Of a stretch of 64,000 nucleotides of DNA, positions 1 to 64,000 are shown piece after piece. Positions within the stretch are counted from its first letter, which is position 1, and each line of letters opens with the position of its first letter. The stretch spans positions 2,376 to 66,375 of the forward strand of contig JAFGHC010000039.1 in assembly GCA_016939335.1 (NCBI GenBank), read 5' to 3'. Under the pieces are notes generated by a model. It did not search any database. It saw nothing but the letters and a program-made list of their open reading frames with translations, and was not told where the DNA came from. A program made the translations under genes and the position numbers. Source of the DNA: Candidatus Saganbacteria bacterium (GTDB lineage: Bacteria; Margulisbacteria; WOR-1; O2-12-FULL-45-9; XYB2-FULL-48-7).

Positions 1-28
1 TTCGCGGCCTGAAAGTTCGGGTTTAGTT

Positions 29-319
29 TTGGTTGCAGCGGGGATATATGATCTGGCGGAAAAACATCCCGAGCTTAAAAAAGTTCCCCGGCGAAAGGCA
101 AAAAGGCAGTCAAACGTGTTTAATATTGTTTACGCTATACTTAGAGACGCTGGGCAAAAACTGACAGCGAGCGAGATACATAATAGAATATTAAAGAACT
201 ATGCCGGCTGTTCCTGGTCACGGCCAGCAGTCGATCTTGTTTTGACGTCAGCAGAACTTCACCAGGGCAACTTTACGGGAAAAGACGGCCGCTTTTGGTT
301 GTCCGGTAAAAAACGATAG
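29..319 (+). CDS. hypothetical protein with HARE-HTH-like winged-helix segment, possibly 5'-partial
   Basis: ORF starts with TTG at 29; the reading frame is open back to base 2, so the gene may begin upstream of the window. The segment IVYAILRDAGQKLTASEIHNRI resembles a HARE-HTH/winged-helix motif. Confidence 0.35.
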   Translation: MVAAGIYDLAEKHPELKKVPRRKAKRQSNVFNIVYAILRDAGQKLTASEIHNRILKNYAGCSWSRPAVDLVLTSAELHQGNFTGKDGRFWLSGKKR

Positions 320-418
320 TATTTTGGCCTCAAATTTTTTCTTACCGTTCACAATCTGCGCTTCTTCATGCGGATGATGGCGAAGGTCAGGCAGGAGATC
401 GCGGCGGGGGAGTTTTAA

Positions 419-491
419 TGGGCCCTATAGGACTCGAACCTATAACCAATCGGTTATGAGCCGATTGCTCTAACCATTGAGCTAAGGGCCC
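419..491 (-). tRNA. tRNA-Met (anticodon CAT); elongator or tRNA-Ile2-type
   Basis: Reverse complement folds as a cloverleaf: GGGCCCT acceptor stem, TAGCTCAATGGTTAGAGC D-arm, anticodon loop CT-CAT-AA, GGTTCGAGTCC T-arm, discriminator A. G1-C72 is paired so it is not the initiator. CCA is not encoded. Confidence 0.85.
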
Positions 492-542
492 TTTTAACTA
501 AAAACAGATAACTTATAACTGATAACCAAATCTTATCACGCC

Positions 543-571
543 TTGACTGACCAGAGCAAGATAAGTAAGAT
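543..571 (+). promoter_or_regulatory. putative sigma70 promoter for the tRNA-Val pair
   Basis: TTGACT (543-548), 17-nt spacer, TAAGAT (566-571), about 40 nt upstream of the tRNA 5' end. Flanked by imperfect inverted repeats ATAACTTATAACTGATAACC / GGTATAAGTTATCGGTTATAAGTT. Confidence 0.3.
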
Positions 572-611
572 AGTATGGTATAAGTTATCGGTTATAAGTT
601 ATAAGTTAAAA

Positions 612-683
612 GGGCGCGTAGTTTAGTGGTAGAACGCTTCCTTCACACGGAAGAGGTCAGAGGTTCAATCCCTCTCGCGCCCA
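612..683 (+). tRNA. tRNA-Val (anticodon CAC)
   Basis: GGGCGCG acceptor stem pairing with CGCGCCC; anticodon arm CTTCC-TTCACAC-GGAAG; T-arm GGTTCAATCC; discriminator A; no CCA. Confidence 0.85.
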
Positions 684-689
684 GTTTAC

Positions 690-761
690 GGGCACCTAGT
701 TCAGTGGTAGAATGCCTCGCTTACACCGAGGAGGTCGTTGGTTCGATCCCAACGGTGCCCA
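690..761 (+). tRNA. tRNA-Val (anticodon TAC)
   Basis: GGGCACC acceptor stem pairing with GGTGCCC; anticodon arm CCTCG-CTTACAC-CGAGG; T-arm GGTTCGATCC; discriminator A; 6 nt after the previous tRNA. Confidence 0.85.
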
Positions 762-781
762 GTTAAAAGGAGGGAGCGCAA

Positions 782-946
782 ATGGCGGAACAGAAAGCGA
801 AGAACCTCGACGAGCTGATGAAGCAGATCGAGGATTTTGAAAAGACGATCCAGGGTCTCGGCCAGAACGTCGCCGATCTCAAAAAGAAATTGCTCGAGAA
901 TCGCGACAAGTACGGGGCCGATATGACGAAGTGGCCGAAAGAATAA
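782..946 (+). CDS. small hypothetical protein (54 aa, predicted helical)
   Basis: ATG at 782 preceded by the strong SD AAAGGAGGGAG 8 nt upstream. GC-rich third codon positions. Sequence MAEQKAKNLDELMKQIEDFEKTIQGLGQNVADLKKKLLENRDKYGADMTKWPKE; stop TAA at 944-946. Absent from the supplied ORF track because it is under 60 aa. Confidence 0.5.
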   Translation: MAEQKAKNLDELMKQIEDFEKTIQGLGQNVADLKKKLLENRDKYGADMTKWPKE

Positions 947-978
947 AATTCGAATTTCGAAATTCGAATTTCGAAATT

Positions 979-985
<7 letters not shown>
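945..985. repeat. family-1 palindromic repeat (TTCGAA / TTTCGAAA units); probable bidirectional terminator
   Basis: AAAATTCGAATTTCGAAATTCGAATTTCGAAATTTT is a nested palindrome followed by TTTATTT. It sits between the small ORF and the convergent rpoD 3' end. Confidence 0.5.
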
Positions 986-2034
<1,049 letters not shown>

Positions 2035-2067
2035 GCGATCCCTCCCAAGTAGTTATCGGGCCGTTAG

Positions 2068-3813
2068 TCAGTAAATTTCATTTTTCAGGGCCGCGATCAA
2101 TTCCCGGATCTTCGGCCCGTCCCGGCGCTGTTCGGCTTCTTTCAGCTCCTGCTTGAGCGCCTCGATCCGGCGGCGGGCGCCGTCGTTCTTGATCACGGCG
2201 ATGCAGTCGCGCAACAGCTCGGCCGGGTTGCCCAGCTGCTCGCCCAAAAGCGCGCCGGTCAGATAACGCTGGTCGGCCTCGTCGGTCAGCCTGGCCAGGA
2301 CCTGATGCGAGAGCTCGGCCGATTCGTCCAGCGCCCCGTTGAACAGGACCGCGGCGATCCGGCCCGCCTCCGGGCCGGTAAAGTCCTGGACGGTCAGCTC
2401 CCGCTTCAGTTCCGTCGCTATCCCCGGGACGGCGGCCGCCAGCGCCAGCAGCTGCTTCTCGGCCGCCGCGCGCCGCGAACCGGGCTTCTCCGTGACGCGG
2501 CGCAGGTCCTTTTCGTTGCCGCGGTCGTAATAGCTTTGCCGCTTGACTTCGGTCAGGACGGTTTCCGGCTCGACCTTAAGCCGGGCGGCGACGCTGCGGG
2601 CGTACTCCTGCCGGGCGAAATCGTCCGGCTCCCCGCCCAGCACCCGGGCGGTCTCGCGCAACGCCTGCGAGCGGCCCTCGATCTCGTCGAGCCGGAAGCG
2701 CGCCAGCACACGGCGCAGCTTGAATTCCAGATAGGGCAGGGCCTGTGCGACCGCCTGGTCGAACGCGCCGGCCCCCTGTTTTTTGATCAGTTCATCGGGG
2801 TCCTTGGCGCCGGTCCAGACGGCGATCCTGGCTTTCAAGCCCTGGCTGCGGATGATCTCGGCGGAGCGCTCGGCGGCGGCTTCCCCGGCGGCATCGGCAT
2901 CAAAGGCCAACACCAGTGTATCGGCGAAACGGCCGAGCAACTTGCACTGGGCGGCCGTCAGCGCCGTGCCGAGCGGCGCGGTGACGTTCAGTCTGCCGCC
3001 CTGATGGACCGAGACCGTATCGAGATTCCCTTCGACCAGCACGGCGGTCTTTTCTTTTTTGACCGCCTCCCTGGCCAGGTTCAGCCCGAAGAGGGTTTCG
3101 CCTTTCTGGTAGACCGGCGTTTCGGGCGAGTTCAAGTATTTCGGCTCGCTGTCGTCGAGCGCGCGGCCGCTGAAGGCGATCACCCGGCCGCGCAGGTCGC
3201 AGACCGGGAAGATCAGCCGGTGGCGGAAACGGTCATAATAGCCGTCCTGGTTTTCCCGCGCCAGGACCAGCCCGGCGCGTTCGATCACCGCCGGGGCGAC
3301 CCCGCGGCCGATCAAATGCTTGAAAAGGCTGTCCCAGGAGTGCGGCGCGTAACCGAGGCCGAAAGTTTTGGCCGCCGCTTCATTGACCCCGCGGCCGGCC
3401 AGATAGTCGCGGGCGGGCCGGCCCGCTTCGGCCTCAAAGGCCGCCCGGAAGAACCTGGCCGCCAGCAGCATTGTCGAATAAAGCCTTTCTTTTTCCGACG
3501 TGGAAACGCCGGAGGAAGCAAGGGGCTGGCTGACCTTGACGCCGAGCTTCTCGCCCAGCTCGGCCGCCGCCTCGGCGAAACTGATCCCCTCGATCTTCAT
3601 CAGGAAGGAGAAGACGTTCCCCCCCTCGCCGCAGCCGAAACAATGGAAAAGCTGTTTCTCCTGGGAGACCGTGAACGAAGCGGTCTTCTCCGAATGGAAC
3701 GGGCAGAGGCCGAGGTAGCTCCTACCGCGCTTCTTGAGCGGGACGTATTCGGAAATTACCTGGACGATGTCCGATCTATTTCTAATATCTTCTATTAATT
3801 CTCGAGGTATCAT
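2068..3813 (-). CDS. dnaG: DNA primase
   Basis: Zinc-ribbon motif CPFHSEKTASF and a TOPRIM region; classic dnaG-rpoD arrangement. The track ORF runs to 3927 (TTG/CTG-type start), but the first 38 codons are a translation of the family-1 repeat. ATG at 3813 (MIPRELIEDIRNRSDIVQVISEYV) matches primase N-termini. Confidence 0.85.
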   Translation of the reverse strand: MIPRELIEDIRNRSDIVQVISEYVPLKKRGRSYLGLCPFHSEKTASFTVSQEKQLFHCFGCGEGGNVFSFLMKIEGISFAEAAAELGEKLGVKVSQPLASSGVSTSEKERLYSTMLLAARFFRAAFEAEAGRPARDYLAGRGVNEAAAKTFGLGYAPHSWDSLFKHLIGRGVAPAVIERAGLVLARENQDGYYDRFRHRLIFPVCDLRGRVIAFSGRALDDSEPKYLNSPETPVYQKGETLFGLNLAREAVKKEKTAVLVEGNLDTVSVHQGGRLNVTAPLGTALTAAQCKLLGRFADTLVLAFDADAAGEAAAERSAEIIRSQGLKARIAVWTGAKDPDELIKKQGAGAFDQAVAQALPYLEFKLRRVLARFRLDEIEGRSQALRETARVLGGEPDDFARQEYARSVAARLKVEPETVLTEVKRQSYYDRGNEKDLRRVTEKPGSRRAAAEKQLLALAAAVPGIATELKRELTVQDFTGPEAGRIAAVLFNGALDESAELSHQVLARLTDEADQRYLTGALLGEQLGNPAELLRDCIAVIKNDGARRRIEALKQELKEAEQRRDGPKIRELIAALKNEIY

Positions 3814-3820
3814 CTTTATT

Positions 3821-3910
3821 AAATCCGAATATCGAATTTCGAAATCCGAAACAAGTTCGAAATTCGAATTTATAATTTCCTTCGAATTTCGTGTTTCGGA
3901 TTTCGAATTT
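3821..3910. repeat. family-1 palindromic repeat (AATCCGAATATCGAATTTCGAAATCCGAAA ... TTCGAATTTCGTGTTTCGGATTTCGAATTT)
   Basis: Left arm AATCCGAAATCGAA, core TTCGAAATTCGAATTT..CCTTCGAATTTCG and right arm TTTCGGATTT are shared with copies at 33522, 34561 and 36153; the arms are reverse complements. Confidence 0.7.
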
Positions 3911-4903
3911 ACCCGGCCTGCCTCCACTCGTTAGGCACAAAAAGCTCCTGGAATTTCATGATGGCGTAGCGGTCGGTCATGCCGGCGATGAAATCAACCG
4001 TGTGCTGGAGCTGGTCATCCTGTTTGATGCCGTTCTGGAACGATTCGTCATAGTGATAGTGGCGGAAGAGCTGGGTGAGCAGTTCGGGGACCTTGGCCTC
4101 TTCGCTTTTGGCCGCCGGATTGGTGTAGACTTTCTCGTACATAAAGTCATAGAGCCCGTCCATGGCCGTCCGCGCCCGCTTGTCCATTTTGATCTCCGCC
4201 TGGTCCAGGCTGCTGTTGATGATGCTGGAGACCAGGACGTCGAGAATGTTGTGCCCGAGCGCCTTCATGTATTTGCCCGGTAGCTGCTTTTCCGTCAGCA
4301 CGCCGGCCCGGACCGCGTCCTCGATGTCGTGGCGCAGGTAAGCCAGCCGGTCGGCCAGCCGGACGATCTGGCCCTCGAGCGTCGCCGGCTGGGGATCGTC
4401 GGGCGTATGGTTGCGGACGCCGTCGATCACCTCGGCGCAGAGATTGAGCCCCTGGCCGTCGCGTTCGATCACTTCGACCACGCGCACGCTCTGCTCGTTA
4501 TGGAAAAAACGCCGGCCGTAGTTGGTCTTTAAAATATCGTCAAGGACGAACTCGCCGGCGTGGCCGAACGGCGTGTGGCCGAGGTCGTGCCCCAGGGCGA
4601 TCGCTTCGGTCAGGTCCTCATTGAGCCGCAGCGCGCGCGCGATGGTGCGGGCGATCTGGGAGACCTCGAGCGTGTGGGTCAGCCGCGTGCGGAAATGGTC
4701 CTTCACCGGCGAGATGAAAACCTGCGTCTTGTGCTTCAGGCGCCGGAAAGCCTTGCAATGGATGATCTTGTCGCGGTCGCGCTGGAAAGCGGTGCGGAAC
4801 TCGTCTTCCCGCTCCGGCCGCCGGCGGCCGCGGCTGTTCGCCGCCAGGGCCGCGTGGGGCGACAAAAATCGGGCTTCACGCTCTTCTATTTCCCGCCGAA
4901 TGA

Positions 4904-4907
<4 letters not shown>
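3909..4907 (-). CDS. dGTPase-like HD-domain phosphohydrolase
   Basis: HD motif HTLEVSQIARTIARAL...GHDLGHTPFGHAGE. Start overlaps the ppdK stop in an ATGA-type junction. Confidence 0.75.
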
Positions 4908-7648
<2,741 letters not shown>

Positions 7649-7755
7649 TGCCTTTTTCCTCCCTTTCCTTCTTTGTCGCGAGTCAGCGAGCCGCGGGTCG
7701 CGAGTCTTTTCGACCCGTGACTCGTAGACCCGCGACCCGTTGACTTGTAAAAAAA

Positions 7756-7828
7756 TGGAGCTGATGGGAGTTGAACCCACGACCTCTTGACTGCCAGTCA
7801 AGCGCTCTCCCAACTGAGCTACAGCCCC
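7756..7828 (-). tRNA. tRNA-Ala (anticodon GGC)
   Basis: Reverse complement GGGGCTGTAGCTCAGTTGGGAGAGCGCTTGACTGGCAGTCAAGAGGTCGTGGGTTCAACTCCCATCAGCTCCA; G3:U70 alanine identity pair; anticodon loop CT-GGC-AG. Confidence 0.85.
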
Positions 7829-7922
7829 ACACCCGCCTGCGGCGGTAAATTCAAAGTTCAAATTTCAGGGCCCCAAACAAATCAAAGATCACAGGCACAA
7901 ACATAACATTATAACACTTCTG

Positions 7923-8306
7923 TCAGTAATGATAGACGACCGCTTCTTTGCCCCAGAGCTCCTCCAGCTTGTAATATGCGCGTTCCTCTTCTTTTAAGAG
8001 ATGAACGACGATCGAACCAAGGTCAAGGATCAGCCAGCCAGAACCGGGCAGCCCCTCCCAGCGAAAATCCTTGAACCCATTCGCCCGCAGCCGCGCCTCG
8101 ATCTCTTTGGCGATCGCCCGCAGCTGCGGCTGCGAATCGGCGCCGCAGATCACCAGATAGTCGAGCAGCGCTGAACTTTGCCTGACGTCCAGGATCTTCA
8201 GGTCGAGCGCCTTTTTGCTCTCGGCCGCCCGGACGATCAGCTCCAGCGCAGCGGGCGCTTTTTTCCCGCCGGAGGCGGACCCGTCTTTGGCGGACTTCCT
8301 GGCCAC
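7923..8306 (-). CDS. rsfS: ribosomal silencing factor RsfS (Iojap family)
   Basis: 127 aa; segment LDYLVICGADSQPQLRAIAKEI...WLILDLGSIVVHLL is typical of RsfS. Confidence 0.8.
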   Translation of the reverse strand: MARKSAKDGSASGGKKAPAALELIVRAAESKKALDLKILDVRQSSALLDYLVICGADSQPQLRAIAKEIEARLRANGFKDFRWEGLPGSGWLILDLGSIVVHLLKEEERAYYKLEELWGKEAVVYHY

Positions 8307-8309
8307 TGA

Positions 8310-9194
8310 TCAGTTGGACGCCGCCAGCGTCCGGCTGGTCAGGTACAGGTCGGTGATACGCGCGATGTCCGCTTCGTTCGGTTTGTAATAATAGATCCCG
8401 TCGACCATCAGGTCGCTGCCGGGGAGCGTCGTCATGCTGATCTGGCCGAGCTCGCTGGCCGAACGCAGGGCCAGCGCCAGGCCGAGGATCTCCCGGGAAT
8501 TCAGGTTGGTGTTGATGCAGCTGACCATCGAAAGGAAGAGGGAAGGGGACTTGATCAGGTTCTCGCGCTTGATCATCTCGGCGGCCAGGTCGCGCAGGAA
8601 GTTTTGCTGCCGGCCGATCCGGGCGAAATCGTTGTCGGTGTGGCGGAAACGCAGGTAGCCCAAGGCCTGGCGGCCGTTGAGCTTTTGCAGGCCCGGCTGC
8701 AGGTCGATGTCGAGCCCGCCGGCGTAGTCGACGTAATACATCCTTTTTTCCACGTTGACCGTGATGCCGCCGAGCTTGTCGACGATCTTTTCGACCTCCG
8801 AGAGGTCGACGGTGATGTCATAGGGGATGGCGACGTGCAGCAGCTCTTCGGCGGTGCGGCGGGCGAGCTCACTGCCGCCGAAGGCGTAAGCGGCGTTGAT
8901 CTTATTAAGGCCGCGGTCCGGGATGATGACGACCGTGTCGCGCGGGATCGAAACGACCGCGGCCGATTTCTTGTCGGGATTGACGTGCAGGACCATGATC
9001 GTGTCCGACAGGCGGCCGCCGGTGTTATCGACGCCCAGGACGAGGAGGTTGGTCTCGCCGATGATCGGCAGCGACGGCGTCAGGCTCAGGAAGACGTCGA
9101 AAAGCGCCAGCCGGGCCGCCAGGCTGACGGTAAAGCCGACGAACGCCGCCAGGCAGATGAGGAACACCATGGTAACGATCAAAAACTTTTTCAT
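8310..9194 (-). CDS. LytR/CpsA/Psr (LCP) family cell-envelope phosphotransferase
   Basis: N-terminal TM segment, then VLGVDNTGGRLSDTIMVLHVNPDKKSAAVVSIPRDTVV, the LCP signature. Confidence 0.75.
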   Translation of the reverse strand: MKKFLIVTMVFLICLAAFVGFTVSLAARLALFDVFLSLTPSLPIIGETNLLVLGVDNTGGRLSDTIMVLHVNPDKKSAAVVSIPRDTVVIIPDRGLNKINAAYAFGGSELARRTAEELLHVAIPYDITVDLSEVEKIVDKLGGITVNVEKRMYYVDYAGGLDIDLQPGLQKLNGRQALGYLRFRHTDNDFARIGRQQNFLRDLAAEMIKRENLIKSPSLFLSMVSCINTNLNSREILGLALALRSASELGQISMTTLPGSDLMVDGIYYYKPNEADIARITDLYLTSRTLAASN

Positions 9195-9778
9195 AGTTTT
9201 GCCGAACCCCGCCTGCCGGCAGGCAGGTAATAGTTGCGCGTGACGACCGTCGGCGGATAGATCGGCCGCCCCTGTTTGACCAGGAACCGGATCATGGCCG
9301 AGGCCGATTCATAAATTGCCCTGTCGAGGTCGCGGAACGCCAGCCGCCGCAGTTTGTCTACCCCCGTAAAAGCCCGCCCTTCCTCGATGTGGTCGGCCAG
9401 GTAGATGATCTTGTCGAGCTTGGTCATCCCCGGCGCCCCCGTCGTGTGGCGGCGGATCGCGTTCAGGACGCCGGCCGACCTGACGCCGAACTCGCGCCGC
9501 GCCAGCCAGGCGCCGATCTCGCCGTGAAAGAGCTTGGGTTCGAATTTCCTGATGGGATCGATCAGCAGGCCGAGCCGCCGGGCCTTTTGCAAAAGCTCTT
9601 TCCGGTCATAGCGCCGCGCGCAGTCATGAAGCAGGGCCGCCAGCGACGCTTTTTTCTGGCCGACCCCGAACTTTTTTGCCAGGGCCAGGGCGATCTTTTC
9701 CGCTCTCAGACTGTGTGTGAACCGCTCGCGACCGAGTTCGGCCTCAAGTTTTTCGACGATCTCTTTTCGTTCCAGCAT
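9191..9778 (-). CDS. yqeK: HD-domain bis(5'-nucleosyl)-tetraphosphatase YqeK
   Basis: HSLRAEKIALALAKKFGV...LLHDCARRY HD motif; about 195 aa. Confidence 0.75.
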   Translation of the reverse strand: MLERKEIVEKLEAELGRERFTHSLRAEKIALALAKKFGVGQKKASLAALLHDCARRYDRKELLQKARRLGLLIDPIRKFEPKLFHGEIGAWLARREFGVRSAGVLNAIRRHTTGAPGMTKLDKIIYLADHIEEGRAFTGVDKLRRLAFRDLDRAIYESASAMIRFLVKQGRPIYPPTVVTRNYYLPAGRRGSAKL

Positions 9779-9800
9779 TAAGTTTTAGAGCGCTTTCAGG

Positions 9801-9847
9801 CCAAAAAAATACCAAGGCGGCAAAGACGGCCCGGCCTTGGTTTTTCG
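9801..9847 (-). terminator. rho-independent terminator (also reads as a hairpin plus T-run on the + strand)
   Basis: Stem CCAAGGC...GCCTTGG (9813-9840). On the minus strand it is followed by TATTTTTTTGG (complement of 9801-9810); on the plus strand it is followed by TTTTTCG. It lies downstream of the minus-strand oxidoreductase/radical-SAM operon. Confidence 0.6.
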
Positions 9848-9888
9848 CGAAAGGGTTTACAAAAAGCGCGTCCTCATCGAATGATTGA

Positions 9889-10752
9889 TTATAACTTTGA
9901 CGGCCGGAGTTTGTCAAGAGCGAAAGCAACTTCGAGCGCGCAGTCAACATTGGACGGGCCGCCTTGGGCGATCATTTGATAAAAAGCTTCGGCGGCCTGA
10001 GCAAGGTTGTCCTGTTCGCCGGGAGCGGAAAACATGTCGTATCCGGCGGCCCCCCGGCTGCCGTAAATTTCTATTTTTCTGGTTTTGTCCGGGCTGTGCA
10101 AGTTTAGGATCATCAGGCCGTTAAATGGCAGGGAATTATGCGTGAAGAAGATCAGTCCGCTTTCGGCGACGCCTTTTTGGGTTGAGGTGTCACTGCTGCT
10201 GAAGGAAAATTCATGGAGCGGGGCAAGCATGTTCAGTATGCTCAACATATGGCTGCCCAGGGTCAAATACACTCCTTCGGGTTTGAGCCGCCCGGGCTGG
10301 CCCATCTCAAAAGAGGCCGAAACCAGGCTGCCGATCTGTCCCGACCGGGCGGCCGCTACCATGTTCCTGACGCCCCGGGAAAAGGTAAAAGTAAAATCGA
10401 CCATGATCTTGAGCCCTTGCGAATCAGCTAAGACTTTCAGGCGCTCGGCTTCGGCGGCAGTTTCGGTGAAAGTTTTCTCGCAGAAAAGATGCTTGCCCGC
10501 GGCCAGAACTTTGCCGGCCAGCTCAAAGTGTGTCGCGACGGGGGTTGCGACGATGACGGCCTGAATATTCCTGTCTGTCAGGACATCTTCGGCCGTGGTC
10601 AGCCTGATCGCTGCTTTGCCCCGCTCTTTGGCCGCGTCCCGGACCGCGACCTTGGTCAGCTCAAAGCCGGGATGGGAGGTAAAATAGCGGTGGAGCTTTT
10701 GCCCCCAGTAACCGTAGCCGATCTGGCCGAGCCTGATCCGTTCGCCGGTCAT
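9889..10752 (-). CDS. Gfo/Idh/MocA family NAD(P)-dependent oxidoreductase
   Basis: N-terminal Rossmann signature MTGERIRLGQIGYGYWG. ATG at 10752 overlaps the stop of the upstream radical-SAM gene. The track extension to 10848 is an overlap artefact. Confidence 0.75.
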   Translation of the reverse strand: MTGERIRLGQIGYGYWGQKLHRYFTSHPGFELTKVAVRDAAKERGKAAIRLTTAEDVLTDRNIQAVIVATPVATHFELAGKVLAAGKHLFCEKTFTETAAEAERLKVLADSQGLKIMVDFTFTFSRGVRNMVAAARSGQIGSLVSASFEMGQPGRLKPEGVYLTLGSHMLSILNMLAPLHEFSFSSSDTSTQKGVAESGLIFFTHNSLPFNGLMILNLHSPDKTRKIEIYGSRGAAGYDMFSAPGEQDNLAQAAEAFYQMIAQGGPSNVDCALEVAFALDKLRPSKL

Positions 10753-11909
10753 GGTTTCACTTCCCCGGCCGGATAAAAACGCCGGTCGAATTCCCGGTTG
10801 ATCTCGATCGAGGCCCGGTTGCATCTGGCCCCGAGAGGCAGACAGCATTTTTGAGGATCAAAGCCCTCCTGCTGGTTTTTGCGGATCAAGGCGTAGAACT
10901 CATCAAGGTTGTCGGTGACCGGGCCGAGCTGGTGCCCCCGGAAGCCGGGATGGGCGACCGCGGAGCAGCGGTAAAAAAAGCCGTCGGCCCCGAGATTGAT
11001 CATATAATACCCGTAAAAACAGTGACGGAAATCGATGCTGGCCACGTCCTGCTTTTCGGGCGGCATGATGAAAACGCGGGTCCCGGTTTCATCGTCTTTG
11101 GTCAGGAACGGCGAGACGACCGGCCAGTATTTTTCATAGAAGGGCGCCTCGACCTGCTTTTTGTGCTCCAGGCACGCGTCAAGCGACGAGCCGTAAGGAG
11201 CGTAGGGAGCCGCGAACCTGACCGAGTCGACCTCGACCGATCTCATCAGCGCGACGAATTTCTCCAGTTCCGAAGGGTCGCTGTTAAAATCGTTAAGGAG
11301 ATAAGTTATCCTGACGGACAGGGCCGGCTTGGGCGCTTGCTGTCTGACTTGCTGCAGTATTTTTAACCCGGCGATGACCGCGTCATAATAGCCGGGCGGC
11401 GCTCTTTTGACCCGGGCGAATGATTCCGGACTGCAGGCGTCGATCGCCACGGTCACATAATCTTCTGGCGAAGAGGCGGCTGCGTGCAGCCTGGTCAGGA
11501 AGCCGTTCTTTTTTTCCAGCGCGCCGAGCAGCGTCCCGTTCGTATGCAGGCCGAAGCTAGCGCCCGAAGATTTGACGAGCTCAACCAGGTCGATCAGCTT
11601 GTGGTTCAAGGTCGGTTCCGTATAGGCTCCCGAGAGAACGAAGAGCGGGATCGCTCCCTTTAATTTAGCGATCAAAGAAGAGATCTTGTCGTAGAAAGGC
11701 ACGACCTCCTGCACGAGGTTCTGGCCCTGGCAGTGAACGCAATTAACGTTGCAGCGCTTGCCCTGGTCGTTGGAAAGATGTATCTCCAATTGCCGGGGGA
11801 GCGTCATTGCCCCGTCAAACGGCCGGAAGGCCGCGCCGCGCTGTCGCGCCAGATGCCTGGTCAATAATTGGGAGTATTTGTTGGCTTCAGGTATCAGGTT
11901 TGATCTCAT
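10749..11909 (-). CDS. radical SAM enzyme (sugar-modifying type context)
   Basis: CNVNCVHCQGQ is a CX3CX2C motif; 386 aa; embedded between the oxidoreductase and nucleotidyltransferase genes. Confidence 0.7.
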   Translation of the reverse strand: MRSNLIPEANKYSQLLTRHLARQRGAAFRPFDGAMTLPRQLEIHLSNDQGKRCNVNCVHCQGQNLVQEVVPFYDKISSLIAKLKGAIPLFVLSGAYTEPTLNHKLIDLVELVKSSGASFGLHTNGTLLGALEKKNGFLTRLHAAASSPEDYVTVAIDACSPESFARVKRAPPGYYDAVIAGLKILQQVRQQAPKPALSVRITYLLNDFNSDPSELEKFVALMRSVEVDSVRFAAPYAPYGSSLDACLEHKKQVEAPFYEKYWPVVSPFLTKDDETGTRVFIMPPEKQDVASIDFRHCFYGYYMINLGADGFFYRCSAVAHPGFRGHQLGPVTDNLDEFYALIRKNQQEGFDPQKCCLPLGARCNRASIEINREFDRRFYPAGEVKP

Positions 11910-13066
11910 AAAATATTTCTGCGGATCGTTGCGCTGCCGTTGTGCACTATGATCTGGTCAGCCGCGTCCTGTTCCAGCCGGCCGCTGCCGGCGGCGCAAT
12001 TGGTGACCGAGACCCCCGCCCCGACGCTGAAATATTCCGGATGGGAAAGCAGCCCTGCGTCCGCCGGCCAGAGTACCGAACGGGTGATCCGTGAATTGGC
12101 TCCCACCGTCCAGCCCGAACCGATCACCGCATACGGGCCCAAGAGACTGCCCGCTCCGATGTCGCAATTGTTGCCAATAACGCTCGGGCCGGCGATCCGG
12201 TGGTTGCCGATCCGGTAAGTCCGGCCGGCTGGATAAAAATCGCCAAGGCAGGGGAAGGCCAGCCTTTTCTCCAGCGCCAGCCGCTGGGCGTTCAAATAAT
12301 AGTCCGGCTCGCCGATGTCCGACCAAAGATCGTCAGTGGCGTAGCCCATGAATTTGGCGGCCCGGCTGCCGGCCAGCCAGGGGAAAATGTCCGCGCTAAG
12401 GTCGAGCGGTCGTTCGCCGAACTTATCCCTGACCAGATCGAAAAAATCGGTCTCGAAAAAATAAACTGAAGAGTTCCTGTGCGAACTCAAGGCCAGGGCC
12501 TCCGCCTGCGCCAGCTTGTGGCGGTAATCAATAACACGCCCGCTCTTTTGTCCCGGATTTTCCAGGGCGATTGGCGAACAGCTTCTGATGTCATCGGTGA
12601 TGGGGGTGGAGGCAATGGTAGCCGTTGCGTTTTCCCCCTGGTGATACTCCAGGATGGGGCGGGGATCGATATTGGAAACGATGTCCCCGCTCAAGACCAC
12701 GACGCTCCCCCTGAATCCTTTTGCCATCTCTTCCTCGGCCATTCTCTTTATGTCCCAAAAAGGGTTGGACCTTATGTCCCGGCGGATGACAACTTCCGCC
12801 GGCCCGGCGCTGGGCAGGTGCCGCGCGAACGCGTCGTGCCATTTCCCCGCGATGATGAATATTTTGTCGACCCCCAGGGAGTTCATCATCTTGAGCGACG
12901 AAGAGATCATCGGGCAATTCGTGACCGGAGCGAGGGGTTTTGGCCGGGCATTGATATTGAAATGGTCCGGGGGCAGTTTCTTTTCCAGGCTTACACTGTT
13001 GGGCTTGTCCAACGTTAAAGGATAAAGCCTCGACCCGTGGCCCGCGGCAAGGATAAAACCTATCAT
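11906..13066 (-). CDS. sugar-phosphate nucleotidyltransferase fused to a left-handed beta-helix (LbH) acyltransferase-like domain
   Basis: N-terminus MIGFILAAGHGSRLYPLT matches the RmlA/GlmU-type nucleotidyltransferase G-loop. The C-terminus carries hexapeptide repeats (VIGNNCDIGAGSLLGPYAVIGSGWTVGANSRI). Confidence 0.7.
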   Translation of the reverse strand: MIGFILAAGHGSRLYPLTLDKPNSVSLEKKLPPDHFNINARPKPLAPVTNCPMISSSLKMMNSLGVDKIFIIAGKWHDAFARHLPSAGPAEVVIRRDIRSNPFWDIKRMAEEEMAKGFRGSVVVLSGDIVSNIDPRPILEYHQGENATATIASTPITDDIRSCSPIALENPGQKSGRVIDYRHKLAQAEALALSSHRNSSVYFFETDFFDLVRDKFGERPLDLSADIFPWLAGSRAAKFMGYATDDLWSDIGEPDYYLNAQRLALEKRLAFPCLGDFYPAGRTYRIGNHRIAGPSVIGNNCDIGAGSLLGPYAVIGSGWTVGANSRITRSVLWPADAGLLSHPEYFSVGAGVSVTNCAAGSGRLEQDAADQIIVHNGSATIRRNIL

Positions 13067-13153
13067 GACTTGATTTCCGCCGATATTAAGGAAAATTTCA
13101 TTGAAAATCGCTATACGCTCACCGCTTTGATTTTTTTGTGATAAAATAACTTT

Positions 13154-13891
13154 ATGAACGATTTGGCCGCGATAATTTTAGCCGCCGGCAAAGGGACGCG
13201 GATGAAGTCAGACCTGCCCAAAGTTTTCCACGAGATCCTGGGGGAGCCGATGTTGAGCTATGTCCTGAAGACGGTGGCGAAGCTCGGGCCGGCGAAGACC
13301 ATCGTGGTGGTCGGCCACCGGCGGCGCCTGATCATGGACTATTACAAGGACTGGCCGGTCGAGTTCGCCGTCCAGTCGCCCCAGCTGGGGACCGGGCACG
13401 CCGTCATGCAGGCCGAACCGAAACTGCGGGAGTTTTCCGGGCAGGTGCTGGTCCTGGCCGGCGATGTGCCGCTCATTTCCGAACAGACGATGCGCCAGCT
13501 GGTCGATTTCAATGCCAAAAACAAAGCTGCCGCCACTGATCTGACGGCGGTTTTGCCTGACGCGGGCAATTACGGGAGAATAATCAGAGGTTCAGGAGAT
13601 CAGATCATCAGAATAGTCGAGAAAAAGGACGCTTCGCCGGAAGAGCTGAAGATCAAAGAGATCAACACCGGCACTTTCTGTTTTGAAAAATCCGCTTTAT
13701 TTTCCGCGCTCAAGGAAGTCAAGGCCGAGAACGCCCAGAAAGAGTATTACCTGACCGACACGATCCACATTTTGAGAAAGATGGGCCGGCCGGTCTTTGC
13801 CTTCCCCGCCGCCAACCCCGCCGAGACGCTCGGGATCAACACCAAAGAAGAGCTGGTTGAGATCGAGAAGGCCCTCTTGTCAGCCAAATAG
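13154..13891 (+). CDS. GlmU N-terminal-like nucleotidyltransferase (uridylyltransferase domain only)
   Basis: MNDLAAIILAAGKGTRMKSDLPKVFHEILGEPML matches the GlmU pyrophosphorylase domain; 245 aa with no LbH domain. Confidence 0.7.
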   Translation: MNDLAAIILAAGKGTRMKSDLPKVFHEILGEPMLSYVLKTVAKLGPAKTIVVVGHRRRLIMDYYKDWPVEFAVQSPQLGTGHAVMQAEPKLREFSGQVLVLAGDVPLISEQTMRQLVDFNAKNKAAATDLTAVLPDAGNYGRIIRGSGDQIIRIVEKKDASPEELKIKEINTGTFCFEKSALFSALKEVKAENAQKEYYLTDTIHILRKMGRPVFAFPAANPAETLGINTKEELVEIEKALLSAK

Positions 13892-13894
13892 GGT

Positions 13895-14584
13895 TTAATC
13901 GTTGGTCATGTAGAGATAATTGGCATAGCCGCGCAAATTACTTCCCAGGTCTCTCATTCCCGAGACAGCATCTATCACGGCTTTGTCCGGATCAGATAAG
14001 TTAAGTAGAATAGAATATTGAGCGCCGGTCGTGCCTATTACTCCGTATTCGCTGCAGGCGCAAAAATGGGCCCAAAAAGCATAAGTATTTCCTAATTCCC
14101 TGGCGATCTCTTGCTTCTTCGGCTCGAGCAGGGGGAACAACTCGCCAATTATGTCAGAGTCGGGCCTTCTATCTTCTTTTTTAGCGGTTCGGTGATTAAG
14201 GATCCCTTCCCAGACGTTCTTAGCCACCCAATATTTTGGGGCGCGAGGATCATCGGCCGGTTTCGACTCGGCAGCGTCAACAATCATCTGTTGCACAGTG
14301 GTTAAACGTTCTTCGGCATATTCCGCGATCAGGGCAGCCTTTCCCTCGATAGGTAAACTGCCAAAGGTACGCGATACCCGAAGGAACTCCGCTCGCATCT
14401 CTGGGTCACGCTCTGCAATATCGCAGCCAGCCTTGCTTGCAGTGGTAAAGGCCGCCTTTATTTCTTGTAGTGTGAGTTTAGGCGCAACCGCGGCCCCTCC
14501 GCCGGAAGCTTCCGAAGCTGCAAAACACATGGATCTGTAACTAGGCCTGTAGAAACCCGGATGCCATATCGTTTTCATTCCCAT
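13895..14584 (-). CDS. hypothetical protein in a low-GC segment
   Basis: 229-aa ORF in a segment of roughly 48-50% GC against about 63% for the neighbouring genes. No recognisable motifs. Confidence 0.5.
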   Translation of the reverse strand: MGMKTIWHPGFYRPSYRSMCFAASEASGGGAAVAPKLTLQEIKAAFTTASKAGCDIAERDPEMRAEFLRVSRTFGSLPIEGKAALIAEYAEERLTTVQQMIVDAAESKPADDPRAPKYWVAKNVWEGILNHRTAKKEDRRPDSDIIGELFPLLEPKKQEIARELGNTYAFWAHFCACSEYGVIGTTGAQYSILLNLSDPDKAVIDAVSGMRDLGSNLRGYANYLYMTND

Positions 14585-14794
14585 TTTATTCCTCCGTGCG
14601 GGTAGGGGGAGCCTTGAATTGTGCCCGCAGAAGAATATCAGAAACTTTGCTCAGGGATTTCACGCTTTTTTTGTGCCCTCAGTGTCCACGGTTAGCGATA
14701 GGTCTTCGTGCCTTGATGGTTAAATTACCCTTTCTGATTTTACCGCCAAGACGCAAAGGCACTAAGGGCACGAATAAGATGGTATAATTCTGTC

Positions 14795-16570
14795 ATGAAA
14801 CACCGCTTTATGAGCGTCGGCTTTCTCTTTCAGCGCGGCGCCGCCTACGCCGTTGCCACGATCATAATCATCCTGATCTTCAGCCTGGCCGCTATTTTTT
14901 CCGAAATGGTCCTGCAGCCGCTGATCGGTTACTGGTACATAATGGTCACGGCGCTGGTCGCTCTGGCACTCGCCATCCTCTACGCGCCGCTGGTCCGCGG
15001 CTTCGAGAGAGTGACCGACCGCCTCTTTTTCCGCGGCCGCTACGACTATCAGAAGATCCTGCGCAAGATCAGCCATGAGATCGCTTCGGTCATCAAGCTG
15101 GAACAACTGGCCAGGCTGGTCGCCGTCTCCTGCCTCGAAACGATGAAGCTCTCGGAGGTCTCCTTTCTCCTGCCGGACAAGGAAGGGGGGCGCTTCCGCT
15201 CCATCCCGCTCTCGGTCCAGCGCTACAAGAAGCTCGAGCTCGATCTTGACAATCCGATCGTCGCCTGGCTGAACAACGCCCGGGACATCCTGGCCCGTGA
15301 CGAGGTCCGGGTGGCCGAGGTCGCCGCCGCGCTCGACCGGCTCGGCATCCCGGTCTGGGTACCGATCATCGGCAAGAACCGGATGATCGGCATCATCGCC
15401 CTGGGCGGCAAGCTCTCCGGCGACGCTTTCACGCCGGAAGACCTCGGCCTGCTGACCACGCTGGCCAACCAGACCGCCGTCGCCCTCGACAACGCGCGCC
15501 TCTATGACGAGGTCGTGACGATGAAGAATTACAGCGAAGAGATCCTCCAGAGCATGACCAACGGCGTGCTGACGACCGACGCGAAAGGGAGGATCGTGAC
15601 CTACAACAGCATGGCCGAGCGGATCACCGGCCGCAAGCTCGGCGAAGTGATCGGCAAAACTAGCGAGGAGCTCTGGGGCAAGCGCGGCACGATCACCCAG
15701 GCGGTCGAGCAGACGTTCAAAGAGCGCAGTTATCTCAATTACGAGACCGGCATCTCCTCGCCGGAGCGGGGGCTGGTGCCGGTGGCGATCTCGACCACGC
15801 TGCTGCGGGACAGCCAGGGGAAGAAGACCGGCGCGCTGCTCTCGATCCATGACCGGTCTGAGCTCAAGGAACTCGAAGATAAGATTCGGCGGGCCGACAA
15901 GCTGACCGCGCTGGCGACCATGGCGGCCGGCATGGCCCATGAGATCAAGAACCCGCTCTCTTCCATGAAAGTTTTTGCCCAGCTGCTGCCGCTCAAGATC
16001 GACGATCCGGAGTACCGTAAGAAGCTCGAAGAGGTCCTGCCGCGCGAGATCGACCGGATCGACCGGATCGTCGAAAGCCTGCTCGGCTTCGCGCGCGGGG
16101 CGGCGCCGGCCTTTGCGGCGGCCAAGCTCGAGAGCATCCTTGACGAGACCCTGAAATATTTTGCCGACCAGGCGGCCGCGGCCGGCGTCCGCTTTAAAAC
16201 TAATTACGCGCCGCTGCCGGAGATCGAGGTCGACCGCGAGCAGATCGCCCGGGTCTTTTCCAACTTGCTGCTGAACGCGCTCCAGGCGCTGCCCGAGGGC
16301 GGCGAGATCACGGTCACCACCGCGCCCGGCAAAAAAGTCGAGGAACTGCTCCAGACGGTCAAGATCAAGGTCGCTGACACCGGCCACGGCATGCCGGCGG
16401 AGATGCTCAAGAAGCTGTTCGATCCTTTCTTCACGACCAAGTACGGCGGCACGGGGCTCGGCCTGACGATCGCGCACAGCGTTGTCGACGGCCATAAAGG
16501 TTTCATCGATGTCGAGAGCAAAGTCGGCAAAGGGACGACTTTTACCGTCACTTTACCCACTCACCAATGA
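14795..16570 (+). CDS. sensor histidine kinase (2 TM, GAF, PAS, HisKA, HATPase)
   Basis: Two N-terminal hydrophobic helices; GAF-like region (PIIGKNRMIGIIALGG...LANQTAVALDNARLY); PAS region (ILQSMTNGVLTTDAKGRIVTYNSMAERITG); H-box HEIKNPLSS; G-boxes DTGHGM and GGTGLGL. Confidence 0.85.
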   Translation: MKHRFMSVGFLFQRGAAYAVATIIIILIFSLAAIFSEMVLQPLIGYWYIMVTALVALALAILYAPLVRGFERVTDRLFFRGRYDYQKILRKISHEIASVIKLEQLARLVAVSCLETMKLSEVSFLLPDKEGGRFRSIPLSVQRYKKLELDLDNPIVAWLNNARDILARDEVRVAEVAAALDRLGIPVWVPIIGKNRMIGIIALGGKLSGDAFTPEDLGLLTTLANQTAVALDNARLYDEVVTMKNYSEEILQSMTNGVLTTDAKGRIVTYNSMAERITGRKLGEVIGKTSEELWGKRGTITQAVEQTFKERSYLNYETGISSPERGLVPVAISTTLLRDSQGKKTGALLSIHDRSELKELEDKIRRADKLTALATMAAGMAHEIKNPLSSMKVFAQLLPLKIDDPEYRKKLEEVLPREIDRIDRIVESLLGFARGAAPAFAAAKLESILDETLKYFADQAAAAGVRFKTNYAPLPEIEVDREQIARVFSNLLLNALQALPEGGEITVTTAPGKKVEELLQTVKIKVADTGHGMPAEMLKKLFDPFFTTKYGGTGLGLTIAHSVVDGHKGFIDVESKVGKGTTFTVTLPTHQ

Positions 16571-16646
16571 ATATTGGTGAAGTGGGTTTACCCGTCAGGC
16601 AGGGGCTGGTATAATTGGAAAAGTCAAAAGTTAAAAGTCAAAATTT

Positions 16647-17927
16647 ATGAAGAAAACAATACTTTTAATAACTCATGAGACGCCGGTCGAGCAGGCGGTC
16701 AGAAGTGCGCTGGACGGTTTTAGCATAGAAACAGCCGGCGCCCCCGAAGCCGCCGCTGAAAAGCTGCGCCAGAGCAAGCCCGCCCTCGTCATCCTCGATC
16801 ACGACCTGAAGCAGGACGAGGGCCTCCAGCTCTTCCGCCAGCTCCGGCTGCTGGCGCCCGCCACCGGCTTTATCCTCCTTTCACAGCAGAATGATATCCC
16901 CACCGCGGTGCAGGCGGCCAAGCTCGGCGCGGCCGATTTCCTGCAAAAACCGGCCGGAGCCAAGGCACTGCGGCTCTCCGTCGAGCGGAACCTGGCCGCG
17001 GCCGAAGGATCGGCCCTGGCCGCCGCCGGCCTCCCCTGGCTGCAGGGCGAGAGCCCGGCGCTGAAAAAGATGTTCGAAGCGATCGGCGGCGCGCTGCTGA
17101 CGCGCGCCAGCCTTATTCTGGTGGCGGAGCGGGGGATCGACAAAAGCGATGTGGCCGACTGCATCCACCGGCGCAGTCTCAAGCGCAAAAGCCGCCTGCG
17201 GGTGATCGACCTCGCCTCTTTCCGCCGGGAGGACCTGGAAGGGTCGTTCTGGGCGACGGTGCAGGAGGCGGCGGGGGAGAACCAGGCCGCCGACGAAGAG
17301 GACCGCTGCGGCACGCTTTATCTCGAGAATATCGAAAGTTTGGAAGAGAGCTTCCGCTTGAGCATTTTCGAGTTTTTCAAGGAGAAGAAACCGAAGCTCG
17401 ATCCCGAAGTTCTGATCGTGATCGGCCTCTACGACCCGCATGCTCTGCCGCCCGCGCTGGCCAAACATTACCTGCAGGTGCCGGTCCCGCCGCTCTGCGA
17501 GCGCAGGGGCGACCTGCCGCTTTTGGTCGGCCGCGAGCTGGCGGCGCTCTCGCTCCGGCACGGGAAGAACGTCAACGCTCTCTCCGCCGACCTGCTTTAT
17601 CTTCTCGGTCTTTACGATTTTCCCGGCAATTACCATGAGCTCTCGGCGCTGCTCGAGATCGGCGTGCTGGCGGCCGGCGGCGAGGTGATCGGGCTGGCCG
17701 ACCTGCCGCTCGATTTCCGGACGCTGCTGCAGGCGGCGGTCACCGCGGCGCACGTCAAAGGGGAGTTGAGTTTGGAAGCGGCCCGGCGCTGGCTGGAAAA
17801 GCTGGCTTACAAAACGCTGCTGGCCAAAACGAAGTCCGATCCCGGGGCGGTAGCGCGTTTCCTCGACCTGCCGCGCACGGCGCTGGCCGAGCGGGCGGCC
17901 GAACTAGGCACTGACCTGCTTAATTAA
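16647..17927 (+). CDS. NtrC-family response regulator with a degenerate sigma54-activator ATPase domain and a C-terminal Fis-type HTH
   Basis: REC-like N-terminus (ALVILDHDL). The central domain is AAA+-like, but the Walker A position reads AERGIDKS rather than GESGTGK. C-terminal HTH ARFLDLPRTALAERAAELG. Confidence 0.65.
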   Translation: MKKTILLITHETPVEQAVRSALDGFSIETAGAPEAAAEKLRQSKPALVILDHDLKQDEGLQLFRQLRLLAPATGFILLSQQNDIPTAVQAAKLGAADFLQKPAGAKALRLSVERNLAAAEGSALAAAGLPWLQGESPALKKMFEAIGGALLTRASLILVAERGIDKSDVADCIHRRSLKRKSRLRVIDLASFRREDLEGSFWATVQEAAGENQAADEEDRCGTLYLENIESLEESFRLSIFEFFKEKKPKLDPEVLIVIGLYDPHALPPALAKHYLQVPVPPLCERRGDLPLLVGRELAALSLRHGKNVNALSADLLYLLGLYDFPGNYHELSALLEIGVLAAGGEVIGLADLPLDFRTLLQAAVTAAHVKGELSLEAARRWLEKLAYKTLLAKTKSDPGAVARFLDLPRTALAERAAELGTDLLN

Positions 17928-19235
17928 CTCCTCGGCCCGTTCCTTCGTTTTGGCCTCGGCGATGATCCTGACGATCGGTTCGGTGTTGGACGGGCGGATA
18001 TGGATCCAGCCGTCGGGATAGACCGCTTTCACCCCTTCGGTCAGGACAAGGTTGCCGCCGCTGAACACTGCTTTGCTTTTTTCAAGGAAAGCAGCCGCCT
18101 CCGCCTGGCTCCCGCATTCGACTTTCGTCTTGATCATCTCGTAACGGGGGAGTTCGGCCGCGAGCTGCGAAATTTTTTTGCCGCTGCCCGCGACAAGGGA
18201 GAGAATGAGCGCGGCGCCGGAGAGACTGTCGCGGTTCCAGCCGACTCCCGGCAGGATCACCCCGCCGTTCCCTTCGCCGCCGATCACCCCGCCGAGGCGC
18301 TTGAGCTCTTCCGTCACGTTGACCTCGCCGACCTTGGTCCGGACGAGCGTCGCGCCCGCTTCGCGGCAGACATCGTCCATTACCTGGCTGGTCGAAAGAT
18401 TGACGACGACGGTCGGCTGGCCGCCCGGTTTCGTCCCCAGCAGGTATTTGGCCGCCAGGGCGAGCGTCAATTCTTCGCCGATCGCTTCCCCCGTATCGGA
18501 AACGATCGCCAGCCGGTCGGCGTCGGAATCGACGGCAAAACCGAGGTCGGCCTTTTTCTTCCCGACCAGTTCCATCAATTCCCCGAGATTGGCCGCGACC
18601 GGCTCGGGGTCGTGCGGAAAAGGGAGCGTGATGTCGCAGTTGAGCGGCAGGACGCGGCAGCCGAGTTTTTTGAGCAGTTTGACGAGCGCTTCCGAGCCGG
18701 CGCCGTTGCAGCCGTCGACGGCGACCTTGAGCCGCGCTTGTCTGACCGCGACGGCGTCGATCTGCTGTTCCAGCACTTTCTTGATGTGGCAGTCCGTCCC
18801 TTTGCGATAACCGATAACCTTTCCTCCGGGAGCCCGGCGGAACTTCTTCCCCTCATAGATCTTGAGGAAATCGGCCCCTTCCGCCCCGTTAAGGAAAATG
18901 CCGCTCCCGCGCATGAACTTGAGCCCGTTCCACGGCAGGGGATTGTGCGAAGCGGTGATGACGATCCCGCCGGCGGCCGCCAGCTCGCGCGTCATGATCC
19001 CGACGGTCGGCGTCGGCGCGACGCCGAGGTCGATAACTTTGCAGCCGGCCGAAAGGAGCCCGGCGAACATTATCCCTTTGATCGGTTCCGACGAGCGGCG
19101 CGGGTCGGTCCCGATGACGACCGTCCCCCCTTCAAGATAAGTGCCGAACGCTTTGGCCAGGTCGAGGCAGACGTCGGGGGTGAGCGAATCGGGGACGGTC
19201 CCTCTCACGCCGGAGATCGAGATGATGAGTGTCAT
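17904..19235 (-). CDS. glmM: phosphoglucosamine mutase / phosphohexomutase family (GlmM-like)
   Basis: SGVRGTV N-terminus, active-site TASHNP, four-domain length (443 aa). Confidence 0.75.
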   Translation of the reverse strand: MTLIISISGVRGTVPDSLTPDVCLDLAKAFGTYLEGGTVVIGTDPRRSSEPIKGIMFAGLLSAGCKVIDLGVAPTPTVGIMTRELAAAGGIVITASHNPLPWNGLKFMRGSGIFLNGAEGADFLKIYEGKKFRRAPGGKVIGYRKGTDCHIKKVLEQQIDAVAVRQARLKVAVDGCNGAGSEALVKLLKKLGCRVLPLNCDITLPFPHDPEPVAANLGELMELVGKKKADLGFAVDSDADRLAIVSDTGEAIGEELTLALAAKYLLGTKPGGQPTVVVNLSTSQVMDDVCREAGATLVRTKVGEVNVTEELKRLGGVIGGEGNGGVILPGVGWNRDSLSGAALILSLVAGSGKKISQLAAELPRYEMIKTKVECGSQAEAAAFLEKSKAVFSGGNLVLTEGVKAVYPDGWIHIRPSNTEPIVRIIAEAKTKERAEELIKQVSA

Positions 19236-19276
19236 GAGGTTATTATAACCAGCTGGGCAAGTTTAGGCAAACTTAT

Positions 19277-19314
19277 GAGCGGACAAAGGGCGGGACAAGG
19301 GCAAGGGAAGAAGG
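19277..19314. repeat. family-5 purine-rich G-tract element (GGACAAAGGGCGGGACAAGGGCAAGGGAAGAAGG)
   Basis: Four GGG runs separated by 1-4 nt (GGGcGGGacaaGGGcaaGGG), a canonical G-quadruplex motif. Related copies at 21253-21415 and 26901-27045. Confidence 0.55.
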
Positions 19315-19358
19315 TGCGTAACCGCGCCCCGGCCATTCGGGCATTCGCGGCTTATTCT

Positions 19359-20273
19359 TTATCCTTTACTGCCGGCCCTAGCCGCTTCGATCAGGCGCTG
19401 AAAGATCAGTGCGATATCCTTATTAGGGCTGTAAAGAAAGCTGAATTGCGAGTGGTTTTCACGATATGGCCCGTAGATCGGCACGCCGGCTCTGTCAAAA
19501 CCATAAAAATAGACAGGGTCATACCACTTTTTATCCATGGTCAAGCCATTGGTATCCAGATGCTTAAGCGGAACGTCCGCTTCGACGGTCGCCCACCAGG
19601 CATCAAAGTTGTTCGACAGCCAGAGACGGAAGCCCGGGTTGGCCAATGAGAGGGAGACCACAGGCAAAATGACCGACTTGCTGTTATGCGAACCAACCAC
19701 ATTAAAGATGCTCCCCTTTGGATCGGCTGCCAGCCCGGCTGCTCGCAGATCGTCCAGCATATTGAACTGGGCCCTGGCGTTTGATGCCCAGGCGCTGCGG
19801 TTGCCGTCCGGGGGATTGCGTCTGATCCATTGCCCCAGACTCAAGCAATCTTTAGTTTCGCAGAGCGCCGCCGCGGCGACGAGCCGGCCGAAAACAGTTT
19901 CAAAATTCGCGGCGGTAGCAAAGCTGAACGTCGAGCGATCTTCTTCGTAATTTAGGTAGATCGGGAAATTGCTCCCTTCGTAGCGTCCCTCGGAACTGGC
20001 CGGCCGCATTTCTTTGGTGTCCAGCCTGATCTCCCGGGCGAGGCTGACGGAAACCTGCAGCTTGCCCCCGGGCAGTTCGTGCGCGTGCAGCGTCAGGCCG
20101 AGCTGATCGAGTAAGATGGTGGAAACAGGCGAAGAGAAATCCCCCCGGATGTAAGTTCCTGACTGGCAGGCGAACCCGCTGCCAGTCCTGTCAAGCAGAG
20201 TGACTGCGGCCTGCAGCCTCCTGCTTAGGTTTGATCCGGCCGGTTGTGTTGGAGCGGTCCGTTCCATTCTCAT
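19359..20273 (-). CDS. hypothetical protein, paralog A of a tandem pair
   Basis: 304 aa; starts MRMERTAPTQ and ends AARAGSKG. Shares YGPYRENxxQFS, ADPxS and WLSN motifs with the adjacent gene. Preceded by the RBS AAAACGGAGGAAATTTTATG. Confidence 0.6.
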   Translation of the reverse strand: MRMERTAPTQPAGSNLSRRLQAAVTLLDRTGSGFACQSGTYIRGDFSSPVSTILLDQLGLTLHAHELPGGKLQVSVSLAREIRLDTKEMRPASSEGRYEGSNFPIYLNYEEDRSTFSFATAANFETVFGRLVAAAALCETKDCLSLGQWIRRNPPDGNRSAWASNARAQFNMLDDLRAAGLAADPKGSIFNVVGSHNSKSVILPVVSLSLANPGFRLWLSNNFDAWWATVEADVPLKHLDTNGLTMDKKWYDPVYFYGFDRAGVPIYGPYRENHSQFSFLYSPNKDIALIFQRLIEAARAGSKG

Positions 20274-20289
20274 AAAATTTCCTCCGTTT

Positions 20290-21171
20290 TTATCCTTTAC
20301 TGCCGACCTTGGCCGCGTCGATCACGCGCTGGCAGAGCGGCAGGAAATTGGCGCCGGCATAACGCAGGCTGAACTGTGCCCGGTTTTCCCTGTACGGACC
20401 GTAAACCGGCGCCGCGGCGTCGCGGAACCCTTTGAAAGCCGATGGCCTTGGCCGGTAAGCCCCCGCCCGACCCAGACGGAGAGCGATGGCCCGCGCGTTA
20501 ACCGACAGATGCGAGCGGAAAAGATCATTGGACAGCCAGCAGTCGAGTGCCAGGTTTGGCAGGGAAAAGCGGACCACGGGCAGGCCGAAAAGCTCCCGGC
20601 CGTAAAAGAGATCATGTTCGCCGATCACGCTGAAAACGCTCTCCGGATCGGCAGCAAGACAGGCGGCGCGCAGCCTCTCCAGCCTGGCGAACTGGCTTCC
20701 GGCTTTTGTTCCCGGGAGAACACACATGGTGTTCCGCTCTGACCATTCAGCCAGACTCAAACTGTGTTCGCCCTGGTGCCTCAAGGCCGCCGCCGCTGCC
20801 ATGACCAGCTGGCCGACGACGGTTACGGGGTTCCAATAGGTAGTAAAGCTGAAGCGCGAGTGATTTTGATGATAGTCCTGATAAAGTGGGAAGCTGTGGC
20901 CTTTATCGCCCGAAAGGTCTTGCTTCTCGGCCGGCAGCGTTCCCGTGGTATCGAAACTTATTTCCCTTCGCGTGGCGACCGACATCATCAGCCTTGGCGA
21001 GACGGCCTCTCGTATCGTTACTTGCAGCCCGACGCCCGGCAGCCAGAAGACCGCGTGGTTTCCGTGGATCATTGTTGAGCCGTGGTGGTCGAGGCCCGCG
21101 GCCGCTTGATGCAATCTATCCAGTTTTGCTCTTGATCTTAAAGTTGTTGTGCCGGTCCGTTCTATGTTCAT
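20290..21171 (-). CDS. hypothetical protein, paralog B of a tandem pair
   Basis: 293 aa; starts MNIERTGTT and ends AAKVGSKG. Same motifs and the same upstream leader (AAAACGGAGGGAATTTTATG) as paralog A. Confidence 0.6.
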   Translation of the reverse strand: MNIERTGTTTLRSRAKLDRLHQAAAGLDHHGSTMIHGNHAVFWLPGVGLQVTIREAVSPRLMMSVATRREISFDTTGTLPAEKQDLSGDKGHSFPLYQDYHQNHSRFSFTTYWNPVTVVGQLVMAAAAALRHQGEHSLSLAEWSERNTMCVLPGTKAGSQFARLERLRAACLAADPESVFSVIGEHDLFYGRELFGLPVVRFSLPNLALDCWLSNDLFRSHLSVNARAIALRLGRAGAYRPRPSAFKGFRDAAAPVYGPYRENRAQFSLRYAGANFLPLCQRVIDAAKVGSKG

Positions 21172-21252
21172 AAAATTCCCTCCGTTTTTATCGGGCAGTT
21201 TCCACCTTGAATTTATCTTAACCTTCCGGCGGAAATTTCACTTTTTTCAGAC

Positions 21253-21415
21253 AGGGGGCAAGAGAAAAGGCAAGGGAAGGCAAGGAAGGGCGGGATAAAG
21301 GGCAAGACAAAAGGCGCCTTCTGTTCCGCCTTTTGCCCCGCCTTCTGTCCCGCCCTCACGTGCCTTCATGTGCCGTTTGTCCCGCCTTCTGTCCCGCCCT
21401 CTGTCCCCATTGCAG
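21253..21415. repeat. family-5 purine-rich / pyrimidine-rich palindromic repeat
   Basis: Purine arm GGGGGCAAGAGAAAAGGCAAGGGAAGGCAAGGAAGGGCGGGATAAAGGGCAAGACAAAAGGCG. It is followed by its complement-like pyrimidine arm, with CCGCCTTCTGTCCCGCCCT repeated three times. Located in the divergent promoter region between paralog B and the Memo gene. Confidence 0.6.
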
Positions 21416-21446
21416 TTTTATTTCATTTATATTATATTAATGAGCA

Positions 21447-22229
21447 ATGAGCATCGTTTTCGCCGCGATCATGCCGCATCCGCCGATCCTTGTTCCGCCG
21501 ATCGGCAAAGAGCGCTTAAAGGACGCGGAAAAAAGCAAGCTGGCGCTGGAAGAGATCTCCCGCCGTTTTAAAAATCTTGATTTCGATACTATCGTCGTCA
21601 TCACGCCGCACGGCGACGTCGGCCAGGCCTCGGTCCCCGTCTACACCGGCCACGTTTTCGAGGGGAACTTCGGGGCGTTCGGCCTGCCCAAGCCTTCTTT
21701 CGTCTATAAAGGCGACCCGCAGCTCGGCCTGGCCGTCGTCAAGGATTCGCCGCTTGCCACCGCCTGCCCGGAGACGATCCTCGACCACGGCGTCCTCGTG
21801 CCGCTCTATTATCCGACCGCCGCCGGGATCAGGAAACTCCTCCTGCCGATCGCCGTCGGCTTTCTGCCGCTCTCAAAATTGTTCGAGTTCGGGCGGTCGC
21901 TCGCGCGGACGATCGACCGGCTCGGCCGGAAAGTTCTGCTGATCGCTTCCGCCGACCTGTCGCACCGGCTGACGCACGAGGGGCCGGGCGGCTACTCGCC
22001 GCGCGGCAAGGAATTCGACGACAAGCTGGTCGGGCTGGTCGGCAGTTACGACGTGAACGGGCTCCTGAAATTCGATCCCGACCTGGCGGAAGAGGCCGGG
22101 CAGGACGCCCTCTGGTCGATCGCGATCCTGCTCGGCGCGCTCGACGGTAAAAAGGTCGGGCCCGAGGTCATTTCTTACGAGGGGCCGTTCGGCGTCGGTT
22201 ATCTGGTCGCCGCTTTAGAGGTGAACTGA
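21447..22229 (+). CDS. AmmeMemoRadiSam system protein B (MEMO1 / extradiol-dioxygenase class III-like)
   Basis: N-terminus [20 protein letters not shown] and HGDVG are typical of the Memo/LigB family; 260 aa. Confidence 0.75.
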
Positions 22230-22741
22230 TGGGCGAGCACCCGCTGGTCCAGCTGGCCAGAAGGACGATCGAAAAATATATCCGCGAAGGTTTGGTGCTT
22301 GAAACGCCGGCGGAGCCGACGCCGGAAATGAAGGAGCGGGCGGGCGTTTTCGTTTCGCTCCACCGCCGCGGCGAACTGCGCGGCTGTATCGGCACGTTCC
22401 AGCCGGCGGCGGAGAACGTTGCCAAGGAGATCATTAACAACGCGATCGAGGCGGCGACGCGCGACCCGCGCTTCCCGCCGCTCACGCCGGCCGAGCTGGC
22501 GGACCTGGAAATTTCGGTCGACGTCCTGGGCCGGCCCGAACCGGTCGCTTCGCAAGCCGAGCTTGACCCGAAGCAATACGGCTGTATCGTCCGGGCCGGC
22601 GCCCGCCGCGGGCTGCTCCTCCCCGACCTGCCGGGGGTGGAGACGGCCGGCCAGCAGATCGCCAGCTGCAAGGCGAAGGCCGGCATCCCGGAGCGGGACG
22701 AAGTGGAACTGTACAGGTTCGAAGTTAAGCGCTATCATTGA
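22229..22741 (+). CDS. AmmeMemoRadiSam system protein A (AMMECR1 domain)
   Basis: [19 protein letters not shown] core with a conserved Cys; 170 aa; start overlaps the stop of the Memo gene. Confidence 0.75.
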
Positions 22742-22744
22742 GAC

Positions 22745-22865
22745 AAAGTCAAAATTAAAAAGTCAAAAGTCAAAAGTGCAATTCAAAAGTAAAAAGTTGA
22801 CGAGCGTGGGTAAATTTTGAATTTTTACTTGTAATTTTGAATTTTTACTTTTGACTTTTGAATTA
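22745..22865. repeat. family-3 inverted repeat built from TCAAAAG and CAAAAGTAAAAA units
   Basis: Left arm AAGTCAAAATTAAAAAGTCAAAAGTCAAAAGTGCAATTCAAAAGTAAAAAG. The right arm is its near reverse complement (TAAATTTTGAATTTTTACTTGTAATTTTGAATTTTTACTTTTGACTTTTGAATT). AT-rich island in a GC-rich intergenic region. Confidence 0.7.
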
Positions 22866-22905
22866 GAAGGCCGTATCTTATGTTAAAGGGGAGTCGATGT
22901 AAGCT

Positions 22906-23958
22906 ATGTTGAAAGTTGGTATTATCGGGGCGGGCGGCTACGCCGGGGCGACGCTGATCAATCTTTTGCTGCGCCACCCGGAAGCCGCGATCGTCTGGCT
23001 GATGTCGGAGGACGCGCACCAGGGGAAAAAGATCGCCGATCTCTATCCGCATTTGACGGGGCAACTCAACCTCGCCTGCCAGACGCTGGCCGACCTTGAC
23101 AAGAATTTAAGCTCCATTGATCTCGTTTTCCTGGCCCTGCCGCACGGCATCGCTATTAATTATGTCCCCAGGATCATTGACGCCGGCAAGCGGGTCGTCG
23201 ACCTCGGGGCCGATTACCGCTTCGCCGACAACGCCGTCTTTAAAAAATGGTACGGCCTCGAGCACGCGACGGAAAAATATTTAAAACAGGCGGTCTTCGG
23301 CCTGCCCGAGCTCTACCGCGCCGAGATCAAGAAGACAAAGCTCGTCGGCAACCCCGGCTGTTATCCGACCGCCGCGATCCTCGGCGCGGCGCCGCTCGTG
23401 AAGCACGGCCTGGTCGAGCTCGATTCGCTCATCGTCGACGCCAAATCGGGCGTTTCCGGCGCGGGGCGCGGCGTCTCGCTCAAGGCCCACTTCTGCGAGC
23501 GGAACGAGGGGCTCGAGGCTTACGCCGTCACCACCCACCGCCATATGGGGGAGATAGAATATCAGATCAGCAGAATATCAGGGGGCCAGATAAACGTAAC
23601 GTTCGTCCCCCACCTGACGCCGATGACGCGCGGGATTTTGGCGACGATCTATGCCAAAGTCAAAAGTCAAAAGTCAAAAGTCAAAAATGAGGAATTAACG
23701 CAATTATATAAAGATTTTTATAAGGGCGAGCCGTTTGTCCGGGTCTTTGACGATAAATTGCCTAACACCAAGTTCGTGGCGGGGACCAATTATTGCGACA
23801 TCGGCGTGCAGTACAACGAAGCGACCGGGCAGGTGATCGTCATTTCGGCGATCGATAACCTCGTGAAAGGCGCGGCCGGCCAGGCCGTCCAGAACATGAA
23901 CCTTCTCTGCGGCTTCCCGGAAACGACTGCGCTCCAGCAGCTCGCCGTCTACCCATGA
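22906..23958 (+). CDS. argC: N-acetyl-gamma-glutamyl-phosphate reductase
   Basis: MLKVGIIGAGGYAG Rossmann N-terminus and catalytic GNPGCYPTA motif. An in-frame AAGTCAA x4 tract lies at 23656-23688. Confidence 0.9.
   Translation: MLKVGIIGAGGYAGATLINLLLRHPEAAIVWLMSEDAHQGKKIADLYPHLTGQLNLACQTLADLDKNLSSIDLVFLALPHGIAINYVPRIIDAGKRVVDLGADYRFADNAVFKKWYGLEHATEKYLKQAVFGLPELYRAEIKKTKLVGNPGCYPTAAILGAAPLVKHGLVELDSLIVDAKSGVSGAGRGVSLKAHFCERNEGLEAYAVTTHRHMGEIEYQISRISGGQINVTFVPHLTPMTRGILATIYAKVKSQKSKVKNEELTQLYKDFYKGEPFVRVFDDKLPNTKFVAGTNYCDIGVQYNEATGQVIVISAIDNLVKGAAGQAVQNMNLLCGFPETTALQQLAVYP
23656..23688 (+). repeat. tandem heptanucleotide tract (AAGTCAA x4) inside the argC coding sequence
   Basis: AAAGTCAAAAGTCAAAAGTCAAAAGTCAAAAAT encodes KVKSQKSKVK in frame. 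The same heptamer builds the intergenic family-3 repeats at 16621 and 22745. Confidence 0.75.
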
Positions 23959-25061
23959 GCATCACCGCGCCGGAGGGCTTTACCGCGGCGGCGCTCGCCG
24001 CCGGCATCAAACAGTCGGGCAACCTCGACCTCGCCCTCATTTATTCCGAGGCGCCGGCGGCGGTCGCCGGAGTTTTTACCGGCAATAAATTCAAGGCGGC
24101 GCCCGTTCTTATTTCGCGGAAGCACATCAAGTCCGGTCTCTGCCAGGCGATCATCGCGAACGCCGGCTGCGCCAACTGCGGCACCGGCCGGCAGGGCCTG
24201 GCCGACGCCGAACTGATGGCGGCCGAGGCCGCCCGGGCGCTCGGCCTCAAACCGGAACATGTCCTTGTCACCTCGACCGGCTCGATCGGCAAGTTCCTGC
24301 CGATGAAAAATATCGTGCCGGCCATCCGGCCGCTGGCCGCGAAACTCGCGAAAGCGGGCGGGGCGGACGCCGCGCGGGCGATCATGACGACCGACACGCG
24401 CCCGAAGGAGATCGCCGTCAAAGTTGACGGCTACACCGTCGCCGGGATCGCCAAGGGCTCCGGCATGATCCATCCGGATCTGGCGACGATGCACGCCTTT
24501 ATCACCACCGACGCGGCGGTCCCGCGTGCGCTGCTGCAGAAATTCCTCAAGCAGGCGGTCGCCGTTTCGTTCAACATGACGACGGTCGATCAGTGCCAGT
24601 CGACCAACGACTGCGTCTTCGCGCTGGCGAACGGTCTCTCCGGGTCGCGGGTCACGAGTCACGGGTCGCAGGCGCGGTTTTACAAGGCGCTGGCAGCGGT
24701 CTGCGTTTATCTGGCCAAGGAGATCGCGCGCGACGGGGAGGGGGCGACCCAGCTGATCGAAGTACGGGTCAGCGGCGCGCGCAGCGACAAGGAAGCGCGG
24801 CTGGCCGCGCGCGCCATCGCCGGTTCCGATCTTTTGAAATGCGCCGCCTACGGCAGGGACTATAATCCCGGCCGGGTCCTGGCGGCGGCGGGCGCGACCG
24901 GCGTCCGGCTCGATCAGGACCGGATGACCGCTGACATGAAATTCCTTGATAAAGAAACGATCGTTACCTGTGACCTGGGCGTTGGCAAAGCTTCGGCCGT
25001 CGCCTGGGGCTGTGATCTGACCGAAGGGTACATTAAAATAAACGCGGAGTACCATACGTGA
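23955..25061 (+). CDS. argJ: bifunctional glutamate N-acetyltransferase / amino-acid acetyltransferase
   Basis: Autoprocessing motif GMIHPDLATMHAFITTDA (ATM-T) and DGEGATQLIEVRVSGA. Confidence 0.9.
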   Translation: MSITAPEGFTAAALAAGIKQSGNLDLALIYSEAPAAVAGVFTGNKFKAAPVLISRKHIKSGLCQAIIANAGCANCGTGRQGLADAELMAAEAARALGLKPEHVLVTSTGSIGKFLPMKNIVPAIRPLAAKLAKAGGADAARAIMTTDTRPKEIAVKVDGYTVAGIAKGSGMIHPDLATMHAFITTDAAVPRALLQKFLKQAVAVSFNMTTVDQCQSTNDCVFALANGLSGSRVTSHGSQARFYKALAAVCVYLAKEIARDGEGATQLIEVRVSGARSDKEARLAARAIAGSDLLKCAAYGRDYNPGRVLAAAGATGVRLDQDRMTADMKFLDKETIVTCDLGVGKASAVAWGCDLTEGYIKINAEYHT

Positions 25062-25197
25062 ACAATCAAATAACAAACAACAAATTACAGACAATACCAA
25101 ATTGCCGAAATTCTAATGTTCAAAACGGCGCTGTTTATTCACTTTGATCATTGTGATTTAGAAATTGTTTGTTATTTGATGCTTGTTATTTGTTATT
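25062..25197. repeat. family-2 AT-rich MITE-like element, copy A
   Basis: Terminal inverted repeats CAAATAACAAACAA ... TTGTTTGTTATTTGATGCTTGTTATTTGTTATTT. An internal GTTTGTTATTTGATGCTTGT 20-mer and ATACCAAATT are identical to copy B at 41323-41455. Confidence 0.7.
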
Positions 25198-25217
25198 TAT
25201 GAGGAATGGAGGCATGA

Positions 25218-26084
25218 ATGTTTAAGCATCTGATCAGACGCGCTAACGCGGTCCTGGAAGCTCTGCCGTACCTGACCAAGTTCAACGGCAAGACGATCGT
25301 CGTTAAATACGGCGGCGCGGCGATGCAGAGCGACGAGCTCAAACAGGGAGTGATCCAGGATATCGTCCTGCTCAAGATGTGCGGCATGGAGCCGATTCTT
25401 GTCCACGGCGGCGGCCCCGAGATCAACAAGTACCTGCGCAAGAAGGGGATCGAGCCGAAGTTCGTCGGCGGTTACCGCGTCACCGATAAGGAGACGATGA
25501 AGATCGTCCAGAAAGTGCTCGGCGAAAAGATCAACCAGCAGATCGTTTCGCTGATCAAAAAAGCGGGCGGCAAGGCCAAGGGGTTCTACGGCAAAAAGGG
25601 CCGCGTGATCAAAGCTTTCAAATACTGGAAGAAGGATGCCGAGGGGAACAAGCTCGACCTCGGCTTCACCGGCCAGGTCGGCGGCATCCGCTACCGCTAT
25701 CTCAACAAGTGGATGAAGCTCGGCTACATCCCGGTGCTGACCTCGATCGGGGTGGGGAAGCGCGGCGGCATCTACAATATAAATGCCGACAAGGCGGCGG
25801 CGGCGATCGCCGCCTACCTCAAGGCGGAAAAGCTGATCATGATGACCGACGTGCAAGGGGTCCTGGAGGGCGGCAAGCTGGTCTCCGAGCTGAACACCTA
25901 CCGGGCGGAGAAGATGATCAGGCAGGGCTCGATCTCCGGCGGCATGATCCCCAAGGTCAAGTCGTGCCTCTACGCCCTGCGCAAAGGGGTCAAGACCGCG
26001 CACATCATCGACGGCCGCCTGCCGCACTCGATCCTCCTCGAGCTCTTCACCGACCACGGCATCGGCACGATGGTAAGGAAATAG
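25218..26084 (+). CDS. argB: acetylglutamate kinase
   Basis: KTIVVKYGGAAM N-terminus; 288 aa. The 3' end is duplicated downstream (see the insertion finding). Confidence 0.9.
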   Translation: MFKHLIRRANAVLEALPYLTKFNGKTIVVKYGGAAMQSDELKQGVIQDIVLLKMCGMEPILVHGGGPEINKYLRKKGIEPKFVGGYRVTDKETMKIVQKVLGEKINQQIVSLIKKAGGKAKGFYGKKGRVIKAFKYWKKDAEGNKLDLGFTGQVGGIRYRYLNKWMKLGYIPVLTSIGVGKRGGIYNINADKAAAAIAAYLKAEKLIMMTDVQGVLEGGKLVSELNTYRAEKMIRQGSISGGMIPKVKSCLYALRKGVKTAHIIDGRLPHSILLELFTDHGIGTMVRK

Positions 26085-26092
26085 GGGGCAAG

Positions 26093-26284
26093 ATGACTTG
26101 GCTGTCTAAAATACTTCATCGCAGTGGCCGGCCCCAAATTCCGGTTGGCATTTCCCCGAAGCCGAGTATTGATAGCCCAAATTGTCCGCGCTCATTTCTG
26201 GAGGAACGCTATCTGAGCGATGGACGACATTTTAGTATTGCCCAAAGGATTACGAGTAACCCGACAGTAGTGGCAAATGATTAA
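26093..26284 (+). CDS. small hypothetical protein (63 aa), first gene of the inserted cassette
   Basis: ATG 3 nt after the argB-end direct repeat. Lower GC. Stop overlaps the next ATG (aaATGAttaa). Confidence 0.4.
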   Translation: MTWLSKILHRSGRPQIPVGISPKPSIDSPNCPRSFLEERYLSDGRHFSIAQRITSNPTVVAND

Positions 26285-26870
26285 CAAGGCTTCGATCAGC
26301 CGGGGTCAGGGGGAGTTGGCCGATCTGGCCCGCAGCCCGATCCATGATGTGAAAATACCGGTGGCCAAGAATTCAGCGGCAGGCGGCGATACACTACGAG
26401 AACTGGCGGTTGCGGCTGAGAAAGAGTTGCAGGATGTTAAATTGCCTGACTGGCAGGCCTGGCAGAAAGAGCCCAACAACAACATCTTAGCGGCTTGCGC
26501 CGCCCATCTGAATACCCCGCCGGATATTTTGGGGAGACTGGTAAAGGGCCCGAACTCGGGACGAATAGCCGTGCTTAATCCCCGGACGCCAGCGCAGGCA
26601 GTAGTTGATTATTTGAAGGCAAATGAGGAAAAGATAGCGGAAACAGAGCTTGGCTTGGCAGATCAATATTTTGTCGATCATTATCCGCTAGAAGAGACCC
26701 TGGTCGATCCAGCGGCGGTAAGGGAAATCGAGTTTTTATTGCAACTGGTCGGATCATTAGATAAGCGCTCGGACAGGCAAGACATTGAACAGAAATTGTC
26801 GACTGAAATGAAAGATCAGTTTGCGCAGCTGCGGCGAATTAATCAGCAAATGCTTGGTTCGCGCGCATAG
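26277..26870 (+). CDS. hypothetical protein (196 aa), second gene of the inserted cassette
   Basis: Translationally coupled to the preceding small ORF. No recognisable motifs. Its stop codon is the first triplet of the second copy of the argB-end repeat. Confidence 0.5.
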   Translation: MINKASISRGQGELADLARSPIHDVKIPVAKNSAAGGDTLRELAVAAEKELQDVKLPDWQAWQKEPNNNILAACAAHLNTPPDILGRLVKGPNSGRIAVLNPRTPAQAVVDYLKANEEKIAETELGLADQYFVDHYPLEETLVDPAAVREIEFLLQLVGSLDKRSDRQDIEQKLSTEMKDQFAQLRRINQQMLGSRA

Positions 26871-26900
26871 ACCACGGCATCGGCACGATGGTACGCAAAT

Positions 26901-27045
26901 AGGGGGCGGGACAAAAGGCAAGTAAGGGCAAGTGAGGGCGGAACAAACGGTGGGAAAGAGAAAAAGGGCGCCCTTTGTTCCGCCTTTTGTTTTGCCCTTT
27001 CCCCCTTTCCTTGCCCTCCCTTGCCCTTTGTTCCGCCCTTTCCCT
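26901..27045. repeat. family-5 purine-rich / pyrimidine-rich palindromic repeat
   Basis: GGGGGCGGGACAAAAGGCAAGTAAGGGCAAGTGAGGGCGGAACAAACGG ... GGGCGCC ... CCTTTGTTCCGCCTTTTGTTTTGCCCTTTCCCCCTTTCCTTGCCCTCCCTTGCCCTTTGTTCCGCCCTTTCCC. Central hairpin GGCGGAACAAA / TTTGTTCCGCC. Confidence 0.6.
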
Positions 27046-27089
27046 AATTCCCTGAAATTTCCCGGCCCCCCTGCCGAAGAATAACTGTT

Positions 27090-27608
27090 ATGGCATATAT
27101 GCGAATAGTCAGGGGGGATTCGGGAGACGCGATATTCCAGGCCAGGGCCGAGAGGTATTTCAATAGTTCGCGCTTTCCTCTGAACATGAAACATGAAGTG
27201 CTGGCCCTCTTCATGGGCAGGTGCCTGAATATCTCGAACTCTCCCCGTAGCGCCGTCCATCTGACCGGCGAGACCGTGGAGTCGCTGTCACGCAAATTTC
27301 CCGTAAGCCACCACGCCTTTGCCCAGACGGTACTGCTTGGCCCGGCAGACGGCTTTCTTTTTGAAATAACGCAGGCGGAATGGACCTTGAACCGGCACTG
27401 TTCTCTCTTTTCTTTACGGTTGCAGTATTCAAGCGGCGCCGACCTGGCCAAACCCCGGCAGGCCGCAGAAGTCGATTGGCCGGCGGTAGTAGCGAACCTC
27501 CGCGCTTACGTCATGTCTCGCATTCCGGAGTATTTGCGTTCCCAGACCCAGGCTTACTTCGAGGTTGAAAACAACGCCATCGATGGCCTGCTGATCGTCC
27601 CCCGCTAA
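27090..27608 (+). CDS. hypothetical protein
   Basis: 172-aa ORF with GC-rich codon usage; no recognisable motifs. Confidence 0.45.
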   Translation: MAYMRIVRGDSGDAIFQARAERYFNSSRFPLNMKHEVLALFMGRCLNISNSPRSAVHLTGETVESLSRKFPVSHHAFAQTVLLGPADGFLFEITQAEWTLNRHCSLFSLRLQYSSGADLAKPRQAAEVDWPAVVANLRAYVMSRIPEYLRSQTQAYFEVENNAIDGLLIVPR

Positions 27609-27614
27609 AAACTT

Positions 27615-27790
27615 TCTTCAACCACCCAACCCCTCTCCCCCTGGGAGAGGGCGTAAACGACAAAATATTGTATGACGAGAAATTGGGTGAGGGCTGTTCG
27701 CTTCTCCAGCTTCACCGCCTTTCCCCTCTCCCTCTGGGAGAGGGGGGCCGGTTTGTGTAAGCGGGTGAGGGCTGTCTCAAAGTGCCGCTA
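27615..27790. repeat. tandemly duplicated ~85-bp unit, each copy with a CCCCTCTCCC..GGGAGAGGG hairpin and a GGGTGAGGGCTGT motif
   Basis: Hairpins at 27630-27653 and 27723-27747; GGGTGAGGGCTGT at about 27685 and about 27764. Lies between the convergent 27090 gene and gltX. The hairpins are not followed by T-runs. Confidence 0.5.
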
Positions 27791-29207
27791 TCGCCTTGTC
27801 CAGCCTCGCGCCGACCTTCTCTTTCCCCAGAATGGCGACCACATCGTACATCGGCGGGGTTTCGGCGCGGCCGGAGAGGGCGAGGCGGCACGGGTGGATG
27901 ACGGCGCCGAGTTTCAGCTTCATCTCTTCTGCCAGAGTTTTGAAAACCGGCTCGATCTTCTCTTTGGCGAAAGGCTCAAGCGCGGCCAGGCGGTCCTTCA
28001 AAGTCGTCAGGATAACTTTTGCGTTCGCCGTCTTAAAATGCTTCTCGGCCGCCTTGGGGTCATATTCAAAATCATCTTTAAAGAAATAAGCCGAGAGCCC
28101 GACGATCTCGGGGATGAGGACCAGCCGGTCCTGGAAGACCGCGACGACTTTTTTCATGTACGCCAGGTCGTGCCTGCCGTAAGCGTCGATGAGGAGCGGT
28201 TCGCACAGGTCGAAGAGCCGCTCCGGCAGCAGCTTGCGGATATACTGGCCGTTCAGCCACTTGAGCTTTTCCATGTCGAAGACCGCCGGGTTCTTCGTCA
28301 CCCCGTCGAGCGAAAAGAACTCGATCAGCTCCTGCCGGGAAAAGACCTCCTGGTCGCCGTGCCCCCAGCCGAGCCGGGCGATGTAATTGATCATCGCTTC
28401 GGGCAGATATCCCAGGCCGTTGTACTCGATGACCGAGGTCGCGCCGTGCCGCTTCGACAGCCGCGCTTTGTCCCGGCCGAGGATCATCGGCAGGTGGGCG
28501 AATTTGGGGAGCGCCCAGCCGAACGCCTGGTATAATAAAATTTGGCGCGGCGTGTTGGAAAGATGGTCGTCCCCGCGGATGACGTGCGAGATTTCCATCA
28601 GGTGGTCGTCGACCACGCAGGCGAAATTGTAGGTCGGGAAGCCGTCCGACTTCAAGATGACGAAGTCGTCGAGCACTTCGTTCTGGAAAACGACCCGCCC
28701 GCGGACCAGGTCGTCGACCGCCGTCTCGCCGACCGGCGGCAGCCGGAACCGGATGACGTACGGCGTCCCGGCGGCCAGTTTGGCCTTGAGCTCTTCGGCG
28801 GAGCGTTTGCGGCAGGTGCCGTCGTAGCGCGGCGCCTCTTTTCTGGCTTCGGCTTCTTTCCGGCGCTGCGCTAGCTCTTCCGCCGTGCAGAAACAGTAGT
28901 AGGCTTTGCCTTCGTCGACCAATTGTTGCGCGTATTTCTGGTGGAGCGCCAATCTTTCCGTTTGGTAATAGGGGCCGAATGGGCCGCCGGTGTTGGGACC
29001 TTCGTCCCAGTCGATCCCCAGCCATTCGAGGCCGTGAAAGATCGCTTTGTTGGCCTCAAGCGTCGAGCGCTCCCGGTCGGTGTCCTCGATCCGCAGGATG
29101 AACTTGCCGTTCAGGTGGCGGGCGAAGAGCCAATTGAAGAGCGCGGTCCGCGCGCCGCCGATGTGCAGGGCGCCGGTGGGGCTGGGTGCAAAGCGTACTC
29201 GTACCAT
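27777..29207 (-). CDS. gltX: glutamate--tRNA ligase
   Basis: MVRVRFAPSPTGALHIGGARTALFNWLFARH (HIGH motif) and KLSKRHG (KMSKS). Confidence 0.9.
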   Translation of the reverse strand: MVRVRFAPSPTGALHIGGARTALFNWLFARHLNGKFILRIEDTDRERSTLEANKAIFHGLEWLGIDWDEGPNTGGPFGPYYQTERLALHQKYAQQLVDEGKAYYCFCTAEELAQRRKEAEARKEAPRYDGTCRKRSAEELKAKLAAGTPYVIRFRLPPVGETAVDDLVRGRVVFQNEVLDDFVILKSDGFPTYNFACVVDDHLMEISHVIRGDDHLSNTPRQILLYQAFGWALPKFAHLPMILGRDKARLSKRHGATSVIEYNGLGYLPEAMINYIARLGWGHGDQEVFSRQELIEFFSLDGVTKNPAVFDMEKLKWLNGQYIRKLLPERLFDLCEPLLIDAYGRHDLAYMKKVVAVFQDRLVLIPEIVGLSAYFFKDDFEYDPKAAEKHFKTANAKVILTTLKDRLAALEPFAKEKIEPVFKTLAEEMKLKLGAVIHPCRLALSGRAETPPMYDVVAILGKEKVGARLDKAIAAL

Positions 29208-29222
29208 GTATAATATTCTATC

Positions 29223-31613
29223 ATGTTATTAAGGCAGGCGATCGTTTGTTGCTTGCTGGCGGCGCTTGCTGGCGCGTCTTTCGCCGACGACCTTGGCCAT
29301 CTGCTCTTGAAAGGCGGCGTCAGCACGCGCGCGCTCGGGATGGGCGGGGCGTTCTCCGCCGTGGCGGACGACGCCGGCGCCGTCTTCTGCAATCCGGCCG
29401 GGCTGGCCGAGCCGGGGTTCGGCTACACCACCGGCAGCCTTGATTCGCAGCTGACCAGGAACGAGTTCACTTACAGCGCGCTCAAACTTGGCTACCTCGG
29501 TTACTCCGAAGGGAAAGTGGCCGGCCCCGGCGTCGGTCAGGTCACTTTCTCCGCCTTTGGTTTCGGCAACCGCTACGGCTGGCTCAACTGGGGGACCAAT
29601 TACAAGACGTTTAGCGCGACGATCGGCGGAGCGGCCAGTGAAGGCTGGAGCGGCGATCTCGGCCTGCTGCTGCGCATCACGCCGCAGTTCAAGGTCGGGG
29701 TCGTGGCGCGCGAAGTCCTGACGACGCAGGCGCGGCTGGCGCCGGCTTCCCTGCGGCTCGGCCTCGGCTACAGGCCGTTCAACAATAATCAGCTCGTGCT
29801 GGCGGCCGACGCCGAGCTCTATCGCTCACTCCCTTACGAAGGCCACCTGGGGGTCGAATCGAGCCTGGTCCCGGGGCTGACTTTCCGCGGCGGCCTTGAC
29901 GGCAGCCACCCGACCGCCGGCGCTTCGCTCGACCTCGCCTTTTTCACGCTCGATTACGCGCTCCAGTTCCTCCCGGGCGACCAAAATATCCAGCGCTTCG
30001 AGGCGGGGCTGAAATTCAACCTTGGCCGCGAGCGCCCCTTCTCCTTTATCAAGCCGAAGGAATTCGTCATCATCGACGTCAACGGCTTGCTCAAGGGCGG
30101 GCAGTCGGAGATCAGCCTGCTCGGCGGCTACCGGTCGGGGCTTGATAGCCTGCTCGAGCAGGTCCGCGCCGCCGAAAAGGACGGCTCGATCGACGGGATC
30201 TTCCTCCGCCTGGGCGGCTTTTCCGGCGGGCTGGGGGGCGCGGCAGTCGTCCAAGAACTGCGCGCCGAGCTGCTGCGCGCCAAAAACAAGGGGAAGAAGA
30301 TTATCGCCTATGTCGAGGACTCGGCGCTCGGCGACGAATATTATCTTGCCTCGGTCGCCGACAAGATCGTGGCGGCCCCGGGGGCGGCGATCGGCGGCTT
30401 CGGCCGCAGCCTCGAGATTTACCGCTTCGGCGGCCTGTTCAAGAAATTCGGCGTCGATTACCAGGTGAAGTATAAAGGCAAGTACAAGTCTTCCTTCGAC
30501 TGGCTTGCCGGTTCGCTGAGCGCCGAGCAAAAAGAGATGATGGAAGGGCTCGTTGGCGATATTTACCGGCAGATGCTGACCGATATCGCGGCCAGCCGTA
30601 AGATGAAGATCGAGAAGGTCAAGGAGATCGGCGACGGGATGATCTTCCCGGCCGGCCTGGCGCTCAAGATGGGGCTGATCGACCGGGTCGGTTTCTTCCG
30701 CGACGCCTCGGTCGCCGCCAACGAGCTTTACGGCAACAAGGACGAAGTCAAGATCGTCCAGCCCAACCTGCTTGAGCCCGAAGAGTCGTTCTTCAGCCAG
30801 CTCTTCGGCGTGGCGGTGATCGAGGTTGACGGCGAGATCGTCGAGGGCGACAGCGGCCAGAACCTAGTCTTCGGCGGCAGCTATGTCGGCGCCGACAAGC
30901 TCGCGCGCGACATCCGCGGCGCGGCCGATGATCCGTTCGTCAAGGCGCTGCTCGTGCGCGTCAACAGCCCGGGCGGCTCGGCGGTCGCCGCCGGCGAGAT
31001 CTACCAGGCGCTCCAGTACGCGCGGGAAAAGAAAAAAGTCATTATCGCCTCGCTGGGCGACGTCGCCGCCTCGGGCGGCTATTATGTGGCGGTCGCCGCC
31101 GACAAGATCGTGGCCGATCCTTCCAGCATCACCGGCAGCATCGGCGTGATCGGCGCCTTCCCCGTCTATCACCGGCTGATGGAAAACTGGGACGTGGCCG
31201 CCGACGAGGTCAAGGAGGGGGCGCACGCCGACATGTTCTCCGGCCTCCGCCGCTTCTCGACGATCGAGAGCGAAGCGGTCGACCGGATCTTTGACGAAAC
31301 ATACCGGACGTTCGTCAATGCGGTGGCGGCCGGCCGGAAGCTGGCGACCGCCGAAGTGGAAAAGCTGGCGCAGGGCCGCGTCTATACCGGCAACCAGGCG
31401 CTGGCGGTCAAACTGGTCGACAAGCTTGGCGGCTTCAGCGACGCGGTCGAACTGGCCAAGTCGGAGGGAAAGGTCAAAGGCGAGGTGCGGCTCATCTATT
31501 ACCGGCGGCTCAATCCGCTGCTGCAGTTCGGGCAGGGGGTCAGTTCAGCTCTCGGCTTCCGCCAGCCGTTGCTCGATCTGCCGGCCCTGGGCCGGACGTT
31601 ACAATATAAGTGA
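29223..31613 (+). CDS. sppA: signal peptide peptidase SppA (67K tandem-domain type) fused to an N-terminal PorV/FadL-like outer-membrane beta-barrel domain
   Basis: Residues 1-270: signal peptide, then GGVSTRALGMGGAFSAVADDAGAVFCNPAGLA (FadL/OMPP1/PorV-type N-terminal signature), alternating beta-strand pattern, ending ...EAGLKFNLG. Residues 280-796: two ClpP/crotonase-fold SppA repeats (GGFSGGLGGAAVV...IAYVEDSALGDEYYLASVADKIVAAP and LVRVNSPGGSAVAAGEIYQAL...IASLGDVAASGGYYVAVAADKIV). Confidence 0.75.
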   Translation: MLLRQAIVCCLLAALAGASFADDLGHLLLKGGVSTRALGMGGAFSAVADDAGAVFCNPAGLAEPGFGYTTGSLDSQLTRNEFTYSALKLGYLGYSEGKVAGPGVGQVTFSAFGFGNRYGWLNWGTNYKTFSATIGGAASEGWSGDLGLLLRITPQFKVGVVAREVLTTQARLAPASLRLGLGYRPFNNNQLVLAADAELYRSLPYEGHLGVESSLVPGLTFRGGLDGSHPTAGASLDLAFFTLDYALQFLPGDQNIQRFEAGLKFNLGRERPFSFIKPKEFVIIDVNGLLKGGQSEISLLGGYRSGLDSLLEQVRAAEKDGSIDGIFLRLGGFSGGLGGAAVVQELRAELLRAKNKGKKIIAYVEDSALGDEYYLASVADKIVAAPGAAIGGFGRSLEIYRFGGLFKKFGVDYQVKYKGKYKSSFDWLAGSLSAEQKEMMEGLVGDIYRQMLTDIAASRKMKIEKVKEIGDGMIFPAGLALKMGLIDRVGFFRDASVAANELYGNKDEVKIVQPNLLEPEESFFSQLFGVAVIEVDGEIVEGDSGQNLVFGGSYVGADKLARDIRGAADDPFVKALLVRVNSPGGSAVAAGEIYQALQYAREKKKVIIASLGDVAASGGYYVAVAADKIVADPSSITGSIGVIGAFPVYHRLMENWDVAADEVKEGAHADMFSGLRRFSTIESEAVDRIFDETYRTFVNAVAAGRKLATAEVEKLAQGRVYTGNQALAVKLVDKLGGFSDAVELAKSEGKVKGEVRLIYYRRLNPLLQFGQGVSSALGFRQPLLDLPALGRTLQYK

Positions 31614-31857
31614 TGTCGTCAGGGTAGATCATCCCCAGCTTCGTTTTTGCCGTTTTTTCGATATAAGCGAGGTCCTCTTCCCGGGCCGCCTGGCTTCCCA
31701 GCGTCCGCGCCAGGCTGCTCAATTCCGCCCGCTTGATCTTCAGGTCGGTGATCCGGTAGGTCAGCGCCATGTTCTGCGCGTACATGTATAAATGGGCGGC
31801 GGCCAGGACCAGGAAGAGGATGAGGACCGCGACCGCTTTCCGGAAATTACTGTTCAT
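31540..31857 (-). CDS. ftsL: FtsL-like cell-division protein (single TM)
   Basis: MNSNFRKAVAVLILFLVLAAAHLYMYAQNMALTYRITDLKIKRAELSSLARTL: short cytoplasmic tail, TM helix and coiled coil. Immediately downstream of rsmH with an ATGA overlap. C-terminal part has low-complexity composition and overlaps the sppA 3' end convergently. Confidence 0.5.
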   Translation of the reverse strand: MNSNFRKAVAVLILFLVLAAAHLYMYAQNMALTYRITDLKIKRAELSSLARTLGSQAAREEDLAYIEKTAKTKLGMIYPDDITYIVTSGPGPADRATAGGSRELN

Positions 31858-32723
31858 AGTTTCTCCGCCGCCCGCAGCTTGGCGCTCCGCGCCCGCGGGT
31901 TGCCCGCCAGTTCGGCCACCCCGGCCGTCACCGGCTTTTTGGTCAGCGGCTTCAGTATACCATTTTGGGCGGCTGACCTGAACAGCCGCTTGACGGCCCG
32001 GTCCTCCAGCGAATGGTAAGAAATAACGACGAGCCGCCCCCCCGGTTTGAGGAGCCCCAGCGCCTGGCCAAGCGCCAGTTTCAAGCTGTTCAGCTCGTCG
32101 TTGACGGCGATGCGCAGCGCCTGGAAGACGCGGGTGACCGACTCTCTTTTCTTCCACGTCGGGATCGCCTTTTCCACGATCCCTTTTAACTCAAAGGTGC
32201 TTGTCACGGGCCGCGAGTCGCGGGTCGCGACGATCGCCTTGCTGATCCGGCGGGAGAACTTCTCTTCCCCGCACTCATAAAAGAGCTTCGTCAGCTCTTC
32301 GGCCGGCCAGTTATTGACGATCTCGGCGGCGGTCAGCTTGCCGCGCCGGTCCATCCTCATGTCGAGCGGCCCGTCATGCTGCAGGCTGAAGCCGCGCCCC
32401 CCTTCGTCGAGCTGGTAGGAGGAAACTCCGAGGTCAAAAAGTATCCCGTCGACTTTTTCTTTGACGTGCTCTTTTAGGCGCGCGAAGTTATCGTGGACGT
32501 ATTCGATGTCCGAAAAGCCGGCTAAGTTCTTCCGGGCAGCTGCCAACGCGTCGGCGTCCCGGTCAAAGCCGATAATTTTGATTTTTGATCTTTGATCTTT
32601 GATTTTAGACGCGTGCCCCCCGCCGCCCAGCGTTGCGTCCACAAAAACCTTGCCGTCCGCCGGTTTCAGGAACGCCGCCGCCGCTTCGGCCAGCACGGGC
32701 TCGTGTTGATAGGCAATGGTCAT
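31854..32723 (-). CDS. rsmH: 16S rRNA (cytosine1402-N4)-methyltransferase
   Basis: GGGGHASKI...IGFDRD and DLGVSSYQLD motifs. An in-frame ATCAAAG x4 heptamer tract lies at 32575-32606. Confidence 0.85.
   Translation of the reverse strand: MTIAYQHEPVLAEAAAAFLKPADGKVFVDATLGGGGHASKIKDQRSKIKIIGFDRDADALAAARKNLAGFSDIEYVHDNFARLKEHVKEKVDGILFDLGVSSYQLDEGGRGFSLQHDGPLDMRMDRRGKLTAAEIVNNWPAEELTKLFYECGEEKFSRRISKAIVATRDSRPVTSTFELKGIVEKAIPTWKKRESVTRVFQALRIAVNDELNSLKLALGQALGLLKPGGRLVVISYHSLEDRAVKRLFRSAAQNGILKPLTKKPVTAGVAELAGNPRARSAKLRAAEKL
32575..32606 (-). repeat. tandem heptanucleotide tract (ATCAAAG / ATCAAAA x4 on the coding strand) inside rsmH
   Basis: Plus strand TTTTGATTTTTGATCTTTGATCTTTGATTTTA. It encodes SKIKDQRSKIKI between the GGGH and IDRD motifs. 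Confidence 0.7.
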
Positions 32724-32740
32724 TATGCTAGCATTATAGC

Positions 32741-33520
32741 ATGACCGTTCTCGACGATATTATTGCCGACAAGCGCCGGGAAGTCGCCGCCCTCAAGGCC
32801 CGCGGGGGCCCCGGCAAGCTCGAGACGCTGGTCGGTCAGCTTCCCGCCCCGCGAGATTTCCTGGCCGCGCTGCCGCGCGGCAGGATGTCGCTCATCGCCG
32901 AGATCAAGAAAGCTTCCCCTGCGGCCGGCGTGCTGGCGGAGCGGTTCGAGCCGGCCGCTCTCGCCCGGGCTTATGAGGAGGGCGGGGCGGCGGCGCTCTC
33001 GGTCCTGACCGACGGCAAGTATTTCCAGGGGAAGCTCGCTGACCTCAAGGCCGCCAAGGACCCGACCACCATCCCCGTCCTGCGCAAGGACTTCATCATC
33101 GACGAGGCGCAGCTTTATGAATCGCGTATCAACGGCGCCGACGCCGTCCTGCTGATCGCCGCCGTCCTCGCGCCGGCGCAGCTGAAGAATTATCTTGAGC
33201 TTGCGCACCGGCTGCGAATGCCCTGCCTGGTCGAGATCAGGGACGGGGCGGAGGCCGAGCGGGCCCTGAAGGCCGGCGCGCGGCTTATTGGCATCAATAA
33301 CCGCGACCTTAAGACATTTAAAGTGGATTTCAGGACGACCCTGGACCTGCTGGCAAAATATCCGGAACTGAAAAAAAAGGTCATCGTTTCCGAAAGCGGC
33401 ATCATTGCCGCGGAGCAGGTCGGGGAGTTGCGAGCGGCCGGCGTTTCCGCTGTCCTGGTCGGCACCAGCCTCATGACCAGCCCTGACATTGGGAAGAAGA
33501 TAAGGGAACTGTTGGGATGA
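32741..33520 (+). CDS. trpC: indole-3-glycerol phosphate synthase
   Basis: LIAEIKKASPAAGVL (conserved E-K-S-P), VLTDGKYFQG and IGINNRDL motifs. Confidence 0.85.
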   Translation: MTVLDDIIADKRREVAALKARGGPGKLETLVGQLPAPRDFLAALPRGRMSLIAEIKKASPAAGVLAERFEPAALARAYEEGGAAALSVLTDGKYFQGKLADLKAAKDPTTIPVLRKDFIIDEAQLYESRINGADAVLLIAAVLAPAQLKNYLELAHRLRMPCLVEIRDGAEAERALKAGARLIGINNRDLKTFKVDFRTTLDLLAKYPELKKKVIVSESGIIAAEQVGELRAAGVSAVLVGTSLMTSPDIGKKIRELLG

Positions 33521-34560
33521 AAATCCGAAATCCGAAATCAGAAATACGAAATAATTTCGAAATTCGAAATTCGAATTTCCTTCGAATTTCGTTATTCGTA
33601 TTTCGGATTTGCGCGCTCTCATTAGTGGCGGCATCCGCTTTCGCCCTCGGCGAGGTCCCCGCCACTAGCGAAATAATCAACCCGTCGGTCGCTTACGTCC
33701 GGGAGTTCGGTTCGGGCGGCTCCGGTGAGCGCCAGTTCTACTTTCCGCAGGACGTCAGGTCGGCCCAGCTCGGCGACCTCGAGACGGCGCTCAATAATCT
33801 CTATATCGCCGACACCGGCAACAACCGGGTCCAGCGGCTCGACGAGAACGGCGGTTTCGTCTACCAGTTCGGCGGCTTCGGCCACGAGGACGGCAGGTTC
33901 AACACGCCGGTCGGCATCGCCGTCGACTTCAATTTCCGCCTTTATGTTTCGGAAAAAGACAGCGACCGGATCCAGCAGTTCGACATACGCGGCAACTTCC
34001 TCCGCGAGGTCGGCAGCGGCGAGGTCAACCTGCGCGCCCTCCAGGACCCGGCCGGCCTCGACGTCGACTCGCTCGGTTATCTTTACGTCGCCGATTCGGG
34101 CAACGACCGGGTGCTGAAGTTCGATCCCGCGGGCAATTTCGTCAGCGAAGTCGGCGGCTTCGGCATCGGCCCCGGCTTTCTCAACAAGCCGCTCGATGCG
34201 GCGGCCGACCGCGACCGCAACATTTACGTGGCCGACACCGGCAATAACCGGGTCCAGAAGTTCGATTTTGACGGCCGCCCCGTCTTCTCCTTCGGCCGCT
34301 CCGGCGGCGGGCCGGGCGAGCTGTCGGCCCCTTCGGCGCTCGCGGTCGACGACAAGTTCATTTATGTTTCCGACACCGGCAACGACCGCCTCTGCCTTTT
34401 TTCCCGGCAGGGGAAGTTCCTCCTTGCTTTCGGCCAGAAAGGGGCGGGGCCGGGCGAATTCAACGCGCCGCTCGGGCTCAGCCTCGGCCGGCAGGGGCGC
34501 ATTTACGTTGCCGACAGCGGCAATCACCGGATCGTTGAGCTTAGGGTAAAATGGCGCTAA
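33517..34560 (+). CDS. NHL-repeat six-bladed beta-propeller protein (secreted)
   Basis: Six repeats of the DxxGNIYVADTGNNRVQKFD type. ATG at 33517 overlaps the trpC stop. Codons 2-30 run through a family-1 repeat copy; alternative GTG at about 33622 within the hydrophobic segment. Confidence 0.7.
   Translation: MKIRNPKSEIRNNFEIRNSNFLRISLFVFRICALSLVAASAFALGEVPATSEIINPSVAYVREFGSGGSGERQFYFPQDVRSAQLGDLETALNNLYIADTGNNRVQRLDENGGFVYQFGGFGHEDGRFNTPVGIAVDFNFRLYVSEKDSDRIQQFDIRGNFLREVGSGEVNLRALQDPAGLDVDSLGYLYVADSGNDRVLKFDPAGNFVSEVGGFGIGPGFLNKPLDAAADRDRNIYVADTGNNRVQKFDFDGRPVFSFGRSGGGPGELSAPSALAVDDKFIYVSDTGNDRLCLFSRQGKFLLAFGQKGAGPGEFNAPLGLSLGRQGRIYVADSGNHRIVELRVKWR
33522..33610. repeat. family-1 palindromic repeat
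   Basis: AAATCCGAAATCCGAAATCAGAAATACGAAATAATTTCGAAATTCGAAATTCGAATTTCCTTCGAATTTCGTTATTCGTATTTCGGATTT. Confidence 0.7.
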
Positions 34561-34680
34561 AATCCGAATATCGAAATTCGAAATACGAAACGAATTCGAA
34601 ATCCGAAACAGAGAAAACCGTTTTAGAAATTCGAATTTTCCCCGTTTGTTTCGAGATTCGATATTCGAATTTCGGATTTA
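34561..34680. repeat. family-1 palindromic repeat (long copy)
   Basis: AATCCGAATATCGAAATTCGAAATACGAAACGAATTCGAAATCCGAAACAGAG...TTCGAGATTCGATATTCGAATTTCGGATTT. Confidence 0.7.
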
Positions 34681-34710
34681 AACCGGCAAGCCGGCAAGGG
34701 GGCAGGTTAA

Positions 34711-35049
34711 ATGAATGATTGCCTCTTCTGTAAAATAGCGGCGAAGCAAATACCGAGCAGCGCGGTCTACGAAGACGACAAAGTCTTTGCCTTTAACGAC
34801 ATCGCTCCCCAGGCGCCGACGCACATCCTCGTCATACCGAAAGAGCATGTCGCCACGCTGGCCGACGTCAAGGATTACTCCGTCCTGGCCGACATTTTCC
34901 GCGTCGTCAATAAACTGGCGGCCGAGCGCGGCCTTGACAAGACCGGCTACCGCACGGTGATCAACACCGGCCGCGCCGCCGGCATGGCCGTGCATCATCT
35001 GCATATCCATCTGCTTGGTGGCCGCGACTTCTCCTGGCCGCCGGGCTGA
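34711..35049 (+). CDS. HIT-family (histidine triad) nucleotide hydrolase
   Basis: Histidine triad HHLHIHLLGG at the C-terminus; 112 aa. Confidence 0.85.
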   Translation: MNDCLFCKIAAKQIPSSAVYEDDKVFAFNDIAPQAPTHILVIPKEHVATLADVKDYSVLADIFRVVNKLAAERGLDKTGYRTVINTGRAAGMAVHHLHIHLLGGRDFSWPPG

Positions 35050-35105
35050 CAAAATTCCCCGAAATTTTTTCCGGCTTCCCCCGATAAGCTTATTGAGGTG
35101 AGACC

Positions 35106-36152
35106 ATGGCTGCTTCGGCTTTGTACCTGAAGGGCAACTATTCAAAACGCTTTTACCCGCTGCTGATCGATAAAAGAGTCATCGCGAGCGACCCCCGGCT
35201 GCACGCGACTCCCGGCGTCAGGGCGCAGGTCAGGCGGGCCGGTGATTTTATCATTGATCTGACGACGGAGGGGGTGCAGACAAGGGAACAAGGTATTATG
35301 CCGTTCCCCTCAATTTATATCAGGCTTGCGCACGGCCATGGCAATGAAGGAGTGCGCCAGATATTTTCGACCGAGGAGGAACTTGACCGGCTCGGCGGTC
35401 CGTTCGACCTTGCCGCGCGGGTCGTGTCAGGGGCGTTTTTCGTTTACCGGGGCGGTTTGCGCGGCGCGGAGATCATGGTATCGCCCGCCTGGCATGAATT
35501 GCTGGAACCCGACTGGCGCCAGGCCCAGCATGTCTGGGTGCGCGATCCCGTCGCCAACCCGGAGCCCGATCCACCCGGCTTGCCCTGGCGGACGATCCCT
35601 TATTTTCTGCCGGTCCCGGGGATGGTGCTCAAGGCGAGTTTTATGGAAAACAGCCAAAAGATCGTCCGGGGCGAGTTCTTTTTCCGGACGGTGAACGGCC
35701 AGGCGCGCGGCTTTTTTCGTTATAACGGGACGGCCCGCACTTATTTGATCCGGCCTGACAAGATCACGTATCTCGGCGATGAACAGGCGGGGCGTGCCAG
35801 CTTCGAGCTGGCGAAGTTCAGGACGATGCTGGGCGAGCGCCCTGCGCTAACCGACTACTCATTCTATAAAAAATGCTGGGGCGAACAGATCCAATTTGGC
35901 GATAAACTGCTCATCTTTATCCAGCCGGCCGATTTCCAATTCCTGGACAGGGAAGGGGTCTATTTCTTACGGTTGGTCCGGCACGAGCGCGATCTTTATC
36001 TTTTTTGTCACCGGGACGCTTCCTCCCCGCGTCCGCTCGCCTGGGGCTGCCGGTTCCTGACCGAAGATGGGCAGCTGCCGCTCAGTCCGTTTATGACCGC
36101 CCGCCGCCCTGAGGATAATATGCCGGAGTTTGGTATAATAGCGAACACCTAA
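35106..36152 (+). CDS. hypothetical protein
   Basis: 348-aa ORF with GC-rich codon usage; no recognisable motifs. Bracketed by family-1 repeats at 34561 and 36153. Confidence 0.5.
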   Translation: MAASALYLKGNYSKRFYPLLIDKRVIASDPRLHATPGVRAQVRRAGDFIIDLTTEGVQTREQGIMPFPSIYIRLAHGHGNEGVRQIFSTEEELDRLGGPFDLAARVVSGAFFVYRGGLRGAEIMVSPAWHELLEPDWRQAQHVWVRDPVANPEPDPPGLPWRTIPYFLPVPGMVLKASFMENSQKIVRGEFFFRTVNGQARGFFRYNGTARTYLIRPDKITYLGDEQAGRASFELAKFRTMLGERPALTDYSFYKKCWGEQIQFGDKLLIFIQPADFQFLDREGVYFLRLVRHERDLYLFCHRDASSPRPLAWGCRFLTEDGQLPLSPFMTARRPEDNMPEFGIIANT

Positions 36153-36245
36153 ATCAGAATATTGAATATCGAAACTCGAAATAATTGGGGCAAAATTCGA
36201 ATTTCGAATTCCCTTCGAATTTCGAGATTCGGTTTTCGAATTTAG
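36153..36245. repeat. family-1 palindromic repeat
   Basis: AATCAGAATATTGAATATCGAAACTCGAAATAATTGGGGCAAAATTCGAATTTCGAATTCCCTTCGAATTTCGAGATTCGGTTTTCGAATTT. Confidence 0.65.
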
Positions 36246-36255
36246 AAGGCATGAG

Positions 36256-36543
36256 GTGACTAAAATGAACATGTTCGGCAATTTAGGCAAGATGGGCGAG
36301 ATGATCAAGCAGGCGAGGGCGATGAAGGACGCGATGTCGAAGATCAGGTGCGAAGGCGAGGCGGGCGGCGTCAGAGTTGCCGTGAGCGGCGAGATGAACA
36401 TTCTCGAGGTCAGGATCCCGCCCGACATGAACGGCGCGAAAGCCGAAGGCCTGGTCAAAGAAGCGGCGAACAAGGCTTTACGCTCGGCGCAGATGGAAGC
36501 GGCCAAGCGGATGCAGGGGATGGGCGGGTTTCCGGGGATGTAG
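36256..36543 (+). CDS. ybaB: nucleoid-associated protein YbaB/EbfC
   Basis: NMFGNLGKMGEMIKQARAMKDAMSKI ... VKVAVSGEMNILEVRI pattern; 95 aa. Confidence 0.8.
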   Translation: MTKMNMFGNLGKMGEMIKQARAMKDAMSKIRCEGEAGGVRVAVSGEMNILEVRIPPDMNGAKAEGLVKEAANKALRSAQMEAAKRMQGMGGFPGM

Positions 36544-36548
36544 GCCCC

Positions 36549-36953
36549 CTAGCCCCTAGCCCCTTTGTCAATAAGCTCGGCAAATTTCCAGGCCATCATA
36601 AAGATCTCCCGCAGTTGTCTGGAAGTAGGCCTTTCAATAACGCTAATGCTGTGCCCGCTTTTGCCGGGTCCAAGCGGTTCGATCCAGAGAAAACGCTGGC
36701 GGACTGGCGGCCTGGCCCTGTTCGTCCCTTCGCCTCCCAATATATTTGTCATCAGCGCGTCCACTTCTGAACTGGAAAGGCGGGGAAGTTTTCTCCCCGG
36801 GGCGGCGGCGCCATTTTTTTGCGGCCCAAAATATATTTCAGCCGAGGTGAGAGTGGCGATGCCGCTGGCCGCCAGGCGCGCATTATAAGCCGCTACCCGC
36901 AGTGTTCTTAATGTGATCGGTTTCGGCCTGACCATCAGTTCATTCCCGCTCAT
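36549..36953 (-). CDS. hypothetical protein
   Basis: About 134 aa from ATG at 36953 (MSGNELMVRPKP...). The track ORF extends to 37010. Confidence 0.4.
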   Translation of the reverse strand: MSGNELMVRPKPITLRTLRVAAYNARLAASGIATLTSAEIYFGPQKNGAAAPGRKLPRLSSSEVDALMTNILGGEGTNRARPPVRQRFLWIEPLGPGKSGHSISVIERPTSRQLREIFMMAWKFAELIDKGARG

Positions 36954-37050
36954 AGTAATTTCCTTTCCGCGCTCCTGGTTCCCGGCCGCAGCGTTCGCGC
37001 GTTCGTACATATGTATATCGGGGGATTTCGGGGGGGGATTTCAGGGGAAT

Positions 37051-38856
37051 TTATTTGTTGCGCGCGCGCTCATTCTCCGTCAGCAGCTTCTTCCGCAGGC
37101 GTATGTTATGCGGCGTCACTTCCACCAGCTCGTCGTCGTCGATGAATTCGAGCGCCTGCTCGAGCGTCAGCCTGATCGGCGGCGTCAGCTTGATCGCCTC
37201 GTCGGCGCCGGCCGCGCGGATGTTCGTCTGCTTCTTCTCCTTGGTCGGGTTGACCGTCATGTCGGAACGGCGGGCGTTCTCTCCCACGATCATCCCCTCA
37301 TAAACTTCGACCCCGGGCCCGACGAACAGCCGCGAGCGCTCCTGCAGGTTGTCGAGCGCGTAAGAAGCGGTCTTGCCGAAGTTGCCGGAGACCAGCACCC
37401 CGTTCTGCCGCTTGGCGATCTCCCCCTTCATCCGCTCGTAACGGGCGAAGGCGTGGTGGAGCAGCCCTTCGCCCTTCGTGTCCATGATGAACTGGGCGCG
37501 GAAGCCGAGGAGGCCCCGCGTCGGCACCAGGTAGACCAGCGTCGTCGTCCCGCTGCGCGACGACATCTCCTGCATCTCGCCGCGGCGCTTGCCCAGGCTT
37601 TCGATCACCACGCCGGCGTGCTCGTCGGGGACGCTGATGATCGCCTGTTCGATCGGCTCCATCTGCTCGCCGTGCACCGTCTTGAAGATCACCTGCGGCT
37701 GGGAGACCTGCACCTCGTACCCCTCGCGCCGCATCGTCTCCAGCAGGATCGAGAGATGGAGCTCGCCGCGCCCCGAGACCCTGAAGCCCTCGGCCCCGCC
37801 CAGGTCCTCCACCTTTAGCCCGACGTTCGTCTGCAGCTCGCGCTCCAGCCGCTCCCGCAGGTGGCGGTTGGTCACGTACTTCCCTTCGCGCCCGGCGAAG
37901 GGCGAGTCGTTGACCAGGAAGTCCATGTTCAGCGTCGGCTCGTCGATCTGGAGTAGCGGCATCGGCCGGGGATTGTCGGCCGCGCAGATCGTTTCGCCGA
38001 TCGTGATCCCTTCGATCCCGGCGACCGCGGCGATGTCGCCGCACTCGACAGTTTCGACTTCGACCTGCTTCAGCCCCTCGAAGATGGAGAGCCTGCTGAT
38101 CTTGCCGGGCTGGACCGAGCCATCGCGCTTGCAGACGGCGATGGTCATGTTCTTCTCCAGCCGGCCGCCCGTCACCCGCCCGATCGCGATCCGGCCGACG
38201 TAGTCGTCATAAGCCAGGTTGGTCACCTGCATTTGCAGCAGAGCGGCGCTCCGGTCGGGGTAAGGGGAAACGCGCCCGAAGATCGCGTCGAAGAGCGGCC
38301 CCAGGTCTTTCCGCTCGTCGGTCATCTCCTTCATTGCCACCCCTTCACGCGAAACGCAGTAAACCACCGGAAAATCCAGTTGTTCATCAGTCGCGTCCAG
38401 TTTAACGAAAAGGTCGAAGATCAGGTCGATCACCTTGTGGGCGCGCCGTCCTTCTTTGTCGACCTTGTCGATCTTGTTGATGACAACGATCGGCCGCAGG
38501 CCGAGCTTGAGCGATTTGGCCAGCACGAACTTGGTCTGGGGCATCGGCCCTTCCTTGGCGTCGACCAGGAGGAGGACGCTGTCGACCATCTTCAGCACCC
38601 GCTCGACCTCCGAACCGAAGTCGGCGTGGCCCGGCGTATCGACGATGTTGAGCTTGACCCCCTGATAGCGGATCGAGCAGTTCTTGGAGAGGATCGTGAT
38701 GCCGCGCTCCCGCTCGAGGTCGTTCGAGTCCATCACCAGCTCCGGGACCTCGTCCCGCTCGCCGAAGGCGCCCCCCTGGCGGAGCAGGTGGTCGGTCAGC
38801 GTCGTTTTGCCGTGGTCGACGTGCGCGATGATCGCGAGATTTATTATCTTCGTCAC
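37051..38856 (-). CDS. typA: translational GTPase TypA/BipA
   Basis: GTG start at 38856 gives [20 protein letters not shown] (G1), DTPGHADF (G3) and NKIDK (G4). The track ORF (to 39063) has a spurious 69-codon N-terminal extension. Confidence 0.9.
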
Positions 38857-38890
38857 AAATTCATTATAGCATGGGAAATCACCGCAAATT

Positions 38891-38944
38891 CCACACACTT
38901 TAGTGTGTGGTTTCAATCTTATTCGCTTTGGCCAGATTCTGGGG
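38891..38944. repeat. palindromic hairpin pair CCACACAC-TTTA-GTGTGTGG plus CCAGATTCTGGGG; inverted copy of the element at 62648-62693
   Basis: Perfect 8-bp stem with 4-nt loop. The 26-nt context (AATTCCACACACTTTAGTGTGTGGTTTC) matches the reverse complement of 62644-62670. Lies in the typA/greA divergent region. Confidence 0.6.
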
Positions 38945-39026
38945 GAAACTCCACAGCACTTGACATTTGTAACTGTTAACTTGCCGGCCCGTTCAAATTG
39001 CATCGTGATGAAACGCCCGGGAATGG

Positions 39027-39055
39027 TTAAGCTTCCCCATCTTATTTGATATAAT
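39027..39055 (+). promoter_or_regulatory. putative extended -10 promoter for greA (leaderless or near-leaderless transcript)
   Basis: TTGATATAAT (TGn-TATAAT) at 39046-39055. The greA ATG at 39062 is only 7 nt downstream, and there is no SD. Confidence 0.3.
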
Positions 39056-39061
39056 AACTCC

Positions 39062-39526
39062 ATGGCCGAACGGATGACCCAGGAGAACTACGACAAGATC
39101 GGGCAGAAGCTCGCCGCGCTCAAGAAGCGCCGCGCCGCCATCTCCAAGACGATCGGCGAGGCGCGCGAGCACGGCGACCTGCGCGAGAATTCCGCTTACC
39201 ACACCGCCAAGGACGAGCAGGGGCTCAACGAGATGCGGATCCGCGAGCTGGAGGCCAAGCTGGCCGGCGCCACGATCGTCGACAAGAGCGAACTGGCCGC
39301 CGCCGGCTGCGTCACGCTCGGTTCGACGGTGCGGATCAAGGCGCTCGACACCGGCCAGGAGTTCGAGTACGCCATCGTGGCCGAGGACGAGGCCGACGTC
39401 CTGGAGGACAAGATCTCGACCGCTTCGCCGATCGGCGGCGCGGTCGTCAACGAGCCGGTCGGCGCCGTCGTCGAGGCCGAACTGCCGCGCGGCAAGGTCA
39501 AGTTCAAGGTCCTCGAAATAAAATGA
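39062..39526 (+). CDS. greA: transcription elongation factor GreA
   Basis: MAERMTQENYDKIGQKLAALKKRRAAISKTIGEAREHGDLRENSAYHTAKDEQ: the GreA N-terminal coiled coil with conserved D and E; 154 aa. Confidence 0.85.
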   Translation: MAERMTQENYDKIGQKLAALKKRRAAISKTIGEAREHGDLRENSAYHTAKDEQGLNEMRIRELEAKLAGATIVDKSELAAAGCVTLGSTVRIKALDTGQEFEYAIVAEDEADVLEDKISTASPIGGAVVNEPVGAVVEAELPRGKVKFKVLEIK

Positions 39527-40296
39527 CAATACTTCAGTCGGTCGTGCTCGGTGTCGTCCAGGGGATCGCCGAATTCCTCCCGATCAGCAGTTCCGCCCAC
39601 CTTGTCTTCATCCCCTGGCTTCTTGGCTGGCCGGAACATACGCTCACCTTCGACGTCGCCCTCCATCTGGGGACGCTCGTTTCCCTGCTCGCCTTTTTCT
39701 GGCGTGAGTGGTGGGGGATCATCAGGGGCAAACTTGTCTGGCTGCTTCTCCTCGGCTCCGTCCCCGGCGCGCTCGCGGGGGTGCTGGGCGAGAAATATTT
39801 TGAGGAGACTTTCCGCGGTCCGGTGACGATCGCTGTTTTCCTGATCAGCCTCGGCTTGCTGCTCTGGGCGGCCGAAGTCTTCAGCCGGCGCCGGCGTGAG
39901 TTGGCGTCGGTCGGCTGGCTCGACGCGGGGGCGATCGGCCTGGCGCAGGCGCTGGCGCTGATGCCGGGGGTGTCGCGCGCCGGCATCACCATGACGGCCG
40001 GCCTTTTCCTGGGACTCAAGCGGGAGACGGCCGCCAAATTCTCTTTTCTCCTTTCGGCGCCGATCATTCTCGGGGCCGGACTGTACAAAAGTTACGGCCT
40101 CTTCAAGCACGGCGGCCTGCCGGCCGATGAGCGCATGCCGTTCCTCGCCGGCCTGCTCACCGCCGCGCTGGTCGGCTTCTTTGCCATCAAATATCTTCTC
40201 CGCTATCTGCAGAAGAACACTTTTTATCTCTTCATCTGGTACCGGCTGCTGGTCGGCGCGGGGTTGATTGCGCTGGTTTTGCTTAGGCTCCGTTGA
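39523..40296 (+). CDS. uppP: undecaprenyl-diphosphate phosphatase
   Basis: GVVQGIAEFLPISSSAHL N-terminal signature and ALMPGVSRAGITMTAG motif; polytopic membrane protein. Confidence 0.85.
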   Translation: MTILQSVVLGVVQGIAEFLPISSSAHLVFIPWLLGWPEHTLTFDVALHLGTLVSLLAFFWREWWGIIRGKLVWLLLLGSVPGALAGVLGEKYFEETFRGPVTIAVFLISLGLLLWAAEVFSRRRRELASVGWLDAGAIGLAQALALMPGVSRAGITMTAGLFLGLKRETAAKFSFLLSAPIILGAGLYKSYGLFKHGGLPADERMPFLAGLLTAALVGFFAIKYLLRYLQKNTFYLFIWYRLLVGAGLIALVLLRLR

Positions 40297-41305
40297 TCGC
40301 CCGGATCAGTTCGTTCAGCCGCCCGTAGCTCTCCCGGTCGAAGCGCATGACGAGGCGCGGCAGGTCGGGCAGGTCTTTGTCCTTGAGCTCCTCGGCGGTC
40401 GGCCCGCCCGCTTCGATCTTCCCCCCGGTCAGCAGATCGGCGAACTTCTTGTTCAATTGCTTAAGTTTGGCCGCCGGCAGCGGCTGGTTGAGCCGGAGCA
40501 CGGTCAGCGGCCCGACGTAGCGGAGCGAATTGTAAACGCTGTAAAAATCGAGTATTTCCTTAACTGCCGCTTTGGCCGAGTGGACCAGCGTGAAAAGCTT
40601 GAGGTCATGCTTGGCGATGAAGCCGCGCCGCGCCATCTCGCGCCTGATGAAGTTCAGCCACCCCCGCCAGAAGCCCCAGCGCGGCTCGATCAGGACGATG
40701 GGGCGGGGGACGCTCTTGCCGGTCTGGTAAAGCGTCAGCATCTCAAACGCCTCGTCGCAGGTGCCGAAGCCGCCGGGGAAAAGGACGGTGGCGTTCGATT
40801 CCTTGACGAAGATCAGCTTCCGGTCGAAGAAGTATTTGAACGAGATCAGTTTTTCGCACCGCGCCACGTAAGGGTTCGGCTTTTGCTCGTGCGGCAGACT
40901 GATGTTGACGGCAAAGCTCCGGCCGCCGGCGCCGCAGTTGCCCGCCGCCATTGCCCCGCCGCCCCCGCCGGTGATCACCAGGTAGCCGGCCCGCGTGATC
41001 AGCCGCGAGAACTCGGCCGCCATCCGGTACTCGGCCGAGGCCGGCTTGATCCGGGCCGAACCCCAGACGGCGACCTTGGGGACGCCGCGGTACTGGCGGA
41101 AAACGCGGAAAGCGTGGCGCAGCTCCTTGAGCGAAGTGTTGAGGAGGCGCAACTCGTAACTGTCGGCCCCGTCGAGGTGGAGCTTGACGACCGAAGTGAA
41201 CATTTGCCGGATCAACTCGGCCGTCGCCGGCGCGCTGTATTTTTCCGCCAGCGCCCCGATCTCCCGGTCGATCTCCGCTTGCCCGGTCGCGTATTTGCCG
41301 CGCAT
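40283..41305 (-). CDS. LOG-family (TIGR00730 / PpnN-like) nucleotide 5'-monophosphate nucleosidase
   Basis: AVWGSARI...VITGGGGGAMAAGN...PGGFGTCDEAFE motifs; 340 aa. Confidence 0.7.
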   Translation of the reverse strand: MRGKYATGQAEIDREIGALAEKYSAPATAELIRQMFTSVVKLHLDGADSYELRLLNTSLKELRHAFRVFRQYRGVPKVAVWGSARIKPASAEYRMAAEFSRLITRAGYLVITGGGGGAMAAGNCGAGGRSFAVNISLPHEQKPNPYVARCEKLISFKYFFDRKLIFVKESNATVLFPGGFGTCDEAFEMLTLYQTGKSVPRPIVLIEPRWGFWRGWLNFIRREMARRGFIAKHDLKLFTLVHSAKAAVKEILDFYSVYNSLRYVGPLTVLRLNQPLPAAKLKQLNKKFADLLTGGKIEAGGPTAEELKDKDLPDLPRLVMRFDRESYGRLNELIRAINGA

Positions 41306-41322
41306 TACTATAGTATATAATA

Positions 41323-41455
41323 ATCAAATCACAAATAACAAACAATACCAAATTACCGGAATTCGAATGACTAAAACAGGCAACGTTTATTTCATTGGGT
41401 AATTGTGGTTTGGGATTTGTTTGTTATTTGATGCTTGTGATTTGTTATTTTGTTA
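41323..41455. repeat. family-2 AT-rich MITE-like element, copy B
   Basis: CACAAATAACAAACAATACCAAATTACCGGAATTCGAATG...GTTTGTTATTTGATGCTTGTGATTTGTTATTT; aligns with copy A at 25062-25197. Confidence 0.7.
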
Positions 41456-41465
41456 TACTGGCCCC

Positions 41466-42779
41466 ATGGTTGGCATGGATAAACAGGCCGCTCTTGACGC
41501 TTGCCTGACTCGCCTCGGGATCAAACTTTCCGATGTGGTGGAGAAGTTTATCCATTCGGGCGGCCCCGGCGGCCAGAACGTCAATAAGGTCGCCAGCGGC
41601 GTCTATCTCAAGCATCTGCCGACCGGCCTCGAGGTCAAGATGAGCCGCGCCCGCTCGCAGGCGCTCAACCGCTTCCTCGCCTGGCGGCTGCTGGCCGACA
41701 AGCTCGCGGCCCGGCTCCTCGGCAAGAAGAGCGCCGAACGGGCGAAGGCCGAAAAACTCCGCCGCCAGAAGCGCCGCCGCTCCCGCCGCGCCAAAGAAAA
41801 AGTTTTGCGGGAGAAAAAGCTGACCGCCGAAAAGAAACGCCTCCGCCGGCGGCCGCTCTTCTTGCTCTGTCTGGCCGTCCTGCTGACCGCGGCTGCCGCC
41901 TGGGCGGCCGTCCCGTCACTGGCCGGCCTGATGCAGCGCGATTATCACGGACGCGATCTGCAGCTGAAAAAAGTCCTGGCCGAGAACAACGTTTACACCC
42001 GCTATCTCATCACTTACAAAAGCGATGACCTGACGATCTCCGGCATCATGAATTTGCCGAAGGGGAAGGGGCCGTTCCCCGTCCTGATACTTAACCACGG
42101 CTTCATCGATCCGAAAATCTATACGAACGGCCGCGGCTTGAAGCGCGAACAGGATTATCTGGCGCGCCGTGGTTATATAGTGATTCATCCCGATTACCGC
42201 AATCACGCGTTTTCCGATCAGGACCCGGACGACCTGGCCGGCTTCCGGCTCGGCTACGTCATCGACGCGATCAACTGCGTCATGGCGGTCAAGGGGAGCG
42301 ACAAGCCGTATTTCAATAAGGAGAAGATCGGGCTGCTGGGCCATTCGATGGGGGGCGGGGTCGTCCTGAACTTTCTGGCCGTGAAACCCGGGCTGGCCAA
42401 AGCGGCGGTCCTTTTGGCGCCGGTCAGCGCCGATTACCGCGACAATTTCACCCGCTGGCTCTGGCGGCGCAAGCGCCATCCGGAAGTGGCTGAAAGAATC
42501 ATCGCCGAATACGGCTCGCCCGAATCAAACCCCGCCTTCTGGGCCGGCCTCTCGGCCGTCAGTTACTTAAATAATGTTAAGGCGCCGGTCATGCTCAACC
42601 ACGGCACCGCCGACGAGTCCGTCCCCTTTGACTGGTCGGTCCGGCTGGAAAAAGAGCTGAAGGCCCGCGGCAAAAGCGTCGTCTTCTACCGGTATCCCGG
42701 CGAGCGCCACGAGTTCGGCCCGCAGTGGCCGCTCATGATGGCGCGGATCGTCAAGTTCTTTGACGGATATTTAAAATGA
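41466..42779 (+). CDS. in-frame fusion: ArfB-like GGQ-domain peptidyl-tRNA hydrolase, basic tail, TM helix, alpha/beta-hydrolase (S9/dienelactone-hydrolase-like)
   Basis: N-terminus SGGPGGQNVNKVASGVYLKH (class-I release-factor GGQ domain), then the basic tail KKSAERAKAEKLRRQKRRRSRRAKEKVLREKKLTAEKKRLRRR. Then hydrophobic PLFLLCLAVLLTAAAAWAAV, then a hydrolase with nucleophile elbow GHSMGG and a C-terminal HGTADESVP ... ERHEF triad region. No stop codon between the parts. Confidence 0.55.
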   Translation: MVGMDKQAALDACLTRLGIKLSDVVEKFIHSGGPGGQNVNKVASGVYLKHLPTGLEVKMSRARSQALNRFLAWRLLADKLAARLLGKKSAERAKAEKLRRQKRRRSRRAKEKVLREKKLTAEKKRLRRRPLFLLCLAVLLTAAAAWAAVPSLAGLMQRDYHGRDLQLKKVLAENNVYTRYLITYKSDDLTISGIMNLPKGKGPFPVLILNHGFIDPKIYTNGRGLKREQDYLARRGYIVIHPDYRNHAFSDQDPDDLAGFRLGYVIDAINCVMAVKGSDKPYFNKEKIGLLGHSMGGGVVLNFLAVKPGLAKAAVLLAPVSADYRDNFTRWLWRRKRHPEVAERIIAEYGSPESNPAFWAGLSAVSYLNNVKAPVMLNHGTADESVPFDWSVRLEKELKARGKSVVFYRYPGERHEFGPQWPLMMARIVKFFDGYLK

Positions 42780-42991
42780 TGATCAGCGTCCGCGTCGTCC
42801 CCCGCGCCAGGCAGAATAAAGTTGTTGAAGAAGCGGACCGCTTGAAAGTTTATTTGACCGCTCCGCCGGTCGAAGGGAAGGCGAACGAAGCTTTAATTGA
42901 GGTTCTAGCCAAGCACTTCGGCGTCAAGAAAAGGCGGCTGCGCCTCCTCCGCGGCGAGAAGGGCCGGGACAAGGTCGTCGAGCTTCAGTAG
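42776..42991 (+). CDS. DUF167 (YggU-like) protein
   Basis: 71 aa; VRVVPRARQNKVVEEADRLKVYLTAPPVEGKANEALIEVLAKHFGV matches the YggU pattern. Confidence 0.65.
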   Translation: MMISVRVVPRARQNKVVEEADRLKVYLTAPPVEGKANEALIEVLAKHFGVKKRRLRLLRGEKGRDKVVELQ

Positions 42992-43509
42992 TAGAACGTC
43001 AGCCCGCCGATCTCGCAGCCGATGTAAAAATGTTTGACTTCATACGGCATCCCCGGCACGTGGCTCAACGCGTCATAATACTCTTCGATCATCATCACGG
43101 CCCCCGACGGCAGTTCCCAGCGCTGCCGGCCGGAGAAACAGAAATTGTATCCCTCCTGGAGCAGAAATGATTTGATCGGGGCGGCGTTCTTCTCCGGCTT
43201 TTGCTCTTGCCAGAGGGTGTGCACCTGCGCCACGGTCGCTGCCGGTTGTTTGGCCAGCAGTTTGAAGAAGTCCGGCAGGGCAATGGCCGGCGGCTGCCGG
43301 CCGAAAAGCGGCTGGTTCGCATTATGGACGGAGCAGAAGAAATCCATTTGTTTTATTGCCGCTCTTTTTTCCGCCGGGCTCTGCTCCCCCGTTAATATCT
43401 TGAGCGCCAGCCGGGGCTGGCCCTGGACGCGGGCGGGCGGCGGCACTCTGCCGGGCCGGGCCTCCCGCGCCGGCAAAAACAATCTCCCGATCCCTGCCAG
43501 TAAATTCAT
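42985..43509 (-). CDS. hypothetical protein
   Basis: 174-aa ORF (possibly starting at the internal M of MDFFCSVHN). No confident family assignment. Confidence 0.4.
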   Translation of the reverse strand: MNLLAGIGRLFLPAREARPGRVPPPARVQGQPRLALKILTGEQSPAEKRAAIKQMDFFCSVHNANQPLFGRQPPAIALPDFFKLLAKQPAATVAQVHTLWQEQKPEKNAAPIKSFLLQEGYNFCFSGRQRWELPSGAVMMIEEYYDALSHVPGMPYEVKHFYIGCEIGGLTFYY

Positions 43510-43599
43510 TCTGTGTTTTCTTCGTCCGTTCCCGCCGATAATTTCAGCCGTAATATTCGGGAAGTAATTCGTGCATTCGGGTCGTAAGGCGGTAATTCA

Positions 43600-44313
43600 G
43601 TGAAATTTTCCGGCCGGGGCGCCGAAAGAAAGAAGATGGCAACAACACAAACGGCAAGGATCAGGGAGCATGTTCCGGGGATCAGCCCCCGCACCCGTAA
43701 TGGCAAGGGCGCAGCTGCCAGGTTGGCGCGCTGGGAACCGCTGGAAACTTTCCATATCTCGAGTCTTGATCTTCGCCTCAAAGCCGAACGCTTGTATCTT
43801 CTGGCTAGGACAACGGGAGAGGGCGCCGACCGGAGATTTAAGGAAGCGATCGAACTCCAGGTCGGGACCCTCGGTTTTGGCTTGGCGGATATAAATATCT
43901 GGGGCCGTCTCCTGCAGTGCTTCGCCGGGAAAAATAATCCTCAAGCCAGCGCCCGGCTGTTGACCTCGCTCGGCTCTCTTTTGTGCGCCAGCCCGCAAAT
44001 GGGCGTAAATCCCGACCAGAGACGGGCGGAAACCGTCCGGTTTCTCGGCGACCTCCTTTTCGCTTATGATGCGAGCATTATTAATGATCTCCTTAGCCGT
44101 CAGGCCGATCCGCTCATGGTGAGCGTGGTCGAGGCGCGCGCCGGGATCAATTTGAGACAGGTTGTGGCGCTGTTAAGGGCGGAGAACGTTGATCCGGGGT
44201 TCGCCCGCGCCCTGCTGGCCCGGCTCCGGGGGAGCCAAACTTACGATGCTTTGGCTGCCAAACTGCCGCCCGAGGTACTGGCAAGGATAGCGCCTCCGGC
44301 GACGGCTCCGTGA
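43600..44313 (+). CDS. hypothetical protein
   Basis: 237-aa ORF; start may be the internal ATG (MATTQTARI...). No recognisable motifs. Confidence 0.45.
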   Translation: MKFSGRGAERKKMATTQTARIREHVPGISPRTRNGKGAAARLARWEPLETFHISSLDLRLKAERLYLLARTTGEGADRRFKEAIELQVGTLGFGLADINIWGRLLQCFAGKNNPQASARLLTSLGSLLCASPQMGVNPDQRRAETVRFLGDLLFAYDASIINDLLSRQADPLMVSVVEARAGINLRQVVALLRAENVDPGFARALLARLRGSQTYDALAAKLPPEVLARIAPPATAP

Positions 44314-44325
44314 ACCGGTTTTTGC

Positions 44326-44355
44326 TTGACAAAAAGGGGGTTTAGGTAGTAATAT
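44326..44355 (+). promoter_or_regulatory. putative sigma70 promoter of the collagen-like protein gene
   Basis: TTGACA (44326-44331), 18-nt spacer, TAATAT (44350-44355). The gene has a strong SD GAGGAGGAG 6 nt before the ATG at 44454. Confidence 0.4.
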
Positions 44356-44453
44356 TATTAATGTACAAAGGGAAAGAATCGCACTGGTTAAAACCTCGCA
44401 ATTCTCTTCACTTCGGACGATTAATAATTTCCAAATTAATGAGGAGGAGTCAA

Positions 44454-45824
44454 ATGAAAAAGGTATTTCTGTTCTTATTTTTGGTGATCATGGTCGGGGC
44501 GGCTTTTGGCATTGCCGTGCCCAAACTGTCGGCGGTCCCGGAGAAATTATCTTATGAAGGGAGACTGCTCGACTCCGCCGGCAATCCGGTGATTGCCGCC
44601 AAGACCTTTGACGTCAGGATCTACGATGCCCCGACCGGCGGCAACGCCGTCTGGGGGCCCGAGAGCCAGACGGTCACGCCGAACGAACAGGGGGTTTTCA
44701 GCCTGATCTTGGGTGATAGCGTGCCGGTCACCGCCGCGGTCTTCAGCGGAACACCCCGATACGTCGAAGTCACCGTTGCCGGTGAAACGATCTCCCCCCG
44801 CACCCAGCTTGTCTCCGTCGGCACCGCTTTAAAAGCGGCGGTCGCGGAGAGCGTGGATAATGGTTCGATAACGAATAACAGTCTTGCCAACGCCACGATC
44901 CAGAACACTAAAGTTGCCCCCGGCCAATTTGTCAAACAGATCGTGGCCGGCGCCGGCATCGGCGTTTCCGATGATGAAGGCGGCGGCACCGGGATTGTGA
45001 CCCTGACGGCGACCGGCACCAGCGGCGGCACCGTCACGCGGGTCAATGCCGGGACCGGTTTGCTTGGCGGGCCGATCACGTCAAGCGGCACGATTTCGGT
45101 GGATGTCGGCACCGGCGCCCGCAAGATCGTTCAGCTTGACAATTTTGGAAGATTACCGGCGGTCAATGGTTCAAATTTAACGGCGCTGGATGCCGACAAC
45201 ATTTCCAGCGGCACGCTCGACGAAAGACGGGGCGGGACCGATCAATCAAGTTTTGCTCGCGGCGACATTCTTTACGCTTCAGGAACGAATAGATTGTCGA
45301 GATTGTCAATTGGCTCGAGCGGGCAAGTCCTGAAGGTCAGTGGCGGAGTACCCACCTGGAGTACTGGAGCAGCTGGCCCTGCCGGACCGCAAGGGCCGAC
45401 CGGCGAGGCCGGACCGAAGGGTGACAAAGGTGAGAAAGGTGATCCTGGGCCAGCCGGAGCCGATGGTGTTGCCGGACCAGCCGGGCCGATGGGGCCGACC
45501 GGCGAGGCCGGACCTGCGGGGACGGGGGGGAATGCTGACACAGTTGGTGGCAAATATTTCCTGGCCAAAACCGCCACTTGGATGTCAACGGCCTCGAGTA
45601 CTAAAACAATTACTGATTCCGATGTCACAACCGGGAGTATTATTATTGTTAATCTGGTCGATCAACCAGCCCCAGCATGGGGTTCTTCTTATAAATATAT
45701 TAGCAAAGTTGTTCCGGGCGACCAAGCTTTTACCTTAACTTTTGATGGAAATTTAAGGAACAATCAATCGCACACCGTAAATTATATTGTTATTAATAGT
45801 AGCGCGGCTCCTATACCGCAATAA
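44454..45824 (+). CDS. secreted collagen-like triple-helix repeat protein with a tail-fibre/BclA-like N-terminal region
   Basis: Signal peptide [19 protein letters not shown]. Uninterrupted G-X-Y run [50 protein letters not shown]-terminal globular domain about 110 aa. The track ORF starts 31 codons earlier at 44361. Confidence 0.75.
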
Positions 45825-45859
45825 ATTAAATAAACTAAGCGAAGGTTAAAAAGGTTAAA

Positions 45860-46693
45860 ATGGGCCGAAATTTGGTTTTACTGTTACTGCTCGCTCTGCT
45901 GATCGGCAGTCCGGCCGCCGCATACCAGATCACCGGCGGCGCGGCCAACAGCGGCTCGCTTGCGGGCGGTTCGGCCGGCTACAACATCCAGGGCGCCGGC
46001 TACGGCTCGGCCGGCACGTTCGGCACCAGCAGCGGCTATTCGCTCTTTTCCGGCTCGGCTAACTGGCTGCTCTTGTTCACCACCGCCGCCAGCGCCACGT
46101 TCGATACGCCGGCGATCCTCTCCATCACTCCCGACGCCGGCCCGCCCGGCGCCAAGTTCACCGTCATCGGCAGCAAGTTCGGCGCCGCCCAGGGGGGCAG
46201 TTCACTCGTTTTTGAAAATGATCTCACCCACATCACTTACACGGCTGCCATCCTCTCCTGGAGCGACACGCTGATCGAGGCGATCAGGCCGAACCTGGCG
46301 ACGTCCGGCAGCTACACCGTCAAAGTCATCAGGAGCACGTTCTTGAGCGGCGCCACCTACTTTGTTGATTCAAATGCCGTCGCCCAGCGGATCAACGCCG
46401 CCGCGGCGGGAGAGGCGACCGTCTATCCCAATCCGTTCAACCCGCTGGCGGCGCCGATTAATCTGCTGATCGCCAATACCAGCGGGGCGACTAACGTCGG
46501 CTTTTACATATATGATATGACCGCGGAACTGGTCAGCCGGCAGATCGTCAGCGCCGCCCCTTATTCGGTCACCTGGGACGGCAAGGACCGGTCCGGCGCC
46601 CAGCTGGCCGACGGCGTCTACCTGCTGCGGGTCGTCAACGAAGATACCCATGCCCTGATCGCCAAAGGGAAGATCTTGCTGGTGAAGAAGTAA
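45860..46693 (+). CDS. secreted Gly/Ser-rich protein with an IPT/TIG-like domain and a T9SS-type (Por_Secre_tail-like) C-terminal sorting domain
   Basis: Signal peptide. SITPDAGPPGAKFTVIGSKFG (IPT-like). C-terminal about 85 aa ATVYPNPFNP...VGFYIYDMTAELVSRQIV...VTWDGKDRSGAQLADGVYLLRVVNEDTHALIAKGKILLVKK fits the VYPNP...YD..G......WDG.D..G..L..GVY..R..LL(K) CTD pattern. Confidence 0.65.
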   Translation: MGRNLVLLLLLALLIGSPAAAYQITGGAANSGSLAGGSAGYNIQGAGYGSAGTFGTSSGYSLFSGSANWLLLFTTAASATFDTPAILSITPDAGPPGAKFTVIGSKFGAAQGGSSLVFENDLTHITYTAAILSWSDTLIEAIRPNLATSGSYTVKVIRSTFLSGATYFVDSNAVAQRINAAAAGEATVYPNPFNPLAAPINLLIANTSGATNVGFYIYDMTAELVSRQIVSAAPYSVTWDGKDRSGAQLADGVYLLRVVNEDTHALIAKGKILLVKK

Positions 46694-46694
46694 A

Positions 46695-48515
46695 ATGAAA
46701 CAATTCATGATTTTAGCTTTGTGCCTCTGCCTGGCCTCCGCCGCCGGGGCGGTGGGCAGCCTTAGCGATCCGCTGGCGATCGGCGTCGGCGCGCGCGCCC
46801 TCGGCATGGGGAAAGCTTACGTCGGCCTGGCGGAGAACAGCGACGCCCTCTTCATGAACCCGGCCGGGTTGGCCCGGATCAACGGCCTGCAGTTCTCCAG
46901 CATGTCCGGCTCGCTGCTCGGCGAGGTCAATTACCAGCTCGGCGGCGTGGTCTATCCGCTCGGCGGCCTTGGCACGGTCGGCTTCGGCTACGTCGGCACT
47001 TCGGTCGGCGGCATCCAGTTCACCGACGCGACCGCCGCGCCGACGGGGACCGGCGACTGGGGCAATAGCGTCATGTTCCTCTCCTACGGTTCACAGTTGC
47101 TCAATACGCCGCTCCTCTTCGGCGGCAGCCTCAAGTACTTTAAGGTCGGGGGGAGCGGCACGGCCGACGCGGTCTCCGCCGCCGGCTCCGGCTACGACCT
47201 CGACCTCGGCCTGCTTTATCCGGTGAACGGCTTCACTACGCTCGGCGCCAACTGGCAGGACTGCCTCCCCGCTTCGCTCGGCGGCAAGATCAGCAAGACG
47301 GCGGGCGACGAAAATATCCCCGCCACGTTGAAGCTGGGCGGCAAGATGACCTTGCTCGGCCGGGAAGGAGAGGCGCTGCTGGCCAGCAATTCGCGCCGCC
47401 TCTACGGCTGTCTGGATTACGATCTCTGTCAGAATTCCGGTAAGACCGGCGCGCTCCACGCCGGGCTCGAATTCTGGCCGAGCCGCAATTTCGCGTTGCG
47501 GGCCGGCAGCGACAGGAGCGACCTGACCGCCGGGGTCGGCCTCCGCTTCTCCGGCTTTGAGTTCGATTACGCCTACCATCTCTACGGCGAGATCAGCGAG
47601 AACGCCACCCATTACTTCTCGCTCGCTTACCTCGGGGAGGGGCCGACCGAGCTCAACGTGAAACTGAATACGCCGCGCGACCATATGGTGGTTTACGACG
47701 ACCATGTTTCGCTCTCGGGCCAGGTCAAGGCGCTGACCGATGACGGCTGGGAAAAAGACGGGCCGTTCAAGGTCAAGGTCAACGGCCAGCCGCTCCAGCT
47801 CCTTCCCGGCAACAGTTTTGAGAGCGAAGTGCCGGTCGAGAGTTACGGCAAGAAGAAGCTGGTTGTCGAGGTCGTCGACGACGGCGGCAACCGCCGCGTG
47901 GCCGAGCTCGAGATCGTCCGGCTGACCGCCTTCGCCGACGTGCCCGACGGCTACTGGGCGAAACAGTCGATCGAACGGAACGGCACGCTCGGGCTGGTCC
48001 CCGGCTACGCCGACGGCACGTTCAAGCCGGAAAACCCGCTGACCCGGGCCGACATGGTCGCGCTCCTCCTGCGCGCCAAAGGTTTGACCCCGCCGGCCGA
48101 AGGGACCGCCAAGGCCGTGTTCAAAGATGTTAAGCCCGATTTCTGGGCGGCCAAATACCTTGAGCTGGCCTGGAAAGAAGGGCTGGTCAGGGGCTATCCC
48201 GACGGCACTTTCCGGCCGAACAATCACACTTCGCGGGTCGAGAGCGTCGTGCTGATGACCCGGTTTGACGGGGTCCGGCCGGTCGCGATGGTCGAGGGAA
48301 GACCGTACAATGATGTTGCGGCCGACCACTGGGCGGCCGGCTCCGTTGCCGCCGCGCGCGACGCGGGGATGATCGGCTTCACTTCAGCCAACCGCTTGGA
48401 ACCGCAGGCCGCGGTCACCCGCTCGCAGCTCGCCGACATGTTCTCCCGCACGGCGGTGGCGGGCGGCCGGATCAAAGACCTCCTGACCTGGGAAAAAGGC
48501 CGGACCGGCTACTAA
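46695..48515 (+). CDS. outer-membrane PorV/FadL-like beta-barrel fused to three C-terminal SLH domains
   Basis: Signal peptide. GVGARALGMGKAYVGLAENSDALFMNPAGLA (same signature as the sppA N-domain). Barrel about 300 aa ending ...HYFSLAYL. Ig-like linker, then three SLH repeats (FADVPDGYWAKQSIER..., FKDVKPDFWAAKYLELAWKEGLVRGYPDGTFRPN..., YNDVAADHWAAGSVAAARDAGMI...). Confidence 0.7.
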   Translation: MKQFMILALCLCLASAAGAVGSLSDPLAIGVGARALGMGKAYVGLAENSDALFMNPAGLARINGLQFSSMSGSLLGEVNYQLGGVVYPLGGLGTVGFGYVGTSVGGIQFTDATAAPTGTGDWGNSVMFLSYGSQLLNTPLLFGGSLKYFKVGGSGTADAVSAAGSGYDLDLGLLYPVNGFTTLGANWQDCLPASLGGKISKTAGDENIPATLKLGGKMTLLGREGEALLASNSRRLYGCLDYDLCQNSGKTGALHAGLEFWPSRNFALRAGSDRSDLTAGVGLRFSGFEFDYAYHLYGEISENATHYFSLAYLGEGPTELNVKLNTPRDHMVVYDDHVSLSGQVKALTDDGWEKDGPFKVKVNGQPLQLLPGNSFESEVPVESYGKKKLVVEVVDDGGNRRVAELEIVRLTAFADVPDGYWAKQSIERNGTLGLVPGYADGTFKPENPLTRADMVALLLRAKGLTPPAEGTAKAVFKDVKPDFWAAKYLELAWKEGLVRGYPDGTFRPNNHTSRVESVVLMTRFDGVRPVAMVEGRPYNDVAADHWAAGSVAAARDAGMIGFTSANRLEPQAAVTRSQLADMFSRTAVAGGRIKDLLTWEKGRTGY

Positions 48516-48604
48516 GCCCGGCCTCGCCGCCCCCCGCTCCGCATCGAATCCTTGGCACTAAATTCTCCGCGCTGTGCTATAATCCCGGCCAGAGGTGAGC
48601 TTAA

Positions 48605-49636
48605 ATGAAAAAGAAAGCCCTGGTCTCCGCCGTCTTTGGCCCGGTAATGATCGTTGCCTGCGTTCTGCTCGTCGTTCACGGTTGCGGCCAGACGGGAGGG
48701 GGCGGCAGTGCCGGCATCCAGTCGATCAGTTTTTACAGCGTGGGGGCCAGCACCACCCCCGTTTTTGATCCGCTCGCTTCGGCCTCTGCTGCCATCTCCG
48801 GCGGCTGGGGTTCGGGCAATACCATGTATGCGCTTTATTACACGCTCCGGGAATATGTCAACAGCCGCGACGGCGGCACGATCGACCGGGCGAACCTTTA
48901 CCGTCTGCTCTACGACGTTGAAACGCTTTTCAGCGCCATGACCCACCAGGTCGTTGCCTTGCCGTCGGCGGAGGTGATCGCGCCGCCGTTCGATTTCGGC
49001 AATAATCTTGCCTATTCGGCCGCGCTCAATAACGAGACCGAAAAAATGGCCGCCGCCATGACCCAGGAAGGGAACGTTACTAAAGGGATCGTTTCCTGGA
49101 TCTGGACCGAAAGCTCCGACGGCCACAAAGAGTACGGCGTCCTCGAGGCGGTGATGGACCAGAGCACCAAGGATATCACCGTCGATTTCGTCTTCAGCGT
49201 CGATTACACACCGGGCGACACGACTTGCGATTACAACAACCGGACCCATATTTCCGGCAACTCCGATACGCACGCTTTCCAGTTCGTCCAGACGCTCGGC
49301 AACACCGGCGAGGCCGTCACCCAGCTGGTCGGCAAGGGCGTTTCCCGGGGGGCGGGGAACTATTTCCTCTTCAAGGTGCAGAGCAGCAACGGCGACGGCT
49401 TCGGTTCGCCGCTCTACGTGGTGCTGAGCGCCGAAGCGGACGAGGCGACGCTCAAGAACTTCGACGTTTCCGCCGAAGCGTATAGCAGCGCGGCCAGCCT
49501 GCCGGCCAGCGTGGCGTCTTATGTGAATTATGTCGAGAACACGCCGTTCTTCGCCTGGTCGGACCTTTTGGTCGATCTCAACGACCTTAATCGCGGCATC
49601 ACCGGCAAACAGGGCACGATCTATCTTAATTACTGA
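48605..49636 (+). CDS. hypothetical lipoprotein/secreted protein
   Basis: Signal peptide with lipobox-like LVVHGCG, then a Gly-rich linker GQTGGGGSAG; 343 aa; no known domain. Confidence 0.5.
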   Translation: MKKKALVSAVFGPVMIVACVLLVVHGCGQTGGGGSAGIQSISFYSVGASTTPVFDPLASASAAISGGWGSGNTMYALYYTLREYVNSRDGGTIDRANLYRLLYDVETLFSAMTHQVVALPSAEVIAPPFDFGNNLAYSAALNNETEKMAAAMTQEGNVTKGIVSWIWTESSDGHKEYGVLEAVMDQSTKDITVDFVFSVDYTPGDTTCDYNNRTHISGNSDTHAFQFVQTLGNTGEAVTQLVGKGVSRGAGNYFLFKVQSSNGDGFGSPLYVVLSAEADEATLKNFDVSAEAYSSAASLPASVASYVNYVENTPFFAWSDLLVDLNDLNRGITGKQGTIYLNY

Positions 49637-49637
49637 C

Positions 49638-50351
49638 CTGAGGCTTAAATTCACTGCCGGCATTTTGCTCCTGATGCTGGCCGCGCCCGCGCCGGCGGAA
49701 ACGGTCATCGACCGCAAGCTCTCCCTCGGCGGCAAGCTGGCCGCCGGCAACACCGACCTCCAGTCGGTCAGCTTCGTCTTCCGGCTCAACCGGAACCGGC
49801 GGCTGACCGACGAGACGACGCTCAAGGGGCGGTTCGACCGCGAGTACGCCGACGGGCTGGAAACGGCTTACAAGCTTTACGGCTCCGGCCGCTACGCCCG
49901 CTCCTGGAACGAGCGGCTGTACAATTATTATAAGCTGGAAGCGGAGCACGACCGGTTCCAGGACATCGCCCTCCGGCTGATCCCAACGGTCGGCCTCGGC
50001 TACTGGTTCGCGACCGGCGCGGAGGAGAGCGCCATGATCGAGGCGGCGGCCGGCTACCAGTGGGAAAGCCTGATCAGCCGTGAGGAGCGGGACGTTCTCC
50101 TCCTGACCGTCAGCGCCGATTACGGCCGCGGGCCGTTCTCCAACGACTTCGACCTCTACCTGGCGGCCGGCGACCTTGCCAATTACCGTTTCACCAACCT
50201 GGCCGGGCTGGCCGCCAGGCTGAACGGCCGCTTCGCCCTCAAGCTGACGCTCAAGGAAGAGTACAACAACCGGCCCGCCGCCGGCGTCGAACGCAACGAC
50301 CTGGTCCTGACCGTGGCGCTGGAGTATTCGTCCAGGGGCCAAGAAGAGTGA
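49638..50351 (+). CDS. DUF481 (YdiY-like) outer-membrane beta-barrel protein; start uncertain
   Basis: Signal-like LKFTAGILLLMLAAPAPAETV, then DUF481-type repeats, C-terminal aromatic-rich strand LTVALEYSS. The track ORF begins at 49530 inside the previous gene; the true start is probably a non-ATG codon near 49638-49665. Confidence 0.5.
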   Translation: MRLKFTAGILLLMLAAPAPAETVIDRKLSLGGKLAAGNTDLQSVSFVFRLNRNRRLTDETTLKGRFDREYADGLETAYKLYGSGRYARSWNERLYNYYKLEAEHDRFQDIALRLIPTVGLGYWFATGAEESAMIEAAAGYQWESLISREERDVLLLTVSADYGRGPFSNDFDLYLAAGDLANYRFTNLAGLAARLNGRFALKLTLKEEYNNRPAAGVERNDLVLTVALEYSSRGQEE

Positions 50352-50422
50352 GCCGGGGAACATTGTCACCGCAGCGGGCCGCTGTTCATTATGAGTTTTA
50401 GTTGTGCTAAAATAGCGGTAAG

Positions 50423-51217
50423 ATGCTGATCTGGATAATCGCCAGCACGGTCGTTATCAGTCTTTTCTCCCTCGCCGGGGTGGCCGCCCTCGGCCTGAAG
50501 GAAAAGACGTTAAAAGAGCTGCTGCTCCTCCTGGTCGGTTTTTCCGCCGGCGCGCTGGCGGGGGGCGCTTTCCTTCATTTGCTGCCGGAGGCGCTTGAAG
50601 AGCTGCCGGCGGGACGGGCGTTCGTTTACGCCCTGCTCGGTTTCTCGCTTTTCTTCCTGATGGAGCGGCTCTTCTACTGGCGCCACTGCCACAAAGGGAA
50701 GTGCGACGTCCACGCCTTCACCTATCTCAACCTCTTCGGCGACGGCCTGCACAACTTTATCGACGGCCTGGTCATCGCCGCCAGCTTCCTCGGCGGCCTC
50801 CCGCTCGGGATCGCGACCAGCGTCGCGGTCGCCTCGCACGAGATCCCGCAGGAGCTGGGCGACTTCGGGGTCCTCGTCTACGGAGGTTTTCCCGTCGGCC
50901 GGGCGCTGTTTTTTAACCTGCTTTCGGCCCTGACGGCGGTCGCGGGCGGGGTCGCTGGCTTTTATCTCTCGTCGGCCGTGGCCGGCCTGGCCGTGGCGCT
51001 GCTGCCGTTCACCGCCGGCGGCTTTATCTACATCGCGGCTTCCGACCTGATCCCGGAGCTCCACAAGGAAAAGGACAACCGCAAGGCCAACCTGGCGTTC
51101 GTCCTTTTTCTCCTCGGGTTGCTTTTTATGTGGGGGATGACGTTTTTGGCCGGCCATGACCATGCCGGCGGTCACGCGGAAAATCATCCCGCTCTTAGCC
51201 GGCAGCACGCCCGGTAA
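50423..51217 (+). CDS. zupT: ZIP-family metal transporter
   Basis: HEIPQELGDFGVL signature and His-rich HCHKGKCDVH loop; eight predicted TM segments. Confidence 0.8.
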   Translation: MLIWIIASTVVISLFSLAGVAALGLKEKTLKELLLLLVGFSAGALAGGAFLHLLPEALEELPAGRAFVYALLGFSLFFLMERLFYWRHCHKGKCDVHAFTYLNLFGDGLHNFIDGLVIAASFLGGLPLGIATSVAVASHEIPQELGDFGVLVYGGFPVGRALFFNLLSALTAVAGGVAGFYLSSAVAGLAVALLPFTAGGFIYIAASDLIPELHKEKDNRKANLAFVLFLLGLLFMWGMTFLAGHDHAGGHAENHPALSRQHAR

Positions 51218-51223
51218 ATCCTC

Positions 51224-51252
51224 TTGACAAGGCGCGCGGCGGCTTTTATACT
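51224..51252 (+). promoter_or_regulatory. putative sigma70 promoter of feoAB
   Basis: TTGACA (51224-51229), 17-nt spacer, TATACT (51247-51252). Confidence 0.45.
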
Positions 51253-51257
51253 AAAAG

Positions 51258-51271
51258 TTAGGCATACCTAA
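51258..51271 (+). promoter_or_regulatory. putative DtxR/IdeR-type metalloregulator operator (TTAGGCATACCTAA)
   Basis: Perfect inverted repeat TTAGG-CATA-CCTAA directly downstream of the -10. Half-sites match the TTAGG...CCTAA iron-box half-sites. The DtxR-like regulator gene is 2 kb downstream. Confidence 0.4.
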
Positions 51272-51294
51272 TAAATGGAAAGAAGTAACGGGCA

Positions 51295-51540
51295 ATGGCT
51301 AAAAAAATGATCGTTTCGCTGGCGGAGATGAGGGTGGGGGAGGGCGGCCTGGTGGCCGGGTTCGCCGCCGGCCGCGGGGCGGCCCATCGTTTCGTGGCGC
51401 TGGGGATCAGGGTGGGGCGGCCGATCACCAAAAAAAGCCGGGGGCTCTTCGGGGGGCCGGTGATCGTCCAGGCCGGCGGCACGCAGATCGGCCTGGGGCG
51501 CGGCATGGCCCGCAAGGTGATGGTCGAGGTGGAACGGTGA
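51295..51540 (+). CDS. feoA: ferrous iron transport protein A
   Basis: 81 aa; SLAEMRVGEGGLVAGF...GIRVGRPITK SH3-like FeoA pattern. Confidence 0.8.
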   Translation: MAKKMIVSLAEMRVGEGGLVAGFAAGRGAAHRFVALGIRVGRPITKKSRGLFGGPVIVQAGGTQIGLGRGMARKVMVEVER

Positions 51541-53270
51541 AAAAGATACTGCTGATGGGGAATCCCAACGTCGGCAAGAGCGCCTTCTTCTCCCGCCTGA
51601 CCGGCGTCGAGGTCATCACCTCCAATTACCCCGGCACGACCGTCGAGTACACCCGGGGCTACGCGCTGATCGCCGGCGAAAAATACGAGGTCCTTGATGT
51701 GCCGGGCACCTACACGCTGGAGCCGACCTGCAAGGCGGAAGAGATCGCCCGCGAGATGCTCAAGGAGGCCGTCAGCCGGATGGTCGGCGAAGCTGATATC
51801 GTCATCAATATCGTGGACGCCACCAATCTGGAGCGGAACCTTTACCTGACGCTGGAATTGCTGGAGCGGCCGCTGCCGGTGATCGTTGCCCTGAACCTGT
51901 GGGACGAAGCCAGGCACCACGGCATCGAGATCGACGTCGAAAAATTAAAGGAATGGCTGCGCGTCCCGGTGGTGCCGACCGTGGCGGTGACCGGCGAGGG
52001 TTTTATCGGCCTGAACACCGAGATCTACAAGGCTTACGCCCCCCGGGTGCGCCCCCATTCCGCCGAAGAGCGGTTGCTCGATGTCGGCAAATTGGTCAAG
52101 GACGTCCAAACGATCCATTACCGGCGCCACACGCTCCGGGACCGGCTGGAGGAGCTGACGGTCCACCAGCTGACCGGTCTGCCGATCGCGCTGCTGGTCA
52201 TGGTCGCCGCCTTTTTCGTCATCCGGCAGATCGGCGAGGGTTTGATCGGTTATCTGCTGGACCCCGCTTTCGAGAATTTTTACACGCCGCTGCTGATGAA
52301 ATTGAGCGGCTGGCTGGGCGGGGCCGGTTTTTGGCATGACTTGCTGGTGGGCCATCTAATCGCCAGTAAAGTTGATTACCTGCAATCGTTCGGGCTGTTA
52401 AGCACCGCCATCTACATCGAGATCGGGGCGGTACTGCCTTACATTATTGCCTTTTACCTTGTCCTGGGGATACTGGAAGATTCCGGTTATTTGCCCCGCC
52501 TGGCGGTGCTGATGGACAATCTCCTTCACCGGATCGGCCTGCACGGCTTTGCCATCGTGCCGACCCTCTTGGCTTTCGGCTGCAACGTGCCGGGGATCAT
52601 GGCGACCAGGATACTGGAGAGCCGGCGGGAGCGCTTTATCGCTGCCACGCTGATCTCGATCGGCGTTCCCTGCGCGGCGCTCCAGGCGATGATCATCGGC
52701 GTGCTGGGCAAGCATGGCGGCGGGCCGATCGCTATCGTTTACGCAGCGCTCTTCGGCTCCTGGTTCATTCTGGGATTTATCCTGAACCGGCTGCTTCCCG
52801 GTTTCAGCCCGGAGCTTTTGCTCGAGATCCCCCCTTATCGTCTGCCGCCGCTGCGGCTGCTGTTTAAAAAGCTTTGGTGGCGGGTCAAGGCCTTCCTCAA
52901 GGAGGCGCTGCCGATTGTGATGCTTGGCGTCCTGGCCGTGGACCTGCTGTATTTAGCCGGCGTCTTTAATTTACTGATAGGCTTGTTCGCTCCGGTGATG
53001 CGCGGCCTTTTAGGCTTGCCGAAAGAGGCGGTGACGGCGATCATTATCGGTTTCTTGAGAAAAGACGTGGCGGTCGGCCTGCTGCTGCCGCTCGGCCTGT
53101 CGGTCAAACAGCTGATCGTCGGCTGCGTGGTGCTCTCGATGTTCTTCCCCTGCGTGGCGACGTTCGTCGTCCTCTGCCGGGAGCTGGGCTGGCGCGACAT
53201 GCTCAAGTCGACGGCGATCATGATCGCGGCGGCGCTGGCGGCCGGCGGGCTCCTTAATCTGGTCCTCTAA
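51537..53270 (+). CDS. feoB: ferrous iron transport protein B
   Basis: G-domain MGNPNVGKSAFFSRLTG followed by a polytopic membrane domain; 577 aa; start overlaps the feoA stop. Confidence 0.9.
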   Translation: MKKILLMGNPNVGKSAFFSRLTGVEVITSNYPGTTVEYTRGYALIAGEKYEVLDVPGTYTLEPTCKAEEIAREMLKEAVSRMVGEADIVINIVDATNLERNLYLTLELLERPLPVIVALNLWDEARHHGIEIDVEKLKEWLRVPVVPTVAVTGEGFIGLNTEIYKAYAPRVRPHSAEERLLDVGKLVKDVQTIHYRRHTLRDRLEELTVHQLTGLPIALLVMVAAFFVIRQIGEGLIGYLLDPAFENFYTPLLMKLSGWLGGAGFWHDLLVGHLIASKVDYLQSFGLLSTAIYIEIGAVLPYIIAFYLVLGILEDSGYLPRLAVLMDNLLHRIGLHGFAIVPTLLAFGCNVPGIMATRILESRRERFIAATLISIGVPCAALQAMIIGVLGKHGGGPIAIVYAALFGSWFILGFILNRLLPGFSPELLLEIPPYRLPPLRLLFKKLWWRVKAFLKEALPIVMLGVLAVDLLYLAGVFNLLIGLFAPVMRGLLGLPKEAVTAIIIGFLRKDVAVGLLLPLGLSVKQLIVGCVVLSMFFPCVATFVVLCRELGWRDMLKSTAIMIAAALAAGGLLNLVL

Positions 53271-53274
53271 TCCG

Positions 53275-53679
53275 ATGAAGAAACACAGGCTGACGCCGAA
53301 CATGGAGAATTACCTGGAGACGGTGCTCGTCCTGGAGCGGGAGCATGGCCACGCCCACGTCAAGGATATCGCCCAAACGCTCGGGATCAAGATGCCGAGC
53401 GTGACCCAGGCGCTGGGCAAGCTGAAGAAAGCGAGCTTGGTCAACTACGGCCGCTACGGCGCCGTTACTTTAACCGCCCGGGGGAGGGCGATCGGCCGGC
53501 GGTTCATGAAAGACCATCGCGTCCTGGCCCGTTTTTTCCGCGGGGTCCTGGGGGTTGACCCGGCCGTGGCTGAAGAGGACGCCTGCCGGATCGAGCACGT
53601 GATCAGCCGCCGGACGCTGGACAAGCTGGAGAAGTTGAGCCGGCGGCTGGCCGGCGCTAAGCGGCGGAGTAAACGGTGA
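53275..53679 (+). CDS. DtxR/MntR-family metal-dependent transcriptional repressor
   Basis: MENYLETVLVLEREHGHAHVKDIAQTLGIKMPSVTQALGKLKKASLV HTH plus a metal-binding/dimerisation domain; 134 aa. Confidence 0.8.
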   Translation: MKKHRLTPNMENYLETVLVLEREHGHAHVKDIAQTLGIKMPSVTQALGKLKKASLVNYGRYGAVTLTARGRAIGRRFMKDHRVLARFFRGVLGVDPAVAEEDACRIEHVISRRTLDKLEKLSRRLAGAKRRSKR

Positions 53680-54217
53680 ACGACTGCTCCGGGAGGAACG
53701 AATATTCCGCGGTCTTTTTATAGCCGGCCCGCTCCGCTTCGCTGACGATCTTTTCCTGCGGCACATTATGCCCGAAGAACCGCCGGAAGTGGAAAAGACT
53801 GCCGCCCGGTTTATATTCGACGATAGCCAGCCGGCCGTTCGTTTTTAGCTTGGTTTTCAGGCCCGCCAGCAGCGCGACGCGGTCCGTCAAGTGGTGATAG
53901 ACGTTGCGCATGAAGATCAGGTCGAAATGGCTGCCGGGCAAAGTTGAGGCGGCCCCGGCCGGCGCGGTCTTAACGTTATTCAGTCCCCTGGCCTGGCCGA
54001 GCCGCTCGATCAGCCGGAGATGCTCGCGGTCCTTGTCGAGGGCGACGACCTCGCCGGCCGGCCCGACCAGTTCGGCGAAGCGGAGCGCGAAGTAGCCGCC
54101 GCCGGCGCCGTAGTCAAGGGCGTTCTGCCCCGGCCTTAGGCCCAGCGCCCCGATGATCTCGTCCGGCCGGCTTTTCGCGGTGGCGGCTTTCTTGTTGAAC
54201 ATTTCGGCGCGGCACAT
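53657..54217 (-). CDS. class I SAM-dependent methyltransferase
   Basis: ALDYGAGGGYFALRFA motif I and VVALDKD motif II; 186 aa. Confidence 0.75.
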   Translation of the reverse strand: MCRAEMFNKKAATAKSRPDEIIGALGLRPGQNALDYGAGGGYFALRFAELVGPAGEVVALDKDREHLRLIERLGQARGLNNVKTAPAGAASTLPGSHFDLIFMRNVYHHLTDRVALLAGLKTKLKTNGRLAIVEYKPGGSLFHFRRFFGHNVPQEKIVSEAERAGYKKTAEYSFLPEQSFTVYSAA

Positions 54218-54340
54218 GGGAGTATTTTATCATGAGCATAAGCGCTTGACAAACGGAGCGGCCAGGCTGTATAATGTGCGTATGCACGTAACGGATCATC
54301 AGATTATCAGAGTATCAGAATATCAGGGGGAGGGGAGAAC

Positions 54341-54679
54341 ATGACGCCGCGGCAAAGGAAATGGCGTGTTTGCCAGCCGTTCGGCGGGGATGCGTTTTAC
54401 AAGCCGCGCGCCGTCCCTTTGTCCGCTCTGGAGATAATAAAGCTCGGCCATGACGAGGTCGAAGCGATGCGCCTGTGCGATTATGAAGAGCTGGAACAGG
54501 AAGCGGCGGCCCAAAAAATGAATATTTCCCGGGGGACGGTGCAGCGGCTGCTTTATTCCGGCAGGAAAAAGGTCGTCGAGGCGATCACGCGGGCCAGGGC
54601 CTTGCAGATCGAAGGCGGGGAGCACATTGTGCCGCCGGGTTTTGGCGGCCGGGGACGCGGTTGGTGTGGAAGGAGGTGA
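54341..54679 (+). CDS. DUF134 / UPF0251 family predicted DNA-binding protein
   Basis: LSALEIIKLGHDEVEAMRLCDYEELEQEAAAQKMNISRGTVQRLLYSGRKKV: a sigma-70 region-4-like HTH typical of DUF134. Confidence 0.65.
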   Translation: MTPRQRKWRVCQPFGGDAFYKPRAVPLSALEIIKLGHDEVEAMRLCDYEELEQEAAAQKMNISRGTVQRLLYSGRKKVVEAITRARALQIEGGEHIVPPGFGGRGRGWCGRR

Positions 54680-54940
54680 ATGATCATGCCGGGAGGAGAT
54701 GGAACAGGACCGTGGGGCCAGGGGCCGGGGACCGGTTGGGGCCGGGGCGGCTGCGTGCCCTGGGGCCGCGGCGCCCGCGTTGGCCGGGGTCGCGGCGGTT
54801 GGTGGGGCAGGGCGTTCGGAGCGTTTAGGGATGTTTTTGCCCCGTACAATCCCGCTGACGAAGAGGCGGAACTCAAAGCGGAGCGCGACGCGGTCAACGC
54901 GCGGTTAGCGGAGATCGAAAAGGGGAAAAAAGTAAAATGA
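54680..54940 (+). CDS. DUF5320-type glycine-rich small protein
   Basis: MPGGDGTGPWGQGPGTGWGRGGC...GRGRGGWWG followed by a short helical tail EEAELKAERDAVNARLAEIEK. Immediately follows DUF134. Confidence 0.6.
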   Translation: MIMPGGDGTGPWGQGPGTGWGRGGCVPWGRGARVGRGRGGWWGRAFGAFRDVFAPYNPADEEAELKAERDAVNARLAEIEKGKKVK

Positions 54941-55332
54941 AAATAGCCATATCTACCGACAACGGGCAGGTATCGGCGCATTTTGGGCGGTGCCCCGAGT
55001 TCACGGTCGTCACGATCGAGAACGGCACGGTCGTCGATCAGGAGACCGTGCCCAATCCGGGGCACCAGCCCGGGTTCCTGCCGAAGTTCCTGCGCCAGCG
55101 AGGAGTGCAAATGATCGTGGCGGGGGGGATGGGGGCGCGCGCCCAAATGCTCTTTGCCGAAGAGCAGATCGAGACCGTGGTCGGCGTTACCGGCAGTGTC
55201 ATGGAAGCGGTCAAAGGGCTGCAGGCCGGAACTTTGCGGAGCGGAACATCGCTCTGCAGTCCGGGAGCCGGGCGAGGCTACGGTTTAAATAAAACGGAGT
55301 GCGATCATCCGCACCATGAGGAGGAAAAATGA
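54937..55332 (+). CDS. NifX/NifB-type dinitrogenase FeMo-cofactor-binding domain protein
   Basis: MKIAISTDNGQVSAHFGRCPEFTVVTIENGTV ... MIVAGGMGARAQ: the Nitro_FeMo-Co (PF02579) pattern. Confidence 0.7.
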   Translation: MKIAISTDNGQVSAHFGRCPEFTVVTIENGTVVDQETVPNPGHQPGFLPKFLRQRGVQMIVAGGMGARAQMLFAEEQIETVVGVTGSVMEAVKGLQAGTLRSGTSLCSPGAGRGYGLNKTECDHPHHEEEK

Positions 55333-55703
55333 AGATCTGTGTGACCGCCGCGGCCGGCTCACTTGACGCGGCTATCGACCCGCGCTTCGGACGCTGCGCT
55401 TTTTTTATCATCATCGACCCGGCCACGCTCGAATTTAAGGCGTTGCCCAATCCTAATCTGGAATCTTCCGGAGGGGCCGGGATCCAGTCGGCCCAGCTGG
55501 TGGCTAACGAAGGGGTTGAGGCGGTGGTCACGGGGAATGTCGGGCCGAACGCCCATCAGACCTTATCCGCCCTGGGGATCAAGGTCCTGATCGGAGCGTC
55601 GGGGACCGTCAGCCAGGCGGTCGCCGACTACCGGGCCGGCAGACTTCAGGAAGCGGCCGGTCCGTCGGTTAGCGGCCACTTTGGACAGGGAGGGGGGAAA
55701 TGA
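55329..55703 (+). CDS. second NifX/NifB-type FeMo-cofactor-binding domain protein
   Basis: MKICVTAAAGSLDAAIDPRFGRCAFFIIIDPATLEF ... AVVTGNVGPNAHQTLSALGIKV. Confidence 0.7.
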   Translation: MKICVTAAAGSLDAAIDPRFGRCAFFIIIDPATLEFKALPNPNLESSGGAGIQSAQLVANEGVEAVVTGNVGPNAHQTLSALGIKVLIGASGTVSQAVADYRAGRLQEAAGPSVSGHFGQGGGK

Positions 55704-56035
55704 GCGATTTACCGTCGGTCACAGGAGAGAATTTCCAGTCAGAAGTATTGCAAGGCCAGAAACCGGTCCTGGTCGATTTCTGGGCGCCCTGGTGCGTTCC
55801 CTGCAAGATGATCGGCCCGGTGCTGGAAAAGGCCGCCGCCAAGCTCGGCGACCGGCTCAGGGTGGTCAAACTGAACGTGGAAGAGGAGAAGGCGACGGCC
55901 GACAGCCACGGGGTGATGAGCATCCCTTCGCTGGTCATGTTTGCCGGGGGAAAGGAGGTCGGCCGGATCGCCGGGTTCATGGACGAGGCGCGCTTGAGCG
56001 CCGAGATCGCCGACCTCTTGGAAATGGCGGGATGA
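55700..56035 (+). CDS. thioredoxin (WCVPC variant)
   Basis: PVLVDFWAPWCVPCKMIGP active site; 111 aa. Confidence 0.8.
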   Translation: MSDLPSVTGENFQSEVLQGQKPVLVDFWAPWCVPCKMIGPVLEKAAAKLGDRLRVVKLNVEEEKATADSHGVMSIPSLVMFAGGKEVGRIAGFMDEARLSAEIADLLEMAG

Positions 56036-56355
56036 CGGCCCCGTCCTTTGCCGAGGTCGACCAGGCCCGCAAGGTTCTGGGCCTGGGAGATAAAGCGGAC
56101 CTGGCAGAAGTCAAGCGGGCGCAGCGGCGGCTGGTAAAGGAGTGGCACCCCGACAAACGCCGTAAGGCTGAGCAGGCGGAATGCCATGAAAAGATGAAAG
56201 AGATCAACCGGGCCTATAAGATCATTATGAAGTACATTGAGAACTACCGTTATGACTTCGTCGAAAGTAAAGTGAGCGAGGACGATCCCATCGCCCGCTG
56301 GAAAGCGCAATTCGGCGACGACCCGACCTGGGGAACGGGCAAAGGGTGGTCTTAG
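56031..56355 (+). CDS. J-domain (DnaJ-like) protein
   Basis: ATG overlapping the thioredoxin stop; LGLGDKADLAEVKRAQRRLVKEWHPDK carries the HPD motif. The track lists only a longer out-of-context ORF (55681-56355). Confidence 0.6.
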
Positions 56356-56356
56356 G

Positions 56357-57043
56357 ATGGCGCTGGAGTTCCGGGGAGCGATCGCCGGCGGTTATGAAGC
56401 CTGGTTCTCGACAGTAAGAGGTCGGTACGCCGACCGGCTGGAGAAAAAGGTCATTTCTGGTCTGGTCAAAATAAGGCCGGGCGAAAAGATTTTAGATGTC
56501 GGTTGCGGCACCGGCCATTTTTCCGCTTTTTTCCGGAAGATGGGCGGTCAAGTCACCGGGCTTGAGCCGTCGCCGGAGATGCTGGCCGAAGCAAGGCGTC
56601 TGTACGGTGAAAGAGGGATAAATTTCATTGCGGGGAACGCCGAACGGTTGCCCTTTGCCGACCGCTCTTTTGACCTGGTCACGCTGATCACGGTCCTGGA
56701 ACTGCTCGACGATCCAGGTCAAGCCTTAGCGGAGGCTTTTCGGGTCGGCAAGGGGAAGGTCTTTCTCGGTATTCTGAACCGGGACAGCATTATTAACCGG
56801 CAGAGGGCAAAAACGGGTAAAGGGATCTGGCGGCAGGTCCATTTTTATACTTTACGGGAGATCAGGGCACTGCTGGGGAAGGGGGCCAAGGTCGTCTGGC
56901 GCGGGGCCCTTCATTTGCCGCTGCCGGCGTCGGAGCGAAGCGCCGTCTGGCGCTATCCGCTCGAAAGCTTATTGTCGAACCTGAAAATGCTCGGCGGCGC
57001 TTTTATTGGGATGATGGCGGAAAGAAAAGATGGGAGGGAATGA
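56357..57043 (+). CDS. class I SAM-dependent methyltransferase (Methyltransf_11 type)
   Basis: ILDVGCGTGHFS motif I; 228 aa. Confidence 0.75.
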   Translation: MALEFRGAIAGGYEAWFSTVRGRYADRLEKKVISGLVKIRPGEKILDVGCGTGHFSAFFRKMGGQVTGLEPSPEMLAEARRLYGERGINFIAGNAERLPFADRSFDLVTLITVLELLDDPGQALAEAFRVGKGKVFLGILNRDSIINRQRAKTGKGIWRQVHFYTLREIRALLGKGAKVVWRGALHLPLPASERSAVWRYPLESLLSNLKMLGGAFIGMMAERKDGRE

Positions 57044-57044
57044 A

Positions 57045-57218
57045 ATGGCTTATATTATTGATCAGGAAAAGTGTATCGGTTGCGGGGCCTGCGCTCCTCA
57101 ATGCGCGGCGGAGGCGATCGCCCCGGATGAGGATAAATACAGGATAGACAGGGAAAAATGCACGGAATGCGGCGCCTGCGTCGATTCCTGCCCGGTCGGA
57201 GCGATCAGCAAGCCATGA
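57045..57218 (+). CDS. 2x[4Fe-4S] ferredoxin
   Basis: CIGCGACAPQC and CTECGACVDSC motifs. ATG at 57045 preceded by GGGAGGGAA. Confidence 0.8.
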   Translation: MAYIIDQEKCIGCGACAPQCAAEAIAPDEDKYRIDREKCTECGACVDSCPVGAISKP

Positions 57219-57556
57219 ACGCCAAGCGCAAGATCGGGATCATCAGGTGTCAGCAAACTGAGGATATGTGCCCGGGGAATACCGGTTTGAAAGCGGCGGC
57301 CGAGGGCAAACTGGCTTTTGCCGAAATTGGCCCGTGCGAGATCGTCGGTTTTGTTACCTGCGGCGGCTGCCCGGGCAAAAGGGCGGTTACCAGGGCGAAA
57401 ATGCTGGTCGAGCGGGGAACGGACACGATCGTCATCGCGTCGTGCATCAGCAAGGGGCATCCGGTCGGAGTTCCCTGCCCGCATTTTGCGCAAATGAAGG
57501 AAAGTATTGCCAAAAAAGTCGGTCCGGAGATAAAAATAATCGATTGGACGCATTGA
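57215..57556 (+). CDS. CGGC-domain protein
   Basis: MNAKRKIGIIRCQQTEDMCPG ... VGFVTCGGCPGKR ... IASCISKG conserved-cysteine pattern of PF08821. ATGA overlap with the ferredoxin stop. Confidence 0.65.
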   Translation: MNAKRKIGIIRCQQTEDMCPGNTGLKAAAEGKLAFAEIGPCEIVGFVTCGGCPGKRAVTRAKMLVERGTDTIVIASCISKGHPVGVPCPHFAQMKESIAKKVGPEIKIIDWTH

Positions 57557-57996
57557 AATTGATAATTAAGTCAAGGCCGATAGGCATAATTCATTCCCCT
57601 TTCAAGACCAAGGAAGAAGCGCCGATCCAGCCGTTCAAGTCGGACGCTGAAGGGCGGGTGGAAGTCTATGAAAAATATGCCGCGGGGCTGGAAGGGATCG
57701 AGCAGTTCTCCCACGTGATCCTGGCCTATTATTTCCACCAGATCAAGGACGAACGGCTCAAGGTAAAACCGTATCTTGACGACAACGAATACGGGGTGTA
57801 TGCCACGCGGCATCCCCACCGGCCGAACCACATCGGTATTTCAACGGTCAGGCTGCTCGGGAGGAAAGGGAAGATCCTGCGGGTCAAGAATATTGACATT
57901 GTTGACGGCAGTCCGTTGCTGGATATCAAGCCGTACGTTTCGGCCTTTGACCGCCGGGATAACGTCAAAGACGGCTGGCTGGAGGGGAAGATATGA
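57556..57996 (+). CDS. tsaA: tRNA (adenine37-N6)-methyltransferase TsaA/TrmO (YaeB family)
   Basis: TTG start; PIGIIHSPFKTKEEAPIQP ... HPHRPNHIGISTVRLL ... LDIKPY. Confidence 0.7.
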   Translation, partial: KLIIKSRPIGIIHSPFKTKEEAPIQPFKSDAEGRVEVYEKYAAGLEGIEQFSHVILAYYFHQIKDERLKVKPYLDDNEYGVYATRHPHRPNHIGISTVRLLGRKGKILRVKNIDIVDGSPLLDIKPYVSAFDRRDNVKDGWLEGKI

Positions 57997-58718
57997 ACAA
58001 AGGCCCGGGGGGGCTGGAGATCAAAGGTTTTATCGAAACCTCTTTCCTCGATTGGGACGGAAAGATCGTTTCGACTTTATACGTGGCCGGGTGTAATTTC
58101 CGCTGTCCCTTTTGTCATAACGCCGGACTCATTGAGAGGCCGCACGAGTATGAAACGATCCCTCTGGAGCGCATAGAGAATTACCTGCTGGCCCATAAGG
58201 ATTTTATAGACGGGATCTGCCTGACCGGCGGCGAACCCTGTTTGCATAAGGGCCGGGGGCTTTTTGAGTTCATGAAGCGGGTTAAGGACAAGGGGTTTGA
58301 AATAAAATTAGACAGCAATGGGACGGACCCGGAATGCTTGAAGACGGCGCTCGACCAAAAACTGGCCGATTATTTCGCCATGGATATCAAGGGGCCGCTG
58401 GACGAAAGGTACGACGGCCTTTCCGGGGTAAAGACGGACCTGGCCGGGATCAAAGAGAGCGTTAAAACCATCAGAGAAAGCGGCGTCCCACATGAGTTCC
58501 GCACGACGGTGCTGCCGACCCTGCTGGGAGAGGAAGAGATCGCGGCGATCGCCGGTTACCTGGCCGGCGCGGAGAAGTTCGTGCTTCAGCAGTTCGCGCC
58601 GGACCATGCCTGGGACGAGAAGCTGCGTTCGGTCAAGCCGTATGAAAAGCCGGAGCTTGAGCGTCTGGCCCGGGTTGCCAGAACGCACGTGCCCAATGTC
58701 CTGATCCGGGGGGTATGA
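57993..58718 (+). CDS. NrdG-like radical SAM activating enzyme
   Basis: SFLDWDGKIVSTLYVAGCNFRCPFCHN matches the NrdG/PFL-AE N-terminal cluster motif; 241 aa. No glycyl-radical enzyme gene is present in the window. Confidence 0.65.
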   Translation: MNKGPGGLEIKGFIETSFLDWDGKIVSTLYVAGCNFRCPFCHNAGLIERPHEYETIPLERIENYLLAHKDFIDGICLTGGEPCLHKGRGLFEFMKRVKDKGFEIKLDSNGTDPECLKTALDQKLADYFAMDIKGPLDERYDGLSGVKTDLAGIKESVKTIRESGVPHEFRTTVLPTLLGEEEIAAIAGYLAGAEKFVLQQFAPDHAWDEKLRSVKPYEKPELERLARVARTHVPNVLIRGV

Positions 58719-58753
58719 TGACGGCAGCCAATTAAAGCAAGGGAGGAAAAAGG

Positions 58754-60103
58754 ATGAAAGAGAAAGAAGCCGATGTCATTGTTGTCGGGGGCGGCCCGGC
58801 GGGGGTGATCAGCGCGGTGACGGCGCGCCGGTATTATCCCGACAAGAAAATATTGGTCATTAAGAGCGTCGGCCGGGGCGTGATCCCCTGCGGCATACCT
58901 TACATGTTCGCCACCCTGGAAAAACCCGAGGACAACGCCATGAGCGATCTTCCCCTGGAAAAGAGCAATGTGGAGTTGCTGGTGGACGAGGTGACCGCGG
59001 TCAACAGGCAAGGGAAGACCGTCAGCACCAAAAGCGGCAGGGAGCTGGCCTACGACAAGCTGGTCCTGGCCCACGGCTCCGAACCGGTCGTCCCGCCGGT
59101 CAAAGGGATAGAGAAGAAAGGCGTTTATCCGATTTACAAAGACCTGGATTATCTGAAGGCGATGAAGGAGGAGATAAGGAAAGCCAAAAGCGTCCTGATC
59201 ATCGGCGGCGGCTTTATCGGCGTCGAATTTGCGGATGAATTGGCCGGCCTTAAGGGGCTAAAGGTTTACCTGGTCGAGCTTTTGCCGGGCCTTCTGGCGA
59301 ACTCGTTTGACGCGGAATTCGGGCAAATGGCGCTGGCCAAGCTTAAGGCCAAAGGGGTGGAGGTCATCTGCGGGGAAAAAGTGGAGGAGCTTACCGGGGG
59401 GGATCAAGTGACCGGCGTCCTCTTGTCCGACGGGACCAGGCGGCCGGTGGAGGCCGTGGTCCTGGGTATCGGCGCGCGGCCGAACGTGAAACTCGCCGAA
59501 GCGGCCGGTATCGATCTGGGCCGTGGTCAGGGCATTTGGACGGACGAGTATATGCGCACTTCGGACCCGGATATTTTCGCCGTCGGCGACTGCGCGGGGA
59601 AAAGGGATTTCTTTACCCGCAAAAGTTTGCCGGTCATGCTGGCGTCCACCGCCACGGCGGAAGCCAGGATCGCCGGGGCCAACCTGTTCCAGCTGAAAGT
59701 GGTGCGTGAGAACAAAGGGACGATAGCGATCTATTCGACTTATGTGAACGGGCTGGTGCTCGGTTCGGCCGGATTAAATGAGGCGACCGCGGGGAAAGAG
59801 GGCTTTGATTACATAGCAGGCGAGGCGGAGGCGCCGGACAAACATCCGGGCGGGATCCCGGGGATGGTCAAGATGAGGGTTAAACTCGTTTTTTCCAGGC
59901 AATCGGAGATACTTTTGGGCGGCCAGGTGTCCGGCGGGATGTCGGCCGGTGAAGTTATAAATATAATCGGGATGGCGCTGCAAAAGCGGGTATCCGCCAC
60001 GGAACTCGAGACCCTGCAGATAGCGACCCATCCCTGTTTGACCGCCGCGCCGACGATGTACCCGCTGGTCCTGGCGGCGCAGGACGCGGCGGGCAAGATC
60101 TGA
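58754..60103 (+). CDS. FAD-dependent pyridine nucleotide-disulfide oxidoreductase (NADH oxidase / CoA-disulfide reductase-like)
   Basis: VIVVGGGPAGV FAD motif, single redox Cys in VIPCGIPY, second Rossmann LIIGGGFIGVE; 449 aa. Confidence 0.75.
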   Translation: MKEKEADVIVVGGGPAGVISAVTARRYYPDKKILVIKSVGRGVIPCGIPYMFATLEKPEDNAMSDLPLEKSNVELLVDEVTAVNRQGKTVSTKSGRELAYDKLVLAHGSEPVVPPVKGIEKKGVYPIYKDLDYLKAMKEEIRKAKSVLIIGGGFIGVEFADELAGLKGLKVYLVELLPGLLANSFDAEFGQMALAKLKAKGVEVICGEKVEELTGGDQVTGVLLSDGTRRPVEAVVLGIGARPNVKLAEAAGIDLGRGQGIWTDEYMRTSDPDIFAVGDCAGKRDFFTRKSLPVMLASTATAEARIAGANLFQLKVVRENKGTIAIYSTYVNGLVLGSAGLNEATAGKEGFDYIAGEAEAPDKHPGGIPGMVKMRVKLVFSRQSEILLGGQVSGGMSAGEVINIIGMALQKRVSATELETLQIATHPCLTAAPTMYPLVLAAQDAAGKI

Positions 60104-60870
60104 TGAAATATATTTACGGCCCGGTGCCGTCGTGGCGTCTGGGGCGGTCGCTGGGGGTCGACCTGGTTTCCGGGGATAAAACCTGCTCTTTCGATTGCGT
60201 CTATTGCCAGCTGGGCAAAACGGTCAGGCACTATATCAAGCGCCAGCTTTTTGTCCCGATCGCGGAGATTGTTGAAGAGCTGGAAAGCGTCCCCCGTTTG
60301 AACATCGATTACATCACTTTATCAGGGACCGGAGAGCCGACGCTGGCGCTGAACCTGGGTGACGCCATTGAGAAGATCAAGGGGCATTTCACCAAGCCGG
60401 TGGCGGTTCTGACCAATTCTTCGCTGTTGCACGATTCGCAGGTGAGAAAGGAACTGGGGGCCGCAGACCTGGTCGTAGCCAAGCTGGACGCGCCAAACGA
60501 AGAAATTTTTCATCGTGTCAGCCGGCCATCCGGGGGGATAACCTTTCACATGATCGTGGATGGGATCAAGCGCTTCAATCAGGAATATCCCGGCAAGCTC
60601 GCTTTGCAGATGATGTTCGTGCCGCAAAACAAGGAACACGCGGCGGCCATGGCCCGGCTGGCCAAGGAGATCGGTCCGGTTGAGGTCCAGCTCAATACCC
60701 CCCTGCGGCCCAGCCCGGTCAAACCGCTGACGGTTGAAGAGCTGGCCGAAGTCAAAAAAATATTCCTGGCCGCCGGGCTGGAAAGAGTCTATTCCGTTTA
60801 CGATGTCGAGCGCCCGGAAACGCGGCCGCTCGACGAGAGCGAAACGAGGCGCCGGAGGCCGGAAGCTTGA
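60103..60870 (+). CDS. radical SAM protein (COG0731-like)
   Basis: YGPVPSWRLGRSLGVDLVSGDKTCSFDCVYCQLG: CX3CX2C 30 residues from the N-terminus; 255 aa. Confidence 0.65.
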   Translation: MKYIYGPVPSWRLGRSLGVDLVSGDKTCSFDCVYCQLGKTVRHYIKRQLFVPIAEIVEELESVPRLNIDYITLSGTGEPTLALNLGDAIEKIKGHFTKPVAVLTNSSLLHDSQVRKELGAADLVVAKLDAPNEEIFHRVSRPSGGITFHMIVDGIKRFNQEYPGKLALQMMFVPQNKEHAAAMARLAKEIGPVEVQLNTPLRPSPVKPLTVEELAEVKKIFLAAGLERVYSVYDVERPETRPLDESETRRRRPEA

Positions 60871-62249
60871 TCATCAATGATAAACAAATCGAGTCCTTAT
60901 TGGCCGGAGCAGCCAAATCCGGTCCATCATTAGTCGCTGATATCTTAGCCAAGGCCCGGGAGACTAAAGGGCTGACTCCGGCCGAAACCGCGGTTCTTTT
61001 GCAGTGCGAAGATAAAGGCTTGATCCAGCAGATACTCCAGGCCGCTAAGCATGTGAAAGAAGAAATATATGGCAAGCGGCTGGTCCTTTTTGCCCCGCTT
61101 TACGTGACGAACGAGTGTATTAACAATTGCCTTTATTGCGGTTTTCGCAAGGACAATACCAGTTTAACAAGGAAAACCCTCTCGCTGGACGAACTGGCGG
61201 AAGAAGTTACTATCCTTGAAGATATGGGGCACAAAAGAATCCTGATGGTTTTTGGGGAGCATCCCCGGCATTCGAACATCGATTTCATTGAAAAATCAAT
61301 TGCAAGGGCCTATGCCACCAAGTCAAAAAAGGGAGAAATGCGGCGGATAAATGTGAACCTGGCTCCGCTTTCCCTGGAAGATTTTAAGCGGCTGAAAGCG
61401 GCCAAGATCGGTACCTATCAGGCTTTTCAGGAGACCTACCACCGGGAAACTTATAAATACCTTCATCCTTCAGGCAAAAAAGCCGATTACGACTGGCGGG
61501 TGACCGCTTTTGACCGGGCCCAGCAGGCCGGGATCGATGATATCGGCGCCGGAGTTTTATTTGGCCTGTACGATTATAAATTCGAGGTCCTGGCCCTGCA
61601 GTACCATTCTATGCATCTCGAAAAGGAATATGGGTCCGGCCCGCACACCATTTCCGTCCCACGCCTCGAGCCGGCCTTAAACGCCCCGGCGGCGAATTGC
61701 CCGCCCCATCCCGTTTCTGACGAGGAGTTTAAAAAACTGGTGGCGATCATCCGCCTGGCCGTTCCTTACACCGGCATGATCCTTTCCACCAGGGAAGCGC
61801 CCGCCTTAAGGGATGAGCTGGTCGGCCTGGGCATTTCCCAGCTCTCCGCCGGCTCGCGAACCTATCCCGGCGGGTACAAGGACCAGCTGGCCCATGTCGA
61901 AGTCGAAGAGCAGTTCCAGATCGAAGATACACGGCCGCTCGATCAGGTTATTTATGACCTGTGCAAGATCGGCTATATTCCCAGCTTTTGCACGGCTTGT
62001 TACCGGTTGGGCCGGACCGGGGAAAATTTCATGGGGTTTGCCAAAACCGGCTTTATTCGCAACTTTTGCACCCCCAACGCTTTGCTGACATTTAAAGAAT
62101 ACTTGCTCGACTACGCTTTGCCGGCGACCCGGGAGCTGGGAGAGCGGGTCTTTAAAGAGCACCTGGACAAGTTGCCTGAAAATATCCGCGAAAAAACCTT
62201 GGCCAAGTGCCGGGAACTGGAGGCGGGAGAAAGGGACAGGTATTTCTAG
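60867..62249 (+). CDS. hydG: HydG-like radical SAM enzyme ([FeFe]-hydrogenase H-cluster maturase family; ThiH-related)
   Basis: N-terminal CINNCLYC radical-SAM cluster. C-terminal CTAC-(22 aa)-C (CX2CX22C), which distinguishes HydG from ThiH. 460 aa. Confidence 0.6.
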   Translation: MIINDKQIESLLAGAAKSGPSLVADILAKARETKGLTPAETAVLLQCEDKGLIQQILQAAKHVKEEIYGKRLVLFAPLYVTNECINNCLYCGFRKDNTSLTRKTLSLDELAEEVTILEDMGHKRILMVFGEHPRHSNIDFIEKSIARAYATKSKKGEMRRINVNLAPLSLEDFKRLKAAKIGTYQAFQETYHRETYKYLHPSGKKADYDWRVTAFDRAQQAGIDDIGAGVLFGLYDYKFEVLALQYHSMHLEKEYGSGPHTISVPRLEPALNAPAANCPPHPVSDEEFKKLVAIIRLAVPYTGMILSTREAPALRDELVGLGISQLSAGSRTYPGGYKDQLAHVEVEEQFQIEDTRPLDQVIYDLCKIGYIPSFCTACYRLGRTGENFMGFAKTGFIRNFCTPNALLTFKEYLLDYALPATRELGERVFKEHLDKLPENIREKTLAKCRELEAGERDRYF

Positions 62250-62250
62250 T

Positions 62251-62568
62251 ATGGATAAGATCAAACATAAAATAATGGTCATGAGCAATAAAGGGGGCGT
62301 CGGTAAAAGCACCGTGTCCGTCAACCTGGCCTTTGGCTTGAGCGAGCAGGGCAAAAAAGTCGGGCTCCTCGACGCCGATCTGCACGGGCCGAGCCTGGCG
62401 AAAATGAGCGGCTCACAGGGCAATCTGCTCTCCGCCCGGGAGGGGAGGATCGCGCCCTTGGAAATGGGCGGGAACATGAAAATTGTCAGTTTAGCTTTAT
62501 TGTTCGGCCGGCAAGACGAGCCCATTATCTGGCGCGGCCCGCTAAAAATGAAAGCGATCAAACAATGA
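62251..62568 (+). pseudogene. Mrp/ApbC/NBP35-family ATPase, truncated after 105 codons
   Basis: MVMSNKGGVGKSTVSVNLAFGL P-loop and IIWRGPLKMKAIKQ match the Mrp family. Reading frame terminates at TGA 62566. The following about 190 bp is a hairpin-rich element, not coding. Confidence 0.55.
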
Positions 62569-62570
62569 AA

Positions 62571-62760
62571 AGATATCCCCGCCGCTTGCGGCGCGGGTAC
62601 CTTATGGTGGCCGAAGGGGTAAGGGGCAATAAAGAAAGGGTTTGGAACCACACACTAAAGTGTGTGGAATATTCCCCAGACTTTAGTCTGGGGTTACAGC
62701 CAAAAAACAGGAGAAGAAACGTGAAAGCTAAAGATACCCCACCGCTTGCGGTGGGGAGTT
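62571..62760. repeat. hairpin-rich element with two terminal CCCC(A/G)CCGCTTGCGG(T/C)GGGG hairpins flanking two internal palindromes (H2, H3)
   Basis: H1 62577-62597 imperfect. H2 CCACACAC-TAAA-GTGTGTGG 62648-62667. H3 CCCCAGAC-TTTA-GTCTGGGG 62674-62693. H4 CCCCACCGC-TTGC-GGTGGGG 62737-62756. H2 plus flank is an inverted copy of 38891-38910. Confidence 0.6.
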
Positions 62761-63081
62761 AGGTCATTTAGCAAGGGGCAGGGGAATTTCGAGGCCTTAT
62801 CGGATGAGGAGCGGCCGATCTTTTTTATGTTCAAGGTCAAATGCCCGGTCATCGGCAAAGATGTCAAAGGGGAAATGGGCGAAGCGGTCCTAAAAGCCCA
62901 TGCTTACCGTGACTAAGGCGGGGAGCGCGGTCCCGCTGGCGAAGAATGCGGCCAAAGCGCCGACGGCCGAGCTGCCGTACCCGGGCAAAATCTTCGGCCC
63001 GGTCGTTTCGGTCAACGCTTGCCGTCGCTTCGAGCGGGCCGAAGGCCGTTGCCGGGCGGTTCATAAAACGGAGGGAAAAAG

Positions 63082-63936
63082 ATGATCATCGCGGTCGCTT
63101 CGGGGAAAGGCGGGACCGGCAAGACGCTGGTCGCGACCTCGCTGGCCCTGTCCCTCGGCCAGAACGTCCAGCTGCTCGATTGCGACGTGGAGGAGCCGAA
63201 CGCAGCCATTTTTATCAAACCAAAGATCGAACAGAGTATGACGGCTTCCGTTCCGGTCCCGACGGTCGATGAAAGCAAGTGCGACTATTGCGGTAAATGC
63301 GCCGAAGTTTGTGAATACCACGCCATCGTGGTCGCGAAGAATAAAGTCTTGATCTTTCCCGAGCTTTGCCATAGTTGCGGCGCGTGCACGCTGCTTTGTC
63401 CGCGGCAGGCGATAACCGAGCGGGAACGGGTTATCGGCCGGATCGACATTGGTCATAAAGAGGGGCTCAGGTTCGTCCAGGGGTGCCTTAATGTCGGCGA
63501 AGCGATATCGCCGCCGCTGATCAGGCGGGTTAAAGAGTTGATCGATCCCGGGCGTACGGTGATCATCGATTCGCCGCCGGGAACATCATGTCCGGTCATT
63601 GCCGCGGTTAAAGGATGCGATTTTTGCCTGTTAGTGACCGAGCCGACCCCATTCGGCTTGAATGACCTGGTTTTGGCGGTGGAGACGGTCCGCAAGCTTG
63701 GGATCCCGTTCGGCGTGATCATTAACCGCGCCGACCTGGGAGATAATAAGACGGAAGAGTACTGCGCGGCGGAAAATATCCCGGTGCTGTTAAGGATCCC
63801 GTTCAAAAAAGAGATCGCGGAGGCGTATGCAAAAGGGACCGCGGCCGTTGAGATAATGCCGGAATGCGGGCCAAAGTTCAGGGGAGCGTTCGAGGCGGCC
63901 GGCAGGATCGTTGAGCGGCGAGGCGGGAAAACGTGA
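63082..63936 (+). CDS. MinD/ParA-superfamily P-loop ATPase with an inserted 2x[4Fe-4S] ferredoxin domain (CooC-like)
   Basis: MIIAVASGKGGTGKT P-loop, two CxxCxxCxxxC ferredoxin motifs (CDYCGKCAEVCE, CHSCGACTLLCP), then DSPPGTSCPVIAAV. RBS AACGGAGGGAAAAAG. Confidence 0.7.
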   Translation: MIIAVASGKGGTGKTLVATSLALSLGQNVQLLDCDVEEPNAAIFIKPKIEQSMTASVPVPTVDESKCDYCGKCAEVCEYHAIVVAKNKVLIFPELCHSCGACTLLCPRQAITERERVIGRIDIGHKEGLRFVQGCLNVGEAISPPLIRRVKELIDPGRTVIIDSPPGTSCPVIAAVKGCDFCLLVTEPTPFGLNDLVLAVETVRKLGIPFGVIINRADLGDNKTEEYCAAENIPVLLRIPFKKEIAEAYAKGTAAVEIMPECGPKFRGAFEAAGRIVERRGGKT

Positions 63937-64000
63937 AAGCTAAAAGAGCGGTCGAACATTTTATCGGGAGAGGGGGGCGGGGGCGGCTTAATTGCGCGCA

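Follow-up and report, generated by a model that had tools for sequence, protein, structure and literature searches.

A conserved fusion of the signal peptide peptidase SppA to a predicted outer-membrane β-barrel in Candidatus Saganbacteria

SppA is a textbook inner-membrane enzyme, and PorV, the barrel protein with which parts of this report are concerned, was defined in Bacteroidota. Canonical SppA has an N-terminal transmembrane (TM) anchor and a periplasmic catalytic domain that lies far from the membrane, and it acts on released peptides (PMC9360617). In type IX secretion (T9SS), PorV-type barrels serve as anchors or partners of other proteins (PMC9143113). Saganbacteria and Margulisbacteria are reported to belong to the clades whose outer-membrane tethers are of OmpM type and combine SLH with a barrel (bioRxiv 10.1101/2021.05.31.446380). 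We found no relevant account in the literature of SppA fused to PorV, FadL or any other outer-membrane β-barrel. Here we describe a Saganbacteria gene that joins SppA to a barrel related to these families.

Coordinates are positions in the window, the whole 64-kb stretch of DNA analysed from a Candidatus Saganbacteria bacterium; other loci were seen with 8-kb flanks. An earlier note, made from the sequence alone, had read the ORF at 29223..31613 (+) as SppA anchored in the outer membrane through an N-terminal barrel of its own. That ORF, with 796 codons, is present exactly as claimed, and its product is 100% identical to the public record 'MAG: signal peptide peptidase SppA [Candidatus Saganbacteria bacterium]'. 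Its parts are listed in Table 1. The frame is continuous in the window sequence across 30030-30070, where the note had asked for a check, with neither a stop nor a frame break. A promoter scan near the gene start did not find a full sigma-70 match.

Table 1. Features of the fusion gene and of the related SLH gene in the window
Feature	Position	Strand	Basis or remark
Whole gene, barrel-SppA fusion, 796 aa + stop	29223..31613	+	Single ORF
Predicted Sec signal peptide, aa 1-21, MLLRQAIVCCLLAALAGASFA	29223..29285	+	Hydrophobic helix aa 2-16, low-confidence aa 17-21
Plug ('hatch') segment, aa 22-65, GMGGA...NPAGLA motif	29286..29417	+	Short helices in both AlphaFold2 models
Plug residues N57-P58-A59	29391..29399	+	NPA motif
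Predicted compact 14-stranded β-barrel, aa 66-265	29418..30017	+	DSSP strands in two independent AlphaFold2 runs
Linker, barrel to protease, aa 266-279, NLGRERPFSFIKPK	30018..30059	+	pLDDT <50 at aa 272-275
SppA N-terminal S49 repeat, aa 280-528	30060..30806	+	TIGR00705 aligns aa 309-762 to profile 80-538
General-base Lys K422	30486..30488	+	Aligns with E. coli K209 (3bez chain position 184, offset +25)
SppA C-terminal S49 repeat, aa 529-776	30807..31550	+	PF01343 best stretch aa 601-751
Nucleophile Ser S617	31071..31073	+	Aligns with E. coli S409 (3bez chain position 384, offset +25)
C-terminal tail, aa 777-796	31551..31610	+	pLDDT <50 at aa 778-796, conservation 0.32
PorV/PorQ-family barrel (aa 27-312) + middle domain + three C-terminal SLH domains	46695..48515	+	

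A fused gene may be an artefact: a frameshift introduced in sequencing or assembly, or a missed stop, could here have run sppA together with an adjacent gene for an outer-membrane protein. Stand-alone barrels of the family exist and make a two-gene ancestor plausible, but we give an artefact almost no credence. Besides the continuous frame, independent assemblies (JGI, ENA, NCBI and Logan) yield more than 100 homologue clusters with the same architecture, at 30-79% identity, 93-100% coverage and lengths of ~760-820 aa. Most are from Saganbacteria or Margulisbacteria, and more distant barrel-SppA fusions occur in MAGs of Eisenbacteria, Spirochaetia and Myxococcota. The fusion is a single ORF in each of four further loci (L001, L004, L011 and L014), and the linker sequence is conserved. 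Because more than 100 independent homologues and the distant fusions keep the architecture, a frameshift or assembly artefact is ruled out; the notion of two separate genes, which the note had named as its own refutation, is contradicted by one ORF without an internal stop and by the conserved fusion. Positions 29223..31613 are a genuine, uninterrupted single gene. Shorter matches that seem to be SppA alone are fragments, since all those inspected begin within the last barrel strands.

The protease part is a complete two-repeat SppA, as had been proposed, with tandem S49 repeats of the ClpP/crotonase fold. PF01343 matches in two stretches (E 8.1e-76), as does TIGR00706 (286 bits against a cutoff of 155). 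The score against TIGR00705 (271 bits) is below the equivalog cutoff of 311.45; this alignment begins at profile position 80 and thus lacks the N-terminal anchor region. Foldseek aligns the SppA part with 3bf0/3bez over ~505 columns (E ~7e-41, TM 0.84-0.86 normalised to the target). The catalytic residues S617 and K422 align with the E. coli dyad, S409 and K209, and both are invariant in 55 homologues. Canonical SppA forms in our genome-collection scan have only ~50-140 residues ahead of the SppA domain, and one of them (L041) has a TM helix there. In the fusion, the models place a cleavable-looking signal peptide and a 14-stranded barrel where canonical SppA has its N-terminal inner-membrane helix, which appears to be absent.

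AlphaFold2 models the full-length fusion with a pLDDT of 85.4, and the barrel blocks mostly have values of 82-96. When the N-domain is modelled alone (mean pLDDT 88.8, pTM 0.82) the 14 strands and the N-terminal plug are again seen. The N-terminal barrel that had been claimed is therefore borne out by prediction, with a plug of short helices preceding the strands, and the last strand does end in an aromatic residue (F265), as claimed. Hydrophobic faces alternate clearly in strands 6-14 and weakly in strands 1-5. An odd/even hydrophobicity statistic gave no separation between barrel strands (2.30) and SppA strands (2.15) and is not counted as evidence. In a Foldseek search of the N-domain against the PDB the best matches are FadL, TodX and a P. 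aeruginosa FadL homologue (E ~1e-6), with OmpG also among the best, and all matches listed are outer-membrane barrels. Solved PorV structures are absent from the 50 best matches. A soluble N-domain, the other finding that would have gone against the note, is contradicted by the predicted 14-stranded barrel and by its FadL-family best fold matches.

Profile searches place the N-domain near PorV/PorQ, outside the curated limits of these families and of FadL. A Pfam scan of aa 1-300 with E up to 1 returned no family match, and the gathering score of PF03349 (FadL/OMPP1/TodX) was not reached. Scores against NCBIfam PorV_fam (NF033709; 30.1 bits, cutoff 90), PorVQ2 (29.8 bits, cutoff 325) and PorQ (13 bits, cutoff 220) are all below threshold. 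Relatives gathered with a profile of the N-domain (~E 1e-30) match NCBIfam PorV_fam, PorQ and PorV: 46 of 50 match PorV_fam, with a best E of 1.3e-50, while Pfam Toluene_X is matched by 13 and UPF0164 by 18 of the 50. TPR follows the barrel C-terminally in 18 of these 50 relatives, and some have OmpA domains. The FadL/PorV signature of the earlier note holds with a qualification: homology, fold and the NPA motif agree with it, but the curated PorV/PorQ and FadL thresholds are failed and the barrel is far more compact. Because of these failed thresholds, and because all loops connecting the strands are of at most 8 residues, we call the N-domain PorV/FadL-like and not a PorV.

The barrel family has more than 24,000 representatives; besides the SppA fusion, the barrel occurs alone and joined to TPR, OmpA or SLH modules. 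Stand-alone barrels of 279-280 aa sit at the FGGY-TsaD-barrel position that the fusion holds in locus L011, and the barrel is on this account an autonomous module. Two members of the family occur in the window, the SppA fusion and the SLH protein at 46695.

The motif quoted by the note, GGVSTRALGMGGAFSAVADDAGAVFCNPAGLA, is aa 31-62 of the fusion protein and lies in the plug, which both models place ahead of strand 1. The full-length alignment of 55 homologues keeps N57 and P58 invariant, and in the alignment of the N-domain R36, G39, G41, N57, P58 and L61 do not vary; A59 is nearly invariant. With a mean majority-residue frequency of 0.62 the plug is the best-conserved portion of the N-domain. 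The corresponding means are 0.47 for the barrel and 0.60 for SppA, and by this measure the barrel is constrained to a degree similar to the protease. A search of the N-domain profile against PDB sequences gave a marginal match to the CymD plug (E 0.21), its sole sequence match to a solved FadL-family protein, and one spurious match. The signal-peptide segment is poorly conserved (0.29), though homologues all start with a hydrophobic segment that ends in A-x-A-like residues, and cleavage would be expected before the DD. The linker of ~14 residues is conserved (RPFSxIKPK; 0.56) despite its low pLDDT.

Since the plug is strongly conserved, the barrel may do more than anchor. One such role would be that of a channel coupled to a protease, in which a FadL-like barrel admits hydrophobic peptides or lipopeptides, whether these come from the exterior or from the outer membrane itself, and passes them to SppA, for nutrient uptake or for detoxification of membrane-active peptides. 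We consider this unlikely. The best structural matches are indeed FadL-family channels for hydrophobic substrates, the conservation of the plug exceeds what a passive anchor would seem to need, the linker is short as well as conserved, and SppA of B. subtilis has been linked to lantibiotic resistance. FadL, however, uses extended extracellular loops to capture its substrate; the loops of at most 8 residues here leave no equivalent of these and argue against a FadL-like extracellular groove. FadL also releases its substrates sideways into the membrane and not into the periplasm. Finally, the same barrel family is joined to TPR, OmpA and SLH modules, which are not enzymes, and an anchoring role fits this better.

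Plug and linker also bear on the orientation of the protease. An N-terminal barrel followed by a C-terminal passenger is the order of type Ve secretion, and the β-domains of invasin and intimin are among the fold matches (4e1t, E 3.9e-5; 4e1s), so that the barrel could be thought to export SppA to the cell surface as inverse autotransporters do. We regard such surface display as highly improbable. The protein's own conserved plug is predicted to fill the lumen of the barrel, a linker of ~14 residues is all that joins the two domains, and the barrel has 14 predicted strands with FadL-family best matches, whereas intimin and invasin barrels have 12 strands. Sister architectures, moreover, bear peptidoglycan-binding OmpA and SLH modules, which are necessarily periplasmic.

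No consistent partner gene of the fusion was found in its neighbourhoods in the window, L001, L004 and L011. In the window and L001 the neighbours are housekeeping genes, with gltX divergent upstream and rsmH and trpC downstream (translations read by eye), together with an ORF judged by eye to be ftsL-like. The fusion in L011 has FGGY and TsaD-family genes as its neighbours, and an Omp85-family gene lies directly upstream of the fusion in L004 only. Elsewhere in the window, region 53200..55700 has several ORFs of 75-197 aa and none of at least 200 aa; repeat arrays were sought there and only short two-copy matches were seen.

The earlier note had also held that the barrel signature recurs in the SLH protein at 46695, and this is confirmed. 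That protein matches the full PorV_fam profile (NF033709) with 100.9 bits against the cutoff of 90, aligns with the SppA N-domain by BLASTP (aa 8-249, 28% identity, E 3e-12) and matches the N-domain profile at E 3e-26; its SLH domains match in three stretches (E 3.9e-27). Immediately upstream of this PorV-family gene, 45860..46693 encodes a TIG protein whose end is CTD-like, which had suggested to the note, as a speculation, a link to the processing of T9SS-like cargo. The PorV-like barrel would bind C-terminal sorting domains (CTDs) of cargo, and SppA would remove or degrade them. PorV/PorQ are indeed the nearest curated families of the N-domain, and CTD cargo is bound by PorV and PorP-like proteins, which are FadL-family barrels of 14 strands (PMC9143113). 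The link is nonetheless unsupported, and we judge T9SS-like sorting very unlikely, since the CTD of the 45860 protein is below threshold (Por_Secre_tail 19.3 against 27 bits, TIGR04183 21.9 against 23), T9SS core components were not found among the window ORFs scanned, and the SppA gene lies among housekeeping genes 14 kb from the 45860 and 46695 genes. PorV, furthermore, has long surface loops, which this barrel lacks, and CTD binding and cleavage in T9SS occur at the cell surface, whereas a periplasmic location is predicted for the SppA domain.

The fusion is probably best explained as an SppA whose inner-membrane anchor has been swapped for an outer-membrane barrel of FadL/PorV/PorQ type, with the enzyme on the periplasmic face. 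This is the core reading of the earlier note, and the ORF, its conservation, the predicted fold, the PorV/PorQ homology and the catalytic dyad support it. A Sec signal peptide and a compact 14-stranded barrel with an NPA plug would replace the N-terminal TM helix of canonical SppA. The precursor would be exported by Sec and its barrel placed in the outer membrane by BAM, with strand 14 terminating on the periplasmic side. The two-repeat SppA would then hang off the inner face of the outer membrane by its ~14-residue linker and use Ser617 and Lys422 to cleave hydrophobic peptides, such as released signal peptides, which is the usual chemistry of SppA. By analogy with the E. coli enzyme, the SppA domain would probably form a tetrameric bowl. 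The barrel would be chiefly an anchoring module, a role that fits because the same family bears TPR, OmpA-type and SLH periplasmic modules at the same position. A periplasmic C-terminus is supported in the same way, since the C-terminal TPR, OmpA and SLH modules of the barrel's relatives are all periplasmic. Because the catalytic domain of canonical SppA is already periplasmic, an anchor swap leaves the enzyme in the same compartment.

We sought evidence for a single origin of the fusion in a neighbour-joining tree of SppA domains, but this tree lacks resolution: an exclusive fusion clade was recovered in 0 of 100 bootstraps. Fusions are loosely clustered in this tree, with the TM-anchored SppAs L041, L072 and L030, and also L014, nested among fusions. 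The Pfam annotation precomputed for the 120 homologues listed does not contain the barrel. Because the barrel is invisible to Pfam, public records name the protein simply "SppA" and overlook about a third of it.

A conserved lineage of barrel-borne SppA would show that the anchoring membrane of SppA is not fixed, and raises the question of which peptides have to be removed close to the outer membrane in little-known diderm lineages. A bolder and rather unlikely picture is that four plugged FadL-like barrels support an SppA bowl whose mouth lies against the outer membrane on its inner face, and that this bowl clears hydrophobic peptides which arise at the outer membrane or cross it. These could be remnants from the biogenesis of outer-membrane proteins or lipoproteins, or membrane-active peptides that have been imported. 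If so, the outer membrane would be a site of 'signal peptide peptidase' chemistry in several diderm phyla (Margulisiibacteriota, Eisenbacteria and some Spirochaetia and Myxococcota), and PorV/PorQ-like barrels would serve in general as docking modules at the outer membrane, with a reach much wider than type IX secretion. The compact PorV/PorQ-like barrel repeatedly bears TPR, OmpA, SLH and SppA modules, well beyond Bacteroidota. This pattern helps to annotate the outer-membrane proteomes of uncultured phyla and to think about the ways in which functions of the periplasm are attached to the outer membrane.

The closest known counterpart of the enzyme part is E. coli SppA, or protease IV (67K type, MEROPS S49; PDB 3BF0/3BEZ). 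Both proteins have two tandem S49 repeats of the same fold (TM 0.85), with the Ser nucleophile in the C-terminal and the Lys general base in the N-terminal repeat, and in both a catalytic domain, periplasmic here by prediction, is joined by a short linker to a membrane anchor. They differ in that anchor, which is an inner-membrane helix in E. coli, and in the fusion a barrel domain of ~245 residues behind a signal peptide, predicted to anchor in the outer membrane. With PorV, PorQ and PorP-SprF the N-domain shares a superfamily by profile, 14 predicted strands and the N-terminal GMGGA...NPAGLA motif. It has ~245 mature residues and minimal loops, whereas the profile lengths of those families are 326-367. 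Its partner is covalently attached and predicted to be periplasmic, and no T9SS context was found in the window; the T9SS partners of PorV-type barrels are non-covalent and surface-located.

FadL/TodX/CymD channels (PF03349) are the best structural matches and have an NPA plug near the mature N-terminus; the P34A mutant of FadL is among the fold matches, and P58 here would be at about residue 37 of the mature protein. The barrel of the fusion has ~200 residues and is without extended extracellular loops, while the FadL chains among the matches have 365-444 residues. OmpA-type and OmpM/SLH tethers are alike in that an outer-membrane barrel bears a periplasmic module, as the 46695 protein does with SLH. 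The OmpA barrel has 8 strands and that of OmpM is of porin type, whereas the barrel of the fusion is predicted to be 14-stranded and FadL-like, and the module that it bears is a peptidase, an enzyme in place of a peptidoglycan-binding domain.

The SppA part of the fusion protein (see table), its C-terminal two thirds, looks, from sequence and model, like a complete and probably active enzyme. The earlier note had proposed a complete two-repeat SppA, and this is borne out by two matches each to Pfam Peptidase_S49 (E 8.1e-76) and to TIGR00706 (SppA domain; 286 bits, cutoff 155). The 67K-type model TIGR00705 aligns its positions 80–538 with residues 309–762 at 271 bits. This falls short of its cutoff of 311, since the protein has nothing equivalent to the anchor region, profile positions 1–80. 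The AlphaFold2 model matches E. coli SppA (3BF0/3BEZ) at E ~7e-41 and TM 0.84–0.86 normalised to the target. Residues S617 and K422, invariant in 55 homologues, align by phmmer with 3BEZ chain positions 384 and 184, which with a construct offset of +25 we take to be the E. coli nucleophile Ser409 and general base Lys209.

The frameshift suspected near the domain junction was absent: 29980..30120 is open throughout, and the motif quoted in the earlier note lies at residues 31–62. A public entry annotated SppA, on a 68.9-kb contig, has the identical protein sequence (100%). Its gene sits among housekeeping genes. The divergent gltX start lies only 15 nt from the SppA start codon (29207..29223). 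A perfect TATAAT at 29209–29214, 8 nt 5′ of the ATG and lacking a −35 match, raises the possibility of a leaderless SppA mRNA; scanning for promoters gave no complete consensus site near the start. The 3′ end (31540..31613) convergently overlaps the end of a minus-strand ORF downstream of rsmH (31854..32723), FtsL-like by eye, whose plausible product begins MNSNFRKAVAVLILFLVL.

For the N-terminal third, Pfam gave no match in residues 1–300, and NCBIfam gave sub-threshold matches to PorVQ2 (residues 28–63) and PorV_fam (29–163), ~30 bits each. AlphaFold2 was run on the full protein (55 sequences, pLDDT 85.4) and on the N-terminal domain alone (27 sequences, pLDDT 88.8, pTM 0.82), with the same domain layout from both. 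All listed Foldseek matches to the domain model were outer-membrane barrels, led by E. coli FadL, TodX and a P. aeruginosa FadL homologue (E 1e-6 to 4e-5, TM 0.52–0.57 normalised to the query), with 14-stranded OmpG just behind; solved PorV structures were absent from the best 50. The 14 predicted strands and the FadL-family matches support the FadL/PorV-type barrel that had been proposed. Hydrophobic faces alternate clearly in strands 6–14 and weakly in strands 1–5; a crude amphipathicity statistic gave no separation between barrel and SppA strands, and we therefore place no weight on it. In known outer-membrane proteins strand 1 starts on the periplasmic side, and with an even strand number the C-terminus should share that side, which would put the barrel C-terminus in the periplasm.

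Features of the fusion, its relatives (L numbers, loci in other genomes; fusion loci from species-representative genomes) and the SLH protein
Feature	Location	Strand	Details
Barrel-SppA fusion ORF	29223..31613	+	796 aa, ATG start, single uninterrupted ORF
Hydrophobic helix	residues 2-16		AlphaFold2
Disordered segment	residues 17-21		AlphaFold2
Short helices with GMGGA...NPAGLA	residues 24-62		AlphaFold2
Exactly 14 beta-strands	residues 66-265		AlphaFold2
Linker, low-confidence part	residues 272-275		AlphaFold2
PorV-family barrel + SLH protein	46695..48515	+	606 aa; barrel aa 27-312, middle domain ~90 aa, three C-terminal SLH domains
Full-length fusion	L001		Margulisiibacteriota, ORF 801 aa
Full-length fusion	L002		Saganbacteria
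Full-length fusion	L004		Eisenbacteria, ORF 855 aa
Full-length fusion	L011		unclassified MAG, ORF 823 aa
Probable full-length fusion	L014		"delta proteobacterium" MAG, ORF 827 aa
Stand-alone barrels P0141, P0149	L081, L084		complete, 279-280 aa, directly 3′ of FGGY-kinase and TsaD-family genes

The fusion is real and conserved. A word-indexed search with the whole protein returned 129 proteins at E ≤1e-5 from JGI, ENA, NCBI and Logan assemblies, more than 100 of them ~760–820 aa long with 93–100% coverage and 30–79% identity, and nearly all those named are Saganbacteria, Margulisbacteria or WOR-1. Four shorter homologues inspected (549–595 aa) are truncated calls, since all four start inside the last barrel strands. 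The Margulisiibacteriota locus is arranged as in the window, judged by the sizes and orientations of its ORFs, with a divergent 476-aa ORF upstream (gltX in the window) and ORFs of 291 and 255 aa downstream (rsmH, trpC). In L014 a signal peptide and an NPAGIG motif are present, but the barrel HMM does not match. Cluster members added fusions from Myxococcota (MDY0060541.1) and Spirochaetia (MDH5721492.1); the N-domain HMM reaches the distant fusions at 1e-50 (L011), 2e-16 (Eisenbacteria), 2e-15 (Spirochaetia) and 1e-8 (Myxococcota). The other 75 loci of the scan, Bacteroidota and Cyanobacteria included, carry ordinary SppA with ~50–140 residues before the protease domain, a plain TM helix in the case of L041. 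A neighbour-joining tree of SppA domains grouped the fusions only loosely, with a few TM-anchored SppAs nested among them. A single locus, that of Candidatus Eisenbacteria, has an Omp85-superfamily gene (6616..7821, +, 401 aa) immediately 5′ of the fusion (7833..10400), the two reading in the same direction and separated by 11 nt.

A profile of 27 N-terminal domains, searched against 1.84 billion representatives, matched 24,377 proteins at E ≤1e-3 and 7,122 at E ≤1e-10. Among 50 of the best matches, SppA-sized proteins left out, NCBIfam assigned PorV_fam to 46 (best E 1.3e-50), PorQ to 39 and PorV to 34, and Pfam assigned UPF0164 to 18 and Toluene_X (FadL) to 13; by sequence, this places the domain in the PorV/PorQ/FadL superfamily, as a compact branch. 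C-terminal to the barrel, 18/50 carry TPR repeats and a few OmpA domains. Three also match the cysteine peptidase family C39_PA2778_fam, which could mean other peptidase types fused to the barrel or merely shared TPR regions. The best 150 matches comprise 39 SppA fusions, 73 barrel-only proteins (some fragments) and 38 with another C-terminal extension. A barrel followed by a periplasmic module is thus a recurrent design in this superfamily, and since TPR, OmpA and SLH modules work in the periplasm it supports a periplasmic SppA. The barrel is an autonomous module: P0139 is a further complete stand-alone gene (275 aa), and the order FGGY kinase, TsaD-family gene, barrel is conserved at L011 (5728..10250), L081 (4029..6840) and L084 (350..3377), with the barrel fused to SppA in the first and alone in the others, which suggests that the SppA half was gained or lost at one locus.

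In public records these sequences are annotated SppA with the N-terminal third unannotated, precomputed Pfam annotation names no barrel family among 120 listed homologues, and full-text literature searches turned up nothing on a fusion between SppA and an outer-membrane barrel. We regard the architecture as solid and mildly surprising.

Elsewhere in the window, 41403..42779 (+) is one 458-aa ORF with a TTG start and three parts in frame without a stop: an RF-1/ArfB-like GGQ peptidyl-tRNA hydrolase domain (aa 39–133) with a basic tail, a hydrophobic, signal-peptide-like segment, and an S9/alpha-beta-hydrolase domain (aa 215–457). Either this is an unusual fusion, or two genes have been read as one. 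Neither Pfam nor NCBIfam, at the thresholds applied, matched the ORFs 35106..36152 (+, 348 aa), 43600..44313 (+, 237 aa) or 48512..49825 (−, 437 aa). The block 54000..64000 has eight ORFs of ≥200 aa on the + strand and a GC skew that stays positive, with values of ~+0.15 to +0.17 in four of its five 2-kb bins.

According to a review (PMC9360617), canonical SppA is a tetramer tethered by an N-terminal TM segment, with periplasmic Ser-Lys sites far from the membrane, so that it acts on peptides already off it. In the fusion an outer-membrane barrel would replace the TM helix on a similarly short linker, keeping SppA in the same compartment with its tether on the opposite membrane. Its most likely function is unchanged chemistry: SppA, anchored by the barrel, would degrade hydrophobic peptides in the periplasm. 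Conservation (mean majority-residue frequency) is comparable along the protein (barrel 0.47, plug 0.62, linker 0.56, SppA 0.60), and the good conservation of plug and linker would allow the barrel a more active part, as a coupled channel; the barrel is minimal (200 residues, each connection ≤8 residues), and its short loops speak against substrate capture as in FadL and also against surface binding of cargo as in PorV.

The latter bears on the link to T9SS cargo raised in the earlier note, which finds no support: the TIG protein at 45860..46693 has a C-terminal FlgD_ig/Por_Secre_tail-like domain whose sorting-domain match is sub-threshold, no T9SS core gene occurs among the window ORFs scanned, and the neighbours of sppA are housekeeping genes. 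The predicted recurrence of the barrel in the SLH protein, which makes it the second family member in the window, was confirmed by a full-length PorV_fam match (100.9 bits, cutoff 90) and an alignment with the SppA N-domain (residues 8–249, 28% identity, E 3e-12). Its gene starts 2 nt past the stop of the TIG gene, itself preceded by a collagen-repeat gene (44361..45824), and together the three resemble an operon for a surface structure or for tethering. OmpM-type tethers that combine SLH and a barrel are reported from clades including Saganbacteria and Margulisbacteria (bioRxiv 10.1101/2021.05.31.446380), so an outer membrane is expected; compared with classical OmpM, the protein at 46695 has the reverse order, barrel first and SLH last.

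Follow-up and report, generated by a model that had tools for sequence, protein, structure and literature searches.

In the window, as we call the whole 64,000-nucleotide stretch of a Candidatus Saganbacteria MAG analyzed here, a mini release-factor (mini-RF) gene and the gene of a secreted-type hydrolase of the esterase/peptidase kind are read as one protein, and we consider it probable that a lineage-specific, in-frame rearrangement joined the two complete genes, with no selected membrane rescue function. What looks like a striking new architecture in a MAG would then come from the single joining of two commonplace genes that are separate elsewhere, with a recycled signal peptide that only looks like a transmembrane anchor between them.

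The fusion reading frame

In the ORF listing, positions 41466-42779 (+) form a single uninterrupted frame of 437 codons and a TGA stop, which bears out the stop-free fusion of the preliminary description, and the GGQ domain with basic tail, hydrophobic helix and GHSMGG hydrolase that it placed along this frame were all recovered there by Pfam, hydropathy and motif reading. The full ORF as listed is longer (41403..42779, +, no internal stop), but its TTG at 41403, which would give 458 aa, was rejected as a start because the extra 21 residues fall in an AT-rich spacer. We prefer ATG 41466 since the mini-RF family begins M-I-G-x-D-K-Q and the window reads M-V-G-M-D-K-Q. Internal initiation at the in-frame TTG 41862 or at ATG 41931 is a possible alternative, and the NCBI record MBN3033844.1 is a 282-aa hydrolase from the same region, read from the internal ATG 41931. 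It was the only deposited product found for the fusion ORF, and no RF-like product was found at 100% identity. The features of the locus are as follows.

40283..41305, minus strand: LOG/Lysine_decarbox-family gene (Pfam), the immediate divergent neighbor of the hydrolase in relatives
41306..41465, no strand: AT-rich spacer between the LOG-like gene and the fusion ORF, about 35% GC (composition)
41451-41459: extended -10-like element TGTTATACT, 6 nt before ATG 41466 in a leaderless-type geometry (found by visual reading; absent from the consensus-scan list)
41466..42779, plus strand: fusion ORF (ORF listing, Pfam, family start)
41466..41855, plus strand: mini release-factor module, residues 1-130, with N-helix, compact GGQ domain and long basic helix (PF00472, P0121, AF2, Foldseek)
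41568-41576, plus strand: GGQ, residues 35-37
41721-41855, plus strand: basic helix of the mini-RF module, residues 86-130
41848..41883, plus strand: putative recombination junction interval (blastn and codon-by-codon reading)
41856..41906, plus strand: hydrophobic segment LFLLCLAVLLTAAAAWA, residues 131-147 (alignment to the signal peptides of P0002-P0010, KD, AF2)
41907..42776, plus strand: predicted mature alpha/beta hydrolase, S9-type, catalytic domain only (profiles, conserved columns, orthologues)
42339-42356, plus strand: GHSMGG, residues 292-297, holding Ser294
42603-42620, plus strand: GTADES, holding Asp383
42699-42716, plus strand: GERHEF, holding His415
42776..42991, plus strand: DUF167/YggU-family gene, overlapping the hydrolase stop (ATGA) and a conserved downstream partner in loci L001, L002, L009 and L010
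42985..43509, minus strand: 174-aa ORF with no family match, lying between DUF167 and the "MATTQTARIREH" gene

The mini release-factor module

The N-terminal module matched the Pfam model RF-1 (PF00472) over residues 18-112 at 74.9 bits against a cut-off of 35 (E 6e-21), and its G35-G36-Q37 is invariant in 51 aligned family members. The AF2 model, which took in residues 1-160 only, has a pLDDT of 90, with helices at 4-16, 65-85 and 87-127 and strands at 24-32, 42-50 and 56-59; the GGQ loop is placed between the first two strands, and the basic tail, which carries 24 K/R in its 45 residues (86-130) and a motif conserved across the mini-RF family, is modelled as the single helix 87-127. Foldseek matched the fold to RF1/RF2 domain 3 and mtRF-R. 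Aligned along its whole length with P0121, a standalone protein of 134 aa, the module shows 81% identity, and conserved family columns are altered in 2 of 57 cases. The best 120 mini-RF homologues are all free-standing proteins of 123-174 aa (median 137) that stop 3-8 residues past the window's ...KKRLRRRP position, and in 86 ORFs the distance from GGQ to the stop is 76-136 aa with no hydrophobic extension in any. In contrast, 307 further residues follow the module in the window, a departure also from ArfB/YaeJ and classical ArfB/C12orf65, which are small, soluble proteins of about 115-170 aa whose C-terminus is free.

The preliminary description called this module ArfB-like, which stands in the broad sense but not as ArfB proper, as the ArfB equivalog model NF006718 (NCBIfam) scored 33.1 bits, under its cut-off of 100, and aligned residues 15-49 alone. 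The best solved sequence match is human C12orf65/mtRF-R (7a5h_C, E 5.7e-15, residues 18-122 including the tail), no ArfB, YaeJ or ICT1 chain is among the 45 PDB sequence matches, and the YaeJ GGQ domain was retrieved by Foldseek as a weak fold match only (E 0.019, 23% identity). An alpha-i helical insert within the GGQ domain is a feature of ArfB class 1, with ICT1, and the "classical ArfB" branch is without it (Burroughs and Aravind 2019, PMC6514570). The insert is absent here, per the compact beta-GGQ-beta-beta-alpha domain of the AF2 model and an insert-free alignment to RF1/RF2 and C12orf65. Judged by these alignments, the predicted N-terminal module is of the classical-ArfB/C12orf65 type, nearer to C12orf65 than to ICT1/YaeJ.

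The hydrolase and its signal peptide

Peptidase_S9 (PF00326) matched residues 227-436 with 71.8 bits against a cut-off of 22.6, and the further alpha/beta-hydrolase models PF00561, PF12146 and PF01738 also matched. The motifs GHS294MGG, GTAD383ES and GERH415EF are intact, as is the putative catalytic triad Ser294/Asp383/His415 that they hold. All conserved family columns are kept (100/100), and the hydrolase is 83-87% identical in amino acids (best local alignment) to its 306-310-aa orthologues. PDB matches to DPP-IV are confined to the C-terminal ~200-250 residues of those chains.

The hydrophobic helix was at first read as a dedicated membrane anchor, a reading that gave way on alignment to the orthologues. 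Residues 131-147 are the highest hydropathy peak of the entire protein (KD 2.44), with a net charge of +6 on the N-terminal side and 0 on the C-terminal side, and AF2 draws a helix at 131-148 that the basic tail joins without a linker. In alignment with the P0002-P0010 signal peptides this segment matches position by position, including the h-region and an A-W-A site followed by A; orthologous hydrolases begin MKLRxxxLLVLLxxGxxWA and, past the cleavage site, (D/E)xPSLxGLM, and a signal segment of this type is found in 107 of 119 hydrolase homologues. As in Sec-type I signal peptides, the h-region is followed by small residues at -3/-1, but 130 residues precede it in place of an N-terminal position with a short basic n-region after Met. 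The Met-Lys start is missing in the fusion, with no ATG or GTG at the expected signal-peptide start and the in-frame TTG 41862 the only candidate there. The "membrane helix" is, then, the hydrolase's own predicted signal peptide minus Met-Lys.

Genomic context and origin of the junction

By blastn, DNA homology to the mini-RF gene of L009, the locus of the closest RF orthologue, stops at 41847, and homology to the hydrolase genes of L002, L001 and L010 begins at 41884-41900. No frame from 41820 to 41930 offers an RF stop or a hydrolase ATG or GTG; two genes can therefore not be restored by one indel, and the sequencing frameshift offered early on as a cause of the fusion is not borne out. A shift into the +1 frame was rejected: it would end the RF as ...SAGGRSSCSVWPSC at TGA 41884, unlike any C-terminus of the family, and would still leave the hydrolase without a start.

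The gene order in L009 is hydrolase, DUF167, mini-RF and a gene X, with hydrolase, DUF167 and mini-RF co-oriented; in the window it is the RF-hydrolase fusion, DUF167, the minus-strand 174-aa ORF and X, so that the slot of the 174-aa ORF, between DUF167 and the "MATTQTARIREH" gene, is that of the mini-RF gene in L009. L002 and L010 lack an RF gene and have LOG on the minus strand, a 38-nt spacer, then hydrolase and DUF167, and L001 has an IVP gene in the slot between LOG and hydrolase. Nucleotide figures against L009 are similar across the RF (79.6%), the hydrolase 3' end (80.7%) and DUF167 (74.9%), which fits intragenomic relocation and not foreign DNA. The genomes also hint at a loose association of the mini-RF family with DUF167/YggU.

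The arrangement TGn-TAnAAT, 6 nt and ATG seen at the start of the fusion also lies ahead of standalone hydrolase genes (L001/L002/L010) and of mini-RF genes (L005/L022). Insertion of the RF coding sequence precisely at the hydrolase's ATG and promoter is not established, as mini-RF genes elsewhere share this promoter geometry. An Rfam search of the spacer at 41306..41465 returned no match.

The mini-RF would normally be a free cytoplasmic protein and the hydrolase normally a secreted one of ~310 aa with its own signal peptide, as their standalone homologues suggest. In the rearrangement that we propose, the mini-RF gene was set directly before the hydrolase gene, in frame, and the join would have cost the RF gene its final ~4-8 codons and stop, and the hydrolase its initial Met-Lys. 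Where the signal peptide had its positive n-region there would now be the Arg-rich end of the RF tail. If translated from ATG 41466, the internal signal sequence should by sequence rules insert N-in/C-out, given the +6 on its N-terminal side, and export of the hydrolase domain should proceed normally. Cleavage by signal peptidase after Ala147 may follow and release the normal mature hydrolase, in which case the RF module would be left at the membrane with a C-terminal hydrophobic stub.

Searches for the same fusion elsewhere

The preliminary description had presented the RF-membrane-hydrolase order as a topology it had not seen described. As a recurring system it was not recovered in relatives, where the orthologues are always separate genes, the very outcome that the description had named as refuting it. 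HMMER was run exhaustively against 1.84 billion representative proteins, and the top 150 matches align only to query residues numbered at least 124. RF sequence was found in 0 of 270 hydrolase homologues, and hydrolase sequence in 0 of the best 120 mini-RF homologues. The fusion is absent from 89 RF-bearing loci, among which the hydrolase lies nearby in L009 only, unfused, and the two genes are not neighbors in RF-hydrolase order elsewhere. The 437-aa protein is absent from a collection of 15 billion sequences, and the exact junction sequence had no match in the genome or metagenome contig collections. On these searches, the fusion is an apparent singleton.

N-terminal add-ons do occur elsewhere in the hydrolase family (GDSL lipase, Gmad2, DUF192, LysM and several without a recognizable domain), and a search for RF-1 in hydrolase homologues with N-terminal extensions of 100-250 aa found none. 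Two sets of candidates were set aside. L011, encoded beside MsrA and with apparent cover of residues 111-437, proved to be a hydrolase of 329 aa whose n-region is long and basic, and database hydrolases of 279-283 aa, which might have been hidden fusions, are start miscalls (L096 has a GTG start and a signal peptide). Separately, the P0009 contig carries a 184-aa partial gene upstream of the hydrolase on the same strand; nothing from this contig is among the best 120 RF matches.

Alternative explanations

The strongest competitor is an assembly or consensus artefact, in which the mini-RF and hydrolase genes are truly separate and the contig misjoins or collapses them, an explanation we hold to be unlikely. 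It draws on the junction being known from one MAG contig, on a region that is rearrangement-prone among relatives, where BacA, IVP and zf-CDGSH genes come and go, and on the deposited product being the hydrolase alone. Nevertheless, a simple indel cannot give two genes, and two false joins would be needed to place the RF between LOG and the hydrolase. What the RF 3' and hydrolase 5' ends visibly share is limited to a few bases coding for K-x-L-R, a microhomology much shorter than the k-mers that assemblers use. Moreover, the RF gene is gone from the L009-type position in the window, as true relocation predicts, and both modules are whole and joined in frame.

Less probable again is a real fusion that has become a dead end, an incipient pseudogene with one or both activities lost whose only product is a hydrolase started at ATG 41931, cytoplasmic for want of a signal, if it makes anything useful at all. 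Here the start and n-region of the hydrolase are gone, as is the free C-terminus of the RF, with the variable acidic/aromatic ending of the standalone family (e.g. ...EDWT, ...PSGLD) absent from the window copy; R30H and E62A are changes at columns at least 96% conserved, the deposited protein starts at 41931, and the fusion has not been propagated in any relative. However, H30 and A62 are seen in a few standalone proteins of the family too, the fusion keeps both h-region and A-x-A site, and both halves are, as read, undecayed, with no frameshift, stop or loss of a catalytic motif (dN/dS is 0.20 for the RF module and 0.07-0.09 for the hydrolase). Under the positive-inside rule, an internal signal-anchor can work as an export signal when a strongly basic segment precedes it, and a signal peptide need not, in principle, be lost when an entire cytoplasmic domain is added in front of it.

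Two complete modules meet in frame with no surplus sequence, and selection for a functional fusion could instead account for so clean a join. It is nonetheless very improbable, in our estimate, that this is a genuine, useful fusion expressed from a leaderless-type promoter, in which the signal-anchor (uncleaved, or cleaved but retained) holds a C12orf65-like GGQ hydrolase at the inner membrane face. Were it true, peptidyl-tRNA would be released from large subunits left at or near translocons, and this would be the first membrane-tethered bacterial rescue factor, with one precursor also giving an exported hydrolase. We give as little credence to a selected tethered factor that rescues ribosomes stalled in co-translational secretion with the hydrolase as extracytoplasmic partner, for example degrading the released chain. 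Besides the precision of the join and the promoter-like element right at the start, the co-oriented hydrolase, DUF167 and mini-RF of L009 make a functional link conceivable, and the mtRF-R substrate, given in the title of PDB 7a5h as split large subunits still bearing peptidyl-tRNA, could arise at translocons. Against this, neither ~1.84 billion representative proteins nor 89 loci yielded a second example, orthologues are always separate and usually non-adjacent, the helix is an ordinary cleavable-type signal peptide joined to the tail with no linker, and general ribosome geometry suggests that, on a ribosome docked at the membrane through its exit tunnel, the A-site/PTC would be almost out of reach for a factor anchored by its tail end. 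No membrane-tethered rescue factor was found in PMC6514570 or in a literature search. The membrane-localized rescue first suggested is thus weakened by an architecture that is not conserved and a helix that is a signal peptide.

We return to a one-time rearrangement of two separate genes as the preferred explanation. Conservation would have pointed to spatially organized ribosome rescue at the membrane; as the fusion is not conserved, its main value is cautionary.

Comparison with known systems

The C12orf65-like mini release factors recorded here from Margulisbacteria, Saganbacteria and their relatives form a large family that has been little studied. Standalone proteins annotated "peptide chain release factor-like protein" (Margulisbacteria, Saganbacteria, WOR-1, Omnitrophota; P0121, P0124, P0160) are 60-81% identical end to end with residues 1-130 and share the N-helix, GGQ domain and invariant tail motif RRQKRxRSxRAKEK...KK..R with the window copy; they end in a short variable C-terminus and a stop, whereas the window copy runs into signal peptide and hydrolase. 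Similarly, residues 148-437 share the Ser/Asp/His motifs and downstream DUF167 with secreted S9-type hydrolases ("dipeptidyl aminopeptidase/acylaminoacyl peptidase", "alpha/beta fold hydrolase"; P0002-P0010, MBN3033844.1), of which P0002-P0010 start on their own Met-Lys-x-Arg signal peptide, a start that the window copy lacks. In prolyl oligopeptidase/DPP-IV proper, an N-terminal beta-propeller gates the active site; it is absent here, where only a catalytic domain of ~290 aa is present.

With E. coli ArfB (YaeJ)/ICT1 the module has a common logic, a codon-independent GGQ domain and a basic C-terminal tail, but those proteins carry the alpha-i insert and the window module does not. Human mtRF-R, which acts with its S4-like partner MTRES1 on split large subunits, is soluble, whereas the window copy is joined to a signal peptide and hydrolase. 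Nevertheless, mtRF-R (7a5h chain C) gives the longest structural alignment, 103 columns, and shares with the window module both the compact GGQ domain without the alpha-i insert and the positively charged C-terminal helix, although the two are only about 35% identical.

The fusion ORF and its modules

The ORF is genuine in the sequence as given: a stop-free frame runs 41403..42779 (+) in the ORF listing, as reading of the sequence confirms. The preferred start, ATG 41466, gives 437 aa and is sensible, because the N-terminus there (M-V-G-M-D-K-Q) matches the homologous family (M-I-G-x-D-K-Q) and the 21 codons 5' of it fall, by composition, within an AT-rich spacer. The single frame, GGQ domain, basic tail, hydrophobic helix and GHSMGG hydrolase of the preliminary description were all found at the positions it claimed, and its domain calls were correct (PF00472 and Peptidase_S9/alpha/beta-hydrolase models).

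Residues 18-112: RF-1 domain (Pfam PF00472; 74.9 bits, cut-off 35)
Residues 35-37: GGQ
Residues 86-130: basic tail, 24 Lys/Arg per 45 residues
Residues 131-147: hydrophobic segment LFLLCLAVLLTAAAAWA, the protein's strongest hydropathy peak
Residues ~195-436: Peptidase_S9 and several alpha/beta-hydrolase models (Pfam)

Residues 1-130 were searched against 5.8 billion proteins, and the best 120 of thousands of matches were examined. These 120 are all free-standing (123-174 aa, median 137), come from Margulisbacteria, Saganbacteria, WOR-1 and Omnitrophota, are annotated at source as "peptide chain release factor-like protein", and align end to end with residues 1-130 at 60-81% identity. In the alignment of this small release-factor (mini-RF) family the GGQ is invariant, the helix conserved and the basic tail (RRQKRxRSxRAKEK..KK..R) strikingly conserved, followed by a short variable C-terminus, often acidic or aromatic, and the stop. 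The window copy's likeness ceases after ...KKRLRRRP, 3-8 residues short of the natural ends, and the family's free C-terminus is gone.

The hydrolase half carries the serine-hydrolase motifs GHS294MGG, GTAD383ES and GERH415EF. Part of it is 100% identical to MBN3033844.1, a 282-aa NCBI protein ("alpha/beta fold hydrolase", Candidatus Saganbacteria, 68,876-bp contig) that begins at the internal ATG 41931. The next-best matches (306-310 aa, 83-87% identity by best local alignment) begin MKLRxxxLLVLLxxGxxWA(D/E)xPSLxGLM, a standard signal peptide, which the window's LFLLCLAVLLTAAAAWAAVPSLAGLM matches residue for residue; where the orthologues have Met and Lys, the fusion has Arg129 and Pro130. 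Because of this alignment, and because most homologues (107/119) carry such an N-terminal segment, the "membrane helix" is, on sequence grounds, the hydrolase's own export signal, with the A-W-A|A cleavage-type site kept and the initiator Met and n-region gone. The helix of the preliminary description is thus present at residues 131-147, not as a new kind of membrane anchor but as a signal peptide. Homologues without the segment are largely start miscalls, as at locus L096 (2911-3852), where the annotated Met lies downstream of the true GTG start and of the signal peptide that follows it. Several of the hydrolase family's database entries, of 279-283 aa (P0001, P0009, P0020, P0027, P0099), are likewise miscalls at a conserved internal Met. 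Recognisable extra N-terminal domains in the hydrolase family are GDSL lipase, Gmad2, DUF192 and LysM, never RF-1; several further extensions have no recognisable domain.

Occurrence of the fusion and alternative explanations

PF00472 was found in none of the best 120 matches to the full-length query, and when 1.84 billion cluster representatives were searched exhaustively with HMMER, the best 150 matches all covered only query positions of at least 124. Local phmmer detected the RF sequence in 0/270 hydrolase homologues and the hydrolase in 0/120 RF homologues. The hydrolase lies near the RF-1 domain at only one of 89 RF loci (contig L009), unfused; all 86 complete RF ORFs end 76-136 residues past the GGQ, none with a hydrophobic extension. 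Scans of genome and metagenome contigs yielded no fusion and no match to the exact junction sequence, and the 437-aa protein is absent from a 15-billion-sequence collection. Since orthologues encode RF and hydrolase separately throughout, the membrane-localised ribosome rescue proposed in the preliminary description is unsupported.

We read the ORF as most likely a lineage-specific in-frame fusion, probably recent, of two ordinary genes. The main rivals of this reading are an assembly artefact joining separate genes and an incipient pseudogene. We regard the artefact as unlikely, keeping a modest share of probability for it because the evidence is a single MAG contig; such a chimera needs two false joins, and assembler k-mers are much longer than the sequence shared at the join. 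As to a pseudogene, both halves look undamaged in sequence comparison: two of 57 conserved RF columns differ (R30H and E62A, each occurring in a few standalone members) and none of 100 hydrolase columns, with pairwise dN/dS of 0.20 (RF half) and 0.07-0.09 (hydrolase half). The sequencing frameshift suggested earlier is disfavoured, in that 41820-41930 lacks both ATG and GTG in all frames (in-frame TTG 41862 and ATG 41931 are the only start codons), and the other frames yield no family-like RF ending; a single indel would therefore not restore two genes.

Origin of the join

For the fusion reading, the junction lies within 41848-41883, since RF-gene DNA homology ends at 41847 and hydrolase-gene homology starts at 41884-41900. 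K-x-L-R is encoded close to the join in both partner genes, which by eye provides microhomology of a few bases. Two loci of close hydrolase orthologues (L002, L010) have the order GreA ... LOG-like(-), 38 nt, hydrolase, DUF167; in a third (L001) a small 23S_rRNA_IVP gene sits between LOG and hydrolase. Mini-RF genes occur in varied contexts. On L009, which carries the closest standalone member (P0121, 134 aa), the order is hydrolase 3' end, DUF167, mini-RF and a gene starting MATAQTARIR. In the window the order is mini-RF::hydrolase, DUF167, a minus-strand ORF that fills the slot of the L009 mini-RF gene and overlaps the DUF167 end by 7 nt, and a gene starting MATTQTARIREH. The RF gene therefore sits elsewhere in the window than in L009.

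42985-43509 (-): 174-aa ORF; one sub-threshold XRN1_D2_D3 match in Pfam, none in NCBIfam

Similar nucleotide identity (75-81%) across the three genes common to window and L009 argues for relocation of the RF gene within the lineage rather than foreign DNA.

The neighbourhood of the LOG-like gene is rearrangement-prone. Compared with L001, the window has an inserted BacA/UppP (undecaprenyl-diphosphatase) gene, 39523-40296 (+), that separates GreA from the LOG-like gene; L002 and L010 have other genes in that slot (zf-CDGSH, LigB). An insertion of ~150 nt at L009 78-227, containing hairpin ccctctccctttgggagagggg, resembles a small REP/MITE-type element and interrupts the overlap that the hydrolase stop usually forms with the DUF167 start. 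Two independent contexts place DUF167/YggU beside a mini-RF gene, in tandem and 2 nt apart (L009 143-852) or divergently (L005 3635-4414/L006), and DUF167 shares an operon with the fusion (window 41466-42991); a weak functional link is possible (3/89 RF loci).

Elsewhere, the window encodes a predicted 487-aa protein that has a hydrophobic segment at its N-terminus and contains a block of collagen-like G-x-y repeats (PF01391, residues 335-391), and four tRNA genes.

44361-45824 (+): collagen-like repeat protein
419-491 (-): tRNA gene
612-683 (+): tRNA gene
690-761 (+): tRNA gene
7756-7828 (-): tRNA gene

Predicted working of the fusion

ATG 41466 is preceded, at a distance of 6 nt, by an extended -10-like element, TGTTATACT. 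In relatives, standalone hydrolase genes and several mini-RF genes show the same upstream geometry, which suggests that the fusion has a leaderless-type transcript starting at its ATG. The spacer from the divergent LOG-like gene (41306-41465, 160 nt, against 38 nt in relatives) is AT-rich (~35% GC in a ~60% GC region), holds several imperfect inverted repeats with arms up to 35 nt, and had no Rfam match. Translation would deliver a folded cytoplasmic GGQ module and basic helix first, and the hydrophobic segment after. The segment is flanked by net charges of +6 on its N-terminal side and 0 on its C-terminal side, so that by the positive-inside rule it is predicted to insert N-in/C-out, with the hydrolase exported. 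With the A-x-A site retained, signal peptidase might cut after Ala147; the products would be the mature hydrolase in its normal form and an RF module of 147 residues that ends in a hydrophobic stub. Judged by the general geometry of the ribosome, a module anchored by its tail tip, with no linker, would be poorly placed for the peptidyl-transferase centre of a membrane-docked (exit-tunnel) ribosome, and we consider a useful membrane-tethered C12orf65-like rescue factor very improbable.

Relation to known release factors

The NCBIfam ArfB equivalog model aligned only residues 15-49 (33 bits against a cut-off of 100) and was outscored by RF1/RF2/PrfH models. An AlphaFold model of residues 1-160 (51 family sequences in the input alignment, mean pLDDT 90) has helix 4-16, strands 24-32, 42-50 and 56-59 and helix 65-85, then a single long tail helix, 87-127, which a break at R-R-P separates from a further helix, 131-148. 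Foldseek matched RF1/RF2 domain 3. The module is in keeping with the "classical ArfB" branch, which lacks the alpha-i insert and is grouped with C12orf65 by Burroughs and Aravind (PMC6514570); "ArfB-like" is therefore valid broadly, yet by sequence this is no ArfB/YaeJ equivalog. By sequence, human C12orf65/mtRF-R is the top solved relative (7a5h_C, E 5.7e-15, residues 18-122, tail included), and it also gives the longest Foldseek alignment (103 columns); the GGQ domain of E. coli YaeJ is only a weak Foldseek match.

Follow-up and report, generated by a model that had tools for sequence, protein, structure and literature searches.

A two-gene module recurring across Margulisiibacteriota pairs a secreted protein bearing a sorting-type C-terminal domain with a PorV-like barrel fused to three SLH repeats

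Two adjacent genes on the forward strand of a 64-kb stretch of Candidatus Saganbacteria DNA, the whole of which we call the window, encode a secreted protein with a sorting-type C-terminal domain (the cargo) and an outer-membrane barrel that continues into SLH repeats (Table 1). Both ORFs lie where the initial annotation of the window had placed them. The stop codon of the cargo gene (TAA, 46691-46693) is followed by a single base and then by the ATG of the barrel gene at 46695. On the 5′ side, a gene for a collagen-repeat protein stops 36 nt short of the cargo gene and possibly belongs to the same operon. The N-terminus of this 487-aa protein weakly matches Bdellovibrio mosaic adhesive trimer fibres, its true start is likely the MKKVF signal peptide approximately 31 codons into the ORF, and it carries no C-terminal sorting domain; in many related loci, the place 5′ of the cargo gene is taken by a different large secreted protein. 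Downstream of the pair, the 343-aa protein was not conserved beside homologous pairs in the ORF clustering of related loci. The DUF481 protein encoded after it is, as we understand it, one of a family of beta-barrels in the outer membrane, and would be in keeping with a diderm envelope. The host is a member of the Terrabacteria and not of the FCB group, and Saganbacteria are a sister phylum of the cyanobacteria.

Table 1. Genes, domains and sites of the cargo and barrel-SLH locus, in window coordinates.
Feature	Position	Strand	Basis or remark
Promoter-like site TTGACA-18-TAATAT	44326..44355	+	Before the three-gene run; consensus match only, 10/12 positions
Collagen-repeat protein, 487 aa	44361..45824	+	5′ neighbour of the cargo gene
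Cargo gene, 277 aa	45860..46693	+	Signal peptide aa 1-22, disordered 23-80, TIG, C-terminal sorting-type domain
TIG/IPT Ig-like passenger domain, aa 84-178	46109..46393	+	Pfam TIG; model pLDDT >90
C-terminal 7-strand beta-sandwich, aa 187-277	46418..46690	+	Profile scores, fold, motifs
Barrel-SLH gene, 606 aa	46695..48515	+	Signal peptide aa 1-20; NCBI start is M5, giving 602 aa
PorV/PorQ-family outer-membrane domain, aa 21-315	46755..47639	+	NF033709 score, strand count, PDB folds
Ig-like beta-sandwich spacer, aa 319-409	47649..47921	+	AlphaFold2 model
Three SLH repeats, aa 412-597	47928..48485	+	Pfam SLH, 94.4 bits in 3 stretches
343-aa protein	48605..49636	+	Lipoprotein-like signal peptide, no family match; unit membership uncertain
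DUF481 protein	49530..50351	+	Pfam DUF481, 104 bits; unit membership uncertain

A protein identical to the cargo is named 'IPT/TIG domain-containing protein [Candidatus Saganbacteria]' in NCBI. Its signal peptide, read directly from the sequence, is MGRNLVLLLLLALLIGSPAAA (residues 1-22), and the disordered stretch that follows (residues 23-80) is rich in Gly, Ser and Ala. Pfam TIG matches residues 84-164 with a passing score of 30.7 bits. The structure model places seven strands at residues 187-274, and this tail carries the motifs YPNPFNP, IYIYDMTAxLV, WDGKD..G..LADGVYLLRV and AKGKILLVKK; the motif string quoted in the initial annotation is present in the 277-aa protein.

The same annotation had assigned the tail to the T9SS sorting domains and had taken a better score as FlgD-Ig, together with a genome free of other T9SS components, as evidence against that assignment. 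The order of scores is indeed of this kind: Pfam FlgD_ig matches residues 199-261 at 36.9 bits (cut-off 27), whereas TIGR04183 reaches 21.9 bits, just below its cut-off of 23, and Por_Secre_tail PF18962 reaches 19.3 bits, below its cut-off of 27. The choice between FlgD-Ig and CTD is, however, a false dichotomy: the nearest named relatives of the tail, from FCB phyla, carry both Pfam matches, and their annotation is that of T9SS sorting domains of type A. Two family members pass TIGR04183 (23.3 and 23.4 bits against 23), and within the family PF18962 matched 13 of 25 tails at E <0.01 and FlgD_ig 21 of 25. Matches to the type B model CHU_C occurred in 11/25 tails at E <0.01 (best 3e-6) and were weaker than those to FlgD_ig and Por_Secre_tail. 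In each of the 60 tail-bearing ORFs, 0-6 residues separate the domain from the C-terminus, and the domain closes with a K-rich motif of the type usual in sorting tails. Among solved T9SS structures, the tail family is matched best by PorU and PorZ, whose tails stay uncleaved; the family profile covers both of these tails whole, from the PNP start, whereas matches to FlgD span the central third of the domain only. The best PDB fold of the cargo model is likewise PorU. From these profile and motif matches, we conclude that the cargo tail has relatives both in FlgD-Ig and in the type A sorting domains of the T9SS. A FlgD hook-cap protein was considered and rejected, since the similarity to FlgD is limited to the central part, the proteins that carry the domain at their C-terminus are adhesin-like, and there was no sign of a flagellar context. 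The passengers of the family are adhesin-like (TIG, He_PIG, cadherin-like, Big_9 and CBM_11 domains), and their lengths range from 109 to 2750 aa.

The second protein begins with a barrel that passes the NCBIfam PorV/PorQ family model NF033709 (100.9 bits against a cut-off of 90, residues 27-312); relatives of the barrel score 103 and 125 bits. In the AlphaFold2 model of the 606-aa protein (pLDDT 92.5), 14 long strands at residues 66-312 follow an N-terminal plug at 25-61, so the claim of a PorV-like beta-barrel, which fewer than eight strands had been said to refute, stands. The plug contains a FadL-type NPAG motif (N55-P56-A57-G58), of which N55 and P56 are invariant among 73 homologues. The best PDB folds of the barrel are the PorV chains 8gl6_F and 6h3i_F, taken from SprA-PorV complexes of which one is substrate-bound, and the next are FadL and TodX. 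The name PorV itself goes too far. Scores were far below the equivalog cut-offs for PorV (NF033710, 24.9 bits against 250) and PorQ (NF033711, 23.4 against 220), and PorVQ2 (NF052325) gave 46 bits against 325; because of these low scores, we regard the barrel as a member of the PorV/PorQ family and not as an orthologue of PorV or PorQ. No PorP/SprF model was among the NCBIfam matches of the barrel protein.

As the initial annotation had proposed, both the model, which places the repeats at approximately residues 415-597, and the Pfam SLH match indicate that the barrel is fused to an Ig-like linker and three SLH repeats. Homologues of the barrel-SLH protein have precomputed PF09136 Glucodextran_B matches. 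The SLH motifs TRAD, SRVE and TRSQ align with TRAE, DRVS and TKAE of Bacillus anthracis Sap, and R451, E516 and R576 within them are invariant in the family. The fold of the module matches the SLH trimers of Sap and SpaA, both of which bind pyruvylated polymer, with TM-scores of 0.76-0.84. The pyruvyl transferase gene csaB was not found among the ~45 scanned ORFs of the window. An LCP-family gene lies at 8310-9194 within the window; enzymes of this family attach wall polymers to peptidoglycan. The even number of strands and the topology of FadL and PorV suggest that the SLH module is periplasmic, and the spacer would be periplasmic as well. Canonical OmpM has been reported in Saganbacteria and Margulisbacteria by Witwinowski et al. 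(bioRxiv 10.1101/2021.05.31.446380).

The barrel family comprises ~900 clusters at 50% identity. Its named members all come from Margulisiibacteriota, Saganbacteria or WOR-1 except for two records, labelled Sulfotelmatobacter and Dehalococcoidia, which are probably mis-binned short contigs. Occurrence in 44 genomes, with several pairs per genome and a curated complete WOR-1 genome included, rules out MAG contamination. An ORF with the same tail stands directly upstream on the same strand in 42 of the 50 long-form genes from other genomes that could be assessed, and the remaining 8 of 50 had no detectable tail gene upstream; these neighbourhood counts rule out a chance adjacency. Most paired ORFs overlap or are separated by no more than a few tens of nt; measured from the stop codon of the cargo, the barrel-domain match begins 0-210 nt further on. 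The distance matrices of barrel and tail correlate with a Mantel r of 0.78, a value reached by 0 of 2000 permutations, although co-inheritance alone could produce such co-divergence. Cargo and barrel-SLH thus form a two-gene module that recurs across Margulisiibacteriota, and the compact cargo-plus-barrel pair that the initial annotation had seen at this one locus is borne out by adjacency and co-divergence.

The barrel occurs fused to SLH, fused to an SppA protease, or alone with a tail-only mini-protein. Because a short form of the barrel-SLH gene, located beside typA/bipA, has a partner gene in none of 13 cases, the barrel can exist alone. This cargo-less form scores 73.7 bits on NF033709, below the cut-off, and has ~190-220 aa after the barrel, which is the size of three SLH repeats and too little for the Ig-like spacer. 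Tail-only proteins of 109 aa are paired with barrel-only genes, with housekeeping genes as neighbours, and such pairs suggest that the contact between tail and barrel may have a role beyond passenger display.

We favour a dedicated static anchor as the probable function of the module: the barrel would hold the tail of its partner at the cell surface, and the SLH trimer would fix the complex to the wall. The product of the first gene would be exported by Sec and would consist of a passenger, Ig-like or adhesin in type and free to vary, and the conserved C-terminal beta-sandwich. The second gene would be translationally coupled to the first, and its product would serve as that protein's own 14-strand outer-membrane barrel. 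By analogy with PorV and its type A cargo and with the PorU and PorZ complexes of PorV/PorQ, the extracellular loops of the barrel may permanently hold the C-terminal domain of the partner, so that the passenger would be displayed on the cell surface; the extracellular loops of PorV bind type A tails (PMC10994853). Beneath the outer membrane, the SLH pseudo-trimer would bind a wall polymer or peptidoglycan, which would render the complex immobile and add a tether between outer membrane and wall. One polypeptide would then fuse, in its logic, what in Bacteroidota are three proteins, the type B cargo, the SprF/PorP barrel and the peptidoglycan-binding PorE. Cognate SprF-like barrel genes follow type B cargo genes, and PorE-like genes are associated with static wall-anchored complexes (PMC12618676). 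The word shuttle, which the initial annotation had used, does not suit a barrel that SLH fixes to the wall and that is paired with a single adjacent cargo gene, since such a barrel looks like a fixed anchor and not like a mobile carrier of many cargoes. Several observations weigh against the anchor: the tail of this cargo falls just short of both curated CTD models, the barrel scores far under the PorV and PorQ equivalog cut-offs, 8 of the 50 long-form genes have no detectable tail gene before them, and the loci gave no outer-membrane translocon able to carry folded Ig-domain cargo.

We tentatively entertain, as a possibility short of an even chance, that the pair of tail and barrel is an autonomous module that works without any type IX translocon, with the cargo reaching the surface by another route. 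Recognition between tail and barrel would then possibly be older than the T9SS, and in this phylum it would have given rise to display units tethered to the wall and to outer-membrane anchors of a general kind. No T9SS core genes were found among the ~45 scanned ORFs of the window. Clustering all ORFs of 82 related loci (~1.17 Mb, with a sample of the ORFs annotated) revealed no further gene family, a sortase or translocon for instance, that is conserved beside the pairs.

A genuine T9SS, with the SprA/Sov translocon, motor and sortase encoded elsewhere in the genome and the barrels acting as specialised PorV carriers that collect cargo from this translocon in the way of SprF-like carriers and type B cargo, appears unlikely to us. 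Homology of the tail to type A sorting domains speaks for it, with some family members passing TIGR04183, and so does the barrel fold, which is closest to PorV; in Bacteroidota, CTD proteins and T9SS genes strictly co-occur (PMC11285876), and cognate cargo/carrier gene pairs are known inside true T9SSs (PMC12618676). However, T9SS genes have been reported only in the FCB superphylum and as absent outside it (PMC11285876), none was found among the scanned ORFs of the window, and no partner family is conserved with the pairs across the related loci. Moreover, in the current T9SS model the energised step is PorV leaving the translocon (PMC10994853), which a wall-tethered barrel could not do.

We consider it improbable that the two products are functionally unrelated, such that the barrel would be a FadL-type uptake channel tethered by SLH, or simply a tether of the outer membrane, the upstream protein would be periplasmic or wall-associated and carry an Ig domain of the FlgD type, and the linkage would reflect co-regulation. 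The conserved FadL hatch motif and the partnerless short form at typA/bipA (0/13) are compatible with this explanation, and among Pfam models FlgD_ig gives the tail its highest score, but FlgD matches span the central third only whereas those to PorU and PorZ run from the PNP start, the domain occupies the extreme C-terminus in every case, with its K-rich end motif, barrel and tail co-diverge, and the passengers are adhesin-like. That the barrel is itself the exporter, passing its partner outward much as in a two-partner system, perhaps by lateral opening, with the tail as a targeting and plug element, is very improbable: despite the strict one-to-one, translationally coupled order with the passenger gene first, the lack of any other translocon found nearby and the tail-only mini-proteins paired with barrel-only genes, a plugged 14-strand barrel with a conserved NPAG hatch motif has no precedent for polypeptide passage, the passengers are large, with multiple Ig domains and lengths of up to 2750 aa, and known members of the PorV family bind cargo and do not translocate it (PMC10994853).

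A type-A-like tail and a PorV-like barrel, the two signature parts of type IX cargo handling, are now found in a lineage without a known T9SS. Either the T9SS extends further than its known range, or recognition between tail and barrel can work on its own. The more than 50 co-diverging natural pairs with different passengers provide a data set for the specificity between tail and carrier, and the module could be a compact scaffold for surface display. We found no description of a PorV-like barrel fused to SLH in the literature searched, and the fusion appears to be undescribed, as the initial annotation had supposed; so does the two-gene unit. The same literature yielded nothing relevant on FadL-type barrels with SLH, on a T9SS in Margulisiibacteriota or on secretion in Termititenax.

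The closest known relative in structure is PorV (LptO) of Flavobacterium johnsoniae (chain F of 6h3i and 8gl6), which has the same 14-strand FadL-like barrel with an N-terminal plug, belongs to NF033709 and is the best fold match, with TM-scores of 0.62-0.67 on the target and an identity of ~16-17%. The domains that PorV binds are Ig-like and C-terminal, like the one specified by the neighbour of the barrel-SLH gene. PorV is, however, a mobile and unlinked single carrier for all type A cargoes, whereas in the present module each cargo has a barrel of its own, encoded beside it, and PorV lacks the Ig spacer and three SLH repeats that are added here. In the PorU-PorV and PorZ-PorQ attachment complex of Porphyromonas gingivalis, a surface protein keeps its uncleaved tail on a barrel of the PorV/PorQ family, and the order of porU and porV, which are adjacent genes (PMC5445135), is the same as that of cargo and barrel here. 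PorU is a sortase and PorZ an A-LPS carrier, and both are Sov-dependent; the partners here are variable and adhesin-like, and the barrel would be wall-tethered.

The type B modules, F. johnsoniae Fjoh_3952-3951-3950 and P. gingivalis PG1035-PorP-PorE, resemble the module in having the cognate barrel gene directly 3′ of the cargo gene, several pairs per genome and adhesin-like cargo, and the complex proposed for them is static and wall-anchored. This likeness is one of organisation only: here the tail is type-A-like, the barrel is like PorV/PorQ and not PorP/SprF, and the SLH trimer is fused to the barrel, whereas the type B wall binder is a separate OmpA-type protein.

The SLH module shares the three-repeat pseudo-trimer fold of B. 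anthracis Sap and Paenibacillus alvei SpaA, with the motif positions kept. In those Gram-positive proteins the SLH repeats are N-terminal and attach a secreted S-layer protein to the outer side of a monoderm wall, whereas here they would be periplasmic, under the outer membrane. OmpM, Slp(A) and cyanobacterial Som likewise join an outer-membrane beta-barrel to SLH and tie the outer membrane to the wall, and tethering of the OmpM type is central to ideas on the retention and loss of the outer membrane in diderm Terrabacteria. The present protein would make a second class of outer-membrane proteins tethered by SLH in these bacteria, one that differs in structure. As the initial annotation had recognised, its domain order is opposite to that of OmpM and SlpA, since SLH is C-terminal here and a single SLH is N-terminal in 8bys (OmpM, match at chain residues 21-73) and 7zgx (SlpA, 34-81). 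OmpM has one N-terminal SLH and a stalk before its porin barrel, and three chains make up the SLH trimer. Here, in contrast, a complete three-SLH module follows the barrel in one chain, the barrel is presumably monomeric by analogy with FadL and PorV, and it has a dedicated protein partner.

The tail-bearing cargo gene and the barrel-SLH gene, which encodes a PorV/PorQ-family barrel with an Ig spacer and three SLH repeats, lie where the initial annotation had placed them (Table). The reported spacing was confirmed, with the start of the barrel-SLH gene two positions past the last base of the cargo stop codon (...AAG AAG TAA A ATG...). No convincing terminator was found between these two genes and a third co-oriented gene ahead of them, which is preceded by a promoter-like site. 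The barrel-SLH protein is 100% identical to the NCBI entry 'PorV/PorQ family protein' of Candidatus Saganbacteria bacterium, and the cargo is identical to an 'IPT/TIG domain-containing protein' of the same source.

Coordinates of the features discussed (window positions, or locus:positions for relatives in other genomes)
Feature	Location	Strand	Remark
Cargo gene	45860-46693	+	277 aa
Barrel-SLH gene	46695-48515	+	606 aa
Promoter-like site	44326-44355		precedes the collagen-repeat gene
Collagen triple-helix repeat gene	44361-45824	+	36 nt upstream of the cargo gene
LytR-CpsA-Psr (LCP) family gene	8310-9194	-
Barrel-SppA fusion gene	29223-31613	+	796 aa
typA	37051-39063		no short-form neighbour
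RF-1/hydrolase ORF	41403-42779	+	458 aa
Further barrel-SppA fusions	L021:17511-19940, L031:15915-18356
Third genes ahead of pairs	L003:3111-7637, L004:2175-6833, L006:2317-6222, L009:78-3245, L011:4515-7523, L012:3233-6565, L014:1924-6801, L015:2612-6085, L017:664-4143, L027:624-6518, L048:3475-7683, and others		no sorting tail
Tail-only/barrel-only pairs	L033:4700-6000, L037:9654-10969, L038:9630-10945, L045:9525-10924, L049:6058-7487, L057:532-1913, L073:2985-4474
Short-form loci	L041, L046, L047, L052, L055, L060, L062, L067, L074, L079		gene mostly near 10 kb

Elsewhere the window carries housekeeping genes (rpoD, dnaG, ppdK, argJ, argB, gltX, typA/bipA, feoB). The collagen-repeat gene, whose G-x-y run spans approximately aa 335-393, occupies the place of a propeller protein in other genomes; the N-terminus of its product weakly matches Bdellovibrio mosaic adhesive trimer fibres, and the ORF as listed probably starts ~31 codons too early. 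A further ORF joins an RF-1 domain (peptidyl-tRNA hydrolase, ArfB-like; aa 39-133) to a prolyl-oligopeptidase/alpha-beta-hydrolase domain (aa 226-457); unless the ORF caller merged two genes here, the fusion is an unusual one. At positions 54000-64000, which contain radical-SAM and redox genes in the same orientation, four of the five last 2-kb bins show a strongly positive GC skew (0.15-0.17), the exception being 60001-62000 (0.017); elsewhere the skew is ~0.

Residues 27-312 of the barrel-SLH protein passed the NCBIfam PorV/PorQ family model (100.9 bits, cut-off 90) and widely missed the equivalog models (PorV 24.9 vs 250, PorQ 23.4 vs 220, PorV2 46 vs 325). The barrel belongs to the PorV/PorQ family without being an orthologue of PorV or PorQ. 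The AlphaFold2 model (73 homologues as input, mean pLDDT 92.5) has 14 long strands at residues 66-312, preceded by a signal peptide and a plug (25-61) and followed by a beta-sandwich at 319-409 and three helical SLH repeats up to ~597 (94.4 bits, Pfam). Strand count and family score thus bear out the PorV-like barrel proposed earlier. N55 and P56 show no variation, and A57 and G58 are retained by 90% or more of the barrel set; these four residues make up the NPA(G) hatch motif, which is characteristic of the FadL superfamily, and the FadL N33A and P34A mutant structures were among the PDB fold matches. Foldseek placed PorV at the top of the PDB matches (chain F of 8gl6, E 1e-10, and of 6h3i, E 5e-10, both F. 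johnsoniae SprA-PorV complexes; TM-score on target 0.62-0.67), followed by the Sap and SpaA SLH trimers (0.76-0.84), with FadL and TodX lower (0.4-0.5).

Over its full length, the SLH part can be aligned with B. anthracis Sap, placing TRAD, SRVE and TRSQ opposite TRAE, DRVS and TKAE, and R451, E516 and R576 are invariant across the barrel-SLH family. Because FadL/PorV-type barrels have an even strand number and both termini in the periplasm, the Ig spacer and the SLH module should be periplasmic. The single SLH domain is N-terminal in the solved OmpM (8bys) and SlpA (7zgx), so the earlier remark that the domain order is reversed relative to OmpM/Slp proteins holds. LCP-family enzymes ligate secondary wall polymers to peptidoglycan, and the LCP gene of the window therefore bears on the presence of a putative SLH ligand.

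In Pfam, the cargo matched TIG (30.7 bits) and FlgD_ig (36.9, cut-off 27); it fell narrowly under both sorting-domain cut-offs (Por_Secre_tail 19.3 vs 27; TIGR04183 21.9 vs 23), and the PorZ and PorU C-termini ranked next among the NCBIfam matches. In its AF2 model, residues 1-75 are disordered and are followed by a TIG domain and, at 187-274, by a seven-strand sandwich (pLDDT ~90); the closest PDB fold is P. gingivalis PorU (6za2, E 1.5e-6), with Vpr second. Among solved structures, a profile of 25 family tails matched the PorU tail with profile positions 3-74 and the PorZ tail with 1-76, but FlgD Ig domains with 22-75 only; among these tails, 21/25 matched FlgD_ig, 13/25 Por_Secre_tail and 11/25 CHU_C. 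The possibility that the tail is better read as a FlgD-Ig domain has in its favour that FlgD_ig does outscore the sorting-domain models. However, because PF18962 and PF13860 occur together in nearly all non-family matches listed for the tail profile in a large protein database, the two readings are no real alternatives. The named matches listed were 'T9SS type A sorting domain' or 'FlgD Ig-like' proteins from Ignavibacteria, Cloacimonetes, Marinimicrobia, Bacteroidales, Calditrichaeota, Chlorobi and Zixibacteria. We regard the tail as borderline within the type A sorting-domain family. Its motifs (YPNPFNP, IYIYDmtaRlV, WDG..G...dGvYl.rv, aKGKILViK) follow the layout usual for that family and lie at the extreme C-terminus, and the central YDMTARL/FDMTGRIV stretch is the counterpart of the FDMNGRR loop that RgpB has been shown to require for secretion (PMC11285876).

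A barrel-only profile run against one genome per GTDB species yielded 280 relatives, the best 80 loci of which span 44 genomes; their named hosts were Margulisiibacteriota, Saganbacteria or WOR-1, bar one 'Dehalococcoidia' record. Family members labelled 'Candidatus Sulfotelmatobacter' (the database protein P0026) and 'uncultured Dehalococcoidia' (locus L017) lie on short or mid-size MAG contigs, and these labels are probably binning errors and not occurrences outside the phylum. The barrel profile matched 894 clusters (50% identity) at E ≤ 1e-30, with the barrel N-terminal in every case, and SLH domains were present in 53/53 proteins of at least 600 aa among 141 newly retrieved best matches.

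When the locus ORFs were searched with HMMs of the window barrel, SLH and tail, the tail was found in 60 ORFs, 0-6 residues from the end every time. Long forms (barrel, Ig and three SLH repeats) had a same-strand tail-bearing ORF immediately upstream in 42 of the 50 cases with enough upstream sequence, the two ORFs usually overlapping or lying no more than a few tens of nt apart. At no fewer than 15 loci, a third gene lies 0-50 nt ahead of the tail-bearing gene. The short form (~545-565 aa), which lacks room for the Ig spacer, had no such ORF upstream (0/13); it stands divergent beside typA/bipA and probably represents the housekeeping orthologue that gave rise to the multiple cargo-linked long forms.

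Barrel-only genes (~330-370 aa, no SLH) had a tail-bearing ORF upstream in 9/16 cases, and seven of these nine partners consist of a signal peptide and the tail alone (109 aa at five loci; 132 and 153 aa, as called, at the other two). This pair always lies between sepF-proC-yggT and rpsB-tsf-polA, a conserved housekeeping synteny; its barrel scores 125 bits against PorV_fam, above the window protein. Because such tail-only mini-proteins exist, tail-barrel contact may have a role even without a passenger, the part preceding the tail. Barrel and tail distances were correlated over 52 pairs (Mantel r = 0.78; 0/2000 permutations as high). Passengers give lengths of 109-2750 aa, differing even between close pairs, and carry adhesin-like domains (TIG, He_PIG, Big_9, cadherin-like, CBM_11, choice-of-anchor Z repeats). 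A complete WOR-1 genome holds two pairs in tandem, and long-form genes number up to six per genome as a lower bound.

A reduced PorV-like barrel (~270 N-terminal residues; signal peptide, GVSTRALGMGG and NPAG motifs; barrel HMM E 2e-20) is also fused in the window to the complete signal-peptide peptidase SppA (TIGR00706, 286 bits). Both further fusions have a 275-aa PorV-like ORF ahead and a cargo/barrel-SLH pair 5-8 kb upstream. The fusion would be an outer-membrane-anchored periplasmic serine protease; a link to tail processing is pure speculation.

No T9SS core gene was found among the ORFs scanned in the 64-kb window, and ~1.17 Mb of related loci showed no additional partner conserved next to the pairs; a distant SprA/Sov may lie elsewhere in the genome. 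For the Saganbacteria pair, two published statements pull in opposite directions: T9SS genes are reported to be missing from lineages other than the FCB superphylum, and they are reported to co-occur with tail-bearing proteins (PMC11285876). If the phylum lacks a type IX translocon, the module becomes considerably more interesting. Existing NCBI pipeline labels for barrel-SLH proteins are 'PorV/PorQ family' or 'SLH domain-containing', and our literature search found no paper joining PorV with SLH, in agreement with the earlier remark that no description of the fusion was known, or T9SS with Margulisiibacteriota.

We propose that the cognate barrel would hold its partner's tail at the cell surface and would itself be fastened to the wall polymer beneath by the fused SLH trimer. 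The data show the folds, the family placement, the linkage, the co-divergence and the motif conservation; tail binding, surface location and SLH ligand are inferred. As a barrel tethered to the wall and serving a single partner, it would be an anchor instead of the shuttle suggested by the initial annotation. Within the attachment complex of Bacteroidota, PorU sits on PorV and PorZ on PorQ. The complex is formed by PorU, PorV, PorQ and PorZ (PMC11285876, PMC12365241). Tails are retained on PorU and PorZ (PMC11285876), porU and porV are adjacent genes (PMC5445135), and PorV binds type A tails through its extracellular loops (PMC10994853).

OmpM homologues have already been reported for the same phylum (bioRxiv 10.1101/2021.05.31.446380), beside which barrel-SLH would add outer-membrane-to-wall tethering. 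It is not an OmpM. OmpM needs three chains for an SLH trimer, whereas barrel-SLH carries the full trimer in one chain, which would fit a monomeric barrel. In type B systems, a cargo gene is followed by the gene of its own SprF-like carrier, and five F. johnsoniae operons add a PorE-like peptidoglycan binder, their products being thought to form static wall-anchored complexes (PMC12618676). These cargo/SprF/PorE modules resemble the pair described here in organisation and logic, although the parts are not homologous and are fewer here.
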